Part shown: positions 1 to 64,000 of the stretch, one piece after another
Layout of the letters: each line of letters opens with the position of its first letter
Position numbering within the stretch: the stretch's first letter is position 1
From: Enterobacteria phage KhF3
Sequence record: KT184315.1
Strand: one strand, 5' to 3'
DNA length: 64,000 bases
The notes under the pieces: generated by a model
Seen by the model: the letters and a program-made list of their open reading frames with translations, nothing else
The model's database searches: none
What the model was told of the DNA's origin: nothing
Translations under genes and position numbers: made by a program

Positions 1-394
1 CATTTTGTGAAAAAATGTATTCAAGTCTGTTTGTTTCTTTATTAACTGTCATTGGAGATTGAAATGCAGTATCGAGGGTAATGAAAGCGGCTTCAATGCT
101 ATTAACATTGATACGTTTATTCTCGCAGTTATATAACTTTACACCCAAAAGGCATGAGCTGTCAAATGGAATTTTAACAATTTCACTACAATTTCCTGAA
201 ATAAACGGTTTTCCACTCATTGGTGCATCAAGTAACCTGCAAATAGTGAAAACGTCAGAGACTCCACCATCACTAACATAACCTGAAAGGCTGACCCTTG
301 AGCCAGCCTCTACAGATAACTTGTCAGTAATGATAAGGACACCCCTATACGAATGCACTCGTGTAGCATTTGAAATAGAGATAACTTCAGCCAT
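1..394 (-). CDS. hypothetical protein, partial (runs off window start); possible head morphogenesis gene downstream of portal
   Basis: ATG at 392-394 overlaps the stop of the upstream ORF (TAATG); minus-strand frame stays open to position 1. Confidence 0.45.
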   Translation of the reverse strand, partial: MAEVISISNATRVHSYRGVLIITDKLSVEAGSRVSLSGYVSDGGVSDVFTICRLLDAPMSGKPFISGNCSEIVKIPFDSSCLLGVKLYNCENKRINVNSIEAAFITLDTAFQSPMTVNKETNRLEYIFSQN

Positions 395-1860
395 TATTTA
401 TTTGCCTTATTTGCTGTGCTTGGGTCTTTCGCTGAAGGTGTCTTTGCAGTACCTTCTCCAGCGGTCTTATAACCATCTCCTGAGCGGCTTTGGCTATTTG
501 GAGAAAGCTTTTCAGATACTGGCTGAGACTCATCAGCAGGAGGAAGACCAATATGCTCTCTAAGTTTGTTAGATAGCTCTTTGTCAACTTCCAAAGCACC
601 TACTGCAACAGTCTTCTGAATATAAGAACCAATTGCTTCAAGGTCTGGAGTTTCGATATCATCATATGTGATTTGTACATGTTCTTCATCATCCCACATA
701 TTAAGAGCATAAGTCTGTGCAACTAAATCACGGTTAATTACGTTCTTAATTTGCTTCAGCAGAATATCTACTGACATTGCTAGTAAACTCGTCTTAGAAT
801 CTGCAAGAGAGAATGAACCATATTTTGACTGACCCATAGCAAGAACATCTGACATAAATGCCATCATAATCTGCTTGGAATATCTGTCAATAATAGAACC
901 TGTATCGTATGCTTTAGCACCCTGTCTAGAAACTAATGAGAACTCAAAAATATCCTCTTTAGTATCTGGGTCGATATATCTAGGCCAGATTAAACCTGCT
1001 CTATCATTAGCAATCATATCGTTAACAACAGTTTTGCAGTATTGTACGAAAGCTTTCTTTTCAGGTTCTGCATTTTCATCTAGATAGTCTGGTGGTAAAC
1101 CAATCTTTGGCATACCTACTAAGTCTCTTGAAACGCCAACAGCCTCATACTCTTCAATCTGTACTTTATATTTCCACGGTACATAAGCATTAAGTAGTGG
1201 TGAACGACCTTCTGGATTTCCATATTCATCGTCATACTTAAACAGCATGAATTTAGCTCGTGGAAGTTTTCTTGTTAGAGGTCTTTCTCCAAGATTAATT
1301 GCTCCAGCAATATGTGAAACATTTCTCAGATTCTGTCTAACACCAGTAACTTTCCTAAAGTCTTCGTCAAAATACCACTTATCAAGTGTTGATTGGTTTC
1401 TGATTGGTAATTTAGCCCATCCAATTAGACCATCATCAAATTTAGACTGGTACTTTCCTTTTTTACCCTGACGTTTCTTATAAACCTTTTCGTTAACACA
1501 GAACCCATAAGTGCAGAATGACATTACAGAGTTAATAAAATCTGCCCAATCATGCTCCATGTCATCCATTAAAGAATTAAAGAAGTCTGCTCTTTCAAGC
1601 ATTTTAGGGTCTTGCTCTTTTCCCTTTGGAGGTACGAATCTCCAGTTGACTTTTCTGACAAACATCTTAATAATATTTACAGATGCTGCTACAGCAGGGT
1701 CACGCATCATTAATTGGAAAGTTTTAATACTTTCAGGGAACCTTAGTGCCTGACGAGGTTCTTCATAGATTCTTCCATTCTTAACCTTCAGACCCAAAGA
1801 ACCTACTTCACCCATTCTAAATGGTGGTAAGCTTTCTTGTGTTTCTGTAATATCTGCCAT
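394..1860 (-). CDS. putative portal protein
   Basis: About 490-aa ORF directly downstream of terminase large subunit, same strand; ATG 1858-1860 with AGGTGA RBS (track start 1869 is GTG); no diagnostic motif, assignment by position and size. Confidence 0.55.
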   Translation of the reverse strand: MADITETQESLPPFRMGEVGSLGLKVKNGRIYEEPRQALRFPESIKTFQLMMRDPAVAASVNIIKMFVRKVNWRFVPPKGKEQDPKMLERADFFNSLMDDMEHDWADFINSVMSFCTYGFCVNEKVYKKRQGKKGKYQSKFDDGLIGWAKLPIRNQSTLDKWYFDEDFRKVTGVRQNLRNVSHIAGAINLGERPLTRKLPRAKFMLFKYDDEYGNPEGRSPLLNAYVPWKYKVQIEEYEAVGVSRDLVGMPKIGLPPDYLDENAEPEKKAFVQYCKTVVNDMIANDRAGLIWPRYIDPDTKEDIFEFSLVSRQGAKAYDTGSIIDRYSKQIMMAFMSDVLAMGQSKYGSFSLADSKTSLLAMSVDILLKQIKNVINRDLVAQTYALNMWDDEEHVQITYDDIETPDLEAIGSYIQKTVAVGALEVDKELSNKLREHIGLPPADESQPVSEKLSPNSQSRSGDGYKTAGEGTAKTPSAKDPSTANKANK

Positions 1861-1876
1861 TCTTCTCACCTAGCTA

Positions 1877-3478
1877 TCAACGTCTAAGCCCCTCATACGG
1901 GTTTCCTCTCACTAAATCTGTGTGAGCACCCATTGATGGTGGCTTGAATAATTTAACTTCGTTAAGACTGTTGAAAGCATCACTGGTAGCATCCACTTGG
2001 TCATCTTTAGTTTTGCCGTCACCACAAAAACCTTCAAGTTCTTGAAAGTAAGCTTCATTCCAACTACCTCTCAAGACTTTTACAAGTCCAGCTTCAGAAG
2101 CAGCAGAAAATCCCGCAAAGCGGGTAACTTTATCTTTATTTGTTGGTTTGGCTCTTGCTCGATAACCTTTCTCGGCAAGTTTCCTGATTAGGGATGTTGC
2201 GTAGGATTTACCAGCAGCGCCTGGGTCTTGAGGGATAAAAATACCAGTTCGCTTACCGTCACTTTCAGCAGTCAAATTAATTTGTGTTTCGACTCCAGAG
2301 GGTCTATCTCTAAATCTTACTACATCAATGATATAATAGCAACCGTCTTTTTTAGATTTACCCATCTTAACACCTGCTGTCCAGTCTGGATTAGGGTTAA
2401 TCTCAGATGGTAAAGTTGCTGCTAAGTCCCATGCTCTAACATCGAATACATCTTCTGGGAGTGAATCAACAATCTCACACCATTGTCTTTGCCAATAGTT
2501 TGAACCTTCTGCACGAGCCTTCCAGTTACCGAAACGAAGTCTTGCAACGTTTACAGGGGTGTTGTTTTCCAACTTACCACGGTACTTAGGCTCTAAGAAG
2601 TCAAGGATTGGGTTATCATCAATCGTACCAGAGATGAATGTATATGTTTGAGGAATCTCAAGAGGAAACATTTCAAGAATCTTGTCTCTCTCCCAATCAG
2701 AAACCATAACACCATCATTCATTACATACCAACGAATACGACCACACTTTTCAGGGTCTGGGTAGCCTTCTTCATCTAAGAATGGTTCTACCCAATCGTA
2801 AATAAAGTGGTCTCTGTCTGGGTTCATAGAAATCTTCATGTATGAATCACCTTCAGCCCCAGAACGTAGACGAGTCTGTAGGTATGAAATCTGTGAAGCA
2901 GAGAAGTGTGTACCTTCGTCAAAGTAAATAGCTGAGTATTCAATACCCTGATGACCTTCAGCGTGCTTTTCAAGTTCTAGATAGGTAAACTTGATAGTTG
3001 CCCCAGAAGGGAATGTGATAGTCATCTTCTGCTCGTGAGGAACCCCACCAAACTTACCAAATAGTTTCTTTGCAGCAGGCCATAAACCACCTTGTAACTG
3101 TGTTGTATTTCGACGGAAATATACAGCATTATAGTTAGGGTCTTCAATAAACCTTAAAGAGTCCATTAACAATGCAGCAGTCTTACCAGCACCCGCAGCA
3201 CCACCATAGAGAACCAAGTCAGCATTAGTATTTAAAAAGACCTCTTGAGAACCCGGCTGAGGGGCTACATAGTTCTTATCAGTCATCAATTTGAAGATAA
3301 GTCTAACTTGGTCTGGTGTGTATCTTAATAAAGTCAGAATTTGAGTTGGAAGGAATTTAGAGGGGTCTTTACCGAATGATTTGATAATTTCTTTTACTTC
3401 ATCAGAAAGCCCCAACTCTCCAGCTAGGACTTTCCTAACATCTTCCACTCGCTTCTGCTTAACAGCATTTAAGTCCAT
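1877..3478 (-). CDS. terL: terminase large subunit
   Basis: Walker A-like GGAAGAGKT near N-terminus, size about 530 aa; ATG 3476-3478 with GGAGGTG RBS (track start 3493 is TTG). Confidence 0.8.
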   Translation of the reverse strand: MDLNAVKQKRVEDVRKVLAGELGLSDEVKEIIKSFGKDPSKFLPTQILTLLRYTPDQVRLIFKLMTDKNYVAPQPGSQEVFLNTNADLVLYGGAAGAGKTAALLMDSLRFIEDPNYNAVYFRRNTTQLQGGLWPAAKKLFGKFGGVPHEQKMTITFPSGATIKFTYLELEKHAEGHQGIEYSAIYFDEGTHFSASQISYLQTRLRSGAEGDSYMKISMNPDRDHFIYDWVEPFLDEEGYPDPEKCGRIRWYVMNDGVMVSDWERDKILEMFPLEIPQTYTFISGTIDDNPILDFLEPKYRGKLENNTPVNVARLRFGNWKARAEGSNYWQRQWCEIVDSLPEDVFDVRAWDLAATLPSEINPNPDWTAGVKMGKSKKDGCYYIIDVVRFRDRPSGVETQINLTAESDGKRTGIFIPQDPGAAGKSYATSLIRKLAEKGYRARAKPTNKDKVTRFAGFSAASEAGLVKVLRGSWNEAYFQELEGFCGDGKTKDDQVDATSDAFNSLNEVKLFKPPSMGAHTDLVRGNPYEGLRR

Positions 3479-3499
3479 TAAGCACCTCCGCAAATAGAA

Positions 3500-3700
3500 T
3501 TATTCAGAGTCTGTAGCAGTCTCTTCTTTCTTAACTTCGAACTTTGCATCAACAGCATCAAGAAGTGCATCCATAGATGCTTCTTTAATATCAATGCCTG
3601 TTGCTACAGATAATCTGTCTGCAATTGCCATGATAGTATTCTGCATAAATTCTAGCTTCTTGTTAGCTTCATAAAGTTCTTTATAAACGGTCTCGCTCAT
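3500..3700 (-). CDS. hypothetical small protein
   Basis: 66-aa ORF with GGAGAA RBS, upstream of terL. Confidence 0.4.
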   Translation of the reverse strand: MSETVYKELYEANKKLEFMQNTIMAIADRLSVATGIDIKEASMDALLDAVDAKFEVKKEETATDSE

Positions 3701-3736
3701 TATGTTTTCTCCAAATAATTAACCATGTTTCCCCTT

Positions 3737-3760
3737 AAAAAAGACGGCACAGAGACCGTC
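3737..3760 (-). terminator. rho-independent terminator-like hairpin
   Basis: Minus-sense GACGG-loop-CCGTC followed by T6. Confidence 0.5.
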
Positions 3761-3922
3761 AAGGAGAAACCACAATGTACGTCAGAGACATACTGTATAA
3801 GTCTTCTTATAAAGTATAGCTCTGTAAAAAAGCCCTGTCTAAAAATACTCTTCGGTAGCGAAAGGAAGAATACTTATAGCAGGGCATTATTATTATTTTA
3901 ATTGAGAGAGAGTAAAATAACT

Positions 3923-3998
3923 TGGAGAATCCGAAGGGACTCGAACCCTTATAAACCTGTTTTGCAGACAGGAACATAGCCATTTCTGTCACGGATTC
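3923..3998 (-). tRNA. tRNA-Cys (anticodon GCA)
   Basis: Manual cloverleaf on reverse complement: 7-bp acceptor, T-loop, anticodon loop CTGCAAA, CCA encoded. Confidence 0.7.
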
Positions 3999-4002
3999 AA
4001 AT

Positions 4003-4095
4003 TGGAGGAAGATACCAGACTTGAACTGGTACACCGATTTCTCAGCTACTGGCAGTTTAGCAAACTGCTCCCTTACCTTTTAGGGTTAATCTTCC
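4003..4095 (-). tRNA. tRNA-Ser (anticodon GCT), class II
   Basis: Acceptor GGAAGAT/ATCTTCC, anticodon stem GCAGT/ACTGC loop TTGCTAA, long variable arm. Confidence 0.7.
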
Positions 4096-4096
4096 A

Positions 4097-4831
4097 TTAT
4101 TTCTGTAATGCGTTCTTCATTTCTGGTGTTGCAATAGTGTCAATCACACCAGTTTTACAAGCATCATCAAACCAGTCTGGTAAGATACCTGCTAAGAACC
4201 CATTGATATTCGTTTTAAGGTACTCTGCAATAAGAGCAGCTTCTTCTTCAATCATCTGCACAACTTCATCTGCATAAGCTGTAATCTTCGAAATACCTTC
4301 ATTAATCTTACTAACAGCTTGGTTAGCTAAATCAGAAATAGTATCAAGACCTTTGTCAATAGCATCTTGTAAGTCACTTAATACATCATTAACGACATCT
4401 AGTGCACTGTTAATTGTGTCAATAGCTTTTTGACCATATTCTGTAGCAACGCCCATAATACCACTAAACGGTGTACAGCCAACTTGTTCCCCTGCTGCAC
4501 CCATAACATTGGAATACCCCTTTGCTACCTGCATACGTGATGAAAACTCATCAATAGACTTTTGACCATAGTCTGTTAAGGTCTTAGTAGTCGCTGTAGT
4601 GCTTGTAAGGCTTGTTGTAAAGCTGTTTAGAAGGACTGTTGTAAGTCCAGCAGCAACAAGTTTCTCCTTCATTGTAGGGTCTGTTACAGAGCTAATAGAA
4701 CTTACAAGTGATGTAGAGGCAGCTACGGTTCCACCGAGAACTGCTGCACCAGTAATAAGGGGATTAGAAAACCCTCTACCGGTTTTTAAGAGATTAAAAA
4801 TCTCCTTACCTTGTTCTGTCATCTCTTTCAT
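4097..4831 (-). CDS. hypothetical Ser/Thr-rich protein
   Basis: Track ORF 4097..4894 uses GTG inside tRNA-Phe; in-frame ATG at 4829-4831 with AAAGGTG RBS avoids the overlap. Confidence 0.5.
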   Translation of the reverse strand: MKEMTEQGKEIFNLLKTGRGFSNPLITGAAVLGGTVAASTSLVSSISSVTDPTMKEKLVAAGLTTVLLNSFTTSLTSTTATTKTLTDYGQKSIDEFSSRMQVAKGYSNVMGAAGEQVGCTPFSGIMGVATEYGQKAIDTINSALDVVNDVLSDLQDAIDKGLDTISDLANQAVSKINEGISKITAYADEVVQMIEEEAALIAEYLKTNINGFLAGILPDWFDDACKTGVIDTIATPEMKNALQK

Positions 4832-4847
4832 TAAGCACCTTTGTAAT

Positions 4848-4924
4848 TGGTAGTCCAGTGGGATTTGAACCCTCTTCTCATGTTTTTCAGACACGCGCTT
4901 TAACCATATAAGCTACTTGGACTA
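4848..4924 (-). tRNA. tRNA-Phe (anticodon GAA)
   Basis: Acceptor TAGTCCA/TGGACTA, anticodon loop CTGAAAA; D-arm imperfect. Confidence 0.6.
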
Positions 4925-4929
4925 TAAAT

Positions 4930-5005
4930 TGGGGTGACCTACGGGATTTGAACCCGTATAGACCATGTTCACAGCATGGGTCATTACCATTTATGATAAG
5001 GCCAC
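4930..5005 (-). tRNA. tRNA-His (anticodon GTG)
   Basis: Anticodon stem CCATG/CATGG loop CTGTGAA; CCA encoded. Confidence 0.7.
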
Positions 5006-5036
5006 ATTTAAGGACTCTCGTAAGAATCCTTAGAAG

Positions 5037-5112
5037 TGGCAGCGGCATAAGGATTTGAACCTTAATAGGACAGCTTCAGAGACTGTTGCATTGCCAGTTA
5101 TGCTATACCGCT
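5037..5112 (-). tRNA. tRNA-Gln (anticodon CTG)
   Basis: Full cloverleaf, anticodon loop CTCTGAA. Confidence 0.7.
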
Positions 5113-5117
5113 AAATT

Positions 5118-5196
5118 TGGTACTCCATATCGGATTCGAACCGATACATAACACAGATTTTAAGTCTGGCCTCTCTGCCAATTGGAGTAATGGAGC
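5118..5196 (-). tRNA. tRNA with anticodon TAA (Leu by anticodon), short variable arm
   Basis: Acceptor GCTCCAT/ATGGAGT, T-arm ATCGG-TTCGAAT-CCGAT, anticodon loop CTTAAAA, discriminator A, 76 nt without CCA. Confidence 0.55.
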
Positions 5197-5198
5197 AT

Positions 5199-5274
5199 TG
5201 GCGGGGGATGTTGGAATTGAACCAACTTCTTCGATTTCAAAGACCGAGGTTTTAACCTTGTAAACTAATCCCCT
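5199..5274 (-). tRNA. tRNA-Gln (anticodon TTG)
   Basis: Anticodon stem TCGGT/ATCGA loop CTTTGAA; position 1-72 mismatch. Confidence 0.7.
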
Positions 5275-5282
5275 TTAAATCT

Positions 5283-5840
5283 TTACTTTCTCAGTGGATG
5301 AATAAAGAATGCCAACATAACTCTTTCCCTTGAGAATGCTCTTTCTTCTGGGACAACACTTTTTAGTTTCCATCCAATATAAATTCTCCAGTAAAACTGT
5401 TTACCAAAGACTTTAATTGATGGGATAAAGGCGAATAATCCCCAAGCATTACTGTTCCACATTAGGAGATAACCAGTCTGATTATCTTCAGGGTCAGAAC
5501 TTACGTTGATATTACCTTTCCACTTAGTAACATCTTTTACATCTCTTCCTAATACATGGTAAGAGAAGTTATAAGCTTTGTTTCTCCAGAGCCATCCGAC
5601 TCTTTGCATGTAGACGCCTAGTTTACCAATCCATCTAATATTAGCCCATCTTTTAACGTGACCTTCATCACCATCAATTGGGTTGTCATATGTCTCCATC
5701 CATCTGAACCCGAAAGGTAAGTGTCCTTTCTTCTCACTGTAGAATGGAACTACAAAAGGTGCTAAGATAACTGCTAAGATTGCTGCAAATGGTTCTAACA
5801 AAGCTAAGAAAATCCATGAAGCATACTTTAAGTATCTCAT
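5283..5840 (-). CDS. hypothetical membrane protein
   Basis: 185-aa ORF with hydrophobic N-terminus, between tRNA blocks. Confidence 0.5.
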   Translation of the reverse strand: MRYLKYASWIFLALLEPFAAILAVILAPFVVPFYSEKKGHLPFGFRWMETYDNPIDGDEGHVKRWANIRWIGKLGVYMQRVGWLWRNKAYNFSYHVLGRDVKDVTKWKGNINVSSDPEDNQTGYLLMWNSNAWGLFAFIPSIKVFGKQFYWRIYIGWKLKSVVPEERAFSRERVMLAFFIHPLRK

Positions 5841-6079
5841 TGTCTAATCCTCGTAAGGAGGTAAATGTTATTATTCGTTTCTAAACCTTCTGGTAAAACT
5901 ATCTCAAAAATAACACTCTTCAGATGTCTACCACCAAAACAATCACGTATAAATCTTTCTACTCTAGCGGGGTCACATAAGTATCCCACTTTTAAGAAAA
6001 TGTGGTGTTCAACACCAATGACCCTGACAAACTCAATACTCTCACAGTTTTCATGTTCAACTACTGTTAATGTTTGCAT
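5837..6079 (-). CDS. hypothetical protein
   Basis: 80-aa ORF, stop overlaps downstream start. Confidence 0.4.
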   Translation of the reverse strand: MQTLTVVEHENCESIEFVRVIGVEHHIFLKVGYLCDPARVERFIRDCFGGRHLKSVIFEIVLPEGLETNNNIYLLTRIRQ

Positions 6080-6096
6080 AGTATCACCTTTTTATC

Positions 6097-6172
6097 TGGC
6101 GCAGGATAAGGGATTCGAACCCCTATTAACAGCTTCGTAGACTGTTGCTCTTTCCATTTGAACTAATCCTGC
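6097..6172 (-). tRNA. tRNA-Arg (anticodon ACG)
   Basis: Anticodon stem ACAGT/GCTGT loop CTACGAA. Confidence 0.7.
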
Positions 6173-6177
6173 AAAAT

Positions 6178-6255
6178 TGGTGTTCCAAGACGGATTCGAA
6201 CCGTCACTAATACAAGGTTTGAGCTTGCATCCTCTGCCAATTGGGATACTGGAAC
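6178..6255 (-). tRNA. tRNA with anticodon CAA (Leu by anticodon), short variable arm
   Basis: Acceptor GTTCCAG/TTGGAAC, anticodon stem GCAAG/CTTGT loop CTCAAAC, T-arm GACGG-TTCGAAT-CCGTC, discriminator A. Confidence 0.55.
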
Positions 6256-6256
6256 A

Positions 6257-6331
6257 TGGTACTCACTAAAGGACTTGAACCTTTTTCTTCATCTTGTAAG
6301 GGTGATGTTTTACCATATAAACTAAGCGAGT
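6257..6331 (-). tRNA. tRNA-Val (anticodon TAC)
   Basis: Anticodon loop CTTACAA, D-stem GTTT/AAAC, discriminator A. Confidence 0.65.
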
Positions 6332-6427
6332 ATGAAAGAGGTCTGGAGTTGTGCCGCTAACTCAACTCCGTGGAATTTGTTACGGTCTTCAGTTGACTCA
6401 AAGCGGTCTTTCACTTGACCTCTGAAT
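6332..6427 (-). other. structured spacer element (not a canonical tRNA)
   Basis: No T-loop; ends pair GAGGTC/GACCTC; internal 7-bp hairpin GGAGTTG/CAACTCC; contains GAAGACCGT motif shared with other spacers. Confidence 0.3.
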
Positions 6428-6503
6428 TGGTGCTCCCACAAGGACTCGAACCCTGATAAGTTGCTTACAAGGCAACCGTAATAACCAATTATACGATAGG
6501 AGC
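6428..6503 (-). tRNA. tRNA-Thr (anticodon TGT)
   Basis: Anticodon stem GTTGC/GCAAC loop CTTGTAA. Confidence 0.7.
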
Positions 6504-6510
6504 ATTAATT

Positions 6511-6585
6511 TGGAGCATCCAGAGGGAATCGAACCCTCAACCTCAGTTTGGAAGACTGTAATTTTCCCGTTTAAACTATGGATGC
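6511..6585 (-). tRNA. tRNA-Gly (anticodon TCC)
   Basis: Anticodon loop CTTCCAA, discriminator T. Confidence 0.65.
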
Positions 6586-6591
6586 ACTAAT

Positions 6592-6667
6592 TGGTGGAGT
6601 CACCGAGAATTGAACTCGGTTCCCAAGTTTGCAAAACTCGAATTTTAACCATATAAACTATGACCCC
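6592..6667 (-). tRNA. tRNA-Ala (anticodon TGC)
   Basis: Anticodon loop TTTGCAA; G3-U70 pair in acceptor stem. Confidence 0.7.
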
Positions 6668-6673
6668 ATTGTT

Positions 6674-6749
6674 TGGTACAGGTGGAGGGAATTGAACCCA
6701 TCGTCTTACTGATTAAGAGTCAGCCGCATAACCATTTTGCTACACCTGC
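6674..6749 (-). tRNA. tRNA-Lys (anticodon CTT)
   Basis: Acceptor and anticodon arm fold, but T-stem is only 3 GC pairs. Confidence 0.5.
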
Positions 6750-6756
6750 ATTAATT

Positions 6757-6833
6757 TGGTACACCTAGAGAGATTCGAACTCACACTGAGCAGATTCTAA
6801 GTCTGCTGCCTCTACCAGTTGGGCTATAGGTGC
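6757..6833 (-). tRNA. tRNA with anticodon TAG (Leu by anticodon), short variable arm
   Basis: Acceptor GCACCTA/TAGGTGT, anticodon stem GCAGA/TCTGC loop CTTAGAA, 5-nt variable loop, 74 nt without CCA. Confidence 0.55.
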
Positions 6834-7086
6834 ATTAAATCTTTTTAGAGAACTTCTAAGAACCTAAGCAACAAGGCTCCACAACAAGCTGTAATAACCT
6901 TAGAAGCCCTCTAAAAAGACCTAAATAGGTCTTTGCATAGTCTTGTTTAATCCGGTGACTAGAACCTTTGGAGAGCTTGATATTATCTCTTCTCCGTGAC
7001 ACCTACTAGGTGCTTTGACAGTGTACGACAATACACGAGGGATAAACCGACAATGCGAACAAGCATGGACGGAGTAAATCTTATTA

Positions 7087-7176
7087 GGCGGTAAGTAAAG
7101 GAGTCGAACCCTCACCGTATCTCTACAGTGGCAACTGTTTTCAAGACAGTTTGGCTACCATTAGCCGCTACCTACC
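7087..7176 (-). tRNA. tRNA-Ser (anticodon TGA), class II
   Basis: Acceptor GGTAGGT/ACTTACC, anticodon stem ACTGT/ACAGT loop CTTGAAA, long variable arm. Confidence 0.55.
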
Positions 7177-7189
7177 CCTAATAAGACTT

Positions 7190-7272
7190 TGGCATGGGAC
7201 GGAGGAGTTGAACCCCTTTGAAACGGTTTTGGAGGCCGTTGCTCATGCCTTAGAGTCTTAACATCGTCCCAT
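7190..7272 (-). tRNA. tRNA-Trp (anticodon CCA)
   Basis: Acceptor ATGGGAC/GTCCCAT, anticodon loop CTCCAAA; D region longer than usual. Confidence 0.5.
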
Positions 7273-7414
7273 ATTATAATTCGAAGCTTACCCTGTTATC
7301 TCAACACTGTCAAGCTTCTTCTCAGATTATTTACATGTTCTGGAAAACATGAGATACAGACCACCTCCCTACAGGAAGACCCGCTAAGGCCGTCTAAGTA
7401 ATCTGCTAACTATT

Positions 7415-7491
7415 TGGTACACCCTACAGGATTCGAACCTGTAACTAACGATTTAGAAGACCGTTGCTCTATCCAATTGAACTAAGGGTGC
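7415..7491 (-). tRNA. tRNA-Arg (anticodon TCT)
   Basis: Anticodon stem ACGGT/ATCGT loop CTTCTAA. Confidence 0.7.
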
Positions 7492-7737
7492 ATTATCTTT
7501 AAAGACTCTCTTAGAAAGCCCTTAAAGATGCCCACCTTATTAATCATACCGTGGGCGAGTACGCCAAATTCTTTGATGAGGGATTGGAAGACCTCACTGG
7601 TGTTTAGCCTATCAAGCTACTGCCAGAAAAACATTGTCGTTTGCATTTATTTTAAATTTGCAAAATAGACGCTACGCAACGAAAACTAAGGTTACTATAA
7701 AGTAGTCACATCTCAATGTCAACAACTTTATTGAAAT

Positions 7738-7813
7738 TGGTACTGGTAGGTGGAATCGAACCACCGATGTTCCCTTATCAGGGGAGTGTTATAACCTTCT
7801 TAACTATACCAGC
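7738..7813 (-). tRNA. tRNA-Ile (anticodon GAT)
   Basis: Anticodon loop CTGATAA, T-stem GGTGG/CCACC. Confidence 0.65.
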
Positions 7814-7814
7814 T

Positions 7815-7891
7815 TGGAGGTTCAGATGGGAATCGAACCCACATTCATAGGGCTTATGAGACCCTTGCATTACCTTATCTGCGACTGAACC
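7815..7891 (-). tRNA. tRNA-Met (anticodon CAT), elongator-like
   Basis: Acceptor GGTTCAG/CTGAACC fully paired, anticodon loop CTCATAA. Confidence 0.65.
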
Positions 7892-7969
7892 AGAATAAGT
7901 ACCCTAGTTAGAGAAACTGTTGAGTGGGTGTTTCCAGCCGCGCAGGTGTTTCTCAGTTAAGGGTGAATT

Positions 7970-8045
7970 TGGTAGAAGTGGAGGGATTCGAACCCATCGC
8001 CTGTCAGATTAAAAGTCTGCCGCATCACCATTCTGCTACACTTCC
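7970..8045 (-). tRNA. tRNA-Lys (anticodon TTT)
   Basis: Anticodon loop CTTTTAA; T-stem weak, same T-arm sequence as the CTT copy. Confidence 0.55.
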
Positions 8046-8050
8046 ATTAA

Positions 8051-8192
8051 ATTATCTTTGTAGATAAGCTACCCAGACTTGCTTAAGGTCTGTAGCGATG
8101 TGCCTTTTTGGGTTTAAATCTAGAATTTACCCTTTCACCCTTTGTGGTCGCATACTCACAGGTAAGCTTAATAACTTATCTACAAAGATAAT
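8051..8192. repeat. perfect 17-bp inverted repeat flanking about 108 bp
   Basis: ATTATCTTTGTAGATAA at 8051-8067 and its exact reverse complement at 8176-8192. Confidence 0.8.
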
Positions 8193-8194
8193 TA

Positions 8195-8326
8195 CCAGAC
8201 CGTTGTTTATCATCTTAAGTGCTACCATTACACCAACTCGACATCTGCCGAGTGAAGGAATCGAACCTTCGCCTTTTCTTTACCGGAGAAATAGATTGTT
8301 TAAGTTTTGCTGTAAACGGTCTTCTG
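8195..8326 (-). ncRNA. candidate structured small RNA with tRNA-like module
   Basis: Closing stem CCAGACCG / CGGTCTTCTG; inside, T-arm GAAGG-TTCGATT-CCTTC followed by an ACTCGGC/GTCGAGT hairpin and a D-arm-like GTGTAATGGTAGCAC; order is not that of a canonical tRNA. Confidence 0.35.
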
Positions 8327-8339
8327 TAAAATTGTTGAG

Positions 8340-8418
8340 CCAGACCAAGTTTTATAAATTTTTTCAAAATTAAATTGGCTTGAAAATATCATACGTACTT
8401 GCTGAATTTGGTCTTCTG
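8340..8418 (-). other. inverted-repeat-bounded spacer element
   Basis: CCAGACCAAG ... TTGCTGAATTTGGTCTTCTG. Confidence 0.3.
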
Positions 8419-8505
8419 CTCCTTTAAAGAATACTCGTAAGAACTCTTTAAGGGAGGGGCTAAAATAGCCCTCTCAAACATCATTTTGAAATACTTATTA
8501 TAATT

Positions 8506-8583
8506 TGGCGGTTACGAAGGGATTTGAACCCTCATCATCTCCCGTGACAGGGGAGTATTTTAACCAGATTAAACTACATAACC
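8506..8583 (-). tRNA. tRNA-Asp (anticodon GTC)
   Basis: Anticodon stem CTCCC/GGGAG loop CTGTCAC, CCA encoded. Confidence 0.7.
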
Positions 8584-8589
8584 TTTATT

Positions 8590-8677
8590 TGGTGTGCCGT
8601 GTAGGAGTCGAACCTACCGAGTCTCAATGACAAGGGATTTACAGTCCCCACCGCTACCATCTACGGGATAACGACAC
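8590..8677 (-). tRNA. tRNA-Tyr (anticodon GTA), class II
   Basis: Anticodon loop CTGTAAA, long variable arm, T-stem GTAGG/CCTAC. Confidence 0.65.
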
Positions 8678-8686
8678 ATTTAAATT

Positions 8687-8763
8687 TGGCGGTTAGTCAG
8701 GGATTCGAACCCTGTGCCATTCGCTTAACAGGCGACCGCACATACCTTATGTGCTTCCTAACC
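8687..8763 (-). tRNA. tRNA-Asn (anticodon GTT)
   Basis: Anticodon loop CTGTTAA, T-arm CAGGG-TTCGAAT-CCCTG. Confidence 0.65.
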
Positions 8764-8774
8764 TTAATACATTG

Positions 8775-8834
8775 CCAGACCGTGTTTTTTCTTTTATCCG
8801 CAAAAAGTATTTTGTTGCTGAATACGGTCTTCTG
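8775..8834 (-). other. inverted-repeat-bounded spacer element
   Basis: CCAGACCG ... TTGCTGAATACGGTCTTCTG. Confidence 0.3.
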
Positions 8835-8840
8835 CAAAAT

Positions 8841-17570: not shown

Positions 17571-17623
17571 TAGCTTGAGGGGTTACTTGATAGCCCCTTT
17601 GTAGGAACTTAGAAGGTAGCGAA

Positions 17624-18046
17624 ATGAAAGAGCTTATTGGTAAAAGATTGACAGTTTACTGCTCTAAAACAAAGAAACCACTTACTTCTGTGAAGGTCTT
17701 TGATGTTGACACCACTGGTGTAGAGTACCCAATCCAATGCACAATAATTACTCCATTCCATGCAGATGATATGGATTTTAAAGAGTGTGAAGTGATATCT
17801 TTTAATGCTGATGGGTATTGGAGAGGTAAGTTAAACAAGCAATCAGAAGATTTTGATATGCAAATCCTTATCAATGAAGGCTATATCGGTGTAAAAGATA
17901 TCCTCGTAGAAGCCTATGAAGAAGGTATAATTGATATTGTGCATGATGTTGAAAAAGCTTTAAAGCTTGTTATGCCGCATTTAGAATCTGGAAAGCTGAC
18001 TTTAGAGATGCTTAATAGGGTTATTCGGAGAGCTTATGAAAATTAA
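17624..18046 (+). CDS. hypothetical protein
   Basis: 140-aa ORF. Confidence 0.5.
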   Translation: MKELIGKRLTVYCSKTKKPLTSVKVFDVDTTGVEYPIQCTIITPFHADDMDFKECEVISFNADGYWRGKLNKQSEDFDMQILINEGYIGVKDILVEAYEEGIIDIVHDVEKALKLVMPHLESGKLTLEMLNRVIRRAYEN

Positions 18047-18500
18047 AGAAGTAGTGCAAAGAGCAATGCTTGACAATTCTACTAAAGATGAGATGTACAC
18101 AGAAATTTGTGATAAGTTGAACTGCTCAAGACATGCTGCTAAGGTTCTTGTACACTGTTTTATCTGGGAATGCTCAGAAGCTTATATGAAACACGTAGCT
18201 TTTGAGAGTTCTCATTTACTCGGTGATGCAAAAATAGGTGTAGCACTAAAAGAGCCTGAGATGAAAACAGTACCTAAAGTTGGTAATGTGTATAAACTAA
18301 AAAATTTTATTACAGGCGAGATTGTTGCAGAAGGTGAAGTGCAACAGGTTTATCATGATGGTAAATATCTGTTTAAGATATTCGAGTATGATAGTCGTTA
18401 CAGACACTTATGTGGTATTACATTTTTAGTTTCAGAGGATGACCTCATCAAGAACAATAGTAATAAATTCGCAGTACCAGAATATCAAGTTTTACGATAA
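18036..18500 (+). CDS. hypothetical protein
   Basis: 154-aa ORF. Confidence 0.5.
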   Translation: MKIKEVVQRAMLDNSTKDEMYTEICDKLNCSRHAAKVLVHCFIWECSEAYMKHVAFESSHLLGDAKIGVALKEPEMKTVPKVGNVYKLKNFITGEIVAEGEVQQVYHDGKYLFKIFEYDSRYRHLCGITFLVSEDDLIKNNSNKFAVPEYQVLR

Positions 18501-18513
18501 TGGTGTGATAGAT

Positions 18514-19062
18514 ATGGAAAAAGATAACTTAAAAGAAGTTGAAGGTAACTACTTAGTACTTGACTGGAAGGATGTTCGGGAAGCACTCTCCGAAGAAAAT
18601 CTTGACTGGTTCGAACAAATTATCTTTGCAGTACGGCATAACCGAGAAGTTGAAAATGGTAAAGAGCCACTTGAAGGAATCTTTGTAGAAAGGTCTTATC
18701 CATTCTATGAAGACACTTTGCAGAAAGTTAAGATGTACTTTAAACAGAAGAACCGTAAAGTGGTCACTATGGTATCTCTTGGTGGACAGAGTATGTCTGT
18801 GATGGAAGATATCAACCCTAAGAGACCGAGTAAAGGTGTTTGTATAAAAATCACAGGACATGAAGAGTATATCTCAGTGGCTGACTTTAGTGCATTCTGT
18901 AGTGGTTCTTGTGTCTTTAATGGTTTTCACTATGATATCCGAGTGTACCCAATCAAGGGAGATGCTGTTATGATGCAGATATTCGATAACAATAATGGAT
19001 TTACTCATTTTTATCAGACAACTAAGTCATCCCTAAAAACAGTTCTGGAAACACTGATTTAA
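18514..19062 (+). CDS. hypothetical protein
   Basis: In-frame ATG at 18514 avoids 60-nt overlap of track start 18439. Confidence 0.5.
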   Translation: MEKDNLKEVEGNYLVLDWKDVREALSEENLDWFEQIIFAVRHNREVENGKEPLEGIFVERSYPFYEDTLQKVKMYFKQKNRKVVTMVSLGGQSMSVMEDINPKRPSKGVCIKITGHEEYISVADFSAFCSGSCVFNGFHYDIRVYPIKGDAVMMQIFDNNNGFTHFYQTTKSSLKTVLETLI

Positions 19063-19073
19063 AATATCTTAAG

Positions 19074-19100
19074 AGCCTCCTTAATTGGGGGCTTTTTATT
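19074..19100 (+). terminator. rho-independent terminator ending plus block
   Basis: AGCCTCC-TTAATT-GGGGGCT followed by TTTTATT. Confidence 0.7.
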
Positions 19101-20676
19101 GAGTAAAATTTACGAAATTTATATTTTTTATAAAATTTTATCGGTTGTTCCAACCTCTGGGTCACCATCATATGTGAACAAAATATCTATCCTTCTTAAC
19201 AGCCTTCTTAATCTTATTCTCTATATAGTTATATAGTACTATATAGTATCTTAGTAACTATCTAGTGGTCTTAATAGCCCTCTGTATAGCCCTTCTAAAT
19301 AGCCCTCTAAACACTCTTCTAACAAGCCTTCTTAACAACCTATACAATCACCTTAACCATCTCTCTACACTCTCTTAGAAGCTCCTATACACCTCTTAAT
19401 CTCTATGTCAGCTATGATACTCTCTATAGGTGTTCACTAGGTGCTACTAAGCCTCTATATAGACTGTTTTAACAAACTTAACAGGAATATCTTTACAGAC
19501 CTTATCTCACAAGGTCTAACACGGTACTAACAAGGTATCTTATAAGCCTGTTATTACCTGTATTTTAGAAAGACTGTATAGGTAATTATTCAGATTTTTA
19601 AAATTTTTATAAAATAGGACTATCAAGTCATTTTTTAGGGTCTTTGAAGGAACTGAAAAATATCTGTAGAAGATGTATATCTGCTTGGTAGCCCTTAACA
19701 TCCCTGTAACATCCCCTTTGCAAAATTTTAAAATATCCTTAACAATCTCTTAACAGTTCTCACATCTTCTTAATAACTCTTCAAAGTTCTTAACAGATTC
19801 TTAACAGAACTAACAAGGGCTTAACAGTTTTCTAACAAGTGCTGAATAGACTTTACAGAATCTTAACAGATTCCTAACAAGAGCTCAGTAGTTAAATGTT
19901 AAGAGTTATTTTGTTAAGATAATTAACAAGTTTCTAACAAGTGTTTAATCTTTTTAACAAGCTATTAACATGGTCACTACTCTTTTCTTATCGTTCCCTT
20001 TCCTTTCTTAGTGATTCCTTAAACATACCTCTTAAAAGCTCTGTATAGCTCTGTATAACCCCTTTTAAGCCTCTTCCTAGTAATTACACCCCAACTATAC
20101 AGATACCTCTTTATAGGGCTTTACAGGGGCTTTAAAGGCTATGTCAAAGGTTCTTACAAGGCTTTTACGTGGTTTTAACAGAGATTTAACAAGGGGCTAA
20201 CAAGTCTCTAACAAGTGCCTTAAAAGCATAACTATGTAGGGATTGTTAAGAAATTGTTAAGAAAATGTTAAGGGGGCTAGCATTTACGTAACTTTTAAGC
20301 AACTTTGAAGTAACTTTATAACCCCTATAACATACTTTTCAGTTACTATCAAGGGGCTTGTTTAGTAGTTCACAAGATAGCTAACGAGATAATAAAACTT
20401 ACACCCTTATAAGATTCTTTTAAGGTTCTAGGAAGCTTTATAAAGGGCTTTTTAGAGCAGGTTAATATGATTGCTTAAGTTAGGTTGATAAGGCTGTTAT
20501 AGAGCTTTATAGAGCGTTTTAGTGGTTGCCCTTCCCTTTCGGGTTATGGGCTTATATTTAAGTTGATTTGATAAGAAGATATAGAGTAGACTATAGAGTT
20601 ATTGCTTTTAAGGTCTGGTAAGATTCTAACTTGTTAGGGGAGTCTGGGAAGATTCTGGGAAGGGATTGGATAGACG
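19101..20676. repeat. 1.6-kb non-coding region dense in short direct repeats (YTAACAR, CTATAGAG families)
   Basis: No ORF over 60 aa; more than 20 copies of CTTAACAG / CTAACAAG / TTAACAAG-like octamers; lies between convergent terminators. Confidence 0.7.
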
Positions 20677-20702
20677 TAAAAAAGCCCCTATGAGAAGGAG
20701 CT
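20677..20702 (-). terminator. rho-independent terminator ending minus block
   Basis: Minus-sense AGCTCC ... GGGGCT hairpin followed by T6. Confidence 0.6.
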
Positions 20703-20740
20703 TTTCAGGTATCTGGGGCTAAATAGCCCCGTTGCGTCGA

Positions 20741-20989
20741 TTAGTTGTAACCTTGTTTGCTGTAGTATAGGGAGACGATTTTTTCTCCCCAGTAGTGGTA
20801 GTGATATTCCTCGTTTATGGCTTCTTTTACAGCGTCCTTCCAAAAGTCATCGGTAGGGTTATAATCTGGTAGCACCTGCTGAATCAGCATTTTGATAAGG
20901 TCAAAGGTGTTATCTGTTCCACCGATATCGAATTTTGCATCAAGTTCGTGGCAGCCATAAGCATTAACAGTTACGCGGATAGTTGACAT
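20741..20989 (-). CDS. early-region small hypothetical protein
   Basis: 82-aa ORF preceded by cassette with GGAG RBS. Confidence 0.5.
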   Translation of the reverse strand: MSTIRVTVNAYGCHELDAKFDIGGTDNTFDLIKMLIQQVLPDYNPTDDFWKDAVKEAINEEYHYHYWGEKIVSLYYSKQGYN

Positions 20990-21054
20990 AATTTAGATTC
21001 TCCAGTTTAGGACTTTACTTAGTGGGGGGAGGTCATCCCCCGTTAATTAGTAAT

Positions 21055-21318
21055 TTACTGCATATTGGCGTATGTTGCAAGCCTTTTTTCGTTGTATTTT
21101 GTAAGAATCTCACAAGATACAACATCATACTTTGTAACAGCGTTGCCTTTATCGAGGTCAAAAAAGCCAAACGCTTTACCATCTTTGAATCCGACAACTT
21201 CGTAAGATTCTTTGATGATTTCACCATTGAACAAATCACTTTCGATACGGTGAAATAATGCTACATCTTCTTTGTCGGTTGCAATTTGTAAAAGTGTGGT
21301 TAATTCTACGTTTTCCAT
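21055..21318 (-). CDS. early-region small hypothetical protein
   Basis: Chosen over overlapping track ORFs because the cassette RBS sits immediately upstream. Confidence 0.5.
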   Translation of the reverse strand: MENVELTTLLQIATDKEDVALFHRIESDLFNGEIIKESYEVVGFKDGKAFGFFDLDKGNAVTKYDVVSCEILTKYNEKRLATYANMQ

Positions 21319-21407
21319 CTTGATAACTCCAGTTTAGGACTTTATTTAGTGGGGAAGGTCATTCCCTCCCCGTTGATTGACAATTTACAGATTTTTATCA
21401 GGCTTGT

Positions 21408-21641
21408 CTAGTCTTTTTCAATGATAATTTCATACTGACCATCTACGCTGTCAAAATAGACACCTTCTTCATCTTCTGTCTTAAAGTAACATTGTATATC
21501 ATCACTGGCGGGATAGTCTTGCCTTGCTATCTGGCACACTTGAACAGCATTTTCTTTACTCCCTGTAAACTCCTCAAGCCCTTTAAAATCGCATGAATGA
21601 CCGTTACAAATAGAAAGGATGAGGTAAATGGTTGTAAGCAT
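21408..21641 (-). CDS. early-region small protein with hydrophobic N-terminus
   Basis: 77-aa ORF. Confidence 0.45.
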   Translation of the reverse strand: MLTTIYLILSICNGHSCDFKGLEEFTGSKENAVQVCQIARQDYPASDDIQCYFKTEDEEGVYFDSVDGQYEIIIEKD

Positions 21642-21707
21642 GATTTAAGCCTCTTAAAAGCCCCTTACAGGGGCTGAATAGTGTTTATAAGGTGATTGCA
21701 TAGGTTT

Positions 21708-22250
21708 TTAGAAAAAACCCTTTAAATCCTCTTCTGCGATGTTTCCTGTCAGTGTATCCATGATGTCACAAAAAACCTGAATACTGTCCGACTGTTGAAC
21801 ACTTTTAGCAAGTAGTTCTAATGTCTCATCAAGATAGTTTAAATTTGGGTTATCCAATGAAGGAAGACAAAAAGGTGAATACATAGCGTTAAACTCTGTT
21901 GTATAGACCTTTTTAATCCAATTTATATCAAAATACTCTGTAAAACTTGCTACACTCGACATATTATCACAAGAATAATCATCGTTTAGTTCATCCTCTG
22001 GAATATCAAGTTCTAGGATAACAATATTTTGTGTCTTCATCTGGAAAGCTGCGGTGATAGTGGCATTGCCTAAAGCTTGCTGGATACCTTCAGAGATTAT
22101 TTCTTCCTCATCGTCGCCATAGATTTTATTTTCTGGATACACGTAAAAATTGCCGTCCATATCCGAACAATTCCATGCGCCTGATGGTTTATCACCGTTA
22201 TTAATCAGGTTGAGGAAATTTTCTTGAGTAGTTCCGTGATAGCATTTCAT
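21708..22250 (-). CDS. early-region hypothetical protein
   Basis: 180-aa ORF. Confidence 0.5.
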   Translation of the reverse strand: MKCYHGTTQENFLNLINNGDKPSGAWNCSDMDGNFYVYPENKIYGDDEEEIISEGIQQALGNATITAAFQMKTQNIVILELDIPEDELNDDYSCDNMSSVASFTEYFDINWIKKVYTTEFNAMYSPFCLPSLDNPNLNYLDETLELLAKSVQQSDSIQVFCDIMDTLTGNIAEEDLKGFF

Positions 22251-22337
22251 TTTTGAATCTCCTAGTTTAAGGATTTAGTGGTAAAGCTCTTTATCTGGGG
22301 CTTACTTTATCGAACTATAAGCCCCTTGTAAAGTACT
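22251..22337 (-). promoter_or_regulatory. early-gene cassette type A: promoter overlapped by palindrome, then RBS
   Basis: Minus-sense AT-rich tract, TTTACA, 17 nt, TAAAGT; palindrome GGGGCTTA-N13-TAAGCCCC spans the -10; GGAGA RBS; about 7 near-identical copies. Confidence 0.55.
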
Positions 22338-22586
22338 TTATTTAACTTTCTTTGAGAAAATTAGTTTAACTGCAACCGTAGGAACCTCGTCAGCGATTGT
22401 AACCAGCATCACTTTTTGAGTGACCAACTTATAACCGTTCTTTGCAGCGTATGCGGTAAAACGGTTGACATTGTAACTATAAGTTTTTGGTGTGTTATCT
22501 GGCATGTGGTAAATGAAAGGTTTACCCAAATTTTCTTCTTGTGTCAATAATCTACAGGTATCGGGAATGTTAAAGTAGTTCATCAT
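22338..22586 (-). CDS. early-region small hypothetical protein
   Basis: 82-aa ORF flanked by cassettes. Confidence 0.5.
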   Translation of the reverse strand: MMNYFNIPDTCRLLTQEENLGKPFIYHMPDNTPKTYSYNVNRFTAYAAKNGYKLVTQKVMLVTIADEVPTVAVKLIFSKKVK

Positions 22587-22672
22587 TTTTAGAATCTCCA
22601 GTTTAGGATTTAGTGGTAAAGCTCTTTATCTGAGGCTTAAGTTATCAACTTTTAAGCCCCTTGTAAAGTACT

Positions 22673-22876
22673 TTATTTGTTATTTTTGACAACTTTTAAA
22701 ACTGCAAGATAGCCTAAGCAATAAGAATCACCGAAGAGAGTCCTACCCATGAAAGAATCCTCTTTGATATCCTTTGCAGTGACAGTTTTTTCTACGCCGT
22801 GGGAAAGGACTATATCACCAACTTTGATATCTTTGATGTGTGTAGTTTCAATGGTTAAACCATTAATAATAGCCAT
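22673..22876 (-). CDS. early-region small hypothetical protein
   Basis: 67-aa ORF flanked by cassettes. Confidence 0.5.
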   Translation of the reverse strand: MAIINGLTIETTHIKDIKVGDIVLSHGVEKTVTAKDIKEDSFMGRTLFGDSYCLGYLAVLKVVKNNK

Positions 22877-22978
22877 TTTTAGAATCTCCAGTTTAGGACT
22901 TTATTTAGTGGGGAAGGTCATTCCCTCCCCGTTGATGTGTAATTTAATCTATCTAAAAACCAGTGTCAACAAAATTTT
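22877..22978 (-). promoter_or_regulatory. early-gene cassette type B: promoter, leader hairpin, RBS
   Basis: Minus-sense TTGACA (22964-22969), 17 nt, TAAATT (22941-22946); 8-bp GC hairpin GGGGAGGG/CCTTCCCC in the leader; GGAGA RBS; about 5 copies. Confidence 0.6.
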
Positions 22979-23383
22979 TTAGAGTTCTGCATAAATTGCA
23001 TCACAGATATCGCGGAAGTCATGATTAGTCAAATTACGCTGCAACCAAGTGGCGAAAAAGTCAGCGATTGCAAAGTTAGCATCATACTCGACAGATAGCC
23101 ACACTTTAACAGCAAATCGGAACATTTTCAAATCTAACTCTTTATTCATTACCTTAGATTTGCCTAACATGTCGGACATTTCATATTGCGCACCGTCTAG
23201 TGTGATACCTGCTGCAACGTCAGCCAATGAATTTTTTACGTTTTCAACGTCTAAAATAACGCTTTGAATCTTTCCGATAATGTTGTGCAATGTCTCATCA
23301 GGCGCTGATGATGTCATAATGTTGATTCGATTAACGGTCAAACGTGCTTTTAAGGTTGATAATTCACGGTTATTAATAGCCAT
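22979..23383 (-). CDS. early-region hypothetical protein
   Basis: 134-aa ORF. Confidence 0.5.
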   Translation of the reverse strand: MAINNRELSTLKARLTVNRINIMTSSAPDETLHNIIGKIQSVILDVENVKNSLADVAAGITLDGAQYEMSDMLGKSKVMNKELDLKMFRFAVKVWLSVEYDANFAIADFFATWLQRNLTNHDFRDICDAIYAEL

Positions 23384-23468
23384 TTTAGAATCTCCAATTT
23401 AGGATTGAGTGGTAAAGTTCTTTATCTGGTGCTTACTTTATCGAACTATAAGCCCCTTGTAAAGTACT

Positions 23469-23741
23469 TTATACTAAATGCAGCTTTTTACCTTTTACTA
23501 TGATGTAACTAGATGCACTATTGCTTTGCACATCCTGATAAATTCTGCGCAAACGTCCTTCGTAGTATACTTTCCAACTGGTTGGAATCTTTTTCCCGTA
23601 TCCTGTAGCAGTTTTTTGGAGTCCTGCAACTTGCCAATTTAAGATGTGTTGCTCAGCCCGTAAATCTTCAAAGCACATCACACCGTCTACATAGTGACGC
23701 AAGGTGACATTTAAGGTGCGACCGTTGTTAGTAGTATACAT
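23469..23741 (-). CDS. early-region small hypothetical protein
   Basis: 90-aa ORF. Confidence 0.5.
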   Translation of the reverse strand: MYTTNNGRTLNVTLRHYVDGVMCFEDLRAEQHILNWQVAGLQKTATGYGKKIPTSWKVYYEGRLRRIYQDVQSNSASSYIIVKGKKLHLV

Positions 23742-23830
23742 TTTCAGAATCTCCAGTTTAGGACTTTATTTAGTGGGGAAGGTCATTCCCTCCCCGTTGA
23801 TGTGTAATTTAGCCTATCTAAAAATCAGTG

Positions 23831-24163
23831 TCAAACACTTTGTTTTCGTTTGCTCAATTCTTGAACAATTACAGCGTAGTAGTCTTTTAAGTCACTGATA
23901 TTTAAAGCGTTTATCAGTGAATTATAATCATCAATAAGTTGATAGTCATCTTTGAAAATGTCACTAATCTGATAGGTTTTCGCTTTAAATCTAAAGCTCA
24001 TCTCTAGCCGCTTTATTTGCTCATCACTTAAACGCCCTAGAAAGCTCTCTACAAGGTTATTACTAACCTGCTGTGTGATTGCCTTACTTGCCAGATTATA
24101 GGCTTTATATGCCTTATATAGCGCGAAAATGGCAATGATTGCAGTGATACCAGTCATTAACAT
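23831..24163 (-). CDS. early-region small membrane protein
   Basis: N-terminal hydrophobic helix. Confidence 0.5.
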   Translation of the reverse strand: MLMTGITAIIAIFALYKAYKAYNLASKAITQQVSNNLVESFLGRLSDEQIKRLEMSFRFKAKTYQISDIFKDDYQLIDDYNSLINALNISDLKDYYAVIVQELSKRKQSV

Positions 24164-24453
24164 GGTGTTTCCTCTTTACGTGATACTTTGCCATTTACAG
24201 ATATCTCATAAGATTCTAATAAATCGCTTTTAGACTTTACAGGACTTTTAAAAGTATCATCATAAATATTAACTTGCAATACAGGTTTTTTATACTCCCT
24301 GCAACTGTTCCATAAGCAAATCACTACACGACGGCCTTTGATTTTTCCGTGTAACCATTCCATAACATCATGACTATTCCTTGATGTTTCAATGAAATCA
24401 ATTTTATTAAGTAACTTGCTTAAATTTTCACGGACTTTATTTGATAATTTCAT
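24157..24453 (-). CDS. early-region small hypothetical protein
   Basis: 98-aa ORF. Confidence 0.5.
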   Translation of the reverse strand: MKLSNKVRENLSKLLNKIDFIETSRNSHDVMEWLHGKIKGRRVVICLWNSCREYKKPVLQVNIYDDTFKSPVKSKSDLLESYEISVNGKVSRKEETPC

Positions 24454-24545
24454 TTTAGAATCTCCTAGTTTAAGGGTTGATTTGAATAAAGCTCTTTATC
24501 TGGGGCTATCTTATCAGTCTGATAACCCCGTGTAAAGAAATCTAT

Positions 24546-25058
24546 TTAGTTCTTAAAGATATTCATCACTGAGTCTTTCAACGATTCCAAACGTTCTAAT
24601 ACTTCAGATTCTGCGTCTGCGTTGTTCACCTCTTCTTTTAGTCTATCCTCTAAATCATCGCCGTCACGATAGCACCAATCGAAAGCATAACCAAGATAAA
24701 AACTTTCTAAAACCGTGCTACCGTTTGCATCCACAACTTTCGCGGCAAGGTTATACTCTGAAGCCTCTAAATCTCTTTCTAGTTCTTTCTGTAAGCTCGT
24801 GTAAGCCTCTTTCGATGGATTCTCACGGCCTTGTTTTGCATAGTCACTTGAAAGCTGTTTAAGGCTGTAATGTAAAGGGATTGCATATTTAAATTCATTA
24901 CGCTGACAGTTAGGATTTTTAATCGTCACACCGCCTTGATGGTCATCTGTAAACTTCCAATTATCAAGATTATGGCTTGCTTCAAAGCAATTTACCGCTT
25001 CGTAAATAATGGTGAATTTTTCTTTTACAACTTCAAAGGTAGCGTCTACAGTTTTCAT
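24546..25058 (-). CDS. early-region hypothetical protein
   Basis: 170-aa ORF. Confidence 0.5.
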   Translation of the reverse strand: MKTVDATFEVVKEKFTIIYEAVNCFEASHNLDNWKFTDDHQGGVTIKNPNCQRNEFKYAIPLHYSLKQLSSDYAKQGRENPSKEAYTSLQKELERDLEASEYNLAAKVVDANGSTVLESFYLGYAFDWCYRDGDDLEDRLKEEVNNADAESEVLERLESLKDSVMNIFKN

Positions 25059-25145
25059 TTTTGAATCTCCTAGTTTAAGGATTGAGTGGTAAAGCTCTTT
25101 ATCTGGGGCTTAAGATATCAACTTTTAAGCCCCCTGTAAAGTACT

Positions 25146-25454
25146 TTATTTGTTAATTTTCAGCTTTGCATAACTTCTCATTGTACGAATGGGGGATGTT
25201 AATGCTACGCGTCTAATGTATGCCTTTTTCGTGTATACAGTTGTCTTCCCGATAGTGTTTACACATGTAAAAAGGTTTATCGGTGAATTTTTTAACTTCA
25301 ACTGTTTATCAACCTTCACGCCCCACCTTACAGCAGATTGTTTTCCGTTGTCAACCACTTTCCCGCATAACTTTTTAGCCATGATACGAGCGTCATCACG
25401 AGTCTTTGCGGTAATTACAACGTTTTTGATAATAGCCATTTTTAAGTTCTCCAA
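25146..25454 (-). CDS. early-region small basic protein
   Basis: 102-aa ORF. Confidence 0.5.
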   Translation of the reverse strand: MENLKMAIIKNVVITAKTRDDARIMAKKLCGKVVDNGKQSAVRWGVKVDKQLKLKNSPINLFTCVNTIGKTTVYTKKAYIRRVALTSPIRTMRSYAKLKINK

Positions 25455-25525
25455 TTTAGGATTTAGTGGTAAAGCTCTTTATCTGGGGCTTACTTTATCG
25501 AACTATAAGCCCCTTGTAAAGTACT

Positions 25526-25909
25526 TTATTTGTTAATTTTGAAGGTAGTTACATAACCATCACTACCGATTATTTGAGACACTCCAGCTTTTTCTACTTT
25601 ATAGCCCATATTTTCAAGATGATAAACAGCATCATCATAACCATATGCGCCACCCTGATAACGTCTCTTATCACATTTTATCAGGTTTTTACCACGTCCA
25701 GCAAGTGCATGTAAAATGGCTTTTTCACTTGAAAGAGTACCATCTAACATGGTTGCCGTGTAATGGTTGATTCTATTCCCGTTTACATCATACTTAAAAT
25801 TGAATGCGTGAACAATGATAATGTTACCTTTAAAATTTTCATCAAGTGACTTCTCCAGTGCGTTGCGAAAGTTGTCTTTGTTGATGAATTTCGGTGCACG
25901 ATAAGCCAT
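25526..25909 (-). CDS. early-region hypothetical protein
   Basis: 127-aa ORF. Confidence 0.5.
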   Translation of the reverse strand: MAYRAPKFINKDNFRNALEKSLDENFKGNIIIVHAFNFKYDVNGNRINHYTATMLDGTLSSEKAILHALAGRGKNLIKCDKRRYQGGAYGYDDAVYHLENMGYKVEKAGVSQIIGSDGYVTTFKINK

Positions 25910-25997
25910 TTTTGAATCTCCTAGTTTAAGGGTTAATTTAGTAAAGCTCTTTATCTGGGGCTTAAGATATCAGCTTTTAAGCCCCCTGTAAAGTACT

Positions 25998-26219
25998 TTA
26001 TTTGTCGTAGTAGTAAATCGCTGTCTGCCTTGTAAATTTCTTAGTGTTTCTTGTAAGGTAGCAATTAGAATTAATAGCCGTTTCTACATAGTTGCAATAG
26101 TCGGCTTCTGATATTCTGGACCATACGCCACAAATTTGCATGTAAAAACGTTTTACCTTTGTGTTAACGTTAGTTGTAACCATCAATTCACGACTGTAAA
26201 GCATTATTTCGCGCTCCAT
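25998..26219 (-). CDS. early-region small hypothetical protein
   Basis: 73-aa ORF. Confidence 0.45.
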   Translation of the reverse strand: MEREIMLYSRELMVTTNVNTKVKRFYMQICGVWSRISEADYCNYVETAINSNCYLTRNTKKFTRQTAIYYYDK

Positions 26220-26392
26220 TTCTCAAAGAGTTCAGCAGGGAAACGTTCGCTATACCCTTTTAAGGAAAAAGTATTATCTTTGTGGATAGCTTCCACCTGA
26301 TAAACCTTATAAGAGCGTATAGTTAGCATTTTGTAAGAGTATTCGTGCTTAATGTTAACCTCATCGCCAACTTTAATTTTTCTTGATGCCAT
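26204..26392 (-). CDS. early-region small hypothetical protein
   Basis: 62-aa ORF, first gene behind promoter 26456-26484. Confidence 0.45.
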   Translation of the reverse strand: MASRKIKVGDEVNIKHEYSYKMLTIRSYKVYQVEAIHKDNTFSLKGYSERFPAELFEKWSAK

Positions 26393-26455
26393 TTTTGAAT
26401 CTCCAGTTTAGGATTTTATTTAGTGGGGAAGGTCATTCCCTCCCCGTTGATGTAA

Positions 26456-26484
26456 ATATTAGATAACCACGTTCAAAGAGTCAA
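26456..26484 (-). promoter_or_regulatory. sigma70-like promoter heading the early array
   Basis: Minus-sense TTGACT, 17 nt, TAATAT, with AT-rich upstream tract. Confidence 0.6.
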
Positions 26485-26660
26485 TAAAAATTTTAAAAAT
26501 ATTTTTGGCAAAACTGTAATGAAACGGGTGCGCACGACTACCACAAAACAGAACGCAAATCAAGAATTATTTTTCAATCCGCTACAAATTTTTCTATTGA
26601 CTTTTGGGGAGAGGGGGAGTAAGAGGGGGAGAGGTGTTGGGCTGGCTGTCTATAAAAACC

Positions 26661-26839
26661 TACCTGCACAATTCTAAAATGATTTTTCTTGCCCGACCTG
26701 AGCGGAGTCTGCACGTTTTGAAAATGAAAAAGCTCTTTGGAGATTACCTGCACAGTTTGAAAATGAATTTTCTCTTTGGAGTTCAAAATTCTCTCTACAG
26801 ATTTCTCTACAGAACTCTACCTGCACAATTCTGAAATGA
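26661..26839. repeat. four direct repeats CTGCACARTTYTRAAATGA in non-coding region
   Basis: Copies near 26664, 26710, 26748, 26821; adjacent G-rich tract GGGGAGAGGGGGAGTAAGAGGGGGAGAGG at 26606-26634. Confidence 0.65.
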
Positions 26840-26912
26840 AAAAGCCCTCCTTACCTGAAAAATTTACCAGATAAGAAAGGCTTAGGCTATTGTGAATATC
26901 CTACAGAGTTTC

Positions 26913-27698
26913 TTAGTTCTTTGCGTCTAAGAAGGTAACTTCTGGTGAAGAGAAGATTGCCTCGATATCCTCATCAGTTCTTGCATAGATATAAGCTTCT
27001 GCATCACTACCAAATGTTACAGCAATTCTGTGATTGCTCTTTGACAGGTGGGTAACTAGAGCGTTACTTAGAGACATCTTTTCAACCGGAGGGTTACTTT
27101 GATGTATCTTACCTTTTCTTCGTCTGAAGAGGGTAACTGCATTATCCGTGAACACAACTACACCTGCAAAGTATTCTGGTTCACAGTAGTTCTCCCAACC
27201 TGAGCGTAACTTGTGGTACATCTCTCCTTCATAGACATATAGATAAACATCTACACTCTTCATCACCTGATTAATGATAACTGTGACGGCTTGAGGGTCT
27301 AGCCCACCGATACCTGCACCAATCATAGGTAACCCGACTTTCTTCAACTGATTGACTTCACAGTATCTGTTAAGCTGTTTCAAAGATGACTCTAAAGCAC
27401 TGTATCGGGCATCTTTACCAGTCTTAAGCTGAGTGTAAAGGTTAGCTATACGACCTTGTTTTAAACGTGCTACAGAGAAATTACCCAGTAAATTTTCACA
27501 GGGTTTGTGTCCTATACCACCTGCATATAGATAAACTTCTGTATCGGTCTCATATGCTTTTGGGTAAAGTTTAGAAATCTTGTCAGCGATACCTGCACCC
27601 ATTAAATTCATACAGTTGCAACCGTGACCGATGATGTCAAACTTACCTTTATCAAATGCGGCAAAGATATCACCATTGATTATTTTTACAATACCCAT
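26913..27698 (-). CDS. macro domain-containing protein (ADP-ribose binding or hydrolase)
   Basis: N-terminal GDIFAAF ... IGHGCNCMNLMGAGIADKI matches the macro-domain glycine-rich signature. Confidence 0.6.
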   Translation of the reverse strand: MGIVKIINGDIFAAFDKGKFDIIGHGCNCMNLMGAGIADKISKLYPKAYETDTEVYLYAGGIGHKPCENLLGNFSVARLKQGRIANLYTQLKTGKDARYSALESSLKQLNRYCEVNQLKKVGLPMIGAGIGGLDPQAVTVIINQVMKSVDVYLYVYEGEMYHKLRSGWENYCEPEYFAGVVVFTDNAVTLFRRRKGKIHQSNPPVEKMSLSNALVTHLSKSNHRIAVTFGSDAEAYIYARTDEDIEAIFSSPEVTFLDAKN

Positions 27699-27899
27699 TT
27701 AACATCTCTCCCAAGATTCTTTATCTTCTGAAGGTTTTACACGTTGCCCCTCATGGTCTACCCAGATACATCCACAACCTTCACAGATTACTGGCATTGC
27801 ATAACCAGCTTTAAAGTCATCTTCAGTGATAAGACCTTTTAAGTCACCTGTATCACGTCCAAACATTTCTATAGAACAGTCTTTGCAGAAGTCAGCCAT
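27699..27899 (-). CDS. zinc-ribbon small protein
   Basis: CxxC ... CxGC Cys pairs in 66 aa. Confidence 0.45.
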   Translation of the reverse strand: MADFCKDCSIEMFGRDTGDLKGLITEDDFKAGYAMPVICEGCGCIWVDHEGQRVKPSEDKESWERC

Positions 27900-28119
27900 T
27901 GATAATTACCTCTTGAATGATGATACCTTTACCACAACGGCTTTTAAAGTCTTCCAATGGTTGGGAGATGAAGCCACGCAAGCAATCACTAAATACTAAG
28001 TTTTTCCTGTAGGCTATCACATCGTTTGCTGTAAACGGGATGACTTCATTTCTTCCAATGAATACTGCTGACCGGATGAGTTTCCGTGTCTTTTTATCTC
28101 TGGCTAGAATTACTCTCAT
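27892..28119 (-). CDS. hypothetical protein
   Basis: 75-aa ORF. Confidence 0.4.
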   Translation of the reverse strand: MRVILARDKKTRKLIRSAVFIGRNEVIPFTANDVIAYRKNLVFSDCLRGFISQPLEDFKSRCGKGIIIQEVIING

Positions 28120-28420
28120 AATTTACCTTCTCAGTTAGCTCATATAAATCAACATGCTCAATACTATCAATGTTGATATCAATCTTTTTGAAGCGTTCTA
28201 TCACTTCGTTGTCAGTCATCCATATCAGACACCAATGATTCTGAATGGATTCTTCAAGAAGGTCAACACAATCTTTAAAAGTTTTTGTATCACTTCTTGT
28301 TCCAACTACTGCGATTGTTCCATATAGCCACCCACCATTGCCATAAGATACTTGCGCTACGCCAACTTCTTTACCTTTCTCGTAGTAAACGGCGACAAAG
28401 TCTCTTCCATTAATCTGCAT
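28094..28420 (-). CDS. hypothetical protein
   Basis: 108-aa ORF. Confidence 0.45.
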   Translation of the reverse strand: MQINGRDFVAVYYEKGKEVGVAQVSYGNGGWLYGTIAVVGTRSDTKTFKDCVDLLEESIQNHWCLIWMTDNEVIERFKKIDINIDSIEHVDLYELTEKVNYESNSSQR

Positions 28421-28422
28421 AG

Positions 28423-28695
28423 TTACTTCCTCGTTTTGAGAACTGCTAAGATTTCTTTAGAGTCTGGTAAGAACCATGTGTAGTGATTCTCTTTGATTTC
28501 TGGATGAGTGTCAACCTTTATTTTGCACTCTTTACCAACATGCTTAAGCTGTGCTGTGATACCTTGCATAAAGATGTGACACATTACATTATCCATAATC
28601 GTAGGTAAGAAATCAATCCTCATGTAAGTATCTTTCGGTCTCGGTAGAAGTAAGTAACCTTCTGTGTAGAAAGTTTCATCATTACTTTGTGTCAT
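28423..28695 (-). CDS. hypothetical protein
   Basis: 90-aa ORF. Confidence 0.45.
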   Translation of the reverse strand: MTQSNDETFYTEGYLLLPRPKDTYMRIDFLPTIMDNVMCHIFMQGITAQLKHVGKECKIKVDTHPEIKENHYTWFLPDSKEILAVLKTRK

Positions 28696-28961
28696 TACTG
28701 CTTATTCCCTAATAAAATCATATCAATAAGGTTATTAGCTTTGATTGTGCACTGGTAAAATCCATCACGATAGAACTCAAGGGCTGCTGCCACATCACTA
28801 CCAGTATTACCTTTGATAGTAAATCTTGAATCTTCTTGAGTGTACTTATCACCCTCACTTACTTGGGAGTTTTTGAATGTACTGTTCACTTTGTTCGTTG
28901 AACACCCTGACATAATTATCAGTAACACAAACATTATAAAACTCTGGCTTAGTTTTTTCAT
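28695..28961 (-). CDS. putative o-spanin (outer-membrane lipoprotein)
   Basis: Signal peptide with lipobox IMSGC; start embedded in upstream gene in another frame. Confidence 0.55.
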   Translation of the reverse strand: MKKLSQSFIMFVLLIIMSGCSTNKVNSTFKNSQVSEGDKYTQEDSRFTIKGNTGSDVAAALEFYRDGFYQCTIKANNLIDMILLGNKQ

Positions 28962-29202
28962 ACGTTAGTACCTCTTTTGTGTGCTTATTCTTAGCAAGCA
29001 CATCTTTCAAATCATTTTTGTAATTGGTGCTGAGTGTGGCTAAACCTTCCTGATAAGCATCTTTGGCAACACTTATTAGTTTCTCATTATTTAGCTCAGT
29101 TTCAGCAACTTGGTAGTCTCTGTAAGAGTATCCTCCCCAGACACCTGTCCCAACTAAGAAAACAATTATGAAAGTAGCTTGACAGAACTCTTTAAATGTC
29201 AT
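28855..29202 (-). CDS. putative i-spanin
   Basis: N-terminal transmembrane helix then helical periplasmic domain; overlaps o-spanin by about 107 nt. Confidence 0.55.
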   Translation of the reverse strand: MTFKEFCQATFIIVFLVGTGVWGGYSYRDYQVAETELNNEKLISVAKDAYQEGLATLSTNYKNDLKDVLAKNKHTKEVLTYEKTKPEFYNVCVTDNYVRVFNEQSEQYIQKLPSK

Positions 29203-29221
29203 TTAACAATCTCCTGAAATG

Positions 29222-29242
29222 AAAAAGGCTCCCGAAGGAGCC
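29222..29242 (-). terminator. rho-independent terminator
   Basis: Minus-sense GGCTCC-TTCG-GGAGCC followed by T5. Confidence 0.7.
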
Positions 29243-29254
29243 TGTATCTTAACC

Positions 29255-29719
29255 TTAACCGAGGACTTTAGCAAGGATATTCGCAGCCATCGAAGAAGCT
29301 TTTGCAGCAGCAACTACGCCAGCTTTGACAGTGCTATCCTTAATAGCAGATACCGTTGCAGCATCAGTAAAGAGATAAGTGATTGTTTTGGAACCACTTG
29401 TAAAGGAAAGCATAAGGGTAGTTTCCAGATTGAAAGAGCGATACGGAGCACCTTCTTTAACGATACCTTCAGCACCTAACTCTGAAGCCTTACCCATATC
29501 ATAGATAGTCATCAGGTTTTCTTTGTGTGCAGTCGTTGAACCAACACCTTTTACGTGCTTCTTAACGTTCAACAATGCACGATATTCACGAATGCTGCCA
29601 TCAGCTTTTACATTAACAGCACGGAAAATTTTACCTTCAAAGTTACCTTGAATCATTTTACGAACTACTTCAGATTTGTTTGCCGTATCGTCCAGTGCTA
29701 CCGTAATGATATTGTTCAT
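29255..29719 (-). CDS. hypothetical protein
   Basis: 154-aa ORF followed by terminator. Confidence 0.5.
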   Translation of the reverse strand: MNNIITVALDDTANKSEVVRKMIQGNFEGKIFRAVNVKADGSIREYRALLNVKKHVKGVGSTTAHKENLMTIYDMGKASELGAEGIVKEGAPYRSFNLETTLMLSFTSGSKTITYLFTDAATVSAIKDSTVKAGVVAAAKASSMAANILAKVLG

Positions 29720-29729
29720 AAGTTTTCTC

Positions 29730-30425
29730 TCAATGTTTAACTAACATGGTTTTAATGTGTGGAAGGATTCTGTTCACCTTCTGCACATTCTTCTCTGTAT
29801 CTTCTATAAAACATACTATATTAAAGTAAGGAAGAATGCAAGACTGAATCATCCTCACTTTCAAACTTTCTGCATTTATAGAGTTAGTTCCAAAACCACG
29901 CATAAAAAGCATGTAATCATGCTCTATGTAATGCCTTAAAAACATCTCAGTAGGGATTCTCTGAGATTCACCTCTAGCTGTCAAGAGTCCAATGGCAGCA
30001 TGATTAGCAATTGCATCAATGATATTGAAAACATACGTCGGCTTTGCACTTACAGAGTCAAGCAAATTAGTGTACTGTGAAAATGACCCATCAATCAATT
30101 CCGTTGAGTAATCTTCGTGATTAAAATTTGTAAGAACACCATCAATGTCTGCTAAGATAAGGTTACCTTTTTCTACAAGGTCTTTATTGACTATGACTAA
30201 GCTGTCACGCCTTACACCTACAGTTTGTCCAGTCTCTTTGTCCACAACGCTCACAATTGGTTCTGATGTGTGGAACTCTTCAAGTGAACATACAACTTCT
30301 CTTGCAGTATCTTCAAAATCCCTGCACTGTTCTGGAGTCCATACACAGGAATCAAGACCTAACTCATGAGGGTGCAAGTCGTAAGCATGGCACAGTACTT
30401 CATCAGACTTTCTTAATTTTTTCAT
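29730..30425 (-). CDS. HAD-like hydrolase or phosphatase
   Basis: DxDG motif (LILADIDGVL) in C-terminal half. Confidence 0.5.
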   Translation of the reverse strand: MKKLRKSDEVLCHAYDLHPHELGLDSCVWTPEQCRDFEDTAREVVCSLEEFHTSEPIVSVVDKETGQTVGVRRDSLVIVNKDLVEKGNLILADIDGVLTNFNHEDYSTELIDGSFSQYTNLLDSVSAKPTYVFNIIDAIANHAAIGLLTARGESQRIPTEMFLRHYIEHDYMLFMRGFGTNSINAESLKVRMIQSCILPYFNIVCFIEDTEKNVQKVNRILPHIKTMLVKH

Positions 30426-30951
30426 GGTTTACCTTAGAAATGTTTGTTGCAAATTCACATTGAGCAATAACTTTCATGTTGTTATAGACATCTTGAGAAT
30501 ATTTCTTAGCTTTAGGGATTTTGTACGAATACCCAGCATTATATGATGCTAAAACTTTTTGTAAAGTCTTCTTTGACTTTGGCTGACCATGCACCTTTGT
30601 CCAAAACTCAAGCTCTTTATGTGTTTCTTTAGCGGCATAATCAAAATCTTTTAAGAGTTTCTTTTTAGCAACATTAGGACTAATTTTGTTACGCTTTACA
30701 ACAGTCTTCAAGTGATTCTGGAAGATACCATAGTCATGGGTCTTTTTATTTTCTACCTTCAGACCTAACTCTGACTCTTGTAAGGCTATAGCTGCTAGAG
30801 TGATACCCCAACCTTTACCCATGTTATTCTCACCATACTGGTAAGCTTTTAACATGTTCACTTTTTGGCTAATTGATAGCTCTGGGCAGTCAACTGCATA
30901 AGATAAGTGTGCTGTAAACATTAAGCACAAACCTAGAATCAATTTCTTCAT
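30403..30951 (-). CDS. secreted lytic transglycosylase-like protein
   Basis: Signal peptide; ES..., GIFQ and YNAG motifs typical of SLT domains. Confidence 0.55.
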   Translation of the reverse strand: MKKLILGLCLMFTAHLSYAVDCPELSISQKVNMLKAYQYGENNMGKGWGITLAAIALQESELGLKVENKKTHDYGIFQNHLKTVVKRNKISPNVAKKKLLKDFDYAAKETHKELEFWTKVHGQPKSKKTLQKVLASYNAGYSYKIPKAKKYSQDVYNNMKVIAQCEFATNISKVNHEKIKKV

Positions 30952-31010
30952 TGGTTCTCCTGTTTAGTTTATCGTGACAACAATTATACAGCACTCTGCA
31001 CAAAATACAA

Positions 31011-31038
31011 ATAAAAAAGGCCGCCGAAGCAGCCTTTT
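31011..31038 (-). terminator. rho-independent terminator
   Basis: Minus-sense 8-bp stem with TTCG loop followed by TTTTTT. Confidence 0.65.
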
Positions 31039-31051
31039 AAGAAATTACTTA

Positions 31052-32161
31052 TTAGATTTCACGTTTACGTTGAGAGATGAGTTCACCAGCAGTGCCAACG
31101 ATGACATGCAAAGCTTCAGTCTTACCGTCCCATGCTTCCAGCACTTTACGTTGATTATCAACGATTGCTGCAACTTCATAACGAGAGGAACGCATCTTCA
31201 TATCGTTGTAATCAGTTGGAACAGATACAACATCTCGTGGATGTACGCGAACCTTCAGGATTGTATCACCTGAGAAGCAACGAACATAATCCCAAGCACC
31301 AACATGAAGACCTTGAGAGCAAGTTACGTTACGGTTATTATCAACCATCCAACGTGGCATTTCTACAATGTTACCCAAATCATTAGGCACTTTGTAGGTG
31401 TGAGAGTCAACCAGCTTGCCTTCACGAGTAGAGACTTTCTTCCAACCAATGATGTAGCCTTCTTCATCAATTTCAACATCAAGGTGAGATACAAATCCCC
31501 AAAGTTGTTCTACAGAATCTTTAGATGGGTTTTCCATCAGTTTTTCGAAGAACATTACAAGTCGTTCAAAACCTTTATCGCCAGTTTTCATCATGTGAAG
31601 AATACGGTCAACCAGAGTAGAACGCATCTCAACAGTACCGTAGAATAGCTTGTCACCTTTGATTGTGATAGTACCCTGAGTGAAGTTTTCGATAGACTTA
31701 CGAATGTTCATCAGTTCAAATGCTTTCTTGAACTCACCTTTCACAACATGAACTACAATCTCTTGATAGTTCGGATGAGTAGACTCAACAATTTCAGATT
31801 CTGAACCATAAGTCATAATTACAGAATCACCAGTAATCATGTACTCAATCTTGTCATCTTTCTGCATAGCTTCGTGCAGTTTATTTACTGGAGCTTTCTG
31901 TACAGTGTCTTTAACGACATTTTCAACTGGTTTGCCAGCTTTCTTTTTAAAAGTCTTAGCAACTTGCTTCAAAGTCTTCGTAGCTGGTGTAGAAGTTGCC
32001 TTTTTATTCCCTTTTAGGGTTGCTTCATGACGCTCTACAGCACGACCAACTGAACGGGTTGAAGTGTTAAATTTCTGTGCAATAGCTGTTTTGGTCAGCT
32101 TACCTTCTTTTACCAGTTTGTAAATTTCTGCGTCAATCTGTGCTTTAGTTTTAGTAGTCAT
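31052..32161 (-). CDS. rIIB-like protein
   Basis: 369-aa ORF immediately downstream of rIIA-like gene; N-terminal helix-turn-helix-like segment; assignment by synteny. Confidence 0.45.
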   Translation of the reverse strand: MTTKTKAQIDAEIYKLVKEGKLTKTAIAQKFNTSTRSVGRAVERHEATLKGNKKATSTPATKTLKQVAKTFKKKAGKPVENVVKDTVQKAPVNKLHEAMQKDDKIEYMITGDSVIMTYGSESEIVESTHPNYQEIVVHVVKGEFKKAFELMNIRKSIENFTQGTITIKGDKLFYGTVEMRSTLVDRILHMMKTGDKGFERLVMFFEKLMENPSKDSVEQLWGFVSHLDVEIDEEGYIIGWKKVSTREGKLVDSHTYKVPNDLGNIVEMPRWMVDNNRNVTCSQGLHVGAWDYVRCFSGDTILKVRVHPRDVVSVPTDYNDMKMRSSRYEVAAIVDNQRKVLEAWDGKTEALHVIVGTAGELISQRKREI

Positions 32162-32240
32162 CTTATTACTCTCTCTTGTTAGTTAATCAATCAATTTGTG
32201 AGGCTATTCTAAGGGGCTTCAAAGCCCCTTGTCAAACACT

Positions 32241-34607
32241 TTAATCGTAAATTGTTGTACCTTCTGGAACACATTTCACATCAAAGCCTAAAAACTTACT
32301 CACTTCGATAGGTGATACTTTATTCCAATCTAAGTGTGAAAGCAAGAAGTTTTCTTGTTTTCTTTTTGAAAGATAGTTTGTCAGCTTGATAACCATGCGG
32401 TCACCTGCTTTCTTAATCTTTTTGTACAGTTTTGTGTCATTATCAAGGCATGACTTCAAATCCTGAAGAACACTGATAGTGTAAGTGTATGCAAACGGTG
32501 CAGCCACATACTGAATCTTACCAAACATTGCCTCAACAGCATCTTCATTCCCTTCTAAGAAGATTGTCTTAATAGTATCCCTTGAATAACAATACCCGCG
32601 AGAAATCTTCCTGTTATTAAACGTAAAGTTTCTGGCAATAATCCAACTGCTTGTAAGGTCAAGGACACCATTCATATAGATACGTGTCATATATCTGTTA
32701 TGGTTAATCCAGTGAACATCAGTTAAGCTGTCGTTCAAGAGTTTCTCATCTACTTCAATCCAATCTTCTGGTATCTTTTTCCAATTTGCTTTTCGGAAAA
32801 CATAGACTGTCTTACCTGTAACATTAGCAACTGACTTAGCTACATCTTCTGGAGATGAGCAAAAACATCTACCATCAACTGTGTCGCCTACTGCCTTAAT
32901 ATAAAGCTGAGGTTCTTCAATTGTGTCTAAGTCCTCTGACACCTCTTTGTAGGAGGCTACACCTTCTGCTGGAACAGCTTTCCAGAGTTTTACAACACCT
33001 CTTACAGCTTCTTTACGCTGGTAATGGTGTTCCTTATCAGACATTTTCACAATCTTTAACAAGCTTTTATCAAGTTTGTGCAGATTGATTAAGTCATCTA
33101 ACTCTTTTTCAGTCGAGAATACAAAGACAATACCATTGTATCTGTGAAACAGACTTGACTCACTGGCATAGTCTCGACATGCACCACGCAAGATTTGGTT
33201 GCGTCCTACAGTCTTCTCAGTACCATTTTTATTGCGACGGTCATTTATAACAAACAAAAACTGTTCAATTTGGCTTTTACGCATTGCGCCAAAGATATTG
33301 AACATACTTGCCTCTTGAGTGTAGGAAAGTGCTGTTGCACGAATCTTACTCTCTAAAGAGTTGAACTTGACATAAGCAACTGGGTCATAAAGATAATCTA
33401 CTTTAGGGATGTTGTTTCCGTTCCTATCAACCTTAATATTACCTTTACCGTCACGTTCATAAATGACTGAGCCGTCTTCTGCGTAGATAATTCCACGACG
33501 AATGTTTAGTAATTCTTCTTCCAGAGAATCAAGCTTAACGCCTCCCCACTCTAACTTTGGACACACAGCATTAAACATCTCTCGTGAGTTCAAACGTAAC
33601 TCAGCATAAGCCTGTGCAGCATCCATGAGTGTAGGTTGACTGTTAACTTTCTTGATAACATCCTTTGTAATTGCTTCAGTTATCTTTTTAGTAGCCTCAA
33701 TGATAACATTTTTTGTCGTGTCATTCATCTGCAATGCTTCACGAGAAGCTGCAATAGCGACTGAACCAATAGGCATGTAGATGTTTACAAGGTCTACGCT
33801 CCTACGGAAAAATTCTGGCAATACTTTGAAGAAATTATCACCAAGTAATGCTTCCATGTTAACAGGGTAGGCAATGTTACCCATCACCACATTAAACTCT
33901 GTCCTGTTATCACTAGAACGCCAGCTGTGCTTATGAATCATGGCATCATAAACACCTTCTTCACGGGCAATGACGTTCATATCTGCTAATACATCGTCGT
34001 ACTCAATATTACTTTCTGGTTTTACAGTGAAGTATGAGTACACATTCCCAGCTTCTTCAAAGAACTTTGAGATACGGTGGTCAGCAACCGCCACACGTAC
34101 AGCTAAACCATTAGGTTCTTTTGTTGGGTTAGTTGTCAGCTTAGTTACTTGAGGGATACCATTCTCAAGATAAACAGAGTACTTATTAACAACACCATCA
34201 ACATAGCTAGATACTGTGAATGACTGAGCAATTGCAAATGGTGACTTTGAGCCGATACCCATTGCACCAATGTAGTCATTAGAGTCATTCTTCGTAGAAG
34301 CTCCATAGTTTAGGTACAAACTCATAACTTTATCATGAGTCAATCCAGTTCCAAAATCACGAACTTCGAAGTAAGGCTCAAAACGAGTAGGTAAATGCAC
34401 ATGGAATGGGATGTTCTCTTTTCCAGCTTCTTTCTGAGCATCTACTGCGTTACATGACAGTTCACGAATCACTGCCCTTTCTTTAAAGGTATATACACCA
34501 GAACTCAAAAGGCTGAACATCTCAGGTGTCATTGTAATCTGTGCTTGAGACGTCTCTAAAGAAGTTGAACTCTTAATCACTTCTGCGTGGTCATTTACCA
34601 TGCGCAT
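32241..34607 (-). CDS. rIIA-like protein with GHKL ATPase domain
   Basis: N-terminal NAVDA, DFGTG and GAMGIGSKSPF motifs; about 790 aa. Confidence 0.65.
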   Translation of the reverse strand: MRMVNDHAEVIKSSTSLETSQAQITMTPEMFSLLSSGVYTFKERAVIRELSCNAVDAQKEAGKENIPFHVHLPTRFEPYFEVRDFGTGLTHDKVMSLYLNYGASTKNDSNDYIGAMGIGSKSPFAIAQSFTVSSYVDGVVNKYSVYLENGIPQVTKLTTNPTKEPNGLAVRVAVADHRISKFFEEAGNVYSYFTVKPESNIEYDDVLADMNVIAREEGVYDAMIHKHSWRSSDNRTEFNVVMGNIAYPVNMEALLGDNFFKVLPEFFRRSVDLVNIYMPIGSVAIAASREALQMNDTTKNVIIEATKKITEAITKDVIKKVNSQPTLMDAAQAYAELRLNSREMFNAVCPKLEWGGVKLDSLEEELLNIRRGIIYAEDGSVIYERDGKGNIKVDRNGNNIPKVDYLYDPVAYVKFNSLESKIRATALSYTQEASMFNIFGAMRKSQIEQFLFVINDRRNKNGTEKTVGRNQILRGACRDYASESSLFHRYNGIVFVFSTEKELDDLINLHKLDKSLLKIVKMSDKEHHYQRKEAVRGVVKLWKAVPAEGVASYKEVSEDLDTIEEPQLYIKAVGDTVDGRCFCSSPEDVAKSVANVTGKTVYVFRKANWKKIPEDWIEVDEKLLNDSLTDVHWINHNRYMTRIYMNGVLDLTSSWIIARNFTFNNRKISRGYCYSRDTIKTIFLEGNEDAVEAMFGKIQYVAAPFAYTYTISVLQDLKSCLDNDTKLYKKIKKAGDRMVIKLTNYLSKRKQENFLLSHLDWNKVSPIEVSKFLGFDVKCVPEGTTIYD

Positions 34608-34635
34608 AATACTTTCCTCTTAGTTTACTGTTAAA

Positions 34636-34812
34636 TTACTTATTAAACATTTTACCAGAACCACCACAAATAGGGCAACAACCTGCTCTTGTATACCCTT
34701 CTCCGTTACAGTAGTCACACTTTTTGTGTTCTGCAAAGTACTTACAAAGAAGGCAAACAAATATTGCTACACTACCAAGTGACAGTAAAATTTCTATCCA
34801 ATATGCTTGCAT
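34636..34812 (-). CDS. small membrane protein with zinc ribbon (58 aa, not in ORF track)
   Basis: ATG 34810-34812 with GAGGTGA RBS; hydrophobic helix then CDYC ... CPICGGSG. Confidence 0.45.
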   Translation of the reverse strand: MQAYWIEILLSLGSVAIFVCLLCKYFAEHKKCDYCNGEGYTRAGCCPICGGSGKMFNK

Positions 34813-35129
34813 GACTCACCTCTCATGTTTTTGTAAAGGATAAAGCTTCTGTCATGAACGATACTTGTAGATACTGCAAAGTTACTTTCAAGCATCTGTT
34901 TGTTTGGATTGTAGAAGCTTTTTTTAAACTCGTCAAGCGCAAACTGGTGATGTTGTGGAAGACCTTTTACACAAACCTTTATTGTGATTGCTGCTGCAAC
35001 CTTTCCAGTCAGTTCTTCTTTAGCTGCTACTAAAATTTTGTTGAGGAACTTATGACCATCTTCAGTCTTCTTGATGTTCTCCCAACGTTCTTCTAAGACA
35101 ATGTTGATGTTCATTTCTTTGATTTTCAT
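34794..35129 (-). CDS. hypothetical protein
   Basis: 111-aa ORF. Confidence 0.45.
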   Translation of the reverse strand: MKIKEMNINIVLEERWENIKKTEDGHKFLNKILVAAKEELTGKVAAAITIKVCVKGLPQHHQFALDEFKKSFYNPNKQMLESNFAVSTSIVHDRSFILYKNMRGESCKHIG

Positions 35130-35145
35130 AGTTTCTCCAGAAATT

Positions 35146-35166
35146 AAAAAGGCTCCCGTAGGAGCC
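35146..35166 (-). terminator. rho-independent terminator
   Basis: Minus-sense GGCTCC-TACG-GGAGCC followed by T5. Confidence 0.7.
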
Positions 35167-35181
35167 TCTTATCATATACTT

Positions 35182-36963
35182 TTAAAGCTGCTTGTCAATA
35201 TTATTTCGAATATCACCAAGCGTTGTGTAACCGAACTGCTCAGAGTCGCTAAAGACTAAACGTAAAGCACAAGCTGGATGTTCAAGTACATCTGCAAAGC
35301 TCTGGAATCCATAGCCATCTACAGCTTTCAACTTATCACCATCCCACATAGGTGCTACACCACCAAAAGCAGACTTCTTAACACCACTATCTGTTTTAGG
35401 GTCTTTTGCAAGCATAATCTCTTTACCACCAATGCTTGCAAGAGTTGCTTTAACAGCAAATGCAAAGGTGTCACGAGTCATGTACTGGTAAGTGTAAGAG
35501 CCTACGCCAAACACTACGTTAGAGCTTGCAAAACCCATTTCATACAGACGCTTCAGGATTTCGTTTGCACGTTCCAGCGTGATAGAGTCGCCATAGATAA
35601 GGCCAATGTGCTCATCCAGTACCTTAAAACCTTTAGAGTTAATAGTTCCTCCAAAGATGTTGTACAGTGTCTTAATAGCTCCATCAATCTCAGCTACAGG
35701 ACGTGTTACAACGTTTGCAGAACCAACCATATAAGCGTTTTTCAACAGCACTGTATCAGCAACTTCAAAGTCTTCTCTGTCAACAACCATTTCGTAGCCT
35801 TCTGACAGTAGCCATCCAGCAATACCATAATTGATGTTTTCAAGCTTCATGTTCAGAACAGCATTCAACATTGTGTCGCTGGCTTCCAGCTTGCTAAGGT
35901 GCTCATAATAAGCCTTTTTAGCACATTCTAAGTGGATTGCTTTATAACCTGTGACAATATGTACAGGGTCTCCAGAGTCAGGGCGAATTACCAGTTTACC
36001 GTCACGTTCCATAATTTCTTTACGAAGTGCTGGTAAGATTTCTGACACAGTTCTCCAGAAGTTATAAGTATCTGAAACAATGCTTGCAATACCTGTTGGG
36101 TAAGTTTCTGTTAAGAAACGACGGAAGGTTTGTAACTCACCTTTAAAGCGTCTTTCTTCTTCAACCAACTCATTACCACCTTCCCAAGCAATGTTTGCAC
36201 ACATTACAGAGTGCTCAGTGGCTGGTACAGAACTACCAATATCAGAGATTGGGTAGGACTGTCCATAGATTCGTTTAGCCGTGTATACAGCAGGGAAGCT
36301 ATCAGTCCCTTTAAAGCTGGTTAAGTGACCTACAGCGTTAAATGCGTCATCAGTAAAGCCGGACATACCACGCATAGCAAAATCATGGCACTGATAAGGT
36401 AAATGTAAGTCATTGTCACAAGTAAGGTCAGCCCACTTCTTACAGATGCGTTTGTAATGCAATGCAATAGTTGCAATGGTGCAAGCCTTCCAAATTTCAG
36501 CAGAGAAAGCATCTTCCAGATAACCTGCTACCCAATGAAAACCTGAAACAGTGTTCTGAAAGACAATCATCGGGACACGCATTGGAACAACTGTGCCTTC
36601 TTCTACAGCGTATACTTCAACTGGTAGATAACCTAAGTCGTGAAGTGCTTCCCAATGCTCTCGACCGATAGCATCTTTACCCAGAACACCATTCATGACT
36701 TCTAAGATTTCATCAATGGCTTCTTTTTTATCACGTTCAAAGAAAGTGGCATTCCAGTGGTCTATCAAGTAATCTTTAACAAAACGTTGAATACCAAAAG
36801 CCACTACACCGTCAATTGCTAAGGGGCTGTTAAACCATTTGTCGCTACGTGGTGTCAGATTGAACATCAAGTACTCTGTTGCGCTAGGATACTGGTAAAC
36901 ATGACCAGATTTGTAAGCATCTGCATTTAAACCTGCTGGTACTGCATAAAGTGATTTAGTCAT
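35182..36963 (-). CDS. nicotinamide phosphoribosyltransferase family protein (NAMPT-like)
   Basis: 593-aa ORF; N-terminal DAYKSGH and later SDTYN segments resemble the NAMPT/NAPRTase family. Confidence 0.6.
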   Translation of the reverse strand: MTKSLYAVPAGLNADAYKSGHVYQYPSATEYLMFNLTPRSDKWFNSPLAIDGVVAFGIQRFVKDYLIDHWNATFFERDKKEAIDEILEVMNGVLGKDAIGREHWEALHDLGYLPVEVYAVEEGTVVPMRVPMIVFQNTVSGFHWVAGYLEDAFSAEIWKACTIATIALHYKRICKKWADLTCDNDLHLPYQCHDFAMRGMSGFTDDAFNAVGHLTSFKGTDSFPAVYTAKRIYGQSYPISDIGSSVPATEHSVMCANIAWEGGNELVEEERRFKGELQTFRRFLTETYPTGIASIVSDTYNFWRTVSEILPALRKEIMERDGKLVIRPDSGDPVHIVTGYKAIHLECAKKAYYEHLSKLEASDTMLNAVLNMKLENINYGIAGWLLSEGYEMVVDREDFEVADTVLLKNAYMVGSANVVTRPVAEIDGAIKTLYNIFGGTINSKGFKVLDEHIGLIYGDSITLERANEILKRLYEMGFASSNVVFGVGSYTYQYMTRDTFAFAVKATLASIGGKEIMLAKDPKTDSGVKKSAFGGVAPMWDGDKLKAVDGYGFQSFADVLEHPACALRLVFSDSEQFGYTTLGDIRNNIDKQL

Positions 36964-37008
36964 CTCTTAATCTCTCTCAAAATGGGGCTTGGAAGCCCCT
37001 ATAAAGTT

Positions 37009-37890
37009 TTAATCAAGGTTTGCTACAGTAACTTGGCTATAATGTGTTAAGCCACGGTCTTTAGCTTCCCCTAAAGAGTTTGTAGTGTAGATATGGTCAA
37101 TACCATTGTCAAGCAAGTTTTCAACATCTTTAGAGAAAATACCATGAGTTACATAGAGTTCCACACGTTTTGCACCTGCTTCACGAAGATGTTTGGCTGC
37201 TTCTATGAAGGTTCGACCTCCATCACAAATATCATCCAGAATCATGACAGTTTTATCTGTCAAATCAACATCGTCAAGGATTCGCATACCAGTAATTTCA
37301 CCAGTCTTAAGGTTACGCACCTTAGACATTGTGATGTATGGTTTATCCACCTCTTTAGCAGTCTCTGCAATCTTCTTAGCAGCACCTGCATCTGGGGCTA
37401 CTAAGTAATCAATCAGTGGGTCATTTGCGTAGTGAACTGCAATCTCCTTTTGAGGAATACTCTGGAAGCAGTTAAACAGGTTATCTGGAACGTAACTGTG
37501 AGGGTCAACTGCACAGACTGCACCAAATCCCATTGCATTTACCTGTTTAGCAAAAACCTTTAAAGCTGCTGCGTCGCCTTTAAACATGTGACGGTCATAA
37601 CGTGCATTTGGTAAGTAGTAAAAGATGACAGTCTTTAAAGCATAATCATGAGGAATTAAATCATCAATTGCTTCTTTAGCAAGTGCCACAGCAAATAATG
37701 TATCCTTATCATAACCTTTTACAATCATAATCACATTGTTGATGGATGATGCTGCATAAGCAGTGAAATCAACAAACTCTGGAGAAAAGTGTCCACCAAT
37801 CTCACCAGAAGGAAATTGGATGATGTTAAACTCTTCTTCATGAGTTCCTTTAGTTGGTGAATGAACTGTAACACGGATAGATGTTTTCAT
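37009..37890 (-). CDS. ribose-phosphate pyrophosphokinase family protein (PRPP synthetase-like)
   Basis: PRTase-type motif VMILDDICDGGRT; ATG 37888-37890 with GAGAGAG RBS (track start is TTG). Confidence 0.65.
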   Translation of the reverse strand: MKTSIRVTVHSPTKGTHEEEFNIIQFPSGEIGGHFSPEFVDFTAYAASSINNVIMIVKGYDKDTLFAVALAKEAIDDLIPHDYALKTVIFYYLPNARYDRHMFKGDAAALKVFAKQVNAMGFGAVCAVDPHSYVPDNLFNCFQSIPQKEIAVHYANDPLIDYLVAPDAGAAKKIAETAKEVDKPYITMSKVRNLKTGEITGMRILDDVDLTDKTVMILDDICDGGRTFIEAAKHLREAGAKRVELYVTHGIFSKDVENLLDNGIDHIYTTNSLGEAKDRGLTHYSQVTVANLD

Positions 37891-37901
37891 AGTTTTCTCT
37901 C

Positions 37902-38180
37902 TCAATCAAAAGTTACGTTTGTTACTGCCATTGCAGATTTGCATTTTGCAGGGTCTACAACGTGATAAAGTACACTACAGTTACCTGTGCTGTCTGGTAC
38001 AGGTTTAACCCATTGTTGCTTGACAGTTGGTTCGCCTAAGTCTTTGTAAGAACCATCTGTAAAGTTGTTTACCATCTCAAGTGCAATTGGCTCTGGAACA
38101 TGACCACGTATCATGTACATTTCACAACCATTACCTCCTTCACTGACTAATGGTAAAATCTCCCACTTTTCTTTAGCCAT
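37902..38180 (-). CDS. hypothetical protein
   Basis: 92-aa ORF. Confidence 0.45.
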   Translation of the reverse strand: MAKEKWEILPLVSEGGNGCEMYMIRGHVPEPIALEMVNNFTDGSYKDLGEPTVKQQWVKPVPDSTGNCSVLYHVVDPAKCKSAMAVTNVTFD

Positions 38181-38688
38181 TATAAGTTGCCCTATAAACT
38201 GTCTCGAACTTCAACAGGAGAGATATTGCCAAATCTGTATAGTTGTTGTCAAGCACATCTGGCATATTATTTTTGATATATTTCTCTTGCTCTTCATAGG
38301 TCATCTTAGGGATACTTAGGAGGCTATCTCCTTGCTTCTGGTTATCAGTTTTAGTTTGGATAAACCAGTTTGCACAGTGATGTTCACCACCTTTTGTAAC
38401 AGGTTTGTGATGACCTAATGTAAATGTTTGCTTACCCGTATACCTGCAAAGATTGTTCAGTGTTGCAATGGTGTTCTTCACAACACACCATTCATACAGG
38501 TTATCTATTGTGTAGTGTGGGTAATAACGGACAAGTGCTCTTTCACGGAAGTTATCACGATTCCAAAGAACCATGTGATTAGAATTTGAAGGGTCATATT
38601 TGTGGGAGTCTATAAACTCTTGACGCTCATCAAAGCTGAGTCTTAGAACTGACATTGCAACCGAACGTTTCAGGTTTGACAGATACAT
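38173..38688 (-). CDS. putative HNH-motif protein
   Basis: GHHKPVTKGGEHHCANW resembles the HNH core. Confidence 0.4.
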   Translation of the reverse strand: MYLSNLKRSVAMSVLRLSFDERQEFIDSHKYDPSNSNHMVLWNRDNFRERALVRYYPHYTIDNLYEWCVVKNTIATLNNLCRYTGKQTFTLGHHKPVTKGGEHHCANWFIQTKTDNQKQGDSLLSIPKMTYEEQEKYIKNNMPDVLDNNYTDLAISLLLKFETVYRATYNG

Positions 38689-38739
38689 TTTACCTCCAAA
38701 ATAAAAAGGGAACCTTTACAGTCCCCTTATAGTATCTGT

Positions 38740-39060
38740 TTACTGAGCTACTTTCAAGATGCTTGTGAATGAAATATCACTCTCATCCATAAACTCTTTT
38801 GCTTCTCCAGTAACTTTCACAAAGTTATCTAGGCAGATAATCTTCTTATCTTTCTTGCTGTAGGTTAGCTTAACCTTTTCAATATCTTTCTTAGAGCTTT
38901 TCTCTTCATTAAAGAGTTTTACAGCTTCTTTGAATGGGAGGTATGAGCCATCATCATCGCTAATAAAACCTGTACCACAATAGTAGAAGTTGTATTCTTT
39001 AGCCATAAACTGGCACAGTACGAAAATCTGTAATTTACGAGTGTTATAAACTTTGCTCAT
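38740..39060 (-). CDS. hypothetical protein
   Basis: 106-aa ORF. Confidence 0.45.
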   Translation of the reverse strand: MSKVYNTRKLQIFVLCQFMAKEYNFYYCGTGFISDDDGSYLPFKEAVKLFNEEKSSKKDIEKVKLTYSKKDKKIICLDNFVKVTGEAKEFMDESDISFTSILKVAQ

Positions 39061-39062
39061 GG

Positions 39063-39329
39063 TTATTTAACCTTCTTGTTACGTTTACGGTTACGAGCTT
39101 TCTTAGCTGCTCGTTTAATAGCTGCTGCACCAGATTGGCGGTGGGCTTGTTTCTTACCACCTTTACCACGTCCTACGTAGATGTAAGGCTGCTGTTCAAT
39201 TTGGCTTGCAAGAACCTGTGCAACCGCTGAAGCATCTACACCGACCTGCTTTCCAGTCATAGAAACAATTGCTGCTGCTTTTTCCAGTGCCTTCAAGAAT
39301 CCAGCTTTCATATTACCTAAAATTCCCAT
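39063..39329 (-). CDS. hypothetical basic protein
   Basis: Lys/Arg-rich C-terminus. Confidence 0.45.
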   Translation of the reverse strand: MGILGNMKAGFLKALEKAAAIVSMTGKQVGVDASAVAQVLASQIEQQPYIYVGRGKGGKKQAHRQSGAAAIKRAAKKARNRKRNKKVK

Positions 39330-39425
39330 TTTTAGTCTCTCTCATTAAAGTTTAATACAGAACTTATGAAGTTCTTCTTCAGTGATACCAATTGGAGTTA
39401 TACCTTAGTCCATTTGCCAGAATAA

Positions 39426-39911
39426 TCACTCTGCTCTCCACTGACAATCGCCTTGCCACCCATACTCTTTTCTCCAGAGGTTTTGGTTATCAGAACCACG
39501 ATATGGTTTAACTGTTGGTTTAGATGAATCATACTTACCATCAATCACCACGTCAACATATTTCATCACATCTAGGTGAATTTTTTCGTGTAACTGAAAA
39601 CCTGTCCATAGCCAGATAGATTTTTCTGGGTAAACGGTTTTAATACGTTTGCATATGTTGGTAACCTCTTGAATATTTCTATCATCCAGAGGTTCTCCAC
39701 CAAGTATTGACAACCCACTGACGGCATTATCATCCATTAATTTAATGATGCCATAGAGGTTTGCATAAGTAAACTCTTTACCAGCATTAAACTTCCAAGA
39801 CTCCCTGTTAAAGCAGCCTTCACAGTGATGCTTACAACCAGCTACGAAGAGGCTTACACGAACCCCTTCACCATTAGCTGTGTCAAATGGTCGAATCTCC
39901 ATGTAATTCAT
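39426..39911 (-). CDS. nrdG: anaerobic ribonucleotide reductase activating protein
   Basis: Radical-SAM CxxxCxxC (CKHHCEGC) near N-terminus, about 160 aa, downstream of nrdD. Confidence 0.8.
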   Translation of the reverse strand: MNYMEIRPFDTANGEGVRVSLFVAGCKHHCEGCFNRESWKFNAGKEFTYANLYGIIKLMDDNAVSGLSILGGEPLDDRNIQEVTNICKRIKTVYPEKSIWLWTGFQLHEKIHLDVMKYVDVVIDGKYDSSKPTVKPYRGSDNQNLWRKEYGWQGDCQWRAE

Positions 39912-39920
39912 CTAGTTACC

Positions 39921-40220
39921 TCACCAATACATATAAGTGTTCTTAGCAGCTTTCTTCGGAGACTTACTGTCAATGTCAAAGTCTTCATCTAAGAAGGATG
40001 TCTTAGAAAGCTGCCTTATTTGTGTTCTTGTAAGACGTTTAGTGGCCTTCTTAATCTCTCTACAAGGCTGGCTTGTGAAGTCATAAGAGCCACCTTTTCT
40101 GGACATCATATCAGAATGGAAGTAGACATCTGAAGCATTTTCTCTGTTACGTACCTCATTTCTCCACTCATAAAGTCCATGAACGTTCTTTAAACCTTTT
40201 CTTCGAATTGTTTTACTCAT
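39921..40220 (-). CDS. hypothetical protein
   Basis: 99-aa ORF. Confidence 0.45.
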   Translation of the reverse strand: MSKTIRRKGLKNVHGLYEWRNEVRNRENASDVYFHSDMMSRKGGSYDFTSQPCREIKKATKRLTRTQIRQLSKTSFLDEDFDIDSKSPKKAAKNTYMYW

Positions 40221-40612
40221 TCAAACACCACCTGACAAGGAACCTGTTTAGTAATAAATTCTTCACAGTGCTCTTTAATGAAGTTTTGTAGTGGCACACA
40301 GTCTTGTGCACAAGTCATTAGCATAATGTACTCTGGATTCATAATATTTTCAAGACTGTAGAAGACAACATCGTCAGATAGCTCGTGACCATCTTCTTCA
40401 CTCCACGTTCCAGTAACTACAGCTAATTTGTCAAGTAATTCATTAGGTAACGCTACACCATCTTCTACGGAATCACTTAGAACGTTGTCGCTGATGTACA
40501 ATGTGAAGGTCGCATGGAATGTTGAATATCTTACGTGATTCTTTTCGCAAGAGCCGCACTCTGAGGCATAATCTTTAATCCACTCTAACTGTTTTTTGTT
40601 CAACTTAATCAT
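40217..40612 (-). CDS. hypothetical protein
   Basis: 131-aa ORF. Confidence 0.45.
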   Translation of the reverse strand: MIKLNKKQLEWIKDYASECGSCEKNHVRYSTFHATFTLYISDNVLSDSVEDGVALPNELLDKLAVVTGTWSEEDGHELSDDVVFYSLENIMNPEYIMLMTCAQDCVPLQNFIKEHCEEFITKQVPCQVVFE

Positions 40613-40809
40613 AATTTCACCTTAGTTGGCAATACACTGAATGCTATGGCTAACCCTAAAAATGGTTTGAAGCATGACCATAAATCCATCTGACCATGAT
40701 ATGATAAACTCCACTGTGGGTCTGAAAAACCCCATACCATAACACTAACCCCAAAGAAGAAGATTAGAATGTGGAGAATGTGTATCAACGATTTTGATAT
40801 TTTAAACAT
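40609..40809 (-). CDS. small membrane protein
   Basis: 66-aa hydrophobic ORF. Confidence 0.4.
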   Translation of the reverse strand: MFKISKSLIHILHILIFFFGVSVMVWGFSDPQWSLSYHGQMDLWSCFKPFLGLAIAFSVLPTKVKL

Positions 40810-40964
40810 TTTAACTTGCCTCTTAATTCACAATAAGAGAGTCCTAAAAAGAACCCTAGTAAGACAGAACCTATGAATAGGCCAATGATGTTCTCTGCCA
40901 TATCTAACATCCAATAAAAAAAGGTGATGTAAGCCTATCAAGACTCACACCACCATGTCAAGTT

Positions 40965-43109
40965 TTACATAGAAACTCTGTCACGAATCTCAGCGATTTT
41001 TGCATCGTTCATTCGGGATTCACCTTTAATCTTAGTCCATCCAAGATACCCACACACCCTGTTAATCACAGAGATATCATGTGAGTGACAAACTTCACAC
41101 TCTTCAACATCTGATTTTGGTCTGTTACCACAATGCTCACAGATTGCTAAGTCAAAGTTAAGTCCCTGATAGAAACCTTTCAACATCCCTCTGGTAATAC
41201 AGCTTTTAAGTGCTGGTAAGTTTTCTGGGTTAGCTACCCTTACATACTGGATTCTGCCACCTCTACAGATATGGAAGAATGGCTCTTCTAAGTCCTGCTT
41301 CTCAAATGGTGAGATGTCTGCTGCAACATTCATATGGAAACTGTTTGTAAAGTATTCCTTGTCAGAAACACCTTTGATAACACCAAACATTTCTCTGAAC
41401 TGTTTTAGCTGAGTTCCACAAAGTGATTCTGCTGGAGTACCATAGACAGCATATAAGAAGCCATCTTCATTTTTAAACTCTTCAGTTTTCATGTTAATGT
41501 ATGCCAGAACATCGTATGCAAAACTATAGCTCCCAACTTCATGCAGCCGTTTACCTTCAGCAAGAACAGATAACTCATCAAGCGCAGTAACCCCAAAAGA
41601 AGCTGTGAAAGACTTCACGATATCCCAACCAACCTTGTCAGTAGGTTTCTTGGTCCCTTTGTACAGACCACCTTGTGTGAATGCAAGAGGGTTAGAGCTT
41701 GCTGGCATATTAGCAATCATTTCGTAGCGTTTCTTGTGGAAGCTGCGAATCATATCTAGGTACTTGTCAAGCTCTTTCCAGAAATCTAAACCATTCTCTT
41801 TAGAACACTGGTAAATCATTGGTAAGTTCAAAGACACAGCACCAATGTTAGCACGACCAACGTAGAACTCTTCTCCATTCTCGTTAAGATATGGGGATAA
41901 GAAAGCTCTGCAACCCATCGGTGAAATTACCTTGCCAGAACGCTCAAAAGCCTCTGCTACAGCACCATGACCAGATACGCTTAAGAAATCTGGATACATT
42001 GCTTTAGAGCAACACTCAATAGCTTTACTGTACAGTTGGCCTTGACAGATATTCTCATCGTGTCTCTTCTGGTCATGAATATAAACCAGTTTAGGGAATA
42101 CAACAGGCTTCTTACTCTTACCTTGTCCATTCATGCGAACATCAAGAATGGTGTTTGCAATCATGTATTGTAGCCGGTTGTCTTCATTAGACATGTCTGA
42201 GTCAAGTAAACCAAATGTTAAAGTTGTGAATGCGAAATCACCACGGCTACAAGGTACAGTGTTCAGTTTCATTTCAAGTGACTGAAAACCTTGAGTTAAT
42301 TCAATTTGTAACTGCTCCATTACATAATTGTGGTAATGCTCTTTAGGAATACCATAAGATGATGCTTTCTCAGCATGATAGCGTAGAGACTTCTTAGCAT
42401 ACGGTACAAGTACCTTATCAATCTCTGCTAAAGTAAAACCACCAAATTGCTGTGCAGTTGCTGAAAGTACTACGTCACCAATAACCTGCAACGCTGACAG
42501 TACAGATTTAGGTTCACAGTACTCAATGCCGGACATTTCAAAGCCACCTTTCAGGACTTTACCAATGTCAAACAGGCAACAGTTGATACCACCAAAAATT
42601 AGGTCTCTTAAATCATGGATATAGATAAACCCTTTTTCAATGGCTTCAAGTTCCTCTGGTGTTAAGTGGTACTGTTTAAAGATTTCTTTAGTCAGATAAC
42701 CACGAATAATTGAACCTTTCGTAGAAATTAAACTGCTGTCAAAGTTAGCATTTTCACGGTCACCTAAGAAGAGTGTATCTTTAGTCTTCTGGTAGAGTTC
42801 ATCCCAATTTTGAGCAACCTCTTTACGGTAATTTCTATATGTTGAGTAAGACTCATAAATCTCGTGATTGACTTCTGCCAAAGCACCCTCAACAATACTG
42901 TGAATATCATTTACCGAAATTAGCAAATTATTCTGCTTAGTGGACTTTACCAGAATCCTCATAAATGCTGACTCAAGAGCTTGAGTAACATCTGGTGGAA
43001 GCTCTTTATAACCAACTCTGTTAGCTGACTTTGTGACTGCTGCTAAAACTTTTTTAATATCAGGTTCTTCAAGTGAGCCATTCTTTTTAATAATCTGTAC
43101 TTTGTTCAT
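40965..43109 (-). CDS. nrdD: anaerobic ribonucleoside-triphosphate reductase (class III)
   Basis: N-terminal ATP-cone; C-terminal Cys cluster and glycyl-radical motif RVCGYLG. Confidence 0.85.
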   Translation of the reverse strand: MNKVQIIKKNGSLEEPDIKKVLAAVTKSANRVGYKELPPDVTQALESAFMRILVKSTKQNNLLISVNDIHSIVEGALAEVNHEIYESYSTYRNYRKEVAQNWDELYQKTKDTLFLGDRENANFDSSLISTKGSIIRGYLTKEIFKQYHLTPEELEAIEKGFIYIHDLRDLIFGGINCCLFDIGKVLKGGFEMSGIEYCEPKSVLSALQVIGDVVLSATAQQFGGFTLAEIDKVLVPYAKKSLRYHAEKASSYGIPKEHYHNYVMEQLQIELTQGFQSLEMKLNTVPCSRGDFAFTTLTFGLLDSDMSNEDNRLQYMIANTILDVRMNGQGKSKKPVVFPKLVYIHDQKRHDENICQGQLYSKAIECCSKAMYPDFLSVSGHGAVAEAFERSGKVISPMGCRAFLSPYLNENGEEFYVGRANIGAVSLNLPMIYQCSKENGLDFWKELDKYLDMIRSFHKKRYEMIANMPASSNPLAFTQGGLYKGTKKPTDKVGWDIVKSFTASFGVTALDELSVLAEGKRLHEVGSYSFAYDVLAYINMKTEEFKNEDGFLYAVYGTPAESLCGTQLKQFREMFGVIKGVSDKEYFTNSFHMNVAADISPFEKQDLEEPFFHICRGGRIQYVRVANPENLPALKSCITRGMLKGFYQGLNFDLAICEHCGNRPKSDVEECEVCHSHDISVINRVCGYLGWTKIKGESRMNDAKIAEIRDRVSM

Positions 43110-43128
43110 TATTGCCCCTTTACATGCT

Positions 43129-43149
43129 AAAAAGGTCTCCGAAGAGACC
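43129..43149 (-). terminator. rho-independent terminator
   Basis: Minus-sense GGTCTC-TTCG-GAGACC followed by T5. Confidence 0.65.
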
Positions 43150-43157
43150 CTTTCATT

Positions 43158-43364
43158 TTAAATCTTTTTAGAAAACTTAGAAACGAGTTTTCTCAGTTTT
43201 TCAGTGATGCCTAGCGGTATCTCTAATATTTCAAAGATAACCCATAGTAACATGGCCCCAAACAATGAACCTTGTTCAAAATCAGTAAATAGGTTAACAA
43301 TCAGCATACCAATCACAATAGCTGGTGCATCGACAACCAAACCTTCCCAAATGCGTTTAAGCAT
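43158..43364 (-). CDS. small membrane protein
   Basis: 68-aa hydrophobic ORF. Confidence 0.4.
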   Translation of the reverse strand: MLKRIWEGLVVDAPAIVIGMLIVNLFTDFEQGSLFGAMLLWVIFEILEIPLGITEKLRKLVSKFSKKI

Positions 43365-43599
43365 TATTCACCTCTGCCATAAAATTCTGTAGCGTCCCAA
43401 CAGGTTTTAGGTTTTGTCCATCAGTTTTCATGATGAATGGCATCTGACGAACTGGCATCTGTGCAATATCCATCAGGTCTGACAGTTCATAGTCCTGCCC
43501 TAACATTCTCACAACATGGTCAATACCACGAGCTTTTGCAAAATTCTTTGCAGTCTCACACTGAGGGCATCCAGTTTTGGAGTAAATCACATAAGTCAT
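43357..43599 (-). CDS. nrdH: glutaredoxin-like protein (NrdH-type)
   Basis: CPQC redox motif at N-terminus, 80 aa, next to RNR genes. Confidence 0.7.
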   Translation of the reverse strand: MTYVIYSKTGCPQCETAKNFAKARGIDHVVRMLGQDYELSDLMDIAQMPVRQMPFIMKTDGQNLKPVGTLQNFMAEVNNA

Positions 43600-44672
43600 T
43601 AAGGAACCTCTAAAAATCCACTATTCAAATCATCTACAACAGTATTCAACAGGTACGCACCGTTCTGTTGCTCCTGATTAGCATTCTGCTCTTTATCAAT
43701 TTCCATCTTCTTAATCATATACTTCAAAGGTGGTTCTTTAGGAGCTACAAAATCTCTGGGAATGCCAAACATATCATACAGTGGGGCAGCATTATAGTAA
43801 ACCCACTCATGAAGAAGTTTTGTATTTAAGCCAACTACAGCACGTCCTTCGGAGAAGATATAATACGACCATTTCTCTTCACTTTCAACTACTTCATCTA
43901 AGATTACTTTAATCTCTGGAAGAATTTGTTGAAAAGCTTTCTGCCACTCATCATCTCTTAAAGTTTCTTTTAAAACTTCAATATCAATCTTGGTGTGAAG
44001 GATTTCATCAAGCATAATTTTCTGGACAGCTTGAGCAATACCCTGAAATTTATCCTGAGCATCAAGTGCAAAGGTACATGCAAAGGATGCCATGAAGGAA
44101 ATACCTTCAAGTGCAGTCACTGCAAATAGACCTTTTAGAATCACTTTATGGAAGTGTAATGGGTCTTTGTCCAGAAGTGAGTCACGCACATAACTGAGAC
44201 GATAGTTTATGCCTTCATCCAGTAATTCTTCAAGAACACGATTCACAGTTTTTAATCGGTCTTGCACAGCAACATTCTGGTTAATCTCATCTAAGATTGT
44301 TTCAGGGTTTTTAATACATTGCCTTACAATCTCTGAGTAAGTAAGAGCATGTAGGTTTTCAATCTCAGACTGCTTCATAATTGCAGTTGCATAGATGTCA
44401 TCAGAGATGAATGGTGCAAAGGCGAATGCCAAGCTCTTAGCAACTTGGGTATCTGCTTCCCACTGCCACTTAAGAATCTCAAGCATTACACCTGACATTG
44501 ATGCTGGGACACTCTCAAAATCAAGACGTGATTGTTCAAAAGGGAACTCATCTTCTGACCAATCTTGTGCTTTTTGTTGTTTATAAAGCTCAAAGATTTT
44601 TGGGTAGTGTTTATTAAGTGAGTCAAATGTCTTTCTCTCACCACCTAAAAAGATTGGGTGTTGGTTAATCAT
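43599..44672 (-). CDS. nrdB: ribonucleotide reductase class I small subunit
   Basis: About 360 aa with di-iron ExxH-type helices; ATG at 44670-44672 overlaps upstream stop (track start is TTG). Confidence 0.75.
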   Translation of the reverse strand: MINQHPIFLGGERKTFDSLNKHYPKIFELYKQQKAQDWSEDEFPFEQSRLDFESVPASMSGVMLEILKWQWEADTQVAKSLAFAFAPFISDDIYATAIMKQSEIENLHALTYSEIVRQCIKNPETILDEINQNVAVQDRLKTVNRVLEELLDEGINYRLSYVRDSLLDKDPLHFHKVILKGLFAVTALEGISFMASFACTFALDAQDKFQGIAQAVQKIMLDEILHTKIDIEVLKETLRDDEWQKAFQQILPEIKVILDEVVESEEKWSYYIFSEGRAVVGLNTKLLHEWVYYNAAPLYDMFGIPRDFVAPKEPPLKYMIKKMEIDKEQNANQEQQNGAYLLNTVVDDLNSGFLEVP

Positions 44673-44926
44673 AGTGTGATTTCTCCTTTCTTTATCATTT
44701 CTAAGGCTTGTTTTCGGTCTAGAACTTCCCAATTTTCTTCATTGAACATCTCATATGGTCTTGCATAGATTTTACCATCTGCTGTAGAGATGTATGACAC
44801 ACCATCGACCCATGAGTCATCATTTTGTTTTATCATCATATCTGTACTACTTACATAGTACAACGTTTTCCGAGGTTTGTAGAGCAGATAAATTGGCCAC
44901 TCATGATTTGCTATTAAGTCCTTCAT
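44669..44926 (-). CDS. hypothetical protein
   Basis: In-frame ATG 44924-44926 with GGAGAG RBS avoids overlap with nrdA. Confidence 0.45.
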   Translation of the reverse strand: MKDLIANHEWPIYLLYKPRKTLYYVSSTDMMIKQNDDSWVDGVSYISTADGKIYARPYEMFNEENWEVLDRKQALEMIKKGEITL

Positions 44927-44981
44927 ACTCTCTCCAAAGTTATTTTTAGAGGGTCTTTTACGACCCTCATAGTTGTTAAAA

Positions 44982-47216
44982 CTAAACACCACAACCCTCG
45001 CAATAAGCATCTTGCAGTGCAGATTTACCTACACCGATACGGCTGTTCAGATAGTACATGGTTTTCATACCTACCGAGTTGGCATAAATCATGTACTTCA
45101 GAGCTTGAGCCAATGATACCTTCTTAGACTTTGCATAGTCAACATAGAAGTCTGAAGAGATAGCTTGACCAGTGAACTTTTGAACAATTGCATAACAATC
45201 AATCATATCAAAGGTGTCAATACCCCAAGCAATTTCATATACATACTTCAACTCTTCATAATCTGGAACAATAAACAGTACGTTACCAGTTGCAGACTTT
45301 TTAGTTAAAATAAAGTCACGAATTGGATACAAGCCATTTGTCGTATTGGTTGCCAGTGAAGAACTCTCATTAGGCATGTAAGCTTCTAATACAGAGTTTC
45401 GGATTCCACCATTTTCTTTGATACGTTGTGCTAAGTCATCCCAATCATATCGTAGTTTTGCATCATGCTTTTCATCAATCTTCTTGTTAGCTGTCTTTGG
45501 AGGAACCCAGCCTTCAGGATACTTAGTGAACTTCATGTATTCTGGAACGCCACGCTCTTTAGCAAGTCTCAGAGAGGCTTCATGCAGATAGTAAGAGTGC
45601 ATCTCTGCCAGTTCATGAAGTTTCGTTTTACCTGCTCGTGAAGAGTAGTTCACGTAGTTCTTCGCAAGGTAATGAGCCACATTTGTAAGGCCAATCCCAA
45701 CAGAACGACGCTTCTGAACATGGTTACGCATCGACGGATACGGATAATCCATAAGGTCAATAACGGAGTCAACCATTGCAAGAGCATAATAAGCAACGTC
45801 AGCGTATTCATCTTCTGAAATTCTCCCTGCAACCAAACTAGCTAGGAAGCAAAGAGCCACCTCACCATCCTCTTTCACAGCATCGTCTCTGTAAAGGTCT
45901 GTCTCTTTCTCAAAACCATACACTGGCAACACAATTTCCATACAAAGATTTGACATCTTCAATGGTTCTTTAAATGGTGTATGTGTGTTCGCATTGTTAG
46001 TGAAGAATGGATACACACGACCTGTAGCATAACGCTGTTGAATAAACAGCTTGGCAATTTCACGAGCCTTTACTCGTCTGTGCTTAACTCCTGAATGTAC
46101 TGCGTGACCAACTGCCATAGCAAACTCATCAGCAGATGCTGTGTAGAACATGTCATAGAGTTTTGGTGCATCTTTGTAAGAGAATAGCAACCAATCCGTA
46201 TCATACTGAACACACTGCCAGAAATAATCGTTTGTGCCGAATGAGTAGTCCATCTCATTAATACGTTTAGAAGGAACCGTTGTAGGGTGCTTCAAACGCA
46301 GTAAATCTTCAATCTGCGGGTCTAGAGCAGTGTAGAAGTTATTAGCTGAACCACCACGACTCTTCTGTTTGTTTGCCTCTACAGATGAACGTACAAGCTT
46401 ATAATAAGGCAGCTTACCCATGTGCTCAATCGTGTTTTGACGGATACCATCACCAATAGTGCGAGTCTCCATCAGCATCCCGATACCAGCTTGCTTTGTA
46501 GTCATGTCATAAGCAACCTTTGCAGCAATACCGAGAGATTCGGCAGTGTCATTTGCCTTAATCAAACAGCATGACGCATAGCCTGATTTAGTTGCTCTTA
46601 AACCGTTTAAATAAGGTGTAGGAGCGTTAATCTTCAGGTCAGATAGGTAAGTGTACAGCTTGATAACATCTTGCAGTCTACGGTGCTTTGGTTGCTTCTC
46701 AAAGGCTTTCATAGCCATACCCATAAACATAAATTGTGGTGACTCAAAAAGTCTTCCCGTTTTAATATCACGGATACCATACTTGTCTCTGAACTGTTTC
46801 AAGACCGCATAGCCGTAAGAGATATCTTTTGAGTGTACGATGTAACCTTGCAGGTATTCAAGTTCTTCCTGTGAATAATCCATCTTCTCCCAAAGTCCTG
46901 CCCTCTCCATATTTTTAACGAAGGTAATCAGTGTAGGAACCTTAGTAAAGCCTCCAAAGGCTTCTTTGTAGATAATCCCCAGAAGTAGCCGTCCAGCCAT
47001 ATCTGAGTACTCTTGCGTTTGTTTATCAACACAAACATCAATCATGGCTTGGTGCATCTCTTTTGTAGTGCAACCTTCATAGACACGTTTCATAGCTTCC
47101 ATAGTGACTTCTGACCAGATAATTCCACGTTTATCTGCCCATGATGCCCACTTATTCAGTCTTTCTGGGTCAAAGCTTACTACTGTACCATTTGATTTTT
47201 TAATTGTCTTAATCAT
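44982..47216 (-). CDS. nrdA: ribonucleotide reductase class I large subunit
   Basis: 744 aa, N-terminal ATP-cone, C-terminal Cys pair. Confidence 0.85.
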   Translation of the reverse strand: MIKTIKKSNGTVVSFDPERLNKWASWADKRGIIWSEVTMEAMKRVYEGCTTKEMHQAMIDVCVDKQTQEYSDMAGRLLLGIIYKEAFGGFTKVPTLITFVKNMERAGLWEKMDYSQEELEYLQGYIVHSKDISYGYAVLKQFRDKYGIRDIKTGRLFESPQFMFMGMAMKAFEKQPKHRRLQDVIKLYTYLSDLKINAPTPYLNGLRATKSGYASCCLIKANDTAESLGIAAKVAYDMTTKQAGIGMLMETRTIGDGIRQNTIEHMGKLPYYKLVRSSVEANKQKSRGGSANNFYTALDPQIEDLLRLKHPTTVPSKRINEMDYSFGTNDYFWQCVQYDTDWLLFSYKDAPKLYDMFYTASADEFAMAVGHAVHSGVKHRRVKAREIAKLFIQQRYATGRVYPFFTNNANTHTPFKEPLKMSNLCMEIVLPVYGFEKETDLYRDDAVKEDGEVALCFLASLVAGRISEDEYADVAYYALAMVDSVIDLMDYPYPSMRNHVQKRRSVGIGLTNVAHYLAKNYVNYSSRAGKTKLHELAEMHSYYLHEASLRLAKERGVPEYMKFTKYPEGWVPPKTANKKIDEKHDAKLRYDWDDLAQRIKENGGIRNSVLEAYMPNESSSLATNTTNGLYPIRDFILTKKSATGNVLFIVPDYEELKYVYEIAWGIDTFDMIDCYAIVQKFTGQAISSDFYVDYAKSKKVSLAQALKYMIYANSVGMKTMYYLNSRIGVGKSALQDAYCEGCGV

Positions 47217-47233
47217 TTTCGAATCCTACAGAT

Positions 47234-47256
47234 GAAAAGAGCCTCCGAAGAGGCTC
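47234..47256 (-). terminator. rho-independent terminator
   Basis: Minus-sense GAGCCTC-TTCG-GAGGCTC followed by TTTTC. Confidence 0.6.
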
Positions 47257-47262
47257 CCTAGT

Positions 47263-47598
47263 TTAAATCTTGAAAATTTGCTCATTCTGCCACATATCGT
47301 AAAACTTATCACTTACTTTTGTGATAGACGAAGCGTGCATACAATTTAAGAGCCATGATGGAGTCTTGCTATCCATGATTATTTTGAGCTTTTGTGCGAC
47401 GTTACCATCCATATCTGAAACAACATAATTACCGCGTATTTTACATACAACTTTTCCAAACAAGATTGCACTTCTTCCTCTTCGGTCATCACAGTACATA
47501 ACTGTGTCTCCGTGTTTAACGTCCCGTCCGAGACTGTCAACACCTAATTTAGCACCAGAGATAATGGCATCGTAATCTAACTTCTTTGCTTTAAACAC
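47263..47598 (-). CDS. hypothetical protein
   Basis: 111-aa ORF. Confidence 0.45.
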   Translation of the reverse strand: MFKAKKLDYDAIISGAKLGVDSLGRDVKHGDTVMYCDDRRGRSAILFGKVVCKIRGNYVVSDMDGNVAQKLKIIMDSKTPSWLLNCMHASSITKVSDKFYDMWQNEQIFKI

Positions 47599-47923
47599 GG
47601 TATTTCTCCAAGTTTCTTTTTAGATATAACCAACCGTAGTCAGTCCTTTCTACACCCATAAAAAGTGGAGCCATCACAACTTTACCAAAAGTATTCCTGT
47701 GTTGGCAGATTTCAAAAGAATACTCTTTCTCAATGTCAATCCCGTATTTGTACAGGACTGCTTTTAAAACTTGTTCATTATCCAGAAGTGTATCTGGAGT
47801 CTCACCATACTTTTCAAGTAACGGGTCATTCATAAACACCGTCATAGAAATATTGTAGTTTGAGAAGTGGCTCTTCTGAGCCACACCCTCTTTATTAATG
47901 TTCTGTGAATCCATTATAACCAA
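47591..47923 (-). CDS. hypothetical protein
   Basis: 110-aa ORF. Confidence 0.45.
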   Translation of the reverse strand: MVIMDSQNINKEGVAQKSHFSNYNISMTVFMNDPLLEKYGETPDTLLDNEQVLKAVLYKYGIDIEKEYSFEICQHRNTFGKVVMAPLFMGVERTDYGWLYLKRNLEKYRV

Positions 47924-48650
47924 CCCCTTTTAACCAGCACTTCAGGTTATTAGCATCATAATTCAGTTTCGGGTATGAGGTTACATGGAACTGCTCACCA
48001 TCATAGTAGACAATATCTGCAATCCATAGTCCATTCTCTTTACAGAAGTCTTTATCTGCTTTAGAGGTAATTGGATTAACTTCTACAAAACCATCTACAC
48101 CCAAATCCTTTAAGCTACCTACAATACCTTTGCAGATAACGCATGTCTCAGATACTACCACAAAAAGTTCTTGGCTTTCAAGCTCTACAATGTATTCACC
48201 AAGCTGTACTTTAGGGAGATTTGATTGCTTCATAATCTTCCCATCGGCTGCACGGACAATCGCATACCACTCTTTACCATCAACCACTGACATTCGAATA
48301 ATACACTCTTGACCAGTACGCTTTTCAATGTCTGCAAGACGTTTTAAAGCTTCTTCATAGTCATCTGTGTACTTCAGGTCATTATTATGGCAAACAGCTT
48401 CCATAGCACCGTTATGGTCATGTTGTGACAGGTAAATCAAACCGTCAAGAACATATTGTAAATCTGCCTGAGCATCCAGTGTCTCAATGGGGTCTTTCTC
48501 TTCAATTGCTTTTACAAGCTCTTTTGCTTCTTCAAGCATACACAGAGATTGAGATTTTAAAGATTCCCAATACTCATTACTGTAAGGTTGCTTTTGAGTG
48601 TTTCCACAACGAAGGTTCCAGTTTTTTACTGATTCTCTTGAGTTAAACAT
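47895..48650 (-). CDS. hypothetical protein
   Basis: 251-aa ORF. Confidence 0.5.
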   Translation of the reverse strand: MFNSRESVKNWNLRCGNTQKQPYSNEYWESLKSQSLCMLEEAKELVKAIEEKDPIETLDAQADLQYVLDGLIYLSQHDHNGAMEAVCHNNDLKYTDDYEEALKRLADIEKRTGQECIIRMSVVDGKEWYAIVRAADGKIMKQSNLPKVQLGEYIVELESQELFVVVSETCVICKGIVGSLKDLGVDGFVEVNPITSKADKDFCKENGLWIADIVYYDGEQFHVTSYPKLNYDANNLKCWLKGVGYNGFTEH

Positions 48651-48889
48651 TTTGGCTCCTTAAAATATCTGTTAACCTTTAGCTCTCGTGTTTCGATATA
48701 TTCTAGATGCTCACGTAGCTCTTGACGTTTAAGCATTAGGTGTTGCATTTGAGATTCAACAGCTTCAACTTCTTTAATTATTGACTCTCTAGCATTTGCA
48801 AGAATGCGCTCAAGTTCTTCAATCTTGCTGTCAACTTTTGCTACATGACTCACAGCTTTGCTTTTGTTAAACATTTTATTCTCTCTCAA
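48626..48889 (-). CDS. hypothetical coiled-coil protein
   Basis: 87-aa ORF. Confidence 0.45.
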   Translation of the reverse strand: MRENKMFNKSKAVSHVAKVDSKIEELERILANARESIIKEVEAVESQMQHLMLKRQELREHLEYIETRELKVNRYFKEPKCLTQENQ

Positions 48890-48895
48890 TAGTTA

Positions 48896-49393
48896 TCAAG
48901 CATAATTTGCTTTCATTACCTTATGGATTCTTTTTTCAGCATCTTCATAAGTTTCTTTAGTAATAAACTTAATTGCTGCAATATTGGCATTGTAGAAGAG
49001 CCTGAGCTTCGAGTCAATCCTTTTTGTCATTACATCGAATTTATGTTGAAGGTTTGCTTCACCATAGACTAGACCACCTTTTGTGTAGTAGGTTTGAATA
49101 ATGTAAAAATCAAAAGATTCTTTTCCAAAGCTTTCAATATCTTTTTTAATATACTCAGAAGAGGTTTCGTAAGTCATCCAATCACTCTCCTTAGTGACTA
49201 CCTTCTTCCGAGTCTTCCCAGCAACTTTTCTTTTTGTCACACTGTTAAGCTGTTTCTTTCCGATATAATATTGTCCAGTCTTCTTACAGTGTACTAAATA
49301 GACAAAGCCAAAATGTTTAGTGGGGTCAACTTCCCCACATAAAGATACCCAATGACCGTAGGTAGGGCAATTGCCAAATCCTTTAATCTTCAT
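48896..49393 (-). CDS. GIY-YIG family endonuclease (free-standing homing-endonuclease-like)
   Basis: FGFVYLV ... GQYYIGK signature near N-terminus. Confidence 0.65.
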   Translation of the reverse strand: MKIKGFGNCPTYGHWVSLCGEVDPTKHFGFVYLVHCKKTGQYYIGKKQLNSVTKRKVAGKTRKKVVTKESDWMTYETSSEYIKKDIESFGKESFDFYIIQTYYTKGGLVYGEANLQHKFDVMTKRIDSKLRLFYNANIAAIKFITKETYEDAEKRIHKVMKANYA

Positions 49394-50423
49394 TCATACA
49401 CGGCTCCCAATTATATTTCTTGAAAGAGAAATTGTCTTTTGGATTTCTCTCTTGATATGCTATCCAGAAGTGCTGTTCCATTAACTCTAATGGTGTTTTG
49501 GTAACAGTCTGTCCATCCCATGACACATAGGTATAAGAATCTTTTTTAGCATAAAGTTCATAGATAGCGTCAAGACACTCTTTGTAGGTCTCTTTACCCT
49601 CTAAAGCATTCATCACAGCTACTTTACCAGCACCTTTTAGGCCGAAGTAGTTGTCTGCATTATCTCCAGCAACAGCCTGATAACACAAGAATTTAAAACC
49701 TACGCCAACTGTTTTTGCAGCTTTTGGTTTTGATTTGATAGGGCAATCCCAGATATCACCAACATTATTGTCAGCAATAAAGATTAGTGGTGATTTTTCA
49801 TAGGTCATATCAATGCAGTAAGTCCCTTCAGCTTGTCGAAGGTCTTTGTCAATGCTCATAAGAGCAGCTTTCTTACCCATCTTTTCAGCTTTAGCAATTA
49901 CGATTGAATCGGCTTCGAAGCCACCCTTTAAGAGTTTGAACTCTGGTCTTGACAGAAGATACTCACGACAAGCAACTAAGTGTGTTGGTGTGACAGCATC
50001 TTTACGGTTACCTTGATATTGGTGCTCAAGACCTTTAATGTCTTTATGTTTATGCACACCTTTCTCTGTTAAATAACCTACCCAAGTTCTCTCTTTACCA
50101 ACAATCTTAAGCCATTCCTGAAGCACCTGTTGAGTAGCCATGATAGCTTCTTTTTCACTCTTAGCTTCTTTCCAAGTCTGTCTTTCCCATTCATCTTCAT
50201 CAAATGTCAGGCCAAGCTCTTCCACAAGGATTCTCTGGTCTGCTAACCATCTTGCAGCATCTTTCGCATTATCAAATGGCTCAGATTCTTCTGCTGTGAG
50301 TTTATTGATGTATTTATATTTTGCTTTCTCAACTACACAAGCACCTTTATAGGCAATACTGTCAGAGTCAATAAAAACATGTGTAACTGAATCGGGAAGT
50401 TTTGTTAATGTGTACTTCTCCAT
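49383..50423 (-). CDS. 5-prime to 3-prime exonuclease / flap endonuclease
   Basis: N-terminal acidic motif FIDSDSIAYKG and helix-hairpin-helix GDNADNYFGLKGAGKVA. Confidence 0.75.
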   Translation of the reverse strand: MEKYTLTKLPDSVTHVFIDSDSIAYKGACVVEKAKYKYINKLTAEESEPFDNAKDAARWLADQRILVEELGLTFDEDEWERQTWKEAKSEKEAIMATQQVLQEWLKIVGKERTWVGYLTEKGVHKHKDIKGLEHQYQGNRKDAVTPTHLVACREYLLSRPEFKLLKGGFEADSIVIAKAEKMGKKAALMSIDKDLRQAEGTYCIDMTYEKSPLIFIADNNVGDIWDCPIKSKPKAAKTVGVGFKFLCYQAVAGDNADNYFGLKGAGKVAVMNALEGKETYKECLDAIYELYAKKDSYTYVSWDGQTVTKTPLELMEQHFWIAYQERNPKDNFSFKKYNWEPCMNED

Positions 50424-50485
50424 TATGGCTCTCCATATGAAAAAGCCCCATACTAAGTACAGGGCTTTAAAGTAACTTTTAGAGA

Positions 50486-51343
50486 TTAATCTTCTGTATC
50501 GAAGTCTTCATCTTCTTCGTCATCTGGGTCTGGCAAGTCTTCATCATCACCATCATCAGAATCATTCGAAGGTTTATGGTCTGTTGCGTCTTCTTCAGTG
50601 ATTTCACCGTTATCTTCAACACCATCAAGACCAAGCATAGCCAGTTCATCTTCATCCAGTTCAGGTTCACCATTAGCACCGTTACCACCAGTGTAAGGTA
50701 CAAGAGTATCAATGATAAACTGTTCCTGAATAGGTTTTGTCAGAACATTGTTCTCAAAAGTGTAGAAGTGAGTAGAAAGAATCACACTACCAAAAGAACC
50801 GTTACCGACTGCAATATCTGGATGAATTACATCATAGTTCTTGTCATCTTCATGTTTATCAGATGCTTGAGCTTTGATTTTCTTCATCGGCTGTTTAACA
50901 GCTACACGCTTACCATTTACTTCTTCAATCAGCATCACAGGGAATGACTGTTTAGCTGTCCATACAGCACCATCTTTATAAGCTGCTGCACGACTTACTT
51001 TCAAGATGTAGTAAGTGTCTGCTTCAAAAGGTGGTTTACAACCAAACTTCTCTTCGAAGTCGTCTGCATCAACTGCTTCAGTAGTAACTTTATCCCATCC
51101 TTCTGGATTTTTCTTAGACTTAGTAAACTCTTTAAACAGTTTGTTACCGTCTTCTGCCAGAATTGATACGCTGTAGTTACAATCTCTTCCTGGGAATTTC
51201 TTATCAATGGACTTGCCTTTTCCCGGACGTGGTGAAGTGTTCAGGTAATAAAACCAGACATCTTTCAGAAGGTAACGCAGAGTTTGACGTTCAGTACCGT
51301 TGTACTTCTCTACCGGAGCTTTCATTTTAACAACTTTAGACAT
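50486..51343 (-). CDS. single-stranded DNA-binding protein (T7 gp2.5-like)
   Basis: 285 aa with strongly acidic C-terminal tail; position in replication module. Confidence 0.55.
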   Translation of the reverse strand: MSKVVKMKAPVEKYNGTERQTLRYLLKDVWFYYLNTSPRPGKGKSIDKKFPGRDCNYSVSILAEDGNKLFKEFTKSKKNPEGWDKVTTEAVDADDFEEKFGCKPPFEADTYYILKVSRAAAYKDGAVWTAKQSFPVMLIEEVNGKRVAVKQPMKKIKAQASDKHEDDKNYDVIHPDIAVGNGSFGSVILSTHFYTFENNVLTKPIQEQFIIDTLVPYTGGNGANGEPELDEDELAMLGLDGVEDNGEITEEDATDHKPSNDSDDGDDEDLPDPDDEEDEDFDTED

Positions 51344-51379
51344 TATTTAAACCTCTATCTCAATTTATGAAGAGTACCA

Positions 51380-51408
51380 ATTCTAATTTGTTGATACTCT
51401 ATTGTCAA
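51380..51408 (-). promoter_or_regulatory. sigma70-like promoter upstream of SSB gene
   Basis: Minus-sense TTGACA, 17 nt, TAGAAT. Confidence 0.55.
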
Positions 51409-51415
51409 ACATTAA

Positions 51416-51565
51416 TTACTGGAAGTTGTGCTTATCTTTAGAAGCTGCTTTACGTGCAGTTTTTCCAGTTCTTACACGTTTTTCTTCATAGTATTTTGCT
51501 GGTTTTCCAGCAGTGGCTTTTAAAGAGTCCCCAAAAACTTTTTCAAATGCTTTAGAGTGTTTCAT
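51416..51565 (-). CDS. small Lys-rich protein (49 aa, not in ORF track)
   Basis: ATG overlaps upstream stop as ATGA; GGAGAA RBS. Confidence 0.4.
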   Translation of the reverse strand: MKHSKAFEKVFGDSLKATAGKPAKYYEEKRVRTGKTARKAASKDKHNFQ

Positions 51566-51855
51566 GATATTCTCCGATATACTTGATATTCAAACACATT
51601 TTCTTTCATTATAAACAGCCAACCAATATTATGTTTAGGTATAGTAATAGTGACTGTGATTATGCTGTGATGGAACTTTTCTTCTACCTCAACACCCCCA
51701 TCACATTTCATGTAGAGCATTCTATAGAACCTATCAACCTTTGTCAAACACTCTTCCTGAAATTCATTTAAACTTTTTTCTTCAAAGAAGGGTGTGAACC
51801 CCTCTCTTTTGTAACTATCACTCAGTTTCGAATGGGCAGTCATCTGCATCCTCAC
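51562..51855 (-). CDS. hypothetical protein
   Basis: 97-aa ORF. Confidence 0.45.
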   Translation of the reverse strand: MRMQMTAHSKLSDSYKREGFTPFFEEKSLNEFQEECLTKVDRFYRMLYMKCDGGVEVEEKFHHSIITVTITIPKHNIGWLFIMKENVFEYQVYRRIS

Positions 51856-53809
51856 TTACGACTGGTGGAATTGTTGAACTTTGACGTTGTTCTTCAGTAT
51901 AAACTTCACCAGTTTCACGGTCAAATACTTCATCCTCATAATGTGGTAGGGAATCGTCATAATGGTCTTCAGCTTCACCAATACCAAACTGTTGACGAAT
52001 ATTTTCTGCTGCGCCATCAATGTCAACACCACATCCAGAAGCTTTAATAAGACGTCCTGTATCTGGATTATACCAAGTATGACCAGCAATACCTGTTGAC
52101 TTACCATGACGACGACACTTAGTTAACTTGATTTTTGTCAAGTTTTTCTTAACTGGGTCTGGGTCAACCTTATTACGCATTAACAGAATGTTATTCATAG
52201 AAATCTGAAAATACGCACCAGAACCTTTGATATCCTCTTCAGAGATATCTCCACCTTCAGAGTTAGCTTTCTGACCACCTGCACTCTTACGAACGTGACA
52301 TACGTTTACCTGCGCATACTGGTAGCGTTTGCAACGACGCAATAGCTCAGACAAAACTTCTTCTTCATCCGTATCAGAACGTGACAGGGCTAACGTGATA
52401 GGGTCAAGAATGATAATCTTACAGTCTAAACTATTAACAAGATAGTCAACAAACTCTAGCAGGTTATCTTGGTCAATTGCCCCTTGATGGTCAACGATAT
52501 GGATACGACGGCCTTTAGATAGTTCTGCGTGTGCTCCTTTTAATTCATCCCAATCCCGTTCATCATAAGGAATCTCAGAAATCTGCTTGCTCAGGTGGAT
52601 TGCACAGAGCATCTCCATCAACTCTTCATAGGTATCTTCTACAGGAATTACACCGATATTATAATCAGTTTCTTTCCAAGCTGAGTAAATCATCTCACGA
52701 GTGTAAGCTGACTTACCTACTGAAGATGGTGCTGCAATAGTTGTAATCTCACCTAAACCGTAACCACCATAAGTCAGCCTGTTCAAATCTCCGAAAGATT
52801 CTGGGAAAGGAATCAATGGAATCTGACCACGATTCTTCATTGCCTCAAAACCATCTGCAAAGTTCTTGATACCAGCAGGACAGTAACGAGGTGCATTGTA
52901 GATACGCTGCTTAAATCCTTCCAGAACTGTATCTTTCTCTTTATAGAACTTTGTCCACCACTCGTTAAGGTCTTTTACGCCTTCTGGATACTGGAATAAA
53001 CGAACCTTCTCAATAGGTAGGATACCAGCAGCCTCTTTAGTGGCTTTAGCACCTGCTTCATCGTTATCAAAGCACAAGTAAATCTCATCAAATGATGTAA
53101 TGTACTGATAGTTATCTTTGATAGACTTGATGTTTGCACCTGATGGAACAGATACGTGACAGTAATTCTTACGACGAGATTTGTCCTTAATCGCAAGAGA
53201 AGTCATATAGATTGCTGTCGCACATTCCATCTCACCTTCCCAGATGAATAGACGGTTACCACCTTCTGGAGCAATCCATGAACCGAACATTGCCAGTTCA
53301 CCTTTAATGTCTCCAACACCACCAGAAAAGTCTTTTAACTTACCTCGTAGGTGCTCTTTTGGATGGTCTTCTGGGTAACGGTGACGAACACGGTAGCCAA
53401 CATGCTCTAGCTTGCCATCTTCATTGCGTTTGTAAGTTGGGTAGAAATGCGCGTCAATTTCACCATCACTGTCAATGTCAACCTTGATACCCAAACGCTC
53501 AAGAACTTTTGCAGGAATCTTCCTGTCCTTTAAGTCCATTGCTTCAAGGTTTTCTTTCACATCGTCTAAATCCATTCCACGGAAAGTACGGTTTTTATTG
53601 TCTGAACCAGTAGAATAAGTGCTCACGATTTGTCCTTTATCAAAATCCCACTCTGGGAAACCTTTGTTACAACTAAAGCAAGTCATTGAATAAGAACCAT
53701 CGTCATGATGATAGATTGAACCAGCATCTGATGAACCACAACGTGGACATGCGCAATGACCAACAAACTGACCAGCCTCTTTCAATTTACGACCCTTAGA
53801 CATTAGCAC
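51818..53809 (-). CDS. DNA primase-helicase (T7 gp4-like)
   Basis: N-terminal Cys4 zinc ribbon, central primase region, C-terminal helicase with Walker A APSSVGKS. Confidence 0.8.
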   Translation of the reverse strand: MLMSKGRKLKEAGQFVGHCACPRCGSSDAGSIYHHDDGSYSMTCFSCNKGFPEWDFDKGQIVSTYSTGSDNKNRTFRGMDLDDVKENLEAMDLKDRKIPAKVLERLGIKVDIDSDGEIDAHFYPTYKRNEDGKLEHVGYRVRHRYPEDHPKEHLRGKLKDFSGGVGDIKGELAMFGSWIAPEGGNRLFIWEGEMECATAIYMTSLAIKDKSRRKNYCHVSVPSGANIKSIKDNYQYITSFDEIYLCFDNDEAGAKATKEAAGILPIEKVRLFQYPEGVKDLNEWWTKFYKEKDTVLEGFKQRIYNAPRYCPAGIKNFADGFEAMKNRGQIPLIPFPESFGDLNRLTYGGYGLGEITTIAAPSSVGKSAYTREMIYSAWKETDYNIGVIPVEDTYEELMEMLCAIHLSKQISEIPYDERDWDELKGAHAELSKGRRIHIVDHQGAIDQDNLLEFVDYLVNSLDCKIIILDPITLALSRSDTDEEEVLSELLRRCKRYQYAQVNVCHVRKSAGGQKANSEGGDISEEDIKGSGAYFQISMNNILLMRNKVDPDPVKKNLTKIKLTKCRRHGKSTGIAGHTWYNPDTGRLIKASGCGVDIDGAAENIRQQFGIGEAEDHYDDSLPHYEDEVFDRETGEVYTEEQRQSSTIPPVVSEDADDCPFETE

Positions 53810-53996
53810 CTCTTCGTTGTAGTTCTGCCTTCAATCCATTTTCAATCTTGTCCAGTTCATGAATTTCATCTGCAATCTCTTTCCTTCGTGATTCAACTCT
53901 CTTAAGACGTTCAATCATTACCTCATTGGAAAGAGATGAGAGTTCCACTAAACGGTGGTCAATAACTTTAAAATTGTCTTTTACTCTCATCTTCAT
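53796..53996 (-). CDS. hypothetical coiled-coil protein
   Basis: 66-aa ORF; translation checked against sequence. Confidence 0.45.
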   Translation of the reverse strand: MKMRVKDNFKVIDHRLVELSSLSNEVMIERLKRVESRRKEIADEIHELDKIENGLKAELQRRGANV

Positions 53997-54004
53997 TCTC
54001 TCTT

Positions 54005-54748
54005 TTAAACTTTAATGATGGCTCTTAGCTTGTTCTCAAGGTCTGCAAGAGTACCATTATTATGAATAATGTCACGCTCATATTTTGTAGAAATCCCATT
54101 TTCTGAAACATGTGATGAAACTTTGTCCACATTGTCTCTTTTTACTTCAATAGTTTGGTGTGCAAATCTACTCAGCCATTCAGCTTCAGAGTCAAATCTT
54201 AAATCACTGATTAAGACAAAACCATATTGATTTCTAAGTGAGCACATTTCATGGAATCTAACCATTCTTTTTTCAAGGTCTTTAGACCAGAACTTGTCGC
54301 CCATTACTTTACGGACAACTTCAGTACCCCAAATCTGTTGAATTTGTCTTGATGAGAATTTATACTTTTTACTAAATCCCAGACGTGTTAATAGGGTAGG
54401 TTTAGCAACCTTCTTAAGCTCCATGATTAATCGTCCGGTTAACTCTGACATAAGCTTGAAGTCCATATGGTAACGTTCATCTCTGAAGGTGAACTCCATA
54501 GCTTCCGTAACTTTAAACATCAGTTCAGGATATGATAAGTCAAATACCTGTGGAGTCTCTTTAGTTTCACCATACAGGTCATTCCAAGTCAGGTCAAATA
54601 TCTTTGATGCAGACAGTTTAAGGTTGTCTGCAAAGGCCATTACAGCAACATTGTAGCCGTACTCATCCTCTAAGATGTTCTTCACAATAGAACATGAGGT
54701 GTCTTTTCCAGAGCGTGCCTTTCCAGTAAATGCGATAATATTACTCAT
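54005..54748 (-). CDS. deoxynucleoside monophosphate kinase-like P-loop protein
   Basis: N-terminal Walker A FTGKARSGKDT as in T4-type dNMP kinases. Confidence 0.65.
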   Translation of the reverse strand: MSNIIAFTGKARSGKDTSCSIVKNILEDEYGYNVAVMAFADNLKLSASKIFDLTWNDLYGETKETPQVFDLSYPELMFKVTEAMEFTFRDERYHMDFKLMSELTGRLIMELKKVAKPTLLTRLGFSKKYKFSSRQIQQIWGTEVVRKVMGDKFWSKDLEKRMVRFHEMCSLRNQYGFVLISDLRFDSEAEWLSRFAHQTIEVKRDNVDKVSSHVSENGISTKYERDIIHNNGTLADLENKLRAIIKV

Positions 54749-54809
54749 TTTATCTCCCTTAATTACTAAAAAGCCCCCAACTAAGGAGGCTTGTAAGATT
54801 TATAAAGAC

Positions 54810-55610
54810 TTAGTGCAGTTGCTCAGCAGACTCTTTTTCAGCCATAGCTGAGATTTGCTTCACAAAATCATCACCAAAGTTAATGCGAAGCTTCTCTTCA
54901 ATGATTGAAGCACCAATGCTCACCAGAACATCATTGATTGCTTGCATACTAACACCACCAGTCATACTCTCAATGAACTCAATGCTTGTGCCCATCATCT
55001 GTGAAAGCTGGATTAGTGCAACGATATTCATCATCGTAGAGATGGCTGGAATCATCAATGCAACTTTCACCTGAAGTGGTTCTATGTCAGCTACAGAATC
55101 ATTTTTTACAGCTTCTTCCAAAGAATCTTTGGTTTGCTGGATAATCTCTTTGATTCGTGGGTTTAATTCCTCTACACCCCAATCAAGCTTTTCATATCGT
55201 GACAGCTTCTCTTCCATTCGCTTCTCAAGAACAGCCATAACAGCACTCGTTGATGAGATAAGCGTATCAATAATGAAATCAGTGTCCTTAGTCAGCAACA
55301 GTTCCTTATCTTCGTCTGACATCCTGATATAGTCATTCTTTTGCATTTCATAAAAAATGAACTCAGCAAGTGCATCAACACCAACCGCAATAGATGCCAG
55401 AGCAAGTGTAGTGTCTGTCAACATCATATTAACCTGTTCTGCAAAAGCACCGTTATCAGACTTGTCTTCAGGCAAGTTATAGCTTGCAGGCATAAACTGT
55501 TCTGTGTAGTTATTACCACGAAGAATCATAGCCATGCTTTCTACGGCATTGATTAAGAATGCTTCATCAACACCTTTCTCTTCAAGCATCTTTTCTACAT
55601 CGATATTCAT
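54810..55610 (-). CDS. hypothetical protein
   Basis: 266-aa ORF. Confidence 0.5.
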   Translation of the reverse strand: MNIDVEKMLEEKGVDEAFLINAVESMAMILRGNNYTEQFMPASYNLPEDKSDNGAFAEQVNMMLTDTTLALASIAVGVDALAEFIFYEMQKNDYIRMSDEDKELLLTKDTDFIIDTLISSTSAVMAVLEKRMEEKLSRYEKLDWGVEELNPRIKEIIQQTKDSLEEAVKNDSVADIEPLQVKVALMIPAISTMMNIVALIQLSQMMGTSIEFIESMTGGVSMQAINDVLVSIGASIIEEKLRINFGDDFVKQISAMAEKESAEQLH

Positions 55611-55611
55611 A

Positions 55612-56034
55612 TTATTTCTCTCTCAGTTGGTTAAGTTTCTTTCTAGAACATTTTAAGTTTTCAGATGAAGAAAAGTCAAGTGTCTTTTCAGAACGTGGAT
55701 AATAGTGCCTATCCCAAGAAGTTTCAACATCGTTAATCAGTGATGCTAGATTACACAGGTCTGTACCACTTTGCAACCTCTTTTTAAGAGAATCTAGTAA
55801 AGCAACTGTGTCTTTAGCTTTACGTCTCGCTGTAGCAACATCTTTCATATGCTCAAATACAGAGCATTTTAAGTCATCTTCATAGTCTTCAGACAACTCT
55901 ATTTCATGTTGTATATCAACCATTCTCCTGTGATGGTGAGCATATTCCCGTTGAGCAGCAATGTCAAGTTCTTCCAACTTCTGCAAAGCTCTAACAAAGT
56001 CAGCTATGTCTGGGTGAACAAACATTTTCTGCAT
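55612..56034 (-). CDS. hypothetical protein
   Basis: 140-aa ORF, first gene of minus block. Confidence 0.5.
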   Translation of the reverse strand: MQKMFVHPDIADFVRALQKLEELDIAAQREYAHHHRRMVDIQHEIELSEDYEDDLKCSVFEHMKDVATARRKAKDTVALLDSLKKRLQSGTDLCNLASLINDVETSWDRHYYPRSEKTLDFSSSENLKCSRKKLNQLREK

Positions 56035-56208
56035 GTAAGCCTCTTTTAAGTAGCTATTAAGTTTTAATCTTTTATCTTAACGTATTCTATACGTTATACT
56101 TTAAAGCTTTTTAAAAGCTATTAAATAATCTTTTAAGAGTTTTAAAGTATCTGTATAGTTAAACTGTTAAGTAACCTTTTAAGTAAAAACCCACTTCGCA
56201 AAGATTAA

Positions 56209-56232
56209 CACCTTGTCAAGTACATTGTCAAC
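56209..56232. promoter_or_regulatory. conserved junction motif CACCTTGTCAAGTACATTGTCAAC
   Basis: Second copy of the motif at 11332-11355. Confidence 0.45.
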
Positions 56233-56291
56233 TTGCTTTTTATAATTTTTTGCAGTAATGTATGAGGTTAATGATTTTAGAGGGAGTAAAA

Positions 56292-58991
56292 ATGGAAAAC
56301 ATAGATTTTAAAAACTTACATTTAGTTGGTGATACAGAAACTGATGGTTTACTCCTTGAGTTCACTAAAGTGCACGTAATGGCTTTCGCAGACTATAAAT
56401 CTGACGATGAAGAGCCACCTGTATGGGTCTTTACAGATGAGCCTATCCTCGGTCACAAATACACCAAGTACATCAAAGGCGGTTTACGTGAAGGTATTGA
56501 GTTTGCGTTAAAGGCAAAACGACTTTGCATCCATAATGGTCTGGGTTATGACTGGTGGGTTTTCAATCACATTGCACCTGATTTGTGGAACTTTGATAAT
56601 CCAAAGTGTAAACCGTGGAGTAATTTCTTTCAGGATTCTCTTATCCAGTCTCGTGTTCAGTGGATGGATAGACCAACCCCAAAAGGTTATAAGGGTGCTC
56701 ATGGCTTGGCTGCATGGGGTGCTCGTGTTGGTGTTCGTAAGCCAGAGATTGAGCATTGGGGTGTTTGGAATGCAGAAATCTTCACTCGTGTTGTAGAAGA
56801 TATCCGTATTAACGCCAAAACTAAACGTGCACTGGATAATGAATATCTCAAGCTGAAGAAGTGTGGCGTAGATACTTATGAAACCTACATGCGAGCTAAA
56901 GAAACATCTTTCTGGATGAGTCAACAAGCTATCAATGGTTGGAAAGCTGATAAGGAGCTTATGGAGTTCCATGTAAAGGAGCTTGACAAGTTGACTAATG
57001 AGCTTGCTTCAGAAGTTGAACCACACCTTCCACCAACTATTAAGACCAAAGGTAAAGTCACTGGAGAAGAATTTGCAAAAGCTTGGAATGAGTATGTTGA
57101 AGCATTCGGTCATGCAGATGGACTGAAGAGGATTACCAAGTACCCTAAGACAAAGTATCGTCAGCAGGTACGTAATGGTGAGATGCAGACATATGAAATC
57201 AAGCCATTTGGTAAGCCAACTACAAAGATTTTTAACATTGAAAAGAGAAATTGCTATACACCAACCAACTCTGTAACTGGTGAAGAGTACAAGGAAGGCT
57301 TTGTAGCAATGAAGGATGCTCGTGCAATTTGCAATGAGTTGAATGCAAAGATTGGTAAGAAATGCAAAGACTGGAAGCCAGTAAAAACAGTCAAAACTGT
57401 GAAGTACTATAACAGCCACGTTGTTAACCACTTTGAACTTGAGTCAAGTCGCTACACAGGTTTGATTGATGCACCATATACACCAATTGAGTTTGAAGTT
57501 TCTCGTATGACTCAGGTAGCAGTTGTTAAAGACTACTTGAAATCAGTTGGTTGGATTCCAGATGACTGGAACTACAAGAAAGACTCAGATGGTCGCCCTG
57601 TCAAAGTTTGTCGTTTCAAAGACAATAAAAAGATGATTACAAAGCATCCTAAGTGGCAGGAAATGGTTGAGCGGTGTGGTTTGAGTTATGTTGAACATGA
57701 AGGTGTACAGTACATCGAGCATAACTGGTCTGTGAAGAAATACACAGATTTGCTTGAGCCTTGCTTAATCCGTACTTCACCAAAACTTACTGAATCATCT
57801 TATGATACGATTGAAGGTGAGCTTGGACAGAAGATTGCTAAGTACTATACTTTGATGCACCGACGCAGAACTATTGAGAACTCAAAGGATGATGAAAAAG
57901 GTTGGTTGAACCAGATTCGTCCTGATGGTCGCCTTAGTGCTGGCGCAATGGTGTTTGGTACTTCAACTGGACGTATGACACAATATGGTATTGTAAACGT
58001 ACCGTCTGGTGCTGCTGTCTATGGGGAACCAATGAGGGCAGTGTGGATTTGTGAGGAAGGTACTAACGTTGTCTCTGTAGATATGAACTCAGCCCAGCTA
58101 GTTCTTCTTTGTAACTTTATGGGTGATAAAGAGTTCACCAAAGCGGTAACGCAAGGTAAAGAAGAGATTGAGTTTATTCGTCAAGAAGATGGACGCTATT
58201 ACTGCAAACATTTTGATGAGTACCTCAACCCAGAGATTGATAAGTACCTTCGCTATGACTCTGAGAATGACCTGTACGTTGTCTATTCAGGGACTGATGC
58301 ACATACACTGAACAGTATTTACTTTAGCTTGAATGATGAGCAGGACATCTTGACTTGTCGAGCTACTCAGGATGAGAATCTTCTTCATGAGATTAGTAAA
58401 GGTCGTAAGAAAGCTAAGAATGGTATCTATGCACTGCTGTTTGGTGCAGGGGATGAGAAGTTTGCTAAGACGATTAAAGCTGCAACTACTCAGGAAGGTG
58501 CACTGACTAAACAAACTTACTTTATACGTTTGCCTAAAATTAAGAAGCTGTTAGATGACTTGGAAGCTGACTACAAAGCGACTAAAAAGGCACTTGAAGA
58601 GGTGTTTGGTAAGACTGCTGCAATCTCTAAAGGGGGTTTTGTAAAGGTTGCTGGAGCTTGGTTGTGGTGTAAATCTCCACACAAACTGTTGAACTACCTT
58701 TTGATGGGTTCAGAGGCCCAGATTCAAAATGAGGCAATTAACCTTGCTTGTCGTCGCATGATTGACGAAGGGTTGATGAAGCTAAATGGGCGTAAACCAG
58801 CTATAGGTGCTCGCTTATTGTGCGCATATCACGATGAGACTAGCTGGGAATGTCCAGAGAGTATGACGGCAGAAGTAAAAGCAGTTACTGATTGGTATTA
58901 CGGGCAAGCTTCTAAGAACTTAGGTCTTAAGAAAGAAACACTTGTAACTGGTACAGGTAAGGTTGGAAAGAGTTGGCTTGAGGTTCACTGA
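56292..58991 (+). CDS. DNA polymerase, family A, with 3-prime to 5-prime exonuclease domain
   Basis: Exo motif DTETDG at N-terminus, polymerase motif C YHDE near C-terminus; ATG 56292 with AGGGAG RBS (track start 56262 lacks RBS). Confidence 0.85.
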   Translation: MENIDFKNLHLVGDTETDGLLLEFTKVHVMAFADYKSDDEEPPVWVFTDEPILGHKYTKYIKGGLREGIEFALKAKRLCIHNGLGYDWWVFNHIAPDLWNFDNPKCKPWSNFFQDSLIQSRVQWMDRPTPKGYKGAHGLAAWGARVGVRKPEIEHWGVWNAEIFTRVVEDIRINAKTKRALDNEYLKLKKCGVDTYETYMRAKETSFWMSQQAINGWKADKELMEFHVKELDKLTNELASEVEPHLPPTIKTKGKVTGEEFAKAWNEYVEAFGHADGLKRITKYPKTKYRQQVRNGEMQTYEIKPFGKPTTKIFNIEKRNCYTPTNSVTGEEYKEGFVAMKDARAICNELNAKIGKKCKDWKPVKTVKTVKYYNSHVVNHFELESSRYTGLIDAPYTPIEFEVSRMTQVAVVKDYLKSVGWIPDDWNYKKDSDGRPVKVCRFKDNKKMITKHPKWQEMVERCGLSYVEHEGVQYIEHNWSVKKYTDLLEPCLIRTSPKLTESSYDTIEGELGQKIAKYYTLMHRRRTIENSKDDEKGWLNQIRPDGRLSAGAMVFGTSTGRMTQYGIVNVPSGAAVYGEPMRAVWICEEGTNVVSVDMNSAQLVLLCNFMGDKEFTKAVTQGKEEIEFIRQEDGRYYCKHFDEYLNPEIDKYLRYDSENDLYVVYSGTDAHTLNSIYFSLNDEQDILTCRATQDENLLHEISKGRKKAKNGIYALLFGAGDEKFAKTIKAATTQEGALTKQTYFIRLPKIKKLLDDLEADYKATKKALEEVFGKTAAISKGGFVKVAGAWLWCKSPHKLLNYLLMGSEAQIQNEAINLACRRMIDEGLMKLNGRKPAIGARLLCAYHDETSWECPESMTAEVKAVTDWYYGQASKNLGLKKETLVTGTGKVGKSWLEVH

Positions 58992-59052
58992 TTAGTATTG
59001 ACAAGGTTCTCATGGAAGAGTACCTTATACTGTATCTTATATAGGAGGGCTT

Positions 59053-59262
59053 ATGAGCCACCGTGGAAGAACTCATGCAGCAATGATGAAAGGTGCTTCA
59101 AAGGAGACTATCAAGAATCGTAAGCAAAAGTTGTTTGAGAGAATGAATAGACTCATTGATAACACTTCCCTGTCTGGTGGTGAGAAAGTTTTCCTTAAAA
59201 GTAACCTTAAAAGCATTGCACAAGAACTTATAGACATTGAATATTGGAGATATCAAAAATGA
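59053..59262 (+). CDS. hypothetical protein
   Basis: 69-aa ORF. Confidence 0.45.
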   Translation: MSHRGRTHAAMMKGASKETIKNRKQKLFERMNRLIDNTSLSGGEKVFLKSNLKSIAQELIDIEYWRYQK

Positions 59263-59477
59263 CACTTGCAGACGTTATTCAGCAACTTCATGATAACTGC
59301 TATACTCCAGAGCTGATTCAGGAGATGTGCATTGTAGTCATGCCTAGTAGGTTCGTAAAAACCTTTAACAGCGACACTTTAAGGTCTGCACACATTCTTA
59401 TTGTTGAAGGTAAGATTGCAAAAGACCGTACTGGAGTACTCAAAGGTGAACGTATTGATATTCTGGAGTTGCTATGA
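59259..59477 (+). CDS. hypothetical protein
   Basis: ATGA overlap with upstream stop, GGAGA RBS. Confidence 0.45.
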   Translation: MTLADVIQQLHDNCYTPELIQEMCIVVMPSRFVKTFNSDTLRSAHILIVEGKIAKDRTGVLKGERIDILELL

Positions 59478-59609
59478 AGAAAATGTACAGTCTCTGGGGG
59501 AGGGTTGGTAAAGGGTTTGACTGGACACTTCTTCGTTCAAACGTTAAACGTAGTGAATTACCAGAACTCATCACTCACTATTTAAAAACATACAGAGAGG
59601 TAGATTATC

Positions 59610-59870
59610 GTGAACAATAAGGTTAAGAGTTGTGTGAAAGCAATGGTTGCACTTGGAGTAATTTTTCTGGCTGGCTGTAACCCATCTTATGAAAACAAAG
59701 ATGCCTCTTACAGCCTCCCTCCAGAGATGCAAGACTGCAAAATCTACAAACTCAATGGGGATGCTATAAGCAGGGATATTGTTGTTGTCAGATGCCCAAA
59801 CTCTCAAACAACAACATCTTATAGATATGGCAAAAATGGTCAATCACACACTACTGTTATTGATGGATGA
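59610..59870 (+). CDS. putative lipoprotein
   Basis: Signal peptide with lipobox LAGC; GTG start with GAGAGG RBS. Confidence 0.5.
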   Translation: MNNKVKSCVKAMVALGVIFLAGCNPSYENKDASYSLPPEMQDCKIYKLNGDAISRDIVVVRCPNSQTTTSYRYGKNGQSHTTVIDG

Positions 59871-59877
59871 GACTAAT

Positions 59878-60084
59878 ATGCAAGTTTTAGTACACTATAT
59901 CTACTGCTACGATGTTGTTTATTCCACTGCAACCGTGGCTCAACGTAACCCAATCGTACCGCGAGAAGGTGAATTGGTTCGCATTGAGGGTTGGACTTAC
60001 ACTGTGGAAAACATCATTCATAGGTTTGATGTTGCTGGTGATGTTCAAGTTATTGACGTAGAGATTGGTGGTAAGAGAAAATGA
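59878..60084 (+). CDS. hypothetical protein
   Basis: In-frame ATG 59878 avoids overlap of track start 59779. Confidence 0.4.
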   Translation: MQVLVHYIYCYDVVYSTATVAQRNPIVPREGELVRIEGWTYTVENIIHRFDVAGDVQVIDVEIGGKRK

Positions 60085-60272
60085 ACAAAGAAGATAAGCA
60101 TAAAAATGCTGTACGGACTCCTGATGGAAAGGTTCAATCCTTCATCCTGACAGTTGGTGGAAAGCCGTTTCGTTGCCACTGCGGAGCAAACTGTTTTCAT
60201 AAACCAGATAAAAATAACTTAGAGCTTTACGCATGTAATGCTTGCAATACTTGGTATCACTCAGAGGATTGA
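60081..60272 (+). CDS. zinc-finger small protein
   Basis: CHC ... C and CNAC Cys pairs in 63 aa. Confidence 0.45.
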   Translation: MNKEDKHKNAVRTPDGKVQSFILTVGGKPFRCHCGANCFHKPDKNNLELYACNACNTWYHSED

Positions 60273-60274
60273 TT

Positions 60275-60799
60275 ATGATTGACAATAGGCGCAGAAATAT
60301 AATCATCAAAAACTTCCGCGAAGTGTCGCAAAATTTAAGACTAGATGATGTCAGACTTAGGAAATCTTGGTATGACATGAAGGTATTAGAATATTCTAAA
60401 AATCAGCCAATTAAGTTATCTATCTTAGAACATTGGTATACAAACTTTGCAACACCTGAAAATCATAATAAATTATACAAAAACTATGTAGATGTTTGTA
60501 AAAAGTTTGGTGTAGCAATAGTCGACGACAGTATTGGATTGCTTTATGACCTGTACACAAGGTTCTCTGAATATGCTTTTAATGTTCAGTTCAAGAACTA
60601 CTTAAAGTATGATGATGGTTCATTAAAGTTGTACAACTATGGTTATGGAAAACTAGCCTGCAAACAAGATGATGGTTCTTTTATAGACTTCTACACAGGG
60701 GTTTTTGTGTACTTACCTGAACAGTGTATGTCACTATCTGATTTAGCAGTCTCACAATTTGGTATCTTTATTCCAGTAAAATCACACATGCTAAGGTAA
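60275..60799 (+). CDS. hypothetical protein
   Basis: In-frame ATG 60275 directly after upstream stop. Confidence 0.45.
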   Translation: MIDNRRRNIIIKNFREVSQNLRLDDVRLRKSWYDMKVLEYSKNQPIKLSILEHWYTNFATPENHNKLYKNYVDVCKKFGVAIVDDSIGLLYDLYTRFSEYAFNVQFKNYLKYDDGSLKLYNYGYGKLACKQDDGSFIDFYTGVFVYLPEQCMSLSDLAVSQFGIFIPVKSHMLR

Positions 60800-60804
60800 T
60801 TTGA

Positions 60805-61905
60805 ATGACAATTCTATACAAACAAAATAAAGATGGCTCTTTTAACGTCTGGTCATGTGTCGCTGTAGGTGACAAAGTTATTACAACCTATGGTAAAGAA
60901 AATGGCAAGATGATGTTTGAAGAGTATACAGCAGAACCTAAAAACATCGGTAAAAAGAATGAGCGTAACGCTGAACAGCAAGCTCTCTTTGAAGTTGCTG
61001 CTAAGTATAAAAAGCAAGTTGACCGTAAAGGTTATGCTTACACAAAAGAGTCTGCACAGAATACTGAAAAGGTAGGTGTACAGCTTGCTCATGATGCTGC
61101 AAAGGTTAGTCACGCAAAGTATCTGAAGTTCCCTGCTGATGCTCAACCGAAACTTGATGGTGTCCGTTGTAGGATTTCAAGAGATGCTGATTTAGTTAAC
61201 TTCACGGCTTATTCTCGTGAGAATACTATTTACAACGTCCCAGAAGAACTAATCCCAGATTTGCTTTTGTTGCTTAAATTGCATCCACAAGTAGAAGACT
61301 TTGATGGTGAGATTTATGCTCATGGTTGGGACTTAGAAGATATTGTGTCTATGATTAAGAATGCTGACAATCCAGACCGACATCTACTCCAGTTCTACTG
61401 GTACGATATCTGTGACAGCGCTAAGACGTGGCCTGAGCGTAGAGATATTATTGAGACTTCACCATTGAATGACTTTAGAGATGGCTGTAAAGTTGTTCCT
61501 GTTAAGTCTCGTCGTGTAAATTCTTGGGAAGAGTTTGATGAAGCCCATGATAAGTGGGTTGAAGCTAAGTTTGAAGGTGCAATGTACCGTTCAATCTCTG
61601 AAGACTCCTTCTATGAGTGTGGTCACCGTTCATACTTCTTGATTAAGCACAAGAAGATGCACACTGAAGAATTTAAAGTGACTGGTGTAAAGACTGATAA
61701 ACGTGGTCATGGCAAGTTCGTTGTAGAGACTCTTCCTAACGTCTTTGTAGATGTCTCATGGAAGACTACTCATGAGAAGAAACAGTATCTTGCTGAACAT
61801 CCTGAAGAGTTTATCGGGAAACCTTTGACGGTTCAGTTCCAGAAGATGACTCGTAAAGGTTCTTTACAGTTCCCTGTTGGGTTAGTTATTAGGGATTATG
61901 AATAA
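60805..61905 (+). CDS. ATP-dependent DNA ligase
   Basis: Adenylation motif KLDGVR. Confidence 0.75.
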   Translation: MTILYKQNKDGSFNVWSCVAVGDKVITTYGKENGKMMFEEYTAEPKNIGKKNERNAEQQALFEVAAKYKKQVDRKGYAYTKESAQNTEKVGVQLAHDAAKVSHAKYLKFPADAQPKLDGVRCRISRDADLVNFTAYSRENTIYNVPEELIPDLLLLLKLHPQVEDFDGEIYAHGWDLEDIVSMIKNADNPDRHLLQFYWYDICDSAKTWPERRDIIETSPLNDFRDGCKVVPVKSRRVNSWEEFDEAHDKWVEAKFEGAMYRSISEDSFYECGHRSYFLIKHKKMHTEEFKVTGVKTDKRGHGKFVVETLPNVFVDVSWKTTHEKKQYLAEHPEEFIGKPLTVQFQKMTRKGSLQFPVGLVIRDYE

Positions 61906-61908
61906 ACT

Positions 61909-62055
61909 ATGTTCAGTACAGTCATTCTGTTTATACTGGTTGTCTTTGTATTGTCATACGTTGCAAGTAAGCTTTTGGACACATCTTTTGCAATGGGTGT
62001 CTTGTTTACAATCTTTTGTTTCGTGACACATATAGCTATCAGAACTTTTTTATAA
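61909..62055 (+). CDS. small hydrophobic peptide (48 aa, not in ORF track)
   Basis: ATG 3 nt after ligase stop; two predicted membrane helices; weak RBS. Confidence 0.3.
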   Translation: MFSTVILFILVVFVLSYVASKLLDTSFAMGVLFTIFCFVTHIAIRTFL

Positions 62056-62062
62056 AAAGTTG

Positions 62063-62090
62063 TTGACATAGAAAATTTGGTGAGTATACT
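62063..62090 (+). promoter_or_regulatory. sigma70-like promoter
   Basis: TTGACA, 16 nt, TATACT; followed by 10-bp inverted repeat CATCACTTAA / TTAAGTGATG at 62121-62159. Confidence 0.55.
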
Positions 62091-62120
62091 GAGCAGCATA
62101 AACCAACGGGTACTCACCAG

Positions 62121-62430
62121 CATCACTTAAGAGTCTTCTAAGAGGGTTTTTAAGTGATGTGAGGTATGGTAGTGTTCTGTTCGGTACGGTGTGGCACGGT
62201 AATGCTAGGTCTGGTCAGGTCGGGTCAGGTGCGGTACAGTATGGGTAGTTAGTCTCATCTACATTAAAATGAGACTTACCTTTTTAAAAGGTCTTTAAGA
62301 GGGTTTTTTAATGAGGTAGGGTAAAGTAATGTTTGGTCTGGTTTGGTAAGGCGCGGTCTGGTTTGGTAAGGTAAGGTTCGGTATGGTATGGGTGGATGGT
62401 AGTAGCCACGTTAAAAATCTACCAAGTTTC
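62121..62430 (+). repeat. two tandem units: conserved block, GGT-rich tract, hairpin
   Basis: Blocks TAAGAGGGTTTTT, GGT-periodic tracts (GGTATGGT, GGTCTGGT, GGTAAGG), hairpins AGTCTCAT ... ATGAGACT + T5 at 62251-62286 and GGTAG ... CTACC at 62398-62423. Confidence 0.7.
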
Positions 62431-62481
62431 TAAAGAGTCTTCTGTTGAGGGTTCTTTACAAACAACTTAACAATCAACTAA

Positions 62482-63087
<606 letters not shown>

Positions 63088-63089
63088 TT

Positions 63090-63530
63090 ATGAATACAAA
63101 AGCATTAGCAGCAAAGTTTAGTTACGGTGACACTGTATCACATTCTGAGATGGATACCTTCTTAGGTATTGTGAAGCCAACTTATCAAGGTGACATTGTT
63201 AAGTACGAAGATGAAATGAAGGCTTATGCACTTACACGACTAAACCGACTTGAGAAGTTTATTGAAAAGCTTCTTAAAGAAGAGAAGATTTATCTGGTTG
63301 CTTCAATGGGTGTTGGTTATCGTGTGGTTGAGCCTAAACATCAAGCAACTATTGCAAAACGTAAAATGTCTGGTAAAATTGGTCGTGCTTTAAAGCAAGC
63401 TACTCAAGCAATTGAGAATGTGAACACTATGGCACTTAGCCACCAAGAACGTTCACGACTAATTGAACAGCAAAACCACTTAGCTGCTATGAAAGCTAAC
63501 ATTAACAAGCAACGCAGAAAACCTTTCTAA
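63090..63530 (+). CDS. hypothetical protein
   Basis: 146-aa ORF. Confidence 0.5.
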   Translation: MNTKALAAKFSYGDTVSHSEMDTFLGIVKPTYQGDIVKYEDEMKAYALTRLNRLEKFIEKLLKEEKIYLVASMGVGYRVVEPKHQATIAKRKMSGKIGRALKQATQAIENVNTMALSHQERSRLIEQQNHLAAMKANINKQRRKPF

Positions 63531-63542
63531 GTTGACTAGGTA

Positions 63543-63566
63543 GCCTCTTCGGAGGCTCCTTTTTAA
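63543..63566 (+). terminator. rho-independent terminator
   Basis: GCCTC-TTCG-GAGGC followed by TCCTTTTT. Confidence 0.7.
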
Positions 63567-63815
63567 AAGGTCTTTAAGAGGGTCTTTTAATGAGGTAGTA
63601 TACGGTATGGTGGGGTAGGGTGAGGTCTGGTTTGGTAAGGTAGGGTCTGGTATGGGTAGTTAGTCTCAGCTACATTAAAATGAGACTTACCTTTTTAAAA
63701 GGTCTTTAAAAGGGTCTTTTAACAAGGTATTGTATGGTGTAGTTTGGTTAGGTATGGTTAGGTGTGGTAAGGTAAGGTATGGAAGGATGGCAGTAGCCTT
63801 ATAAAAAATCTGCCA
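63565..63815 (+). repeat. two further tandem units of the GGT-rich repeat family
   Basis: AAAAGGTCTTTAAGAGGGTCTTTT blocks, GGT-rich tracts, hairpins AGTCTCAG ... ATGAGACT and GGCAG ... CTGCC. Confidence 0.7.
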
Positions 63816-63833
63816 AATAAGCTATAAAATCTG

Positions 63834-63862
63834 TTGACAAGTCAGGTGTTATAGCTTATTTT
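63834..63862 (+). promoter_or_regulatory. candidate promoter
   Basis: TTGACA, 17 nt, TATTTT (weak -10; TATACT lies 6 nt further). Confidence 0.4.
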
Positions 63863-63906
63863 TATACTCAATGTAATACAAAATTTAATATAACTTTGAG
63901 GTCATT

Positions 63907-64000
63907 ATGAAAAAGATTTTATTAGCTGCTGCAATGGTTATGGCAATGAATTTACCAGTCAATGCAACAGAACTTCCAAATGTGGACTTATCAGGTGTTC
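63907..64000 (+). CDS. secreted protein, partial (runs off window end)
   Basis: ATG with GAGGT RBS; N-terminal signal-peptide-like MKKILLAAAMVMAMNLPVNA. Confidence 0.5.
   Translation, partial: MKKILLAAAMVMAMNLPVNATELPNVDLSGV

What the first reader, a model, noticed from the sequence alone, without database searches (positions are those of the whole stretch)
22877..22978. Type B cassettes place a strong GC hairpin in the 5-prime leader
In about 5 cassettes (20990, 21319, 22877, 23742, 26393) a TTGACA-17-TAAATT or TTGACT-17-TAATAT promoter is followed by an 8-bp hairpin GGGGAGGG-AATGA-CCTTCCCC and then the RBS. A conserved leader hairpin could be an RNase III site, an mRNA-stabilising element, or a protein-binding site.
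Basis: seen in the sequence. Interest (0 to 1): 0.5.

Follow-up and report, generated by a model that had tools for sequence, protein, structure and literature searches.

The report
Promoter-plus-hairpin cassettes of Felix O1-like phage
A short GC-rich RNA hairpin sits right at the predicted start of several early-gene transcripts of a Felix O1-like phage, as part of a repeated promoter cassette much like the "PeSL" cassettes of T4-like phages; it most likely protects the mRNA 5' end, but this needs experiments.

Summary
The window is a Felixounavirus. On the minus strand, five intergenic cassettes carry a sigma-70-type promoter (-35, 17 nt, -10), exactly 10 nt, a GC-rich hairpin, an A-rich leader, GGAG and ATG. 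Four hairpins are identical (8 bp including one G-U). The fifth, upstream of the gene starting at 20989, is a 6-bp variant with a weaker -35.

Across Felixounavirus, Suspvirus and Mooglevirus I found 174 such cassettes with 75 distinct leaders and about 47 distinct hairpins. In 69 of 75 leaders the stem starts at the same nucleotide, 10 nt after the -10 box. Loops and stem lengths differ even within one genome. This favours a generic RNA structure over a specific protein site.

No U-tract follows the hairpin, so it is not a canonical terminator. Eight base pairs is too short for RNase III.

Gene-content breakpoints between relatives fall on the cassettes. The system therefore resembles the PeSL cassettes (promoter-early stem-loop) of T4-type phages, with the stem-loop moved to about +4 of the transcript.

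My best mechanistic guess is a 5'-terminal stem-loop that shields early mRNAs from RppH- and RNase E-dependent decay. No transcription start-site data exist, and strict compensatory covariation within the closest family was not found. Moderate interest; a new variant of a known kind.

The parts
22964..22969 (-). -35 hexamer TTGACA of the Type B cassette named in the finding
   Evidence: The position is conserved in 174 related cassettes, while the 17-nt spacer is not.
22941..22946 (-). -10 hexamer TAAATT, 17 nt after the -35
   Evidence: A TAnnnT hexamer sits at this fixed place in 174 of 185 anchored instances.
22931..22940 (-). Discriminator and predicted start region, ACACATCAAC. The predicted start is A 22933 (alternatively 22932 or 22934), leaving 2-4 unpaired nt before the stem.
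   Evidence: Inferred from sigma-70 geometry (start 7-8 nt after the -10 box, purine preferred). The ATCAAC motif and the 10-nt distance are invariant. No experimental start-site data.
22910..22930 (-). Leader hairpin GGGGAGGG-AAUGA-CCUUCCCC. 5' arm 22930-22923, loop 22922-18, 3' arm 22917-22910. Eight pairs, one of them G-U.
22890..22909 (-). A-rich, unstructured leader ACUAAAUAAAGUCCUAAACU. Its 3' part (CCUAAACU) is shared with Type A cassettes.
22874..22889 (-). Shine-Dalgarno GGAG (22889-22886), 9-nt spacer, and the ATG (22876-22874) of a 67-aa ORF of unknown function (phrog_3623)
23742..23834 (-). Second Type B cassette: TTGACA 23834-23829, TAAATT 23811-23806, identical hairpin 23795-23775, GGAG 23754-23751, ATG 23741
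26393..26484 (-). Head-of-operon Type B cassette: TTGACT 26484-26479, TAATAT 26461-26456, identical hairpin 26445-26425, ATG 26392. It lies about 350 nt downstream of a canonical terminator (26883-26842 plus U-tract).
21319..21410 (-). Type B cassette with a weaker -35: TAGACA 21410-21405, TAAATT 21387-21382, identical hairpin 21371-21351, ATG 21318
20990..21080 (-). Variant Type B cassette: TTGCAA 21080-21075, TAAATT 21057-21052, 6-bp hairpin GGGGGA-UGACC-UCCCCC at 21041-21025, ATG 20989
22251..25997 (-). Context: seven Type A cassettes interleaved with the Type B ones (upstream of the starts at 22250, 22586, 23383, 24453, 25058, about 25454, and 25909). Each has TTTACA-17-TAAAGT, with the stem-loop GGGGCUUA..UAAGCCCC lying between the -35 and -10 boxes, and the same SD region.

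Best explanation
The Type B element is a repeated early-gene regulatory cassette of a Felix O1-like phage. It consists of a host sigma-70 promoter, a GC-rich RNA stem-loop that begins 2-4 nt after the predicted transcript start, an unstructured A-rich leader, and a GGAG ribosome-binding site.

Shown:
- The promoter geometry is conserved.
- The stem-loop is kept at one fixed position while its sequence, length and loop change.
- It is not a canonical terminator.
- The cassettes bound gene-sized insertions, deletions and replacements, as PeSL cassettes do in T4-type phages.

Inferred: the hairpin works without sequence specificity as a 5'-terminal stem-loop. It leaves too little single-stranded 5' end for RppH and for 5'-end-dependent RNase E, and so prolongs the life of early phage mRNAs. 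In read-through transcripts from upstream promoters the same hairpin would lie between cistrons, where it could also block 3' exonucleases after cleavage in the A/U-rich leader.
For: 1. The anatomy is exact and repeated.

2. The promoters look real. In 174 cassettes from the window, nine loci fetched from annotated phage records and 57 IMG/VR loci, the -35 hexamer (TTGACA 46, TTGCAA 45, TTGACT 25, TTGACG 24, TAGACA 20...) and the -10 hexamer (TAAATT 105, TAAAGT 35...) are conserved at 17-nt spacing, while the spacers are not. In Felix O1, ORFs 21 and 22, which follow Type B cassettes, peak 5 min after infection by RT-PCR (mapped).

3. The structure is under selection.
- In 69 of 75 distinct leaders the best-energy helix starts at exactly the 4th nucleotide after 'AAC'.
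- 73 of 75 leaders fold better than 95% of their own shuffles; mean -11.9 against -3.6 kcal/mol.
- There are about 47 distinct hairpins, 33 loops and stems of 3-9 bp.
- On a stem-registered alignment, 6 of 9 pairs change on both sides, and the covariation score is 0.283 against 0.099 in shuffles (0 of 500 reach it) and at most 0.085 when partners are slid.

4. It acts as RNA on the sense strand. G-U pairs occur at several stem positions (26 hairpin-and-position combinations), but only one A-C opposition was seen. The sense strand folds better than the antisense in 48 leaders, against 26 the other way. As DNA, the canonical arms are only 7/8 complementary.

5. Spacing. The distance from the -10 box to the stem is fixed at 10 nt (11 in ATCAGAC variants). 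The distance from the stem to the SD box ranges from 4 to 24 nt. The constraint is therefore on the 5' side.

6. The head-of-operon cassette (ATG 26392) follows a strong terminator and about 350 nt of non-coding DNA, so no upstream cistron is served there. The orthologous head promoters in Suspvirus and Mooglevirus keep different hairpins at the same place: GGGC-AAACAA-GCCC, GGGGU-AAGCAA-GCCCC, GGGA-AACA-UCCC.

7. Established knowledge: 5' secondary structure stabilises E. coli mRNAs because RppH and RNase E need single-stranded 5' ends (review PMC3997798, citing Emory 1992 and Bouvet & Belasco 1992).

8. PeSL-like behaviour: nearly all homology breakpoints against KhF2, tootiki, ASO1A and Felix O1 lie at cassette edges.
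Against: - No transcription start site has been mapped. The +4 position rests on promoter geometry alone.
- With 3 unpaired nucleotides, protection from RppH may be only partial (the cited review says RppH acts preferentially on single-stranded 5' termini but gives a minimum unpaired length only for the B. subtilis enzyme).
- Type A cassettes of the same phages carry an equally conserved stem-loop between the -35 and -10 boxes. That stem-loop cannot be at the 5' end of its own transcript, so a single function shared by both types would have to be something else (terminator, 3' barrier, or a DNA-level role).
- Within the closely related canonical hairpin family, a model-based alignment shows no two-sided compensatory change, only G-C to G-U, and the covariation score is not above shuffles.
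- The strong covariation signal comes from an alignment fitted to each sequence's own best fold, and from hairpin families that may be replacements rather than point-mutated homologues.
- Some related cassettes have lost the hairpin (L005 near 10524, L006 near 8458).
- In the Felix O1 RT-PCR table the two cassette types show no clear difference in timing.
Confidence: 0.45

Rival explanations
1. Transcription attenuator or terminator, the role proposed for PeSL stem-loops. The hairpin would stop or dampen read-through from the promoters of upstream cassettes, so that each small gene is expressed mainly from its own promoter.
For: - In RB49 and phi1 PeSLs, a polyG/polyC stem-loop reduced lacZ expression about as much as rrnB T1 when placed behind a strong promoter (PMC2839356).
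- Cassettes here are densely stacked, with no other terminator between genes.
- Type A stem-loops lie upstream of their own transcript start, so they can only act on read-through RNA or as DNA.
- GenBank annotators of ASO1A and KhF2 called these hairpins rho-independent terminators.
Against: - No U-tract: 1-3 U in the 8 nt after the stem in all 75 variants. The phage's canonical terminators elsewhere have 5-6.
- The consensus scan finds no terminator at any cassette.
- In Type B the hairpin lies after its own promoter, so it would attenuate that promoter too.
- The head-of-operon copy already follows a strong terminator.
- The KhF2 annotation is on the strand opposite to the genes.
Confidence: 0.2
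2. Intercistronic 3'-end barrier or insulator only. After RNase E cuts the A/U-rich leader, the hairpin protects the upstream cistron from 3' exonucleases, and it keeps the mobile cassette's RBS region from pairing with whatever gene lies upstream.
For: - Both cassette types place a GC hairpin between the upstream stop codon and an A/U-rich leader.
- The hairpin is self-contained and followed by a leader predicted to be unstructured.
- This fits modules that are shuffled next to arbitrary genes.
Against: - It does not explain the invariant 10-nt distance to the -10 box.
- It does not explain why the hairpin is kept at head-of-operon promoters with no upstream cistron.
- No cleavage data exist.
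Confidence: 0.12
3. A passenger inverted repeat acting at the DNA level. It would be a GC-rich recombination hot spot or homology block that is kept uniform by gene conversion between cassettes, with no role in the RNA.
For: - Four copies are identical within the window.
- The homology shared by Type B cassettes starts at ATCAAC and runs through the hairpin and leader, while the promoter parts differ.
- In RB49 a PeSL crossover was mapped inside the stem-loop's loop.
- One breakpoint against tootiki maps at 26443, the 5' base of the hairpin.
Against: - Stems persist even though their sequences are unrelated.
- The G-U pairs are asymmetric and favour the sense RNA.
- Recombination homology does not require self-complementarity.
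Confidence: 0.1
4. A specific binding site. This could be a boxB-like RNA hairpin for an N-type antiterminator or a translational repressor, or a DNA operator centred near +14 for a repressor that shuts off early genes.
For: - A hairpin close to the start of early transcripts is where lambda-type nut sites sit, and an inverted repeat at +4 to +24 is a classic operator position (established knowledge).
- GGG...CCC at the base of the stem is nearly invariant.
Against: - 33 different loops and stems of 3-9 bp, so the distance between the conserved GGG and CCC varies.
- Up to five different hairpins in one genome, e.g. Sf13.
- No boxA-like motif in the 20-27 kb region.
- No Rfam family matches.
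Confidence: 0.06
5. An RNase III processing site, as between the early genes of T7.
For: It is intercistronic in read-through transcripts, by analogy with the T7 early region (established knowledge).
Against: The stem is 8 bp here and 3-9 bp in relatives. RNase III substrates are roughly 20 bp of mostly continuous duplex (established knowledge).
Confidence: 0.02

Closest known systems
PeSL (promoter-early stem-loop) cassettes of T4-type phages RB49/phi1, T4/PST and KVP40/nt-1 (Arbiol et al. 2010, PMC2839356; Comeau et al. 2014, PMC4122927)
   Same: - Intergenic cassettes of roughly 70-100 bp.
- An AT-rich upstream region and a sigma-70-like early promoter.
- A stem-loop rich in polyG/polyC.
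- SD and start codon at the 3' end.
- Many copies clustered among small genes of unknown function.
- Gene-sized indels and replacements bounded by the cassettes.
- Type A cassettes here have the typical PeSL layout, with the stem-loop between the -35 and -10 boxes.
   Different: - A different phage subfamily (Ounavirinae rather than T4-type).
- I did not test sequence similarity to RB49 PeSLs.
- In Type B the stem-loop lies downstream of the -10 box, at about +4 of the cassette's own transcript. The paper gives 'between -35 and -10 or overlapping -10' as the commonest positions.
- No U-tract.
- Terminator activity and mini-circle formation are untested here.
5'-terminal stabilising stem-loops of E. 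coli and phage mRNAs (ompA 5' UTR hairpin, papA, T7 gene 10 leader; Emory 1992 and Bouvet & Belasco 1992, cited in PMC3997798)
   Same: A stable hairpin within a few nucleotides of the (predicted) 5' end. It works by structure rather than sequence, which matches the free variation of loop and stem here.
   Different: The 5' end is only predicted here. No half-life data exist. The element is repeated and mobile rather than a single-gene leader.
Rho-independent terminators, as these hairpins are annotated in GenBank records KT184314 (KhF2) and MZ726791 (ASO1A)
   Same: A GC-rich stem-loop of suitable stability in an intergenic region.
   Different: No U-tract. They lie downstream of a promoter and directly upstream of an RBS. 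In KhF2 they are annotated on the non-coding strand.
Lambda/P22 nut boxB hairpins
   Same: A small hairpin with a 5-nt loop near the start of phage early transcripts.
   Different: The loop is not conserved and the stem is longer and of variable length. No boxA was found. I did not search for an N-like protein.

Membership tests
PeSL cassettes (T4-type phages) | Strong sigma-70-like early promoter with an AT-rich upstream region | tested here: met
   The -35 and -10 hexamers are conserved at 17-nt spacing, with variable spacers, in 174 cassettes. An AT-rich tract lies upstream, e.g. AAAAATATTTTTAAAATTTTTA before 26484. Promoter activity itself was not tested.
PeSL cassettes (T4-type phages) | Stable stem-loop, often polyG...polyC, within the cassette | tested here: met
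   GGGGAGGG/CCUUCCCC, -17.9 kcal/mol for the leader; 69 of 75 variants keep a stem.
PeSL cassettes (T4-type phages) | [quoted passage not shown] | tested here: not met
   In Type B the stem starts 10 nt after the -10 box. Type A cassettes of the same region do meet this feature. The paper says positions vary, so this is the commonest position rather than a strict requirement.
PeSL cassettes (T4-type phages) | SD and start codon at the 3' end; intergenic; many copies among small ORFs of unknown function | tested here: met
   Twelve cassettes lie between 20.9 and 26.5 kb. The downstream ORFs match only PHROGs of unknown function.
PeSL cassettes (T4-type phages) | Cassettes bound insertions, deletions and replacements between close relatives | tested here: met
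   Megablast breakpoints against KhF2, tootiki, ASO1A and Felix O1 fall at cassette edges in about 19 of 22 cases. Caveat: repeated cassettes will naturally end homology blocks.
PeSL cassettes (T4-type phages) | Stem-loop terminates or attenuates transcription; mini-circles form by cassette recombination | not testable with these tools
   These were experimental results in PMC2839356.
Rho-independent (intrinsic) terminator | GC-rich hairpin immediately followed by a U-rich tract | tested here: not met
   1-3 U in the 8 nt after the stem in all 75 variants. The scan finds terminators at 26883 and 29243 but none at the cassettes.
5'-terminal mRNA-stabilising stem-loop | Hairpin within about 0-4 unpaired nucleotides of the transcript's 5' end | tested here: inconclusive
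   The predicted start (A of CAAC, 7-9 nt after the -10 box) leaves 2-4 nt. No experimental start site was found in the literature searched.
5'-terminal mRNA-stabilising stem-loop | Acts through structure, not sequence | tested here: met
   47 distinct hairpins and 33 loops at the same position. This is consistency, not proof of function.
5'-terminal mRNA-stabilising stem-loop | Lengthens mRNA half-life in an RppH- and RNase E-dependent way | not testable with these tools
   Needs rifampicin chase experiments on stem mutants.
Lambda-type nut site (boxA plus boxB) | Conserved boxB loop, with boxA upstream | tested here: not met
   Loops vary. No YGCTCTTWA motif lies between 20 and 27 kb.
RNase III substrate | About 20 bp of nearly continuous duplex | tested here: not met
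   8 bp here, 3-9 bp in relatives.
Any Rfam family | Covariance-model match | tested here: not met
   No match at E <= 1 in window 19000-28000.

The most novel reading that the evidence does not exclude
Felix O1-like phages (Ounavirinae) carry their own PeSL-like system of mobile promoter cassettes in two architectures. [quoted passage not shown] There it would act as a built-in, sequence-independent shield that lets early phage mRNAs survive 5'-end-dependent decay, possibly decay that the phage itself turns against host mRNAs. The same cassette would serve as the homology block for shuffling early host-takeover genes.
Probability: 0.3. Interest if true: 0.6.

Novelty: new variant of a known kind. 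Interest (0 to 1): 0.42.

Why it matters
If the mechanism holds, three things follow.

- It would extend PeSL-type modular shuffling beyond T4-like phages. That would explain why the early-gene region of the widely used Felix O1-like typing and biocontrol phages is so variable.
- It would correct database annotations that call these hairpins terminators, in one case on the wrong strand.
- It would provide a natural series of about 47 compact 5' hairpins, all in the same promoter and RBS frame. These could be used to test the rules for 5'-end protection by RppH and RNase E, and as insulating leader parts for expression design.

Tried and rejected
- Rfam search of 19-28 kb, both strands, E <= 1: no match.
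- Plain MAFFT alignment of 65 leaders followed by RNAalifold: no consensus structure, because indels in stems and loops put the arms out of register. I therefore built an N-padded alignment registered on the stems. That alignment is fitted to each sequence's own fold, and I say so wherever I use it.
- Covariance model built from that alignment. It recovered mostly the canonical hairpin family at marginal E-values. On its alignment there was no two-sided covariation, which limits the covariation claim.
- RegB-like shut-off of the GGAG sites. The neighbouring ORF that some records call 'endoribonuclease' (30403-30951) has no supporting Pfam hit, only a sub-threshold SLT match, and a PHROG of unknown function. 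Idea dropped.
- boxA/boxB antitermination: no boxA in the region and variable loops. Rejected.
- A second promoter inside the leader that would put the hairpin upstream of the start. TAAAGT at 22903-22898 has no -35 box at 16-18 nt (read directly from the sequence). Rejected.
- Literature searches for Felix O1 or Felixounavirus start-site or transcriptome data, and for PeSLs outside T4-like phages. Nothing relevant apart from the Felix O1 genome paper, which lists parts of these cassettes as unexplained 57-bp and 39-bp direct repeats.
- The Erwinia Kolesnikvirus locus has Type A-like cassettes and hairpins overlapping the -10 box, but I saw no Type B layout there. Type B may therefore be limited to Felixounavirus, Suspvirus and Mooglevirus.

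Full report
**What the window is.** Megablast of 20000-27000 matches 261 phage records, almost all Felixounavirus (Felix O1-like, Ounavirinae) infecting Escherichia, Salmonella and Shigella, at up to 96% identity. The region from 20.7 to 26.5 kb is a run of small genes on the minus strand. They match only PHROGs of unknown function. It corresponds to Felix O1 ORFs 15-23.

**Checking the observation.** The hairpin pattern occurs four times without mismatch, at 21351-21371, 22910-22930, 23775-23795 and 26425-26445; 0.12 matches are expected by chance. A longer pattern covering hairpin and leader finds a fifth, variant copy at 21000-21044. One search gives exact coordinates.

For the cassette named in the finding, read on the minus strand:
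- TTGACA 22969-22964
- 17-nt spacer
- TAAATT 22946-22941
- ACACATCAAC, 10 nt
- hairpin GGGGAGGG-AAUGA-CCUUCCCC, 22930-22910
- leader ACUAAAUAAAGUCCUAAACU
- GGAG 22889-22886
- 9-nt spacer
- ATG 22876

The copy before ATG 21318 has TAGACA as its -35 box. The copy before ATG 20989 has TTGCAA and a different 6-bp hairpin, GGGGGA-UGACC-UCCCCC.

The 8-bp stem includes one G-U pair. On the other strand this is an A-C mismatch, and as DNA the arms are only 7/8 complementary. The leader folds at -17.9 kcal/mol, z about -2.9. The four identical copies are duplicates, so evidence that the stem matters has to come from other genomes.

**Surroundings.** The same region holds a second repeated cassette, Type A, in seven copies. 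It has TTTACA-17-TAAAGT, a stem-loop GGGGCUUA...UAAGCCCC lying between the -35 and -10 boxes, and the same CCUAAACUGGAG ribosome-binding region.

The cassette before ATG 26392 heads the gene run. It lies about 350 nt downstream of a canonical terminator (17-bp stem plus U-tract, 26883-26842) and is preceded by an AT-rich tract.

**Related sequences.** BLAST with the 102-nt cassette finds it in 252 phage records. I fetched these loci:
- ASO1A, Felix O1, SUSP2, Mijalis, Sf13 and mistaenkt;
- an Erwinia Kolesnikvirus;
- a Mooglevirus;
- 57 IMG/VR loci, found with a pattern that fixes only the flanks: ATCAAC, 15-45 nt, CCTAAACTGGAG.

Among these, 174 cassettes have a TAnnnT hexamer exactly 4 nt before ATCA(G)AC and a TTGACA-like hexamer 17 nt further upstream. 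The spacers are not conserved. This is the footprint of a real sigma-70 promoter. In Felix O1, RT-PCR shows that ORFs 21 and 22 (behind Type B cassettes) and ORFs 16 and 20 (behind Type A) peak 5 min after infection.

**Is the stem under selection?** The 174 cassettes give 75 distinct leaders.
- In 69 of them the best-energy helix starts at exactly the first nucleotide after 'AAC'.
- 73 of 75 fold better than 95% of their own shuffles; mean -11.9 against -3.6 kcal/mol.
- There are about 47 distinct hairpins, 33 distinct loops and stems of 3-9 bp.
- One genome (Sf13) carries five different hairpins.

On an alignment registered on the stems, 6 of 9 pairs change on both sides. The covariation score is 0.283, against 0.099 in shuffles (0 of 500 reach it) and at most 0.085 when partners are slid.

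Two caveats apply. First, that alignment was fitted to each sequence's own fold, and losing one pair shifts the register. Second, a covariance-model alignment recovered mainly the close canonical family and shows no two-sided change there, only G-C to G-U. A plain MAFFT alignment gave no consensus fold at all.

The fair statement is this: a stem is kept at one fixed place through replacements, indels and wobble changes, but classical compensatory covariation within a single lineage has not been shown.

G-U pairs occur at several stem positions, while only one A-C opposition was seen. The sense strand folds better than the antisense in 48 leaders, against 26 the other way. Both results point to sense-strand RNA.

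**Position.** The distance from the -10 box to the stem is fixed at 10 nt (11 in ATCAGAC variants). The distance from the stem to the SD box ranges from 4 to 24 nt. With a start 7-9 nt after the -10 box, most likely the A of C-A-A-C, the transcript would begin with 2-4 unpaired nucleotides followed by the stem. This is inferred; I found no start-site data.

The head-of-operon promoter keeps a hairpin in every genus examined, with different sequences: GGGGAGGG..CCUUCCCC here, GGC..GCC in Felix O1, GGGC..GCCC in Suspvirus, and GGGGU..GCCCC and GGGA..UCCC in Mooglevirus. No upstream cistron needs terminating or protecting there.

**What it is not.**
- Not a canonical terminator. Only 1-3 U occur in the 8 nt after the stem in all 75 variants, and the scan finds real terminators only elsewhere. 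GenBank annotations as 'rho-independent terminator' (ASO1A, after its own promoter; KhF2, on the strand opposite the genes) are probably software artefacts.
- Not an RNase III site, because the duplex is too short.
- Not a loop-specific protein site, because loops and arm spacing vary, and no boxA is present.
- Not any Rfam family.

**Most likely mechanism.** A stable hairpin a few nucleotides from a triphosphorylated 5' end is the classical arrangement that protects E. coli mRNAs. RppH and 5'-end-dependent RNase E both need a single-stranded 5' end (PMC3997798).

The following all fit that role: free variation of sequence, a fixed distance on the promoter side, a variable distance to the RBS, sense-strand wobble pairs, and retention at head-of-operon promoters. 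I give it about 0.45.

The main counter-argument is Type A. Its equally conserved stem-loop cannot sit at its own transcript's 5' end. A single function shared by both types would have to be attenuation, 3'-end protection or a DNA-level role. These rivals are listed with their tests.

**Comparison with what is known.** The closest described system is the PeSL cassette of T4-type phages. It combines an AT-rich region, a strong sigma-70-like early promoter, a polyG/polyC stem-loop (usually between the -35 and -10 boxes or over the -10 box), and an SD with start codon. PeSLs cluster among small genes of unknown function and mediate modular shuffling (PMC2839356 and PMC4122927).

Type A matches that layout. 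Type B differs in having the stem-loop after the start site.

PeSL-like shuffling is visible here. KhF2 and ASO1A carry an extra segment of about 1 kb flanked by two copies of the cassette at 21315-21422. The window carries extra single genes (22338-22586 and 25526-25909), each flanked by Type A cassettes, relative to tootiki and ASO1A. A 1.8-kb segment is replaced in Felix O1 between the cassettes at 21058 and 22871.

The Felix O1 genome paper listed parts of these cassettes only as 57-bp and 39-bp direct repeats, and did not count them among its promoters or terminators. I found no report of PeSLs outside T4-like phages.

**Verdict.** It is best described as a new variant of a known kind: PeSL-like cassettes in Ounavirinae, with a 5'-leader stem-loop. 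Interest is moderate. The decisive experiments are 5' and 3' end mapping and half-life measurements on stem mutants.

Noticed in passing
window 22886-22900 and every cassette; e.g. 22256-22275 (Type A before ATG 22250): The ribosome-binding region comes in two forms: UCC-UAAACU-GGAG and UCCU-UAAACU-AGGAG. The extra U and the extra A appear together, extending a small hairpin that sequesters the SD from 3 to 4 pairs. Erwinia relatives show CCUU-AUA-AAGG and CCU-UAAAC-AGG. This suggests a conserved weak stem that masks the SD.
   Followed up: partly
window 22251-25997 (seven Type A cassettes); L009 11250-15170: The Type A stem-loop between the -35 and -10 boxes also changes on both sides across genera: GGGGCUUA/UAAGCCCC, GGGGUUAU/AUAGCCCC with a U-G pair, GGGGGUUUAU/AUAAACCCC, and in the Erwinia phage GGUGUUU../..AAGCACC. 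I did not analyse it formally.
   Followed up: partly
window 22898-22906 versus 22322-22337 and other Type A upstream edges: The motif AAAUAAAGU occurs both in the Type B leader, just after the hairpin, and immediately upstream of the Type A -35 box (AAATAAAGTACTTTACA). It may be a shared ancestry mark or a common site.
   Followed up: no
window 26690-26850, minus strand: Four copies of about 22 nt (TCATTTTCAAACTGTGCAGGTA-like), followed by a C-rich tract (CACCTCTCCCCCTCTTACTCCCCCTCTCCCC). They lie in the 350-nt non-coding gap between the terminator at 26883-26842 and the head-of-operon promoter. Function unknown.
   Followed up: no
window 19757-20220: A dense array of short TTAACA-containing repeats (CTTAACAG, TCTAACAAG) in a gap of about 1 kb without ORFs at the end of the early gene run. 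The corresponding region is annotated only as 'repeat_region' in phage tootiki. They look like iterons and could mark an origin or a regulatory region.
   Followed up: no
window 62122-62383 and 63558-63794: Four copies of about 105 nt. Each starts CCTTTTTAAAAGGTCTTTAAGAGGGT and is followed by a run in which GGT recurs about every 6 nt. Nature unknown.
   Followed up: no
window 3900-9050: Repeat families carrying GGATTCGAACC-type motifs look like a cluster of tRNA genes on the minus strand, as expected for Felix O1-like phages, which have about 20-22 tRNAs. I did not run a tRNA finder.
   Followed up: no
window 30403-30951, minus strand: The ORF that some related records call 'endoribonuclease' has no supporting family hit: a weak sub-threshold SLT domain and a PHROG of unknown function. 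The annotation looks unreliable.
   Followed up: partly
L001 (KT184314 KhF2) and L003 (MZ726791 ASO1A): Public records annotate the cassette hairpins as rho-independent terminators. In KhF2 they are on the strand opposite the genes. In ASO1A they sit directly after an annotated promoter. Both are probably prediction artefacts.
   Followed up: yes

Follow-up and report, generated by a model that had tools for sequence, protein, structure and literature searches.

The stretch analysed here (the window) comprises 64,000 nucleotides of Enterobacteria phage KhF3, a Felixounavirus genome with 99.6% identity to phage XTG1. In the untranslated DNA between its Macro-domain gene and the first early promoter lie four copies of a bipartite direct repeat, found at this locus only and kept in place throughout the four Ounavirinae genera and in an unclassified relative. 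From the sequence and its conservation we tentatively propose that the array may be a previously undescribed set of DNA sites that bind a protein and serve as a boundary or a regulatory element, a reading that we hold to be possible, short of probable.

The preliminary description of this region, made from the letters alone, had reported one motif occurring four times at roughly 40-80-bp spacing. A pattern scan of the window confirmed the four repeats at 26664-26682, 26709-26727, 26748-26766 and 26821-26839, all on the plus strand, with start-to-start distances of 45, 39 and 73 bp. The repeats are thus real, but the degenerate consensus first given for them is exact in just two copies, with 0, 3, 1 and 0 mismatches in the order above; its chance expectation is 0.27, and its sole further match in the 64 kb has 3 mismatches and is unrelated. 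A better core, TGCAC-N7-AAATGA on the plus strand or TCATTT-N7-GTGCA on the gene-sense minus strand, is exact in 4 of 4 copies. When the motif was searched for elsewhere, as had been suggested, this core occurred four times genome-wide, always within the array and in a single orientation, compared with 0.1 in shuffled sequences. Its 11 positions are invariant in all units of five lineages and form two blocks with an A/T-rich 7-bp spacer between them, and in relatives the repeated unit is longer than 19 nt, at about 37-45 nt. Numbered in gene-sense order on the minus strand, unit 1 (26821-26839, the fourth copy of the preliminary description) reads TCATTTCAGAATTGTGCAG and overlaps the T-tail of the macro gene's intrinsic terminator. 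Unit 2 (26748-26766) reads TCATTTTCAAACTGTGCAG after ACTCCAAAGAG, unit 3 (26709-26727) reads TCATTTTCAAAACGTGCAG after TCTCCAAAGAGC, and unit 4 (26664-26682) reads TCATTTTAGAATTGTGCAG after GGTCGGGCAAGAAAAA. The last of these is closest to the units of Erwinia phages, and a BLAST match to phiEa21-4 spans 26665-26767. The 73-bp spacer holds two neighbouring 12-bp direct repeats (26792-26815, minus; TCTCTACAGATT and TCTCTACAGAAC on the plus strand), in which TCTG.A.AG is invariant across genera in the alignment columns. Inverted repeats found at the array were short and imperfect only.

Both flanking features named at the outset were recovered, and all genes around the array lie on the minus strand. 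The Macro-domain gene (26913-27698, minus; from the ORF list, with matches to Pfam PF01661 Macro at E=1e-7 and to PHROG 335 'phosphatase') is the final gene of the rIIA...macro transcription unit, and the array lies downstream of it. An intrinsic terminator hairpin for the macro operon (26842-26883, minus), annotated as such in XTG1 and ASO1A, consists of a 17-pair stem with a TTTCATTTCA tail; its T-tail (26832-26841) extends into repeat unit 1, and the plus-strand side is without a T-run. At the other end stands the first early promoter, a sigma-70 promoter of the form TTGACT-17-TAATAT (26484-26456, minus), found by consensus scan and annotated as a promoter in ASO1A, together with an A/T-rich UP-like element (26485-26512, minus) and a 57-nt 5'UTR cassette (26397-26453, minus) made up of a GGGGAGGGAATGACCTTCCCC hairpin and a Shine-Dalgarno sequence. 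The cassette is common to several early-block genes, with 98% identical copies at 22882-22938, 23747-23803 and 21327-21377. The repeat motif is absent from the other early promoters, at least four of which have the cassette, so the array cannot control the early block as its general switch.

The most conserved block of the intergenic DNA (26556-26603), defined by invariant columns of the intergenic alignment, reads AAAAGTCAAnAGAAAAATTTGTAGCGGATTGAAAAATAATTCTTGAYT on the minus strand and contains two back-to-back, divergent -35-like hexamers. Two candidate promoters were noted here. One, TTGACT-17-TAAGAG (26597-26625, plus), was read from the sequence and would point towards the repeats; its -10 is weak, with the final T missing, and the consensus scan did not flag it, and in relatives with an alternative segment it becomes TTGACT-17 (ending TGG)-TAGCCT, a better promoter. 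The other, TTGATT-17-TAGTCG (26535-26563, minus), would face the early genes; its -35 and the TA of its -10 are kept across genera, and its final base is G. The sites of the array are centred 145-300 bp upstream of the nearest candidate promoter, which is far for a classical activator or repressor, and we counted this distance against the proposed protein-binding role.

The G-rich tract GGGGAGAGGGGGAGTAAGAGGGGGAGAGG is present exactly as first reported, at 26606-26634. It is a homopurine/homopyrimidine tract (28 of 29 purines) containing a perfect 12-3-12 mirror repeat of the H-DNA type (26608-26634; GGAGAGGGGGAG-TAA-GAGGGGGAGAGG), the sole mirror repeat with arms of at least 11 nt in the 64 kb. 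On the gene-sense RNA it has 26 C (65%) and 1 G per 40 nt, the top C-over-G minus-sense window in the 64 kb, and it is the best rut-like segment on the transcribed strand there, which we counted in favour of a boundary or regulatory element. There is no canonical G-quadruplex (four G-runs of at least 3, loops of 1-7 nt) at the tract in the window; a long-loop motif at 26606-26641 has a third loop of 9 nt and a broken fourth G-run, and a fourth GGGG run is present in most relatives. Not all relatives have the tract: in a subset of Felixounaviruses an unrelated segment takes its place, so this part of the proposed boundary would be dispensable.

The arrangement is conserved across genera. After the macro-domain gene, Felixouna-, Susp-, Moogle- and Kolesnikviruses share the order terminator, four units, C-rich tract and early promoter, and the unit number is likewise kept in these genera, with three units in some Si3-like Felixounaviruses. 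Spacing is lineage-specific yet stable (73/39/45, 75-77/39-41/45 or 37/37/39 bp), being 75/41/45 bp in Moogleviruses and 37/37/39 bp in Erwinia phages. The intergenic DNA is 71-82% identical to that of Susp- and Moogleviruses, compared with 72-75% for the adjacent macro gene, and this similar level of identity implies that the non-coding DNA is under purifying selection. Conserved position, 11 invariant core positions and a single locus and orientation together support the earlier suggestion that these are functional cis-acting repeats and not chance occurrences. Absence of the motif from this position in related phages, which the preliminary description had named as refuting, is clearly contradicted. 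Searches through 185,579 species genomes and JGI metagenomes returned just unrelated tandem repeats, toxIN loci and further Ounavirinae. The repeats are not mentioned in the papers on Felix O1, wV8 and UAB_Phi87, in the PhageMaP study of the Felixounavirus Bas63 or in the Danish coliphage survey, and a search of the literature on Felix-O1-like phages found no expression or binding reports.

Small early genes fill a terminal block of about 6 kb, and the array stands at its inner edge. The direct terminal repeat (DTR), and hence the physical genome end, is at 19687-20277, where the exact 592-bp terminal duplication of ECP2307 maps, and position 19687 is the start or end of 3 database records. 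In UAB_Phi87 a 608-bp DTR has been mapped experimentally (PMC4837284) and agrees with the SpeI map of that phage (4322 + 2819 - 608 = 6533 bp vs 6568 bp observed; PMC4837284), which places the genome ends 5-7 kb away from the array. In KhF3 the array is separated from the terminal repeat by 6.3 kb and lies 6.9-7.2 kb inside the mapped end, or about 8% of a genome of 87-90 kb. The array had itself come under suspicion as a genome end because several IMG/VR contigs and the record TH10 stop within the region, and the position of the DTR rules it out as physical end, terminal repeat or packaging site. Two contigs (L004 and L005) stop at the identical base in the C tract, and L005 continues into Nextera adaptor; such breaks likely reflect assembly trouble, either from near-identical co-occurring strains or at the G-rich tract.

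We also considered whether the repeats act as protein, as RNA or as sites for familiar regulators. A 76-aa plus-strand ORF and a 70-aa minus-strand ORF span the repeats, and the 39- and 45-bp spacings keep frame in the window. In relatives every frame is disrupted, by spacings of 41, 37 and 43 bp and, in wV8, by a deletion of 2 nt, which rules out a protein-coding function. RNAalifold, run on 10 sequences and both strands, gave the terminator hairpin only, and an Rfam search of the region returned nothing even at E<=10. With no conserved RNA helix on either strand of the array and no conserved reading frame, a role at the level of DNA is favoured. Tandem sigma-70 promoters were rejected on either strand, as -10-like hexamers are present and their -35 partners are poor and unconserved. 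Compared by eye with consensus sequences, none of the sites for DnaA, IHF, CRP, Fur, NtrC, LexA or sigma-54 fits all four units. A formal scan for DnaA boxes (TTWTNCACA) found no perfect box and two one-mismatch matches, both outside the units; Erwinia-phage units read CTATGCACA, an 8/9 match to the box. A CRISPR-like mini-array or RNA anti-CRISPR was rejected on the lack of any CRISPR-DR family match within the array and on the conservation of the 'spacers' among phages. BLAST of the array against plasmids and E. coli genomes gave no matches. Among 19 neighbouring proteins, Pfam and PHROG searches revealed no Rep-, O-, DnaA-like or helix-turn-helix family match; the lack of a helix-turn-helix or initiator match among these neighbours, all of unknown function, was counted against the protein-site proposal.

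We hypothesize that the four repeats are double-stranded DNA recognition sites for one sequence-specific protein, which would most likely be phage-encoded because the flanks of the motif differ between phage lineages. Each site would be bipartite and about 23 bp long (gene-sense W4-5 TCATTTY-N6-YGTGCA-KR), with all four facing the same direction; a single locus and one orientation are typical of protein-binding site arrays. The sites would belong to an untranslated control region of about 430 bp with four parts, namely the intrinsic terminator closing the rIIA...macro operon, the four sites, the homopyrimidine, rut-like, H-DNA-type tract, and the very conserved block that bears the back-to-back -35 hexamers and closely precedes the first early promoter. 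Protein on the four sites could then form a nucleoprotein boundary that, together with the terminator and the C-rich tract, would shield the terminal 6-kb early block from transcription arriving from the remaining genome and would also modulate the adjacent promoters. The location of the array between terminator and promoters was counted in favour of this proposal.

The preliminary description had compared the repeats with iterons or regulator binding sites. A phage initiator that bound the four repeats and opened nearby A/T-rich DNA, as at lambda ori or at plasmid iterons, would account for four same-orientation repeats at one locus only. A conserved non-coding region whose promoters on both sides could activate an origin is consistent with this, as is the presence, within 60-180 bp, of an A/T-rich UP element and of a 48-bp block with an A+T content of about 75%. 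The iteron comparison was not supported, and we consider an origin unlikely: spacing is irregular, at 45/39/73 bp in the window and 37/37/39 bp in Erwinia phages, and does not keep helical phase, the DNA bordering the units is G+C-rich and not an unwinding element, and no Rep- or O-like or other initiator-like gene lies nearby. The best intergenic 100-bp window is unremarkable in helical stability, at about the 3rd percentile of the window, and the least stable DNA is found at 19.1-19.9 kb and 56.05-56.15 kb, the latter among replication genes; no DnaA box is perfect and none falls inside the units. The position of the array raises a different explanation, in which the terminal ~7 kb enters the cell first and expresses the small early genes. 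Entry would then pause or stop at the array, to which the H-DNA-type tract might contribute, as it does at the injection stop signal (iss) of T5. In T5 the first-step-transfer segment is 7.9% of the genome, and iss lies in untranslated, repeat-rich DNA that, unlike the genes on its flanks, is conserved (bioRxiv 10.1101/866236). The array is comparable in its distance of about 8% from the genome end and in its conserved untranslated repeats. The array of Sf17 is likewise 6.7-7.0 kb from the genome end; the genes in the intervening segment are small, have no known function and are served by strong sigma-70 promoters of their own, and in the distant relative L055 the units immediately adjoin a TTAACA-repeat region resembling the terminal repeat. 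We nevertheless regard an entry pause of this kind as distinctly unlikely, since no report describes two-step DNA transfer for any Felix-O1-like phage, the array lies outside a terminal repeat of just about 0.6 kb, T5-type inverted repeats, palindromes and DnaA boxes are lacking at the array, and the 8% coincidence may be chance. The early-block proteins, all of at most 180 aa, include nothing annotated as T5 A1 or A2; every PHROG match among them is to a family of unknown function, and there is no above-threshold Pfam match. That the array and the mirror-repeat tract together make up the stop or pause signal of two-step entry is very unlikely. If true, it would represent a second, independently evolved first-step-transfer strategy of the T5 kind, with a cis signal much simpler than that of T5 and genetically dissectable.

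Two further explanations concern the transcribed strand and the origin of the units. On the plus strand, a promoter-like element at 26597, the repeats and the 26842-83 hairpin follow in the order expected of a non-coding RNA, which might serve as a protein sponge or anti-defence decoy such as a pseudo-ToxI mimic. Erwinia phages and Moogleviruses have true tandem units of 37-45 nt, a length within the range seen in type III antitoxins (PMC5086642). Escape from ToxIN by means of such repeats is known for a phage (PMC3475682), plasmids of E. coli and Salmonella commonly carry ToxN genes, and the toxI units of two Lachnospiraceae toxIN loci contain TGCAC-N7-AAATGA, a match that is largely built into the search pattern. 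Such an RNA is very improbable in our view, because no conserved fold, covariation or Rfam match was found, the plus-strand -10 in the window lacks its key final T and the hairpin has no U-tract on that strand. Unit lengths in the window are unequal (39/45/73 bp) and the inter-core sequences differ. In Erwinia phages unit lengths are nearly constant (37/37/39), and no plus-strand promoter is evident upstream of the array, plus-strand scan matches falling inside units or outside the region. Membership among ToxI-type antitoxin mimics was rejected on the comparison with eight enterobacterial toxI arrays, which the units do not resemble, and on the negative Rfam and BLAST searches. The units might instead be relics of tandem duplication of the 3' half and tail of the terminator (GGGCTTTTTCATTT...), kept without a function of their own, or else weak tandem elements that resemble promoters or cause sigma-dependent pausing. 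The terminator tail runs directly into unit 1, units 1 and 3 in gene-sense order share GCTTTTTCATTT with the terminator, and each unit has a plus-strand -10-like hexamer (TAAAAT, GAAAAT or TGAAAT). Neutral relics would decay, however, and the 11 positions are invariant in five lineages whose proteins are just 64-70% identical; -35 partners are poor (at most 3/6) except in Erwinia phages, and the minus-strand TAnnnT pattern is unconserved. We judge both possibilities highly improbable.

Felix-O1-like phages are workhorses of Salmonella typing, biocontrol and therapy, and hardly any work has addressed how they regulate their genes, where their replication starts or how their DNA enters the cell; according to the Felix O1 genome paper, temporal control was unknown (PMC3185647). 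At the inner edge of their terminal early block, no conserved non-coding feature is more conspicuous than the element described here. It offers a small, defined target of four 19-bp cores and, should it prove to be a boundary, origin or entry signal, a direct handle on the start of infection. For annotators there is a caution: several GenBank records have ORFs called across this region, and these are probably spurious.

Compared with known systems, the array resembles iterons (lambda ori, P1, R6K, pSC101) in having same-orientation direct repeats of about 19-23 bp at one conserved non-coding locus with promoters near. It differs from them in spacing, which is about 22 bp in iterons and an irregular 37-77 bp here, and in being without an adjoining A/T-rich unwinding element, DnaA or IHF sites and a recognisable initiator gene. 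With ToxI, AntiQ, CptI and pseudo-ToxI it shares a few units of 37-45 nt between a promoter-like element and a hairpin in a virulent enterobacterial phage, and in Erwinia phages the likeness extends to strictly tandem units; it departs from them in the lack of sequence or covariance-model similarity and of a pseudoknot, in its unequal units and in a weak promoter and terminator on the required strand. The neighbouring tract, judged by its sequence, resembles H-DNA mirror repeats, G4 motifs and rut sites in its 12-3-12 homopurine symmetry and C-rich RNA; four G-runs occur in most relatives, and the KhF3 tract is without a canonical G4. Like the T5 iss, the array is an untranslated repeat region whose element order is kept among relatives, about 8% from a physical end and bordering, on its inner side, a terminal block of small early genes. 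The T5 region lies inside a 10-kb terminal repeat, consists mainly of inverted repeats and palindromes, has paired DnaA boxes and acts together with the A1 and A2 proteins, whereas the KhF3 array has direct repeats only, no DnaA boxes and a 0.6-kb terminal repeat 6.3 kb away. We know of no comparable four-repeat boundary array described for SPO1 or T5. The host-takeover module of the Bacillus phage SPO1 and the T5 pre-early region are terminal clusters of many small genes, every one equipped with a strong host-type promoter and a ribosome-binding site, and both modules lie within long terminal repeats. What the early block of KhF3 shares with them is this plan of a terminal cluster of small genes bounded by non-coding control DNA.

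The four direct repeats of the preliminary description were borne out at 26664-82, 26709-27, 26748-66 and 26821-39, against 0.27 matches expected by chance. All four units carry, in a single orientation, an exact invariant core, TGCAC-N7-AAATGA on the + strand (TCATTT-N7-GTGCA in gene sense). A search for the motif elsewhere in the genome, as had been proposed, showed the core to be confined to the array; it recurred neither in the remainder of the 64-kb window nor in positions 1-45000 of Enterobacteria phage XTG1, which stood in for the part of the genome beyond the window. By BLAST against phage records, 26000-27700 is 99.6% identical to XTG1 and matches 226 records, nearly all Felix-O1-like (Ounavirinae, Felixounavirus). 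The surrounding genes are on the minus strand, and in gene-sense order a macro-domain gene (26913-27698; Pfam Macro E=1e-7) is followed by an intrinsic terminator (stem 26883-26842, tail TTTCATTTCA; also annotated in XTG1 and ASO1A), the four repeats, a C-rich tract (26606-26634) and a sigma-70 promoter found by consensus scan (TTGACT-17-TAATAT, 26484-26456). Just upstream of the macro gene, 27699-27899 (minus strand) encodes a 66-aa zinc-ribbon-like protein (CxxC...CxxCxC; PHROG 2210, unknown function), with cross-genus DNA identity of 77-89% versus 72-75% for the macro gene.

With the intergenic DNA alone as query, BLAST matched 288 phage records, with identities of 86% in Suspvirus, ~75% in Mooglevirus and 73% in Kolesnikvirus (Erwinia phages), the last match spanning exactly 26665-26767, or units 4 to 2. 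Inspection of 29 IMG/VR relatives and three GenBank phages placed the array at the same position across all four genera. The order of terminator, four units, C-rich tract, very conserved block and promoter was kept in almost all relatives, the exceptions being two Si3-like Felixounaviruses with three units and four IMG/VR contigs that break off within the region. Unit spacing is lineage-specific and stable inside each lineage (73/39/45 bp in Felixouna- and Suspvirus, 75-77/39-41/45 in Mooglevirus, 37/37/39 in Kolesnikvirus). The latter two genera repeat the entire 37-45-nt unit (ACTCCAAAGRG-WWWWT-TCATTTTCAA-NNY-GTGCAGRT), and TTCATTT and GTGCA scarcely vary over 87 distinct unit sequences. Aligned globally with Susp- and Moogleviruses, the intergenic DNA is 71-82% identical, comparable to the adjacent macro gene (72-75%; the protein is only 64-70% identical); it therefore evolves as a coding sequence would, despite being non-coding. 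Five related units, in two clusters directly downstream of a shorter macro gene, were found in the 88,375-bp viral contig IMGVR_UViG_3300045988_063805 (L055; positions 1-6366, with a Dam-like methylase and a 148-aa macro protein). This contig represents an unclassified phage lineage; none of 50,697 GenBank phage records is closely related to it, its sole match being the macro gene to T4-like tk.4. Scans of viral contigs, 185,579 species genomes and JGI metagenomes revealed the array in no further lineage. The whole region is also present in GU169904 ('Staphylococcus phage SA1', 147 kb) at 127899-129586, with 92.6% identity to an E. coli Felixounavirus; probably this assembly is mixed or carries the wrong label.

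The G-rich tract, the + strand reading of the C-rich tract, was present at 26606-26634 exactly as first written. It forms a homopurine mirror repeat without mismatches, GGAGAGGGGGAG-TAA-GAGGGGGAGAGG, and no second mirror repeat with arms of at least 11 nt occurs in the 64 kb. With a third loop of 9 nt, it falls short of a canonical G-quadruplex motif in this window; in the transcribed-strand reading the tract is the window's most C-over-G-biased 40 nt (26 C, 1 G). The tract is not universal, as two alternative alleles occupy the interval between unit 4 and the conserved block (window 26604-26660). The C-rich allele is found in this window and in Susp-, Moogle- and Kolesnikvirus, while about a dozen Felixounaviruses (e.g. 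phiWec174) instead have an unrelated ~60-bp segment, GGTGGGTGCAGGTGGGGATGTCGCCATTTCTCACAAGGCTACCACATCTGG, which contributes GTGCAGGT for a fifth time together with an improved + strand promoter (loci L007, L009, L011, L013, L014, L016-L020, L024, L029 and L034, at ~4040-4110 of each). Two IMG/VR contigs (L004, L005) stop at an identical base within the C-rich tract, one running on into Nextera adaptor (CTGTCTCTTATACACATCT), and a third (L012, 3990-4198) is joined after unit 3 to unrelated DNA that is G+C-rich and looks bacterial; all three resemble assembly artefacts in a stretch that strains share and that is difficult to sequence.

Conservation is highest over the 48 bp at 26556-26603, which contain two back-to-back -35-like hexamers belonging to candidate promoters directed toward the early genes (TTGATT-17-TAGTCG) and toward the repeats (TTGACT-17-TAAGAG). 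In this window neither -10 element ends in the customary T, and neither is called by the consensus scan; relatives with the alternative segment have a better repeat-facing candidate, TTGACT-17(TGG)-TAGCCT. We treat this pair as leads, not findings. Beyond the sigma-70 promoter is a 57-nt 5'UTR cassette (26397-26453, minus strand; the 'early array' of the preliminary description), made up of a hairpin, GGGGAGGGAATGACCTTCCCC, and a Shine-Dalgarno sequence. Copies with 98% identity recur ahead of several other small early genes (22882-22938, 23747-23803, 21327-21377, 20999-21027), and the first gene past the array varies by phage (62-aa, 127-aa or 73-aa product). This combination suggests cassette shuffling through recombination at the 5'UTR repeats.

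Clustered contig ends had suggested a physical genome end at the array, which is wrong, as the terminal repeat maps to 19687-20277. The ECP2307 record begins and ends with an identical 592-bp repeat, which maps there, and three records begin or end exactly at 19687, placing the array 6.9-7.2 kb inside one genome end, or ~8% of 87-90 kb. A 608-bp direct terminal repeat was mapped in the Felixounavirus UAB_Phi87 using Bal31 and SpeI (Bardina et al., PMC4837284), and the agreement of its 6568-bp SpeI fragment with the 6533 bp predicted places the genome ends 5-7 kb from the array. The Mooglevirus Sf17 record has a 427-bp terminal duplication, with the array 6.7-7.0 kb from the end. In this window the 6.2 kb lying between array and genome end holds a block of small genes, all of unknown function, transcribed toward that end. 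The terminal repeat is dense in TTAACA/TGTTAA (12 + 5 copies in 591 bp), with none in the array region, and L055 has eight TTAACA copies immediately past its units; these motifs may serve in packaging or in recognition of the end.

Two ORFs, of 76 aa (+ strand) and 70 aa (minus strand), run across the array, and a protein-coding array was ruled out by relatives' spacings of 37, 41 and 43 bp, which break the frames. 'Hypothetical protein' genes annotated over the array (JN225449 22010-22325, Phi87_49 and Phi87_50; EU877232, wV8 gene 13; other records) are probably spurious because their frames are not conserved between genera. An Rfam search of the array returned nothing even at E<=10, and RNAalifold found no conserved helix on either strand except the terminator; we consider a decoy RNA made from the + strand quite improbable. 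A ToxI-type antitoxin was ruled out, as eight enterobacterial toxI arrays are unlike the phage units, and the array had no BLAST match in plasmids or 5,426 E. coli genomes. The motif scan did return two true toxIN systems in Lachnospiraceae MAGs (Pfam ToxN E=5e-50, 3e-47; L077 6583-7200 and L082 520-1145; also L119, L136, L148, L151 and L174), complete type III loci with promoter, two 37-nt toxI repeats (AGGTGATGCACAGCCTTTAAATGAGCGAGTTATAAGT), terminator and toxN, which surfaced only because the toxI unit holds TGCAC-N7-AAATGA. Long arrays of 21-nt tandem repeats, TCATTT-N7-GTGCA-NNN, with a period-21 excess, were seen in many unrelated bacterial MAGs of several phyla (L079, L080, L084, L086, L090, L091, L093, L098, L100, L101, L131, L133, L150, L162, L172, L188).

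Every unit also has a + strand -10-like hexamer (TAAAAT, GAAAAT or TGAAAT), and tandem sigma-70 promoters are not credible given poor -35 partners outside Erwinia phages. The preliminary description had likened the regular repeats to iterons or regulator binding sites. The main rival reading is an iteron origin, which we judge unlikely, several of its defining features being absent. A scan of the window ruled out a set of DnaA boxes, and the array does not adjoin exceptionally unstable DNA; the least stable DNA lies at 19.1-19.9 kb and 56.05-56.15 kb. More promising than the array as an unwinding element or origin are 19100-19690, non-coding and just outside the terminal repeat, and 56050-56150, a divergent intergenic region adjoining a 909-aa ORF (56262-58991) among replication genes.

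The best fit to these sequence data is an array of putative protein-binding sites on DNA, given the bipartite motif with its A/T-rich spacer, the restriction to one locus and one orientation, the conserved sequence and number, and the lack of RNA or coding signal. Our tentative preference is for a nucleoprotein element with a boundary or regulatory role, which would work together with the terminator and the rut-like C-rich tract, keep the rII-macro operon separate from the terminal early block and tune the adjacent promoters. No description of the repeats was found in the literature searched; the element is genuine, is conserved and has gone undescribed. The array's place ~8% from the end, beside a takeover-like gene block, is reminiscent of the injection stop region of T5 (bioRxiv 10.1101/866236), but the parallel is one of position only.

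What the first reader, a model, noticed from the sequence alone, without database searches (positions are those of the whole stretch)
34636..34812. Unannotated small ORFs below the 60-aa track threshold
Three short ORFs fill gaps: 34636-34812 (58 aa, membrane helix plus CxxC ... CxxCGGSG zinc ribbon, strong RBS), 51416-51565 (49 aa, Lys-rich, ATGA-coupled to the upstream gene) and 61909-62055 (48 aa, hydrophobic). The first two have good translation signals.
Basis: seen in the sequence. Interest (0 to 1): 0.4.

Follow-up and report, generated by a model that had tools for sequence, protein, structure and literature searches.

The report
Small conserved phage genes; membrane zinc-knuckle
The three short reading frames are real, conserved genes of a Felix O1-like phage that are already annotated in related genomes. 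The most interesting one encodes a 58-residue membrane-anchored zinc-binding peptide that sits directly in front of the rIIA/rIIB anti-defence genes, and its function is still unknown.

Summary
The window is a Felixounavirus genome (98.5% identical to phage KhF1). All three ORFs are at the stated coordinates: ORF1 34636-34812 (-), ORF2 51416-51565 (-), ORF3 61909-62055 (+).

Each matches a same-length PHROG family of unknown function (E 1e-32 to 1e-36) and shows purifying selection. They are not unannotated in public records. ORF1 is Felix01p243, bas63_0083 and SUSP1 agp080. ORF2 is FelixO1p245 and agp053. ORF3 is VpaE1_088.

ORF1 encodes an N-terminal transmembrane helix followed by one zinc knuckle made of two CxxCxGxG motifs. 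This is the DnaJ/Anti-TRAP type, with Cys spacing C-x2-C-x10-C-x2-C. The predicted topology is N-out/C-in.

ORF1 lies immediately upstream of rIIA in four Ounavirinae genera, an unclassified Yersinia phage and a metagenomic contig, even where RIIA is only 35% identical. It is absent upstream of most other rIIA genes, and in Krischvirus it follows nrdH instead.

In a published knock-down screen of phage SUSP1, the ORF1 and ORF2 orthologues were dispensable in a laboratory host.

My best guess, held with low confidence, is a membrane-tethered protein-binding adaptor that works with RIIA/RIIB. The finding is of ordinary-to-modest interest.

In passing, the repeats just after ORF3 turned out to be a VIPR locus (Vipr protein plus GGY/NN guide RNAs), which was described in 2026 preprints.

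The parts
34636..34812 (-). ORF1: 58-aa gene for a membrane-anchored zinc-knuckle protein (orthologues Felix01p243, bas63_0083, SUSP1 agp080)
   Evidence: Listed as an ORF. Full-length match to phrog_3931, E 2.8e-32. pN/pS 0.1-0.3 against 18 Felixounavirus loci, with differences at codon positions 1:2:3 of 28:40:139. Orthologues at 35-59% identity keep the frame and the Cys/Gly motif.
34744..34800 (-). Transmembrane helix of ORF1 (about residues 5-23)
   Evidence: KD19 2.32. The AlphaFold2 model has a helix at residues 3-28. E7 and S11 are invariant in the 12-sequence alignment. No K/R occurs N-terminal of the helix in 12 of 12 family members, and 3-6 K/R follow it, which predicts N-out/C-in.
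34651..34719 (-). Zinc knuckle of ORF1 (residues 32-54): C32-x2-C35-x-G-x-G ... C46-x2-C49-x-G-x-G-K
   Evidence: Invariant columns C32 C35 G37 G39 C46 C49 G51 G53. The family profile hits the DnaJ Cys-rich domain 1exk at 2.7e-10 and Anti-TRAP 3lcz at 0.002. The best Foldseek PDB hits are Anti-TRAP chains, rmsd 1.3 A over 28 residues.
34816..34824 (-). Shine-Dalgarno sequence GAGAGGTGA of ORF1, inside the 3' end of the upstream 111-aa ORF
   Evidence: Read directly from the sequence. Conserved in phiWec174 and Bas63.
34794..35129 (-). 111-aa ORF (phrog_4262, unknown function) that overlaps ORF1 by 19 nt
   Evidence: The same 19-nt overlap occurs in Michonne, EcSzw_1, Bas63 and SUSP1. The ORF is absent in Yersinia phage P778.
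32241..34607 (-). rIIA (788 aa), starting 28 nt after the ORF1 stop codon
   Evidence: phrog_612 at 3e-189. Annotated as rIIA in relatives. No predicted TM segment, KD19 maximum 1.29.
31052..32161 (-). rIIB (369 aa)
   Evidence: phrog_609 at 2e-89. No predicted TM segment, KD19 maximum 0.69.
35147..35198 (-). Promoter-like site (TTGACA-16-TATGAT, 35198-35171) abutting a terminator hairpin (35170-35147) after nadV. This is the upstream boundary of the 111aa-ORF1-rIIA-rIIB unit.
   Evidence: Consensus scan only. A terminator is annotated at the same place in phage Michonne.
31015..31038 (-). Terminator-like hairpin after rIIB, the downstream boundary of the unit
   Evidence: Consensus scan only.
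51416..51565 (-). ORF2: 49-aa Lys-rich gene (orthologues FelixO1p245, SUSP1 agp053), ATGA-coupled to the 97-aa ORF at 51562-51855
   Evidence: phrog_4424, 7.4e-36. Against 21 Felixounavirus loci pN is about 0 while pS reaches 0.16, with codon-position differences 2:0:66. The 45-aa orthologues in other genera give pN/pS of about 0.2. Found in 262 phage records.
61909..62055 (+). ORF3: 48-aa hydrophobic gene (two predicted helices; VpaE1_088, Phi87_152), 3 nt after the DNA ligase stop
   Evidence: phrog_22006, 5.5e-33. pN/pS 0.22-0.32 in frame 0 against 1.6-4.7 in frame +2, with only 1-2 second-position changes out of about 20. Present in only 65 phage records and often not annotated. It lies in a variable region.

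Best explanation
All three ORFs are genuine small accessory genes of a Felix O1-like phage.

ORF1 encodes a bitopic inner-membrane protein:
- a 3-7 residue periplasmic N-terminus;
- one transmembrane helix with a conserved polar face (E7, S11);
- a roughly 30-residue cytoplasmic domain in which two CxxCxGxG motifs (C32, C35, C46, C49) bind one zinc ion, forming the same knuckle as in Anti-TRAP and in half of the DnaJ Cys-rich domain.

ORF1 is transcribed and translated together with the 111-aa ORF, rIIA and rIIB.

Inferred mechanism: the zinc knuckle is a protein-binding surface held at the inner face of the membrane. It works in the rII pathway, which protects the phage against membrane-depolarising abortive-infection systems such as RexAB or QatABCD. 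It would do so either by tethering the TM-less RIIA/RIIB proteins to the membrane or by contacting a membrane-bound host or defence component.

What is shown: the gene is real, and the architecture, the motif, the synteny and dispensability in a laboratory host are established.
What is inferred: zinc binding, topology, and above all the functional link to RIIA/RIIB.

ORF2 is a conserved small basic protein in the replication module, translationally coupled to the gene upstream. Its role is unknown, possibly nucleic-acid or replisome binding.

ORF3 is a patchily distributed two-helix membrane peptide between the ligase gene and the VIPR locus.
For: The gene is real:
- PHROG matches.
- pN/pS 0.1-0.3 and excess of third-position changes.
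- Invariant Cys and Gly residues across orthologues at 35-59% identity.
- ORF1 is the only ORF of at least 45 aa in the window with a CxxCxGxG motif.

Architecture:
- KD19 2.32 for the helix and the positive-inside charge pattern in 12 of 12 relatives.
- AlphaFold2 model, mean pLDDT 76, with a helix at 3-28 followed by short hairpins.
- DnaJ Cys-rich domain 1exk at E 2.7e-10 and Anti-TRAP 3lcz at 0.002 by family profile.
- Anti-TRAP chains are the top Foldseek hits, rmsd 1.3 A over 28 residues, 36% identity.

Link to rII:
- The TM-zinc-knuckle gene is the gene immediately 5' of rIIA in Felixounavirus, Mooglevirus, Suspvirus, Kolesnikvirus, Yersinia phage P778 and a metagenomic contig (52, 54).
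- RIIA identity falls to 35% across these.
- The gap to rIIA is 28 nt with no terminator. Terminator-like hairpins bracket the 111aa-ORF1-rIIA-rIIB unit.
- RIIA and RIIB here have no TM segment.
- T4 RII proteins are classically described as membrane-associated. This rests on established knowledge and was not tested here.
- In Ounavirinae, RIIA/RIIB counter RexAB in SUSP1 (PMC11879866) and QatABCD in Bas63 (10.1101/2024.10.10.617714).
- The SUSP1 orthologue agp080 scored 1.05 and was called 'Not Fit'. It is dispensable in a defence-free host, as expected for a conditional accessory gene.
Against: - There is no direct evidence of an interaction with RIIA/RIIB.
- In 46 of 48 other diverse rIIA loci, no CxxCxGxG ORF lies upstream. 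This includes three Ounavirinae-sized contigs with 52-59% identical RIIA (L105, L110, L111).
- T4 rIIA.1, the gene at the equivalent position in T4, is unrelated.
- Krischvirus-type homologues are not next to rIIA. They overlap the stop codon of nrdH/glutaredoxin.
- The Bas63 screen named only rIIA and rIIB as QatABCD counters, not bas63_0083. Its per-gene data could not be read.
- Synteny within one subfamily may simply reflect common descent.
- Frameshifted alleles exist in databases.
- Pfam and NCBIfam thresholds for DnaJ_CXXCXGXG and Anti-TRAP are not reached.
- Zinc binding and topology are predictions only.
Confidence: 0.35

Rival explanations
1. ORF1 is a stand-alone, membrane-tethered inhibitor or adaptor that targets a host protein, in the way Anti-TRAP uses its zinc domain to block TRAP. 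Its position next to rIIA is only inherited gene order.
For: - Anti-TRAP is the closest structure.
- Homologues in Krischvirus-type phages sit elsewhere, after nrdH.
- Most rIIA genes lack such a neighbour.
- It was not reported among the QatABCD counters in Bas63.
- It is dispensable in the SUSP1 screen.
- The conserved polar residues E7 and S11 in the TM helix suggest a specific intramembrane partner.
Against: - The ORF1-rIIA adjacency persists across lineages whose RIIA is only 35% identical and whose other neighbours changed. The 111-aa ORF is missing in P778, and extra genes are present in Harbringer.
- No host target is known.
- E. coli has no TRAP (established knowledge).
Confidence: 0.3
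2. ORF1 is a redox-active or chaperone-like module. It would act as a DnaJ-type Cys-rich finger with thiol-disulfide or holdase activity at the membrane, possibly together with phage glutaredoxin.
For: - The family profile matches the DnaJ Cys-rich domain.
- The Harbringer orthologue is annotated 'chaperone protein'.
- Krischvirus-type homologues are translationally overlapped with nrdH/glutaredoxin in two divergent contexts.
- DnaJ's zinc finger has reported oxidoreductase activity (abstract of PMC8262869).
Against: - Only half of a DnaJ Cys-rich domain is present, and there is no J domain.
- In Ounavirinae the gene is not near the glutaredoxin gene.
- The 'chaperone' label is an automatic annotation.
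Confidence: 0.1
3. ORF1 acts in lysis timing or membrane permeabilisation, as a holin-, antiholin- or pinholin-like small membrane protein.
For: - It is a small single-TM protein.
- The rII genes are traditionally filed under 'lysis'.
- The supplementary text of PMC11879866 states that model Ounavirus Felix O1 to date lacks an identifiable [lysis component]; the retrieved passage is truncated at that point.
Against: - It has only one TM helix and a structured zinc domain, which is unlike known holins.
- It is separated from the annotated i-spanin gene, the nearest lysis gene, by rIIA, rIIB and further genes.
- Knock-down gave no phenotype in SUSP1.
Confidence: 0.07
4. The ORFs are not functional proteins. 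ORF1 would be a leader ORF whose translation merely tunes rIIA expression, and ORF3 would be a chance ORF in a variable spacer.
For: - The window holds 103 ORFs of 45-59 aa.
- ORF3 is absent from most relatives and often unannotated.
- Frameshifted ORF1 alleles exist.
- The ORF1 and ORF2 orthologues are dispensable in SUSP1.
Against: - There is protein-level constraint: pN/pS is well below 1 in the annotated frame only, and the Cys/Gly motif is invariant at 35-59% identity.
- A leader ORF would not conserve a zinc motif and a TM helix across genera.
Confidence: 0.05

Closest known systems
Anti-TRAP (RtpA) of Bacillus (PDB 2bx9, 3lcz, 3ld0)
   Same: - A protein of about 53-58 residues.
- A single zinc site built from two CxxCxGxG-like motifs with the same spacing, C-x2-C-x10-C-x2-C. 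The profile aligns ORF1 residues 30-53 to Anti-TRAP residues 10-33.
- The best structural superposition found, rmsd 1.3 A over 28 residues at 36% identity.
- In Anti-TRAP the zinc domain is used as a protein-binding surface (established knowledge).
   Different: - Anti-TRAP is soluble and oligomerises through a C-terminal helix. ORF1 instead has an N-terminal transmembrane helix and no C-terminal helix.
- The Pfam Anti-TRAP (8.4 against 32 bits) and NCBIfam RtpA (10.8 against 65 bits) thresholds are not met.
- The host has no TRAP.
Cys-rich (zinc finger) domain of DnaJ/Hsp40 (PF00684; PDB 1exk)
   Same: The CxxCxGxG motif. The family profile matches both halves of the E. coli DnaJ domain, E 2.7e-10.
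   Different: - DnaJ has four motifs that form two interleaved zinc centres, plus a J domain and C-terminal domains. ORF1 has two motifs and one predicted zinc centre.
- The Pfam score is 13.6 against a gathering score of 32.7.
Membrane-anchored DnaJ-like zinc-finger proteins of chloroplasts (e.g. LQY1, CYO1/SCO2), and bacterial proteins with an N-terminal signal or TM segment plus CxxCxGxG repeats
   Same: A hydrophobic N-terminal anchor followed by CxxCxGxG modules. Many such bacterial proteins appeared in the exhaustive profile search. The plant examples are recalled from established knowledge and were not tested here.
   Different: - Those proteins carry 2-13 repeat pairs and are much longer.
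- Several have classical signal peptides, so their repeats may lie outside the cytoplasm.
- Only six 50%-identity cluster representatives share the full 52-60 aa architecture of ORF1.
T4 rIIA.1 (the small gene immediately upstream of T4 rIIA)
   Same: Position only: a small ORF directly 5' of rIIA on the same strand.
   Different: A 67-aa soluble helical sequence with no Cys, no TM segment and no similarity to ORF1.

Membership tests
PHROG phrog_3931 (ORF1), phrog_4424 (ORF2), phrog_22006 (ORF3) | Full-length, significant match to the family HMM | tested here: met
   E 2.8e-32 (residues 1-58 on profile 1-59 of 59), 7.4e-36 (1-49 of 49) and 5.5e-33 (1-48 of 48). All three families are 'unknown function'.
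DnaJ central Cys-rich domain (Pfam PF00684) | Score at or above the Pfam gathering threshold | tested here: not met
   13.6 bits against 32.7, E 0.08. TIGR02349 DnaJ_bact scored 14.1 against 377.
DnaJ central Cys-rich domain (Pfam PF00684) | Four CxxCxGxG repeats forming two zinc centres | tested here: not met
   Only two repeats are present (C32-C35 and C46-C49), in every family member.
DnaJ central Cys-rich domain (Pfam PF00684) | The CxxCxGxG motif itself, conserved | tested here: met
   C32 C35 G37 G39 C46 C49 G51 G53 are invariant in 12 sequences. The profile hits 1exk at 2.7e-10.
Anti-TRAP / RtpA (Pfam PF15777, NCBIfam NF058604) | Score at or above the curated cut-off | tested here: not met
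   Pfam 8.4 against 32 bits. NCBIfam 10.8 against 65 bits.
Anti-TRAP / RtpA (Pfam PF15777, NCBIfam NF058604) | A single Cys4 zinc knuckle with C-x2-C-x10-C-x2-C spacing, and the corresponding fold | tested here: met
   The spacing is read from the sequence. Profile E is 0.002 to 3lcz, aligning residues 30-53 with 10-33. The top three Foldseek hits are Anti-TRAP chains, rmsd 1.3-1.5 A, probability 0.84-0.97, but E is only 0.24-0.73 because the domain is short.
Anti-TRAP / RtpA (Pfam PF15777, NCBIfam NF058604) | Soluble trimer or dodecamer that binds TRAP | not testable with these tools
   ORF1 has a TM helix in place of the C-terminal oligomerisation helix. Oligomeric state and partner cannot be computed here.
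rII module (rIIA-rIIB) as a candidate third component | Same strand, adjacent, and inside the same promoter/terminator-bounded unit as rIIA-rIIB | tested here: met
   28-nt gap to rIIA. Terminator-like hairpins lie at 35170-35147 and 31038-31015. The adjacency holds in four Ounavirinae genera, an unclassified Yersinia phage and a metagenomic contig.
rII module (rIIA-rIIB) as a candidate third component | Co-occurrence with rIIA across phages in general | tested here: not met
   Only 2 of 48 diverse rIIA loci have a CxxCxGxG ORF within 1.2 kb upstream, and only one of those has a TM segment. T4 rIIA.1 is unrelated. The Krischvirus homologue sits next to nrdH.
rII module (rIIA-rIIB) as a candidate third component | Same conditional phenotype as rIIA/rIIB, or physical interaction with them | not testable with these tools
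   The only indirect data are these. SUSP1 agp080 was 'Not Fit' in a defence-free host. bas63_0083 is not mentioned among the QatABCD counters.
Protein-coding gene (all three ORFs) | Purifying selection in the annotated frame, and frame conservation in relatives | tested here: met
   ORF1 pN/pS 0.1-0.3. ORF2 pN about 0 with pS up to 0.16, and about 0.2 between genera. ORF3 0.22-0.32 in frame against 1.6-4.7 in frame +2.
VIPR system (side observation, 62.06-63.83 kb) | A Vipr protein homologue flanked by arrays of GGY/NN pentanucleotide repeats | tested here: met
   The family profile of the 62485-63087 product hits PDB 36pp 'SUSP1 Vipr protein' at E 4.2e-82. There are four (GGTNN)n arrays, giving 41 pattern matches against 0.03 expected. 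The system is described in 10.64898/2026.04.26.720920.

The most novel reading that the evidence does not exclude
ORF1 is a previously unrecognised third component of the rII counter-defence module in Felix O1-like phages. It would be a zinc-knuckle membrane anchor that recruits the TM-less RIIA/RIIB proteins to the inner membrane, or couples them to membrane-depolarising abortive-infection effectors such as RexB or QatB. That would give a physical handle on how rII proteins act at the membrane.
Probability: 0.2. Interest if true: 0.55.

Novelty: new member of a known kind. Interest (0 to 1): 0.3.

Why it matters
As a scan result this is mostly housekeeping. It shows that a 60-aa cut-off hides real, selected genes, and that public annotation and PHROGs already hold them.

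The one point of wider interest is ORF1. How RIIA/RIIB protect phages from membrane-depolarising abortive-infection systems has been unclear since the 1950s, and these proteins lack membrane-spanning segments.

A conserved membrane-anchored zinc-knuckle peptide encoded directly in front of rIIA in a whole phage subfamily is a cheap, testable candidate partner. The tests are a deletion on RexAB or QatABCD hosts, and a pull-down.

If it proves unrelated to rII, it is still a compact example of an Anti-TRAP-like zinc module used as a membrane-tethered binder.

Tried and rejected
- **Homology of ORF1 to T4 rIIA.1** (same position in T4): rejected, unrelated sequence.
- **Filing ORF1 under Pfam or NCBIfam families** (DnaJ_CXXCXGXG, Anti-TRAP, Lar, DUF5351, CRIPT): all far below threshold.
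- **The idea that a TM-zinc-knuckle gene generally accompanies rIIA**: rejected. 46 of 48 diverse rIIA loci lack it.
- **Word-index homologue search with the single protein**: found only close relatives and frameshifted entries. An alignment query and the exhaustive profile search added only a handful of full-architecture relatives. Most of the 1176 hits are multi-repeat CxxCxGxG proteins or DnaJ.
- **IMG/VR hits L032-L040**: large proteins that merely contain a CxxCxGxG pair, not family members.
- **Literature searches for a described function**: nothing specific. Per-gene data of the Bas63 PhageMaP screen are not held.
- **Rfam over the whole window**: only tRNAs.
- **GGTNN arrays**: I considered an R-loop origin, G-quadruplex, primase-site cluster and TRAP-like RNA site. 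I dropped all of these once the adjacent protein matched the solved SUSP1 Vipr protein.
- **Structure prediction for the Vipr homologue**: a job was started but not collected, because the sequence match made it unnecessary.
Full report
**Identity of the window**

The region 33000-37000 is 98.5% identical to Enterobacteria phage KhF1. It matches 258 phage records, nearly all of them Felixounavirus (Ounavirinae) phages of Escherichia, Salmonella, Shigella and Citrobacter. The window is therefore part of a Felix O1-like myovirus genome.

**Observation check**

The three ORFs are at the stated coordinates.

- ORF1 (34636-34812) and ORF2 (51416-51565) are on the minus strand. ORF3 (61909-62055) is on the plus strand.
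- ORF1 reads MQAYWIEILLSLGSVAIFVCLLCKYFAEHKKCDYCNGEGYTRAGCCPICGGSGKMFNK. It is preceded by GAGAGGTGA ending 3 nt before the ATG, and followed 28 nt later by the rIIA start codon.
- The ATG of ORF2 overlaps the TGA of the 97-aa ORF upstream as ATGA, with GGAG 8 nt upstream. It has 11 Lys and 3 Arg in 49 residues.
- ORF3 starts 3 nt after the ligase stop codon and has only a weak purine-rich stretch upstream.

ORF length alone means nothing here, because the window holds 103 ORFs of 45-59 aa. ORF1 is the only ORF of at least 45 aa with a CxxCxGxG motif, and it has two. No such ORF appeared in 50 shuffles.

**Are they genes?**

Each ORF gives a full-length match to a PHROG family of identical length and unknown function: phrog_3931 (2.8e-32), phrog_4424 (7.4e-36) and phrog_22006 (5.5e-33).

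| ORF | Comparison set | Selection signal | Codon-position differences (1:2:3) |
|---|---|---|---|
| ORF1 | 18 Felixounavirus loci | pN/pS 0.1-0.3 in all but two pairs (0.33, 0.63) | 28:40:139 |
| ORF2 | 21 Felixounavirus loci | pN about 0, pS up to 0.16 | 2:0:66 |
| ORF2 | 45-aa orthologues in Mooglevirus and Suspvirus | pN/pS about 0.2 | not computed |
| ORF3 | four diverged copies | pN/pS 0.22-0.32 in frame, 1.6-4.7 in frame +2 | 1-2 second-position changes out of about 20 |

ORF3 is found in only 65 phage records, many of which leave it unannotated. It lies in a variable stretch after the ligase gene.

So all three are real genes. ORF1 and ORF2 are core to the subfamily, and ORF3 is an accessory gene.

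**They are not new to public annotation**

- ORF1 is 'putative membrane protein' in KhF1 (similar to Felix01p243). It is also annotated in typing phage 1, Bas63 (bas63_0083) and SUSP1 (agp080).
- ORF2 is FelixO1p245 and agp053.
- ORF3 is VpaE1_088 and Phi87_152.

**What ORF1 encodes**

- Residues 5-23 form a strongly hydrophobic helix (KD19 2.32).
- In 12 of 12 family members the few residues before the helix contain no Lys or Arg and usually an acidic residue. The part after the helix has 3-6 Lys or Arg. By the positive-inside rule the zinc domain is cytoplasmic. This is an inference.
- In the 12-sequence alignment, C32, C35, G37, G39, C46, C49, G51 and G53 are invariant, as are E7 and S11 inside the helix. 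The more divergent Harbringer and P778 orthologues keep the Cys/Gly motif but lack E7.
- The motif is two CxxCxGxG units with the spacing C-x2-C-x10-C-x2-C.
- A profile of the family hits the Cys-rich domain of E. coli DnaJ (1exk, 2.7e-10, both halves) and Anti-TRAP (3lcz, 0.002).
- The AlphaFold2 model (mean pLDDT 76) shows a helix at 3-28 followed by short hairpins. Its best PDB matches are three Anti-TRAP chains, rmsd 1.3-1.5 A over 27-28 residues and probability up to 0.97, but E is only 0.24 or weaker because the domain is tiny.
- Formal membership in PF00684, PF15777 or NF058604 is not met.

ORF1 works like half a DnaJ finger, or like an Anti-TRAP zinc domain, hung on a membrane anchor. 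It is not a member of either family.

**Family breadth**

The exhaustive profile search over 1.84 billion representatives gave 1176 hits. Nearly all are multi-repeat CxxCxGxG proteins or DnaJ. Only a few 52-60-aa proteins share the whole architecture: P0018, P0035, P0057, P0061, P0104 and P0144.

There are two subgroups:

- An Ounavirinae type (MQxYW[IL]E...).
- A Krischvirus, T4-like type (MI[IT]E...). Its gene always overlaps the end of nrdH/glutaredoxin.

**Context of ORF1**

On the minus strand the order is:

1. nadV
2. a promoter-like site (35198-35171) abutting a terminator hairpin (35170-35147)
3. the 111-aa ORF, which overlaps ORF1 by 19 nt
4. ORF1
5. rIIA
6. rIIB
7. a terminator-like hairpin (31038-31015)

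A TM-zinc-knuckle gene of 54-60 aa is the immediate 5' neighbour of rIIA in:

- Mooglevirus (Michonne gp002)
- Suspvirus (EcSzw_1, SUSP1 agp080)
- Kolesnikvirus (Harbringer_111, auto-annotated 'chaperone protein')
- Yersinia phage P778 (ORF109)
- a metagenomic contig carrying the divergent P0104

. RIIA identity drops to 35% across this set, and the other neighbours vary.

RIIA and RIIB of this phage have no predicted TM segment.

The adjacency is not general. Of 48 further rIIA loci from IMG/VR, only 2 carry a CxxCxGxG ORF upstream (one of them is Kolesnikvirus). Three Ounavirinae-sized contigs with 52-59% identical RIIA lack it. T4 rIIA.1 is unrelated.

**Experimental literature**

- In SUSP1, knock-down of RIIA or RIIB sensitises the phage to lambda RexAB (PMC11879866).
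- In Bas63, rIIA and rIIB deletions lose 10^4-10^5 in plating on QatABCD (10.1101/2024.10.10.617714). bas63_0083 is not mentioned there, and the per-gene tables are not held.
- In the SUSP1 transcriptome-wide screen on a defence-free host:
  - agp080 (the ORF1 orthologue) scored 1.05, 'Not Fit'.
  - rIIA scored 1.83, 'Semi-Fit'.
  - agp053 (the ORF2 orthologue) scored -0.06, 'Not Fit'.
  - agp054, the orthologue of the 285-aa gene next to ORF2, was 'Fit'.

ORF1 and ORF2 are thus dispensable under laboratory conditions, as accessory genes usually are.

**Mechanism**

- Shown: ORF1 is a selected gene encoding a TM helix plus a CxxCxGxG pair, placed in the rII transcription unit across a subfamily.
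- Inferred: one zinc ion is bound by C32/C35/C46/C49. The topology is N-out/C-in. The knuckle is a protein-binding surface at the inner face of the membrane.
- Speculative (about 0.2-0.35): its partner is RIIA/RIIB or the membrane component those proteins act on.

Rivals, each with its evidence in the rival-explanations section of this report, are:

- an independent host-directed binder;
- a redox or chaperone role linked to glutaredoxin;
- a lysis role;
- a mere leader ORF.

ORF2 is a conserved basic peptide, translationally coupled within the primase-helicase / 97-aa / 285-aa replication block. ORF3 is a two-helix hydrophobic peptide. I cannot assign functions to either beyond that.

**Side observation**

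Directly after ORF3 there is a strong sigma-70-like promoter (62063-62090). Further downstream there are four arrays of the 5-nt repeat GGTNN, all on the plus strand (41 pattern matches against 0.03 expected). The arrays flank a 200-aa and a 146-aa gene.

The same repeat occurs in more than 120 IMG/VR contigs. Homologues of the 200-aa protein lie next to the arrays in about 30 of them. A family profile of that protein matches PDB 36pp 'SUSP1 Vipr protein' at E 4.2e-82.

This is the VIPR system, made of a Vipr RAMP-like protein plus vrRNAs of alternating GGY/NN. It performs RNA-guided DNA recognition and was described in two 2026 preprints. It is therefore known and is not part of the finding. 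It does explain the ORF-free gaps around 62.1-62.5 and 63.5-63.8 kb.

**Verdict**

The genes are ordinary in the sense of being already catalogued small accessory genes of unknown function.

ORF1 deserves a modest flag as a membrane-anchored Anti-TRAP/DnaJ-type zinc knuckle with deep synteny to rIIA. Interest is 0.3.

Noticed in passing
window 62056-63830 (+): promoter 62063-62090; GGTNN arrays about 62163-62246, 62315-62397, 63594-63661, 63726-63788; genes 62485-63087 and 63090-63530: There are four arrays of a 5-nt periodic GGTNN repeat, in two homologous elements of about 300 nt that flank a 200-aa and a 146-aa gene. This was identified as a VIPR locus. The 200-aa protein family matches the solved SUSP1 Vipr protein (E 4e-82). 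The arrays are vrRNA genes (GGY/NN repeats), and the 146-aa gene is probably the accessory gene vap, judged by position only. VIPR is described in preprints 10.64898/2026.04.26.720920 and 10.64898/2026.04.26.720927. A hairpin near the 3' end of the second array in each element shows a compensatory change: GGTAG..CTACC at about 62403-62428 against GGCAG..CTGCC at about 63788-63813.
   Followed up: yes
window 34620-34760 (-) alternative frame of ORF1; L162 (phiWec174); proteins P0003-P0006, P0016: Several database entries carry frameshifted ORF1 alleles. These run from the TM helix into the alternative frame (...VVALFVVVLVKCLISNLTVN) or the reverse. phiWec174 has a 1-nt deletion in GGAGAAGGG. 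Two of the shifts fall at the A5 run CACAAAAAG. They could be sequencing errors or real null alleles of a dispensable gene.
   Followed up: partly
window 35147-35198 (-): A near-consensus sigma-70-like promoter (TTGACA-16-TATGAT) ends exactly where a strong terminator hairpin begins, just after nadV. Transcripts started there would begin inside the hairpin stem and so escape termination. This rests on consensus scans only.
   Followed up: no
L004 2495-2653 (GEC-3S), L077 520-699; L158 2376-2582 (Bas63): In Krischvirus-type phages the ORF1 homologue always overlaps the stop codon of nrdH/glutaredoxin. In Bas63 the gene overlapping the glutaredoxin stop codon is a different small membrane protein (bas63_0066, no Cys motif). 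A small membrane peptide coupled to a phage glutaredoxin may be a recurring arrangement.
   Followed up: partly
L116 2232-2453, L133 2237-2395, L119/L120 1796-2365, L126/L128: In several unrelated IMG/VR phage contigs the gene immediately upstream of rIIA also encodes a protein with strongly hydrophobic segments but no zinc motif. This was not tested statistically.
   Followed up: no
window 50486-51343 (-): The 285-aa gene downstream of ORF2 has an extremely acidic C-terminal tail and matches phrog_3877 (unknown function). It has no Pfam match. Its SUSP1 orthologue agp054 was one of the strongest 'Fit' genes in the CRISPRi-ART screen, with plating efficiency down about 10^4. It is an essential replication-module gene of unknown function.
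   Followed up: partly
window 3923-9170 (-): A cluster of 26 tRNA genes found by ARAGORN. Rfam finds 24 at its gathering score. This is typical of Felix O1-like phages.
   Followed up: no

What the first reader, a model, noticed from the sequence alone, without database searches (positions are those of the whole stretch)
35182..37890. Adjacent NAMPT-like and PRPP-synthetase-like genes: candidate NAD reconstitution module
A nicotinamide phosphoribosyltransferase family protein next to a ribose-phosphate pyrophosphokinase family protein matches the two-enzyme pairs described for phage NAD salvage (as in vibriophage KVP40) and for NARP1-type NAD reconstitution (a PRPP-synthetase-like ADPR-pyrophosphate synthetase plus a NAMPT-like transferase), which counter NAD-depleting defence systems. 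Which pathway this pair belongs to cannot be decided by eye.
Basis: partly seen in the sequence, partly recalled or inferred. Interest (0 to 1): 0.6.

Follow-up and report, generated by a model that had tools for sequence, protein, structure and literature searches.

The report
Known phage NAD-rebuilding operon (NARP1)
These two adjacent genes are the already-described phage pathway NARP1, which rebuilds NAD+ from the fragments left by NAD-destroying bacterial defences; the same operon in a sister phage (Bas63) is where the pathway was discovered, so this is a correct but ordinary finding.

Summary
Two co-oriented minus-strand genes sit at the stated coordinates: a Prs-like gene (37009-37890, 293 aa) followed by a NAMPT-like gene (35182-36963, 593 aa). 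The window is a Felixounavirus, a FelixO1-like E. coli phage.

The pair is NARP1 (Adps + Namat), not KVP40-type salvage (NARP2).
- The NAMPT-like protein is 99% identical to Bas63 gp80, and the Prs-like protein is 78% identical to Bas63 gp79. These are the two genes whose deletion defined NARP1.
- The window's Prs-like sequence is 100% identical to that of phage KhF2, which the discovery paper's Table S1 lists as Namat-associated.
- The Namat-specific adenine-clamp motif is present (GSYTYQYMTRD), as are the catalytic residues and the Adps catalytic lysine (K190).
- The best structural match is the SPbetaL1 Namat crystal structure.
- No NMNAT, Macro-domain or RyR-domain accessory gene was found.

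Novelty: already known.

Two details seem undescribed in the papers read. One is a confidently folded 77-aa module inserted in Namat, found only in this phage group and with no recognisable fold relative. The other is a sharply bounded, deeply diverged N-terminal half of Adps, which occurs in two identity classes across phage records.

The parts
37009..37890 (-). adps: ADP-ribose pyrophosphate synthetase (Prs-like), 293 aa, first gene of NARP1
   Evidence: PF14572/PF00156 and TIGR01251 are matched, but every bona fide Prs equivalog model scores far below its cut-off. It is 78% identical to Bas63_0079 and 100% identical to the KhF2 protein listed in Table S1 of the discovery paper. K190 aligns with the catalytic K162 of SPbetaL1 Adps. 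It is only 25% identical to host E. coli Prs.
35182..36963 (-). namat: nicotinamide ADP-ribose transferase (NAMPT-like), 593 aa, second gene of NARP1
   Evidence: 99% identical (586/593) to Bas63_0080. Best PDB sequence and fold match is SPbetaL1 Namat 9w5w/9w5x. Catalytic and NAD-contact residues are conserved.
35470..35502 (-). Codons for the Namat selectivity-clamp helix motif GSYTYQYMTRD (aa 488-498)
   Evidence: Matches the Namat-specific consensus GSX-Phi-X-Phi-X-Phi-TRD defined in PMC12774641. Located by script and conserved in all 51 aligned homologues.
36814..36846 (-). Codons for the Namat selectivity-clamp loop (aa 40-50, SDKWFNSPLAI), with Lys42 followed by Trp43
   Evidence: The paper states that when Lys or Tyr is the third loop residue, the fourth residue stacks on adenine, and gives Bas63 as the example. 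The window sequence is identical to Bas63 here.
35683..35913 (-). 77-aa insertion (aa 351-427) in Namat relative to the crystallised SPbetaL1 enzyme; a compact alpha/beta module of unknown function
37426..37890 (-). 5' half of adps (N-terminal ~155 aa): sharply bounded block diverged from the Bas63 allele
   Evidence: DNA identity to Bas63 is 62-77% in this block and about 95-98% on both sides. Protein identity is 67% for aa 1-155 and 91% for aa 156-293. Identity bands across phage records are bimodal.
36964..37008 (-). 45-nt adps-namat spacer with a 6-bp GC-rich hairpin (36984-36999) and the namat ribosome-binding site
   Evidence: Sequence read; fold energy -12.7 kcal/mol, z -2.1. In Mushroom-type relatives an HNH homing endonuclease gene occupies this spacer.
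35147..35170 (-). Intrinsic-terminator-like hairpin plus U-tract, starting 12 nt after the namat stop codon; likely 3' end of the transcription unit
   Evidence: Terminator scan. 10-bp stem, -16.6 kcal/mol, z -3.3, 0 of 200 shuffles fold as well.
38706..38728 (-). Upstream terminator-like hairpin, with a promoter-like site at 38757-38729; probable 5' boundary of a four-gene unit (171-aa ORF, 92-aa ORF, adps, namat)
   Evidence: -14.1 kcal/mol, z -2.5. The boundary is inferred from consensus scans only.

Best explanation
[quoted passage not shown] When a host defence system such as SIR2-HerA, type I Thoeris or DSR cleaves NAD+ into ADP-ribose and nicotinamide, Adps (37009-37890) uses ATP to pyrophosphorylate ADP-ribose to ADPR-PP. 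Namat (35182-36963) then replaces the pyrophosphate with nicotinamide and regenerates NAD+ directly, without using host salvage enzymes. This lets the phage replicate despite NAD+-depleting immunity. Shown here: gene identity, near-identity to the experimentally characterised Bas63 operon, conservation of catalytic and specificity residues, a structural match to Namat, and the absence of NMNAT and accessory genes. Inferred from the literature on orthologues: the chemistry and the anti-defence phenotype.
For: The window is a Felixounavirus. Namat is 586/593 identical to Bas63_0080 and Adps 230/293 identical to Bas63_0079. [quoted passage not shown] The window's Adps is 100% identical to KhF2's. 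The paper's Table S1 lists that sequence as having Namat within 10 genes, and Table S2 lists KhF2's Namat as 'Adps-associated'. Adps K190 aligns with SPbetaL1 K162, the residue whose mutation kills activity, and the ATP-site residues F26/G29/E30, R97/D99/R100 and H131 are conserved. Adps fails all Prs equivalog cut-offs, for example 91 bits against 297. In Namat, all residues listed as NAM/NMN/AMP contacts in the SPbetaL1 structure are conserved or conservatively replaced, and the diagnostic motif GSYTYQYMTRD and the K42-W43 loop are present. The AF2 model (pLDDT 94) matches the Namat crystal structures 9w5x/9w5w best, with TM 0.95 on target and E 3e-53, ahead of NadV and human NAMPT. Gene order is adps then namat, 45 nt apart, with a terminator straight after namat.
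Against: No enzyme from this phage or from Bas63 has been assayed in vitro; the authors report that Bas63 Adps did not purify well, so the biochemistry comes from SPbetaL1, which is 28% (Adps) and 47% (Namat) identical to the window proteins. The window's Adps carries a different N-terminal allele from Bas63, 67% identical over aa 1-155, so its phenotype rests on homology rather than identity. Namat enzymes keep some PRPP-dependent NMN synthesis in vitro, so a minor conventional salvage contribution cannot be excluded. Felixounavirus Namat carries a 77-aa module that is absent from the crystallised enzyme and has no known role.
Confidence: 0.93

Rival explanations
1. Conventional nucleotide/NAD salvage, as the database annotations say. 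The Prs-like enzyme makes PRPP from ribose-5-phosphate, the NAMPT-like enzyme makes NMN from PRPP and nicotinamide, and host NadR or PncC completes NAD+ synthesis.
For: All public records annotate the genes as ribose-phosphate pyrophosphokinase and nicotinamide phosphoribosyltransferase. Pfam, NCBIfam and PHROG names agree. [quoted passage not shown]
Against: [quoted passage not shown] SPbetaL1 Adps gave no product in the control reaction testing Prs activity (ribose-5-phosphate with ATP per the figure legend, PRPP with ATP per the text). The window protein fails every Prs equivalog cut-off and is 25% identical to host Prs. The adenine-clamp motif that enforces ADPR-PP preference is present.
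Confidence: 0.04
2. NARP2 (KVP40-type). The NAMPT-like enzyme works with a phage NMN adenylyltransferase to build NAD+ from PRPP, nicotinamide and ATP.
For: The NAMPT-like protein belongs to the same broad family as KVP40 NadV, and some records carry the gene name nadV.
Against: No NMNAT/NadR-like sequence is present in the window or in the complete genome of the closest relative KhF2 (tblastn, E<=1: none), and no such domain occurs in the ten neighbouring genes. The gene is Adps-associated, which places it in the NARP1 clade, and the authors found no phage with both pathways.
Confidence: 0.01
3. A functionally shifted NARP1 variant. The diverged N-terminal allele of Adps and/or the inserted Namat module change substrate range or regulation, or serve to escape a host factor that targets NARP1.
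For: A sharply bounded block of 62-77% DNA identity lies inside an otherwise ~96% identical locus, and Adps identity across phage records is bimodal. The confidently folded insertion is specific to this phage group and has no fold relative.
Against: All catalytic and ATP-site residues are conserved in both Adps alleles. Bas63 Namat carries the same insertion and behaves as canonical NARP1 in vivo. Other Namat lineages carry unrelated insertions at the same loop, so the site may simply tolerate insertions.
Confidence: 0.05

Closest known systems
NARP1 operon of Escherichia phage JohannRWettstein (Bas63), genes bas63_0079-0080 (Osterman et al., bioRxiv 10.1101/2024.02.11.579819)
   Same: Same genus (Felixounavirus) and same genomic position between the rIIA and nrdG/nrdD clusters. 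Same gene order and lengths (293 and 593 aa). Namat is 99% identical and includes the 77-aa insertion. The C-terminal half of Adps is 91% identical.
   Different: The N-terminal 155 aa of Adps are only 67% identical, a different allele. Bas63 has an extra 114-aa gene (bas63_0081) just downstream of namat that the window lacks.
NARP1 of Bacillus phage SPbetaL1 (biochemically and structurally characterised Adps and Namat; PDB 9w5w/9w5x; PMC12774641)
   Same: Same two-gene architecture. The catalytic Lys of Adps, the Namat catalytic core and the clamp motif are conserved. The fold match has TM 0.95 on target.
   Different: Identity is 28% (Adps) and 47% (Namat). SPbetaL1 Namat is 491 aa and lacks the 77-aa module and a ~15-aa insertion at aa 258-274. 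The clamp loop uses Arg40, where the window has Lys42-Trp43.
NARP2 of vibriophage KVP40 (NadV Nampt + NatV Nmnat/Nudix)
   Same: A NAMPT-family transferase, and the same outcome of restoring NAD+ to counter NAD+-depleting defences.
   Different: NARP2 pairs Nampt with an NMN adenylyltransferase, uses PRPP, and has no Prs-like gene. The window has Adps and no NMNAT.
Cellular Prs (E. coli prs b1207) and NAMPT/NadV (human NAMPT, H. ducreyi NadV)
   Same: Same folds and shared phosphoribosyl-transfer chemistry. The ATP-site and PRPP-loop residues are conserved.
   Different: Adps is 25% identical to E. coli Prs, is shorter, and has K-x-R-N-x-x-T-G-E-I in place of the DKRRPRANVS catalytic loop. Namat carries the adenine clamp that Nampt lacks.

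Membership tests
NARP1 (Adps + Namat) | Prs-family gene and Nampt-family gene adjacent and co-oriented, adps upstream (Namat within 10 genes of Adps) | tested here: met
   The genes are 45 nt apart on the minus strand, adps first.
NARP1 (Adps + Namat) | Adps belongs to the phage Adps clade rather than to cellular Prs | tested here: met
   78% identical to the clade seed Bas63_0079. 100% identical to the KhF2 protein listed in the authors' Table S1 with Namat association 'Yes'. Fails all Prs equivalog cut-offs. No independent phylogeny was built here.
NARP1 (Adps + Namat) | Adps catalytic lysine (SPbetaL1 K162, equivalent to B. subtilis Prs K197) | tested here: met
   K190 aligns with SPbetaL1 K162.
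NARP1 (Adps + Namat) | Namat catalytic core: SPbetaL1 F189, R192, D215, R306 and D308, plus the catalytic His | tested here: met
   F195, R198, D221, R327, D329 and H251 (in ATEHS) are all present.
NARP1 (Adps + Namat) | [quoted passage not shown] | tested here: met
   GSYTYQYMTRD at aa 488-498, with Y490 and Y494. The Phi3 position is Met rather than the commoner Asn/Val.
NARP1 (Adps + Namat) | Selectivity-clamp loop supplying an adenine-stacking residue (third residue Arg, or Lys/Tyr followed by the stacking residue) | tested here: met
   S40-D41-K42-W43, identical to Bas63, which the paper cites as the Lys-type example.
NARP1 (Adps + Namat) | Enzymology: ADPR + ATP gives ADPR-PP; ADPR-PP + nicotinamide gives NAD+, with ADPR-PP preferred over PRPP | not testable with these tools
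   Shown in vitro only for SPbetaL1, P. foliorum and DyoEdafos enzymes, and in vivo as ADPR-PP detection for Bas63.
NARP1 (Adps + Namat) | Counter-defence phenotype against NAD+-depleting systems | not testable with these tools
   Shown for the Bas63 delta-79-80 mutant on SIR2-HerA hosts; inferred here by orthology.
NARP2 (Nampt + Nmnat, KVP40 type) | A phage-encoded NMN adenylyltransferase in the same genome and no Adps | tested here: not met
   Adps is present. A NadR-type NMNAT probe gives no tblastn hit in the window or in the whole KhF2 genome, and the neighbouring genes have no such Pfam domain. About 24 kb of this phage's own genome lies outside the window.
NARP1-AP (NARP1 with the Adpp phosphatase) | Macro-domain ADPR-1''-phosphate phosphatase gene within the operon | tested here: not met
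   No Macro domain in any of the 14 genes scanned around the pair.
NARP1 with RyDEP | RyR-domain (PF02026) cADPR glycosidase gene inside the NARP1 locus | tested here: not met
   No PF02026 hit in the neighbouring genes.
Canonical ribose-phosphate diphosphokinase (Prs) | Scores above the NCBIfam equivalog cut-offs for Prs | tested here: not met
   The best equivalog/subfamily Prs models score 44-104 bits against cut-offs of 296-536. Only the broad TIGR01251 subfamily model passes, 123.5 against 113.

The most novel reading that the evidence does not exclude
The features specific to Felixounavirus-type NARP1 are functional adaptations rather than neutral decoration. These are the 77-aa orphan-fold module inserted in Namat after the catalytic RPDSGDP strand, and the two deeply diverged N-terminal allele classes of Adps that appear to be exchanged by recombination. 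They could provide regulation, Adps-Namat docking, or escape from a host factor that senses or inhibits NARP1, which would add a further layer to the NAD+ arms race.
Probability: 0.1. Interest if true: 0.45.

Novelty: already known. Interest (0 to 1): 0.12.

Why it matters
It confirms that this phage carries a working-type counter-defence against NAD+-depleting immunity such as SIR2-HerA, type I Thoeris, DSR and SEFIR. That is relevant to predicting host range and to choosing or engineering therapeutic Felixounaviruses. It adds nothing new about the pathway itself, because the orthologous operon in Bas63 is the discovery case and the window's exact Adps sequence is already tabulated in that study. 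The public annotations ('ribose-phosphate pyrophosphokinase', 'nicotinamide phosphoribosyltransferase') are out of date and should read Adps and Namat.

Tried and rejected
1. Conventional Prs/Nampt salvage. Rejected on the Bas63 genetics and metabolomics, the failed Prs equivalog thresholds and the clamp motif.

2. NARP2. Rejected because no NMNAT is present.

3. Extended NARP1 with Macro (Adpp) or RyR (RyDEP) accessories. No such domains in 14 neighbouring genes.

4. The two tightly coupled upstream ORFs (92 aa and 171 aa, HNH-like) as conserved NARP1 partners. Rejected: the 92-aa gene is confined to Ounavirinae, and the 171-aa homologue in Stephanstirmvirinae lies next to a helicase, not NARP1.

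6. P0064 (843 aa) as an Adps-Namat fusion. Rejected: it is a Namat homologue interrupted by a roughly 330-aa intein-like insert.

7. An independent Adps/Prs phylogeny was not built. I relied on identity to catalogued clade members instead.
Full report
**Observation**

The window holds two co-oriented minus-strand ORFs at the reported coordinates.
- One is a 593-aa ORF at 35182-36963.
- The other is a Prs-like ORF at 37009-37905. Its ATG at 37890 gives the 293-aa product annotated in all relatives.
- The 593-aa protein matches Pfam NAPRTase and NAMPT_N, NCBIfam NF006629 (1.9e-140) and PHROG 448 (3.9e-202).
- The 293-aa protein matches Pribosyltran and Pribosyl_synth, TIGR01251 (7.8e-36) and PHROG 619 (4.6e-97).

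**Context**

The region is 96-98.5% identical in DNA to many Felixounavirus genomes (FelixO1-like myophages of E. coli, Salmonella and Shigella). The best matches are KhF2, LF82P5 and LMP25. Most of the window aligns with the KhF2 genome at 93-99% identity, in seven blocks. The pair lies in a long minus-strand gene block between rIIB/rIIA and nrdG/nrdD.

**Identity with the discovery case**

Hit H67 is Escherichia phage JohannRWettstein (Bas63, MZ501086), also a Felixounavirus.
- The window's NAMPT-like protein is 586/593 identical to Bas63_0080.
- The Prs-like protein is 230/293 identical to Bas63_0079.

Osterman et al. (bioRxiv 10.1101/2024.02.11.579819) discovered NARP1 through exactly these two Bas63 genes.
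- Deleting genes 79-80 reduced plating about 20-fold on SIR2-HerA cells and worsened NAD+ depletion.
- The effect did not need host PncC or NadR.
- ADPR-pyrophosphate appeared only when wild-type phage infected defence-carrying cells.
- The enzymology was established with the SPbetaL1 homologues. Adps converts ADPR + ATP to ADPR-PP. Namat converts ADPR-PP + nicotinamide to NAD+ and prefers ADPR-PP over PRPP.

The window's Adps is 100% identical to that of phage KhF2. The authors' Table S1 lists that sequence with 'Namat within 10 genes' = Yes, and Table S2 lists KhF2's Namat as 'Adps-associated'.

**Residue-level and structural tests**

For Adps, I aligned the window protein with Bas63, SPbetaL1 and FADO Adps and with host E. 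coli Prs.
- K190 aligns with SPbetaL1 K162, whose mutation to alanine kills activity.
- The Prs-type ATP-site residues are conserved: F26/G29/E30, R97/D99/R100 and H131.
- The window protein is only 25% identical to E. coli Prs.
- It scores far below every Prs equivalog cut-off.

For Namat, every NAM-, NMN- and AMP-contact residue reported for the SPbetaL1 crystal structure is conserved or conservatively replaced.
- The core residues are D15, Y17, F195, R198, D221, A248, R327, D329 and G458-D459.
- The clamp residues are G488-S489-Y490, Y494 and T496-R497-D498.
- The Namat-specific motif GSX-Phi-X-Phi-X-Phi-TRD reads GSYTYQYMTRD.
- The clamp loop has K42-W43, the Lys-type arrangement the structural paper illustrates with Bas63 (PMC12774641).
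- All 51 aligned homologues keep the motif.

An AlphaFold2 model built on that alignment has pLDDT 94 and pTM 0.92. Its best PDB matches are the Namat crystal structures 9w5x/9w5w (E about 3e-53, TM 0.95 on target). These rank ahead of H. ducreyi NadV and human NAMPT.

**Excluding the alternatives**

NARP2, the KVP40 type, pairs Nampt with an NMN adenylyltransferase, and the authors found no phage with both pathways.
- A NadR-type NMNAT probe finds nothing in the window or in the whole KhF2 genome.
- The neighbouring genes contain no NMNAT or Nudix domain. They also lack the Macro domain of Adpp (NARP1-AP) and the RyR domain of RyDEP.

This is therefore the plain two-gene NARP1.

**Locus anatomy**

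- adps and namat are separated by a 45-nt spacer with a short GC hairpin and the namat ribosome-binding site.
- A strong intrinsic-terminator-like hairpin begins 12 nt after the namat stop codon, at 35170-35147. It folds at -16.6 kcal/mol and 0 of 200 shuffles fold as well.
- A second terminator-like hairpin at 38728-38706 suggests a four-gene unit: a 171-aa HNH-like ORF, a 92-aa ORF, adps and namat.
- The two upstream ORFs are lineage-specific and are not linked to NARP1 in other phage groups.

**Features not covered in the papers read**

First, Felixounavirus Namat has a 77-aa insertion (aa 351-427) just after the catalytic RPDSGDP strand, relative to the crystallised enzyme.
- tblastn detects it in only 253 Ounavirinae records, out of about 1,500 records with a Namat homologue.
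- Insertion-bearing homologues reach down to 46% identity.
- It is predicted with high confidence as a compact alpha/beta module.
- Other Namat lineages carry unrelated insertions of 37-99 residues at the same loop, so the site tolerates insertions.
- The structural paper aligns Bas63 Namat but does not mention the insertion.

Second, DNA identity to Bas63 is about 96% across the locus but falls to 62-77% in a sharply bounded block, 37426-37925. This block is the 5' half of adps.
- At protein level, aa 1-155 are 67% identical and aa 156-293 are 91% identical.
- Identity bands across phage records are bimodal: 154 records at 90% or above, 7 at 80-90%, and 91 at 60-80%.
- This suggests two allele classes exchanged by recombination.
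- Catalytic residues are conserved in both, so I treat this as a variation within NARP1.

**Verdict**

It is already known. The orthologous operon in the same phage genus is the discovery case, and the window's exact Adps sequence is in that study's tables. Interest is low. The residual novelty lies only in the unexplained Namat insertion and the Adps allele dimorphism.

Noticed in passing
window 37426-37925 (5' half of adps): A sharply bounded block with only 62-77% DNA identity to Bas63, inside a locus that is otherwise ~96% identical. Adps identity across phage records is bimodal (154 records at >=90%, 91 at 60-80%), suggesting two N-terminal allele classes exchanged by recombination.
   Followed up: partly
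window 35683-35913 (Namat aa 351-427): A 77-aa module specific to Ounavirinae, inserted after the RPDSGDP catalytic strand. It is confidently folded (pLDDT ~93-97) but has no fold relative in the PDB or BFVD. Other Namat lineages carry unrelated insertions at the same loop.
   Followed up: yes
window 36964-37008; L009:2397-2888: In Mushroom-type Felixounaviruses an HNH homing endonuclease gene (AP2 domain) sits exactly in the adps-namat spacer. The window's spacer is empty, at 45 nt.
   Followed up: partly
window 35130-35181; L001:3603-3947: Bas63 has an extra 114-aa gene (bas63_0081) immediately downstream of namat. It is absent from the window, which has only a 52-nt spacer holding the terminator. 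Gene content next to NARP1 is therefore variable.
   Followed up: no
window 38173-38688: A 171-aa ORF (PHROG 3500) with a weak HNH-endonuclease-like match at aa 58-124, overlapping the next ORF by 8 nt. There is a second local dip in identity to Bas63 (81-82%) at 38426-38625. Homologues in Stephanstirmvirinae sit beside a helicase.
   Followed up: partly
window 35171-35198: A near-consensus sigma-70-like site (TTGACA-16-TATGAT, 11/12) overlaps the last codons of namat and abuts the terminator hairpin. It may drive the downstream 111-aa ORF at 34794-35129.
   Followed up: no
P0064 (metagenomic Namat homologue, 843 aa): The Namat sequence is interrupted between RPD and SG of the catalytic RPDSG motif by a roughly 330-aa insert that starts with Cys and ends ...GN before Ser. 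This is the pattern expected of an intein in the active-site motif.
   Followed up: partly
PHROG 12872 (547-position profile): One PHROG profile matches both window proteins: Adps on profile positions 49-224 and Namat on 236-534. This suggests that some phages encode a fused Adps-Namat protein.
   Followed up: no
L005:781-2973 (Klebsiella phage KP13-26, Stephanstirmvirinae): This phage carries annotated nadR and pnuC genes (nicotinamide riboside uptake and salvage). Other phages of ~143-150 kb also hold Adps homologues. Whether both routes occur in one genome was not checked.
   Followed up: no
window 34636-34812: A 58-aa ORF with a hydrophobic N-terminus and a CxxCxGxG-type cysteine-rich (DnaJ-like zinc finger) C-terminus. 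It is annotated as 'DnaJ-like' in phage Mushroom.
   Followed up: no
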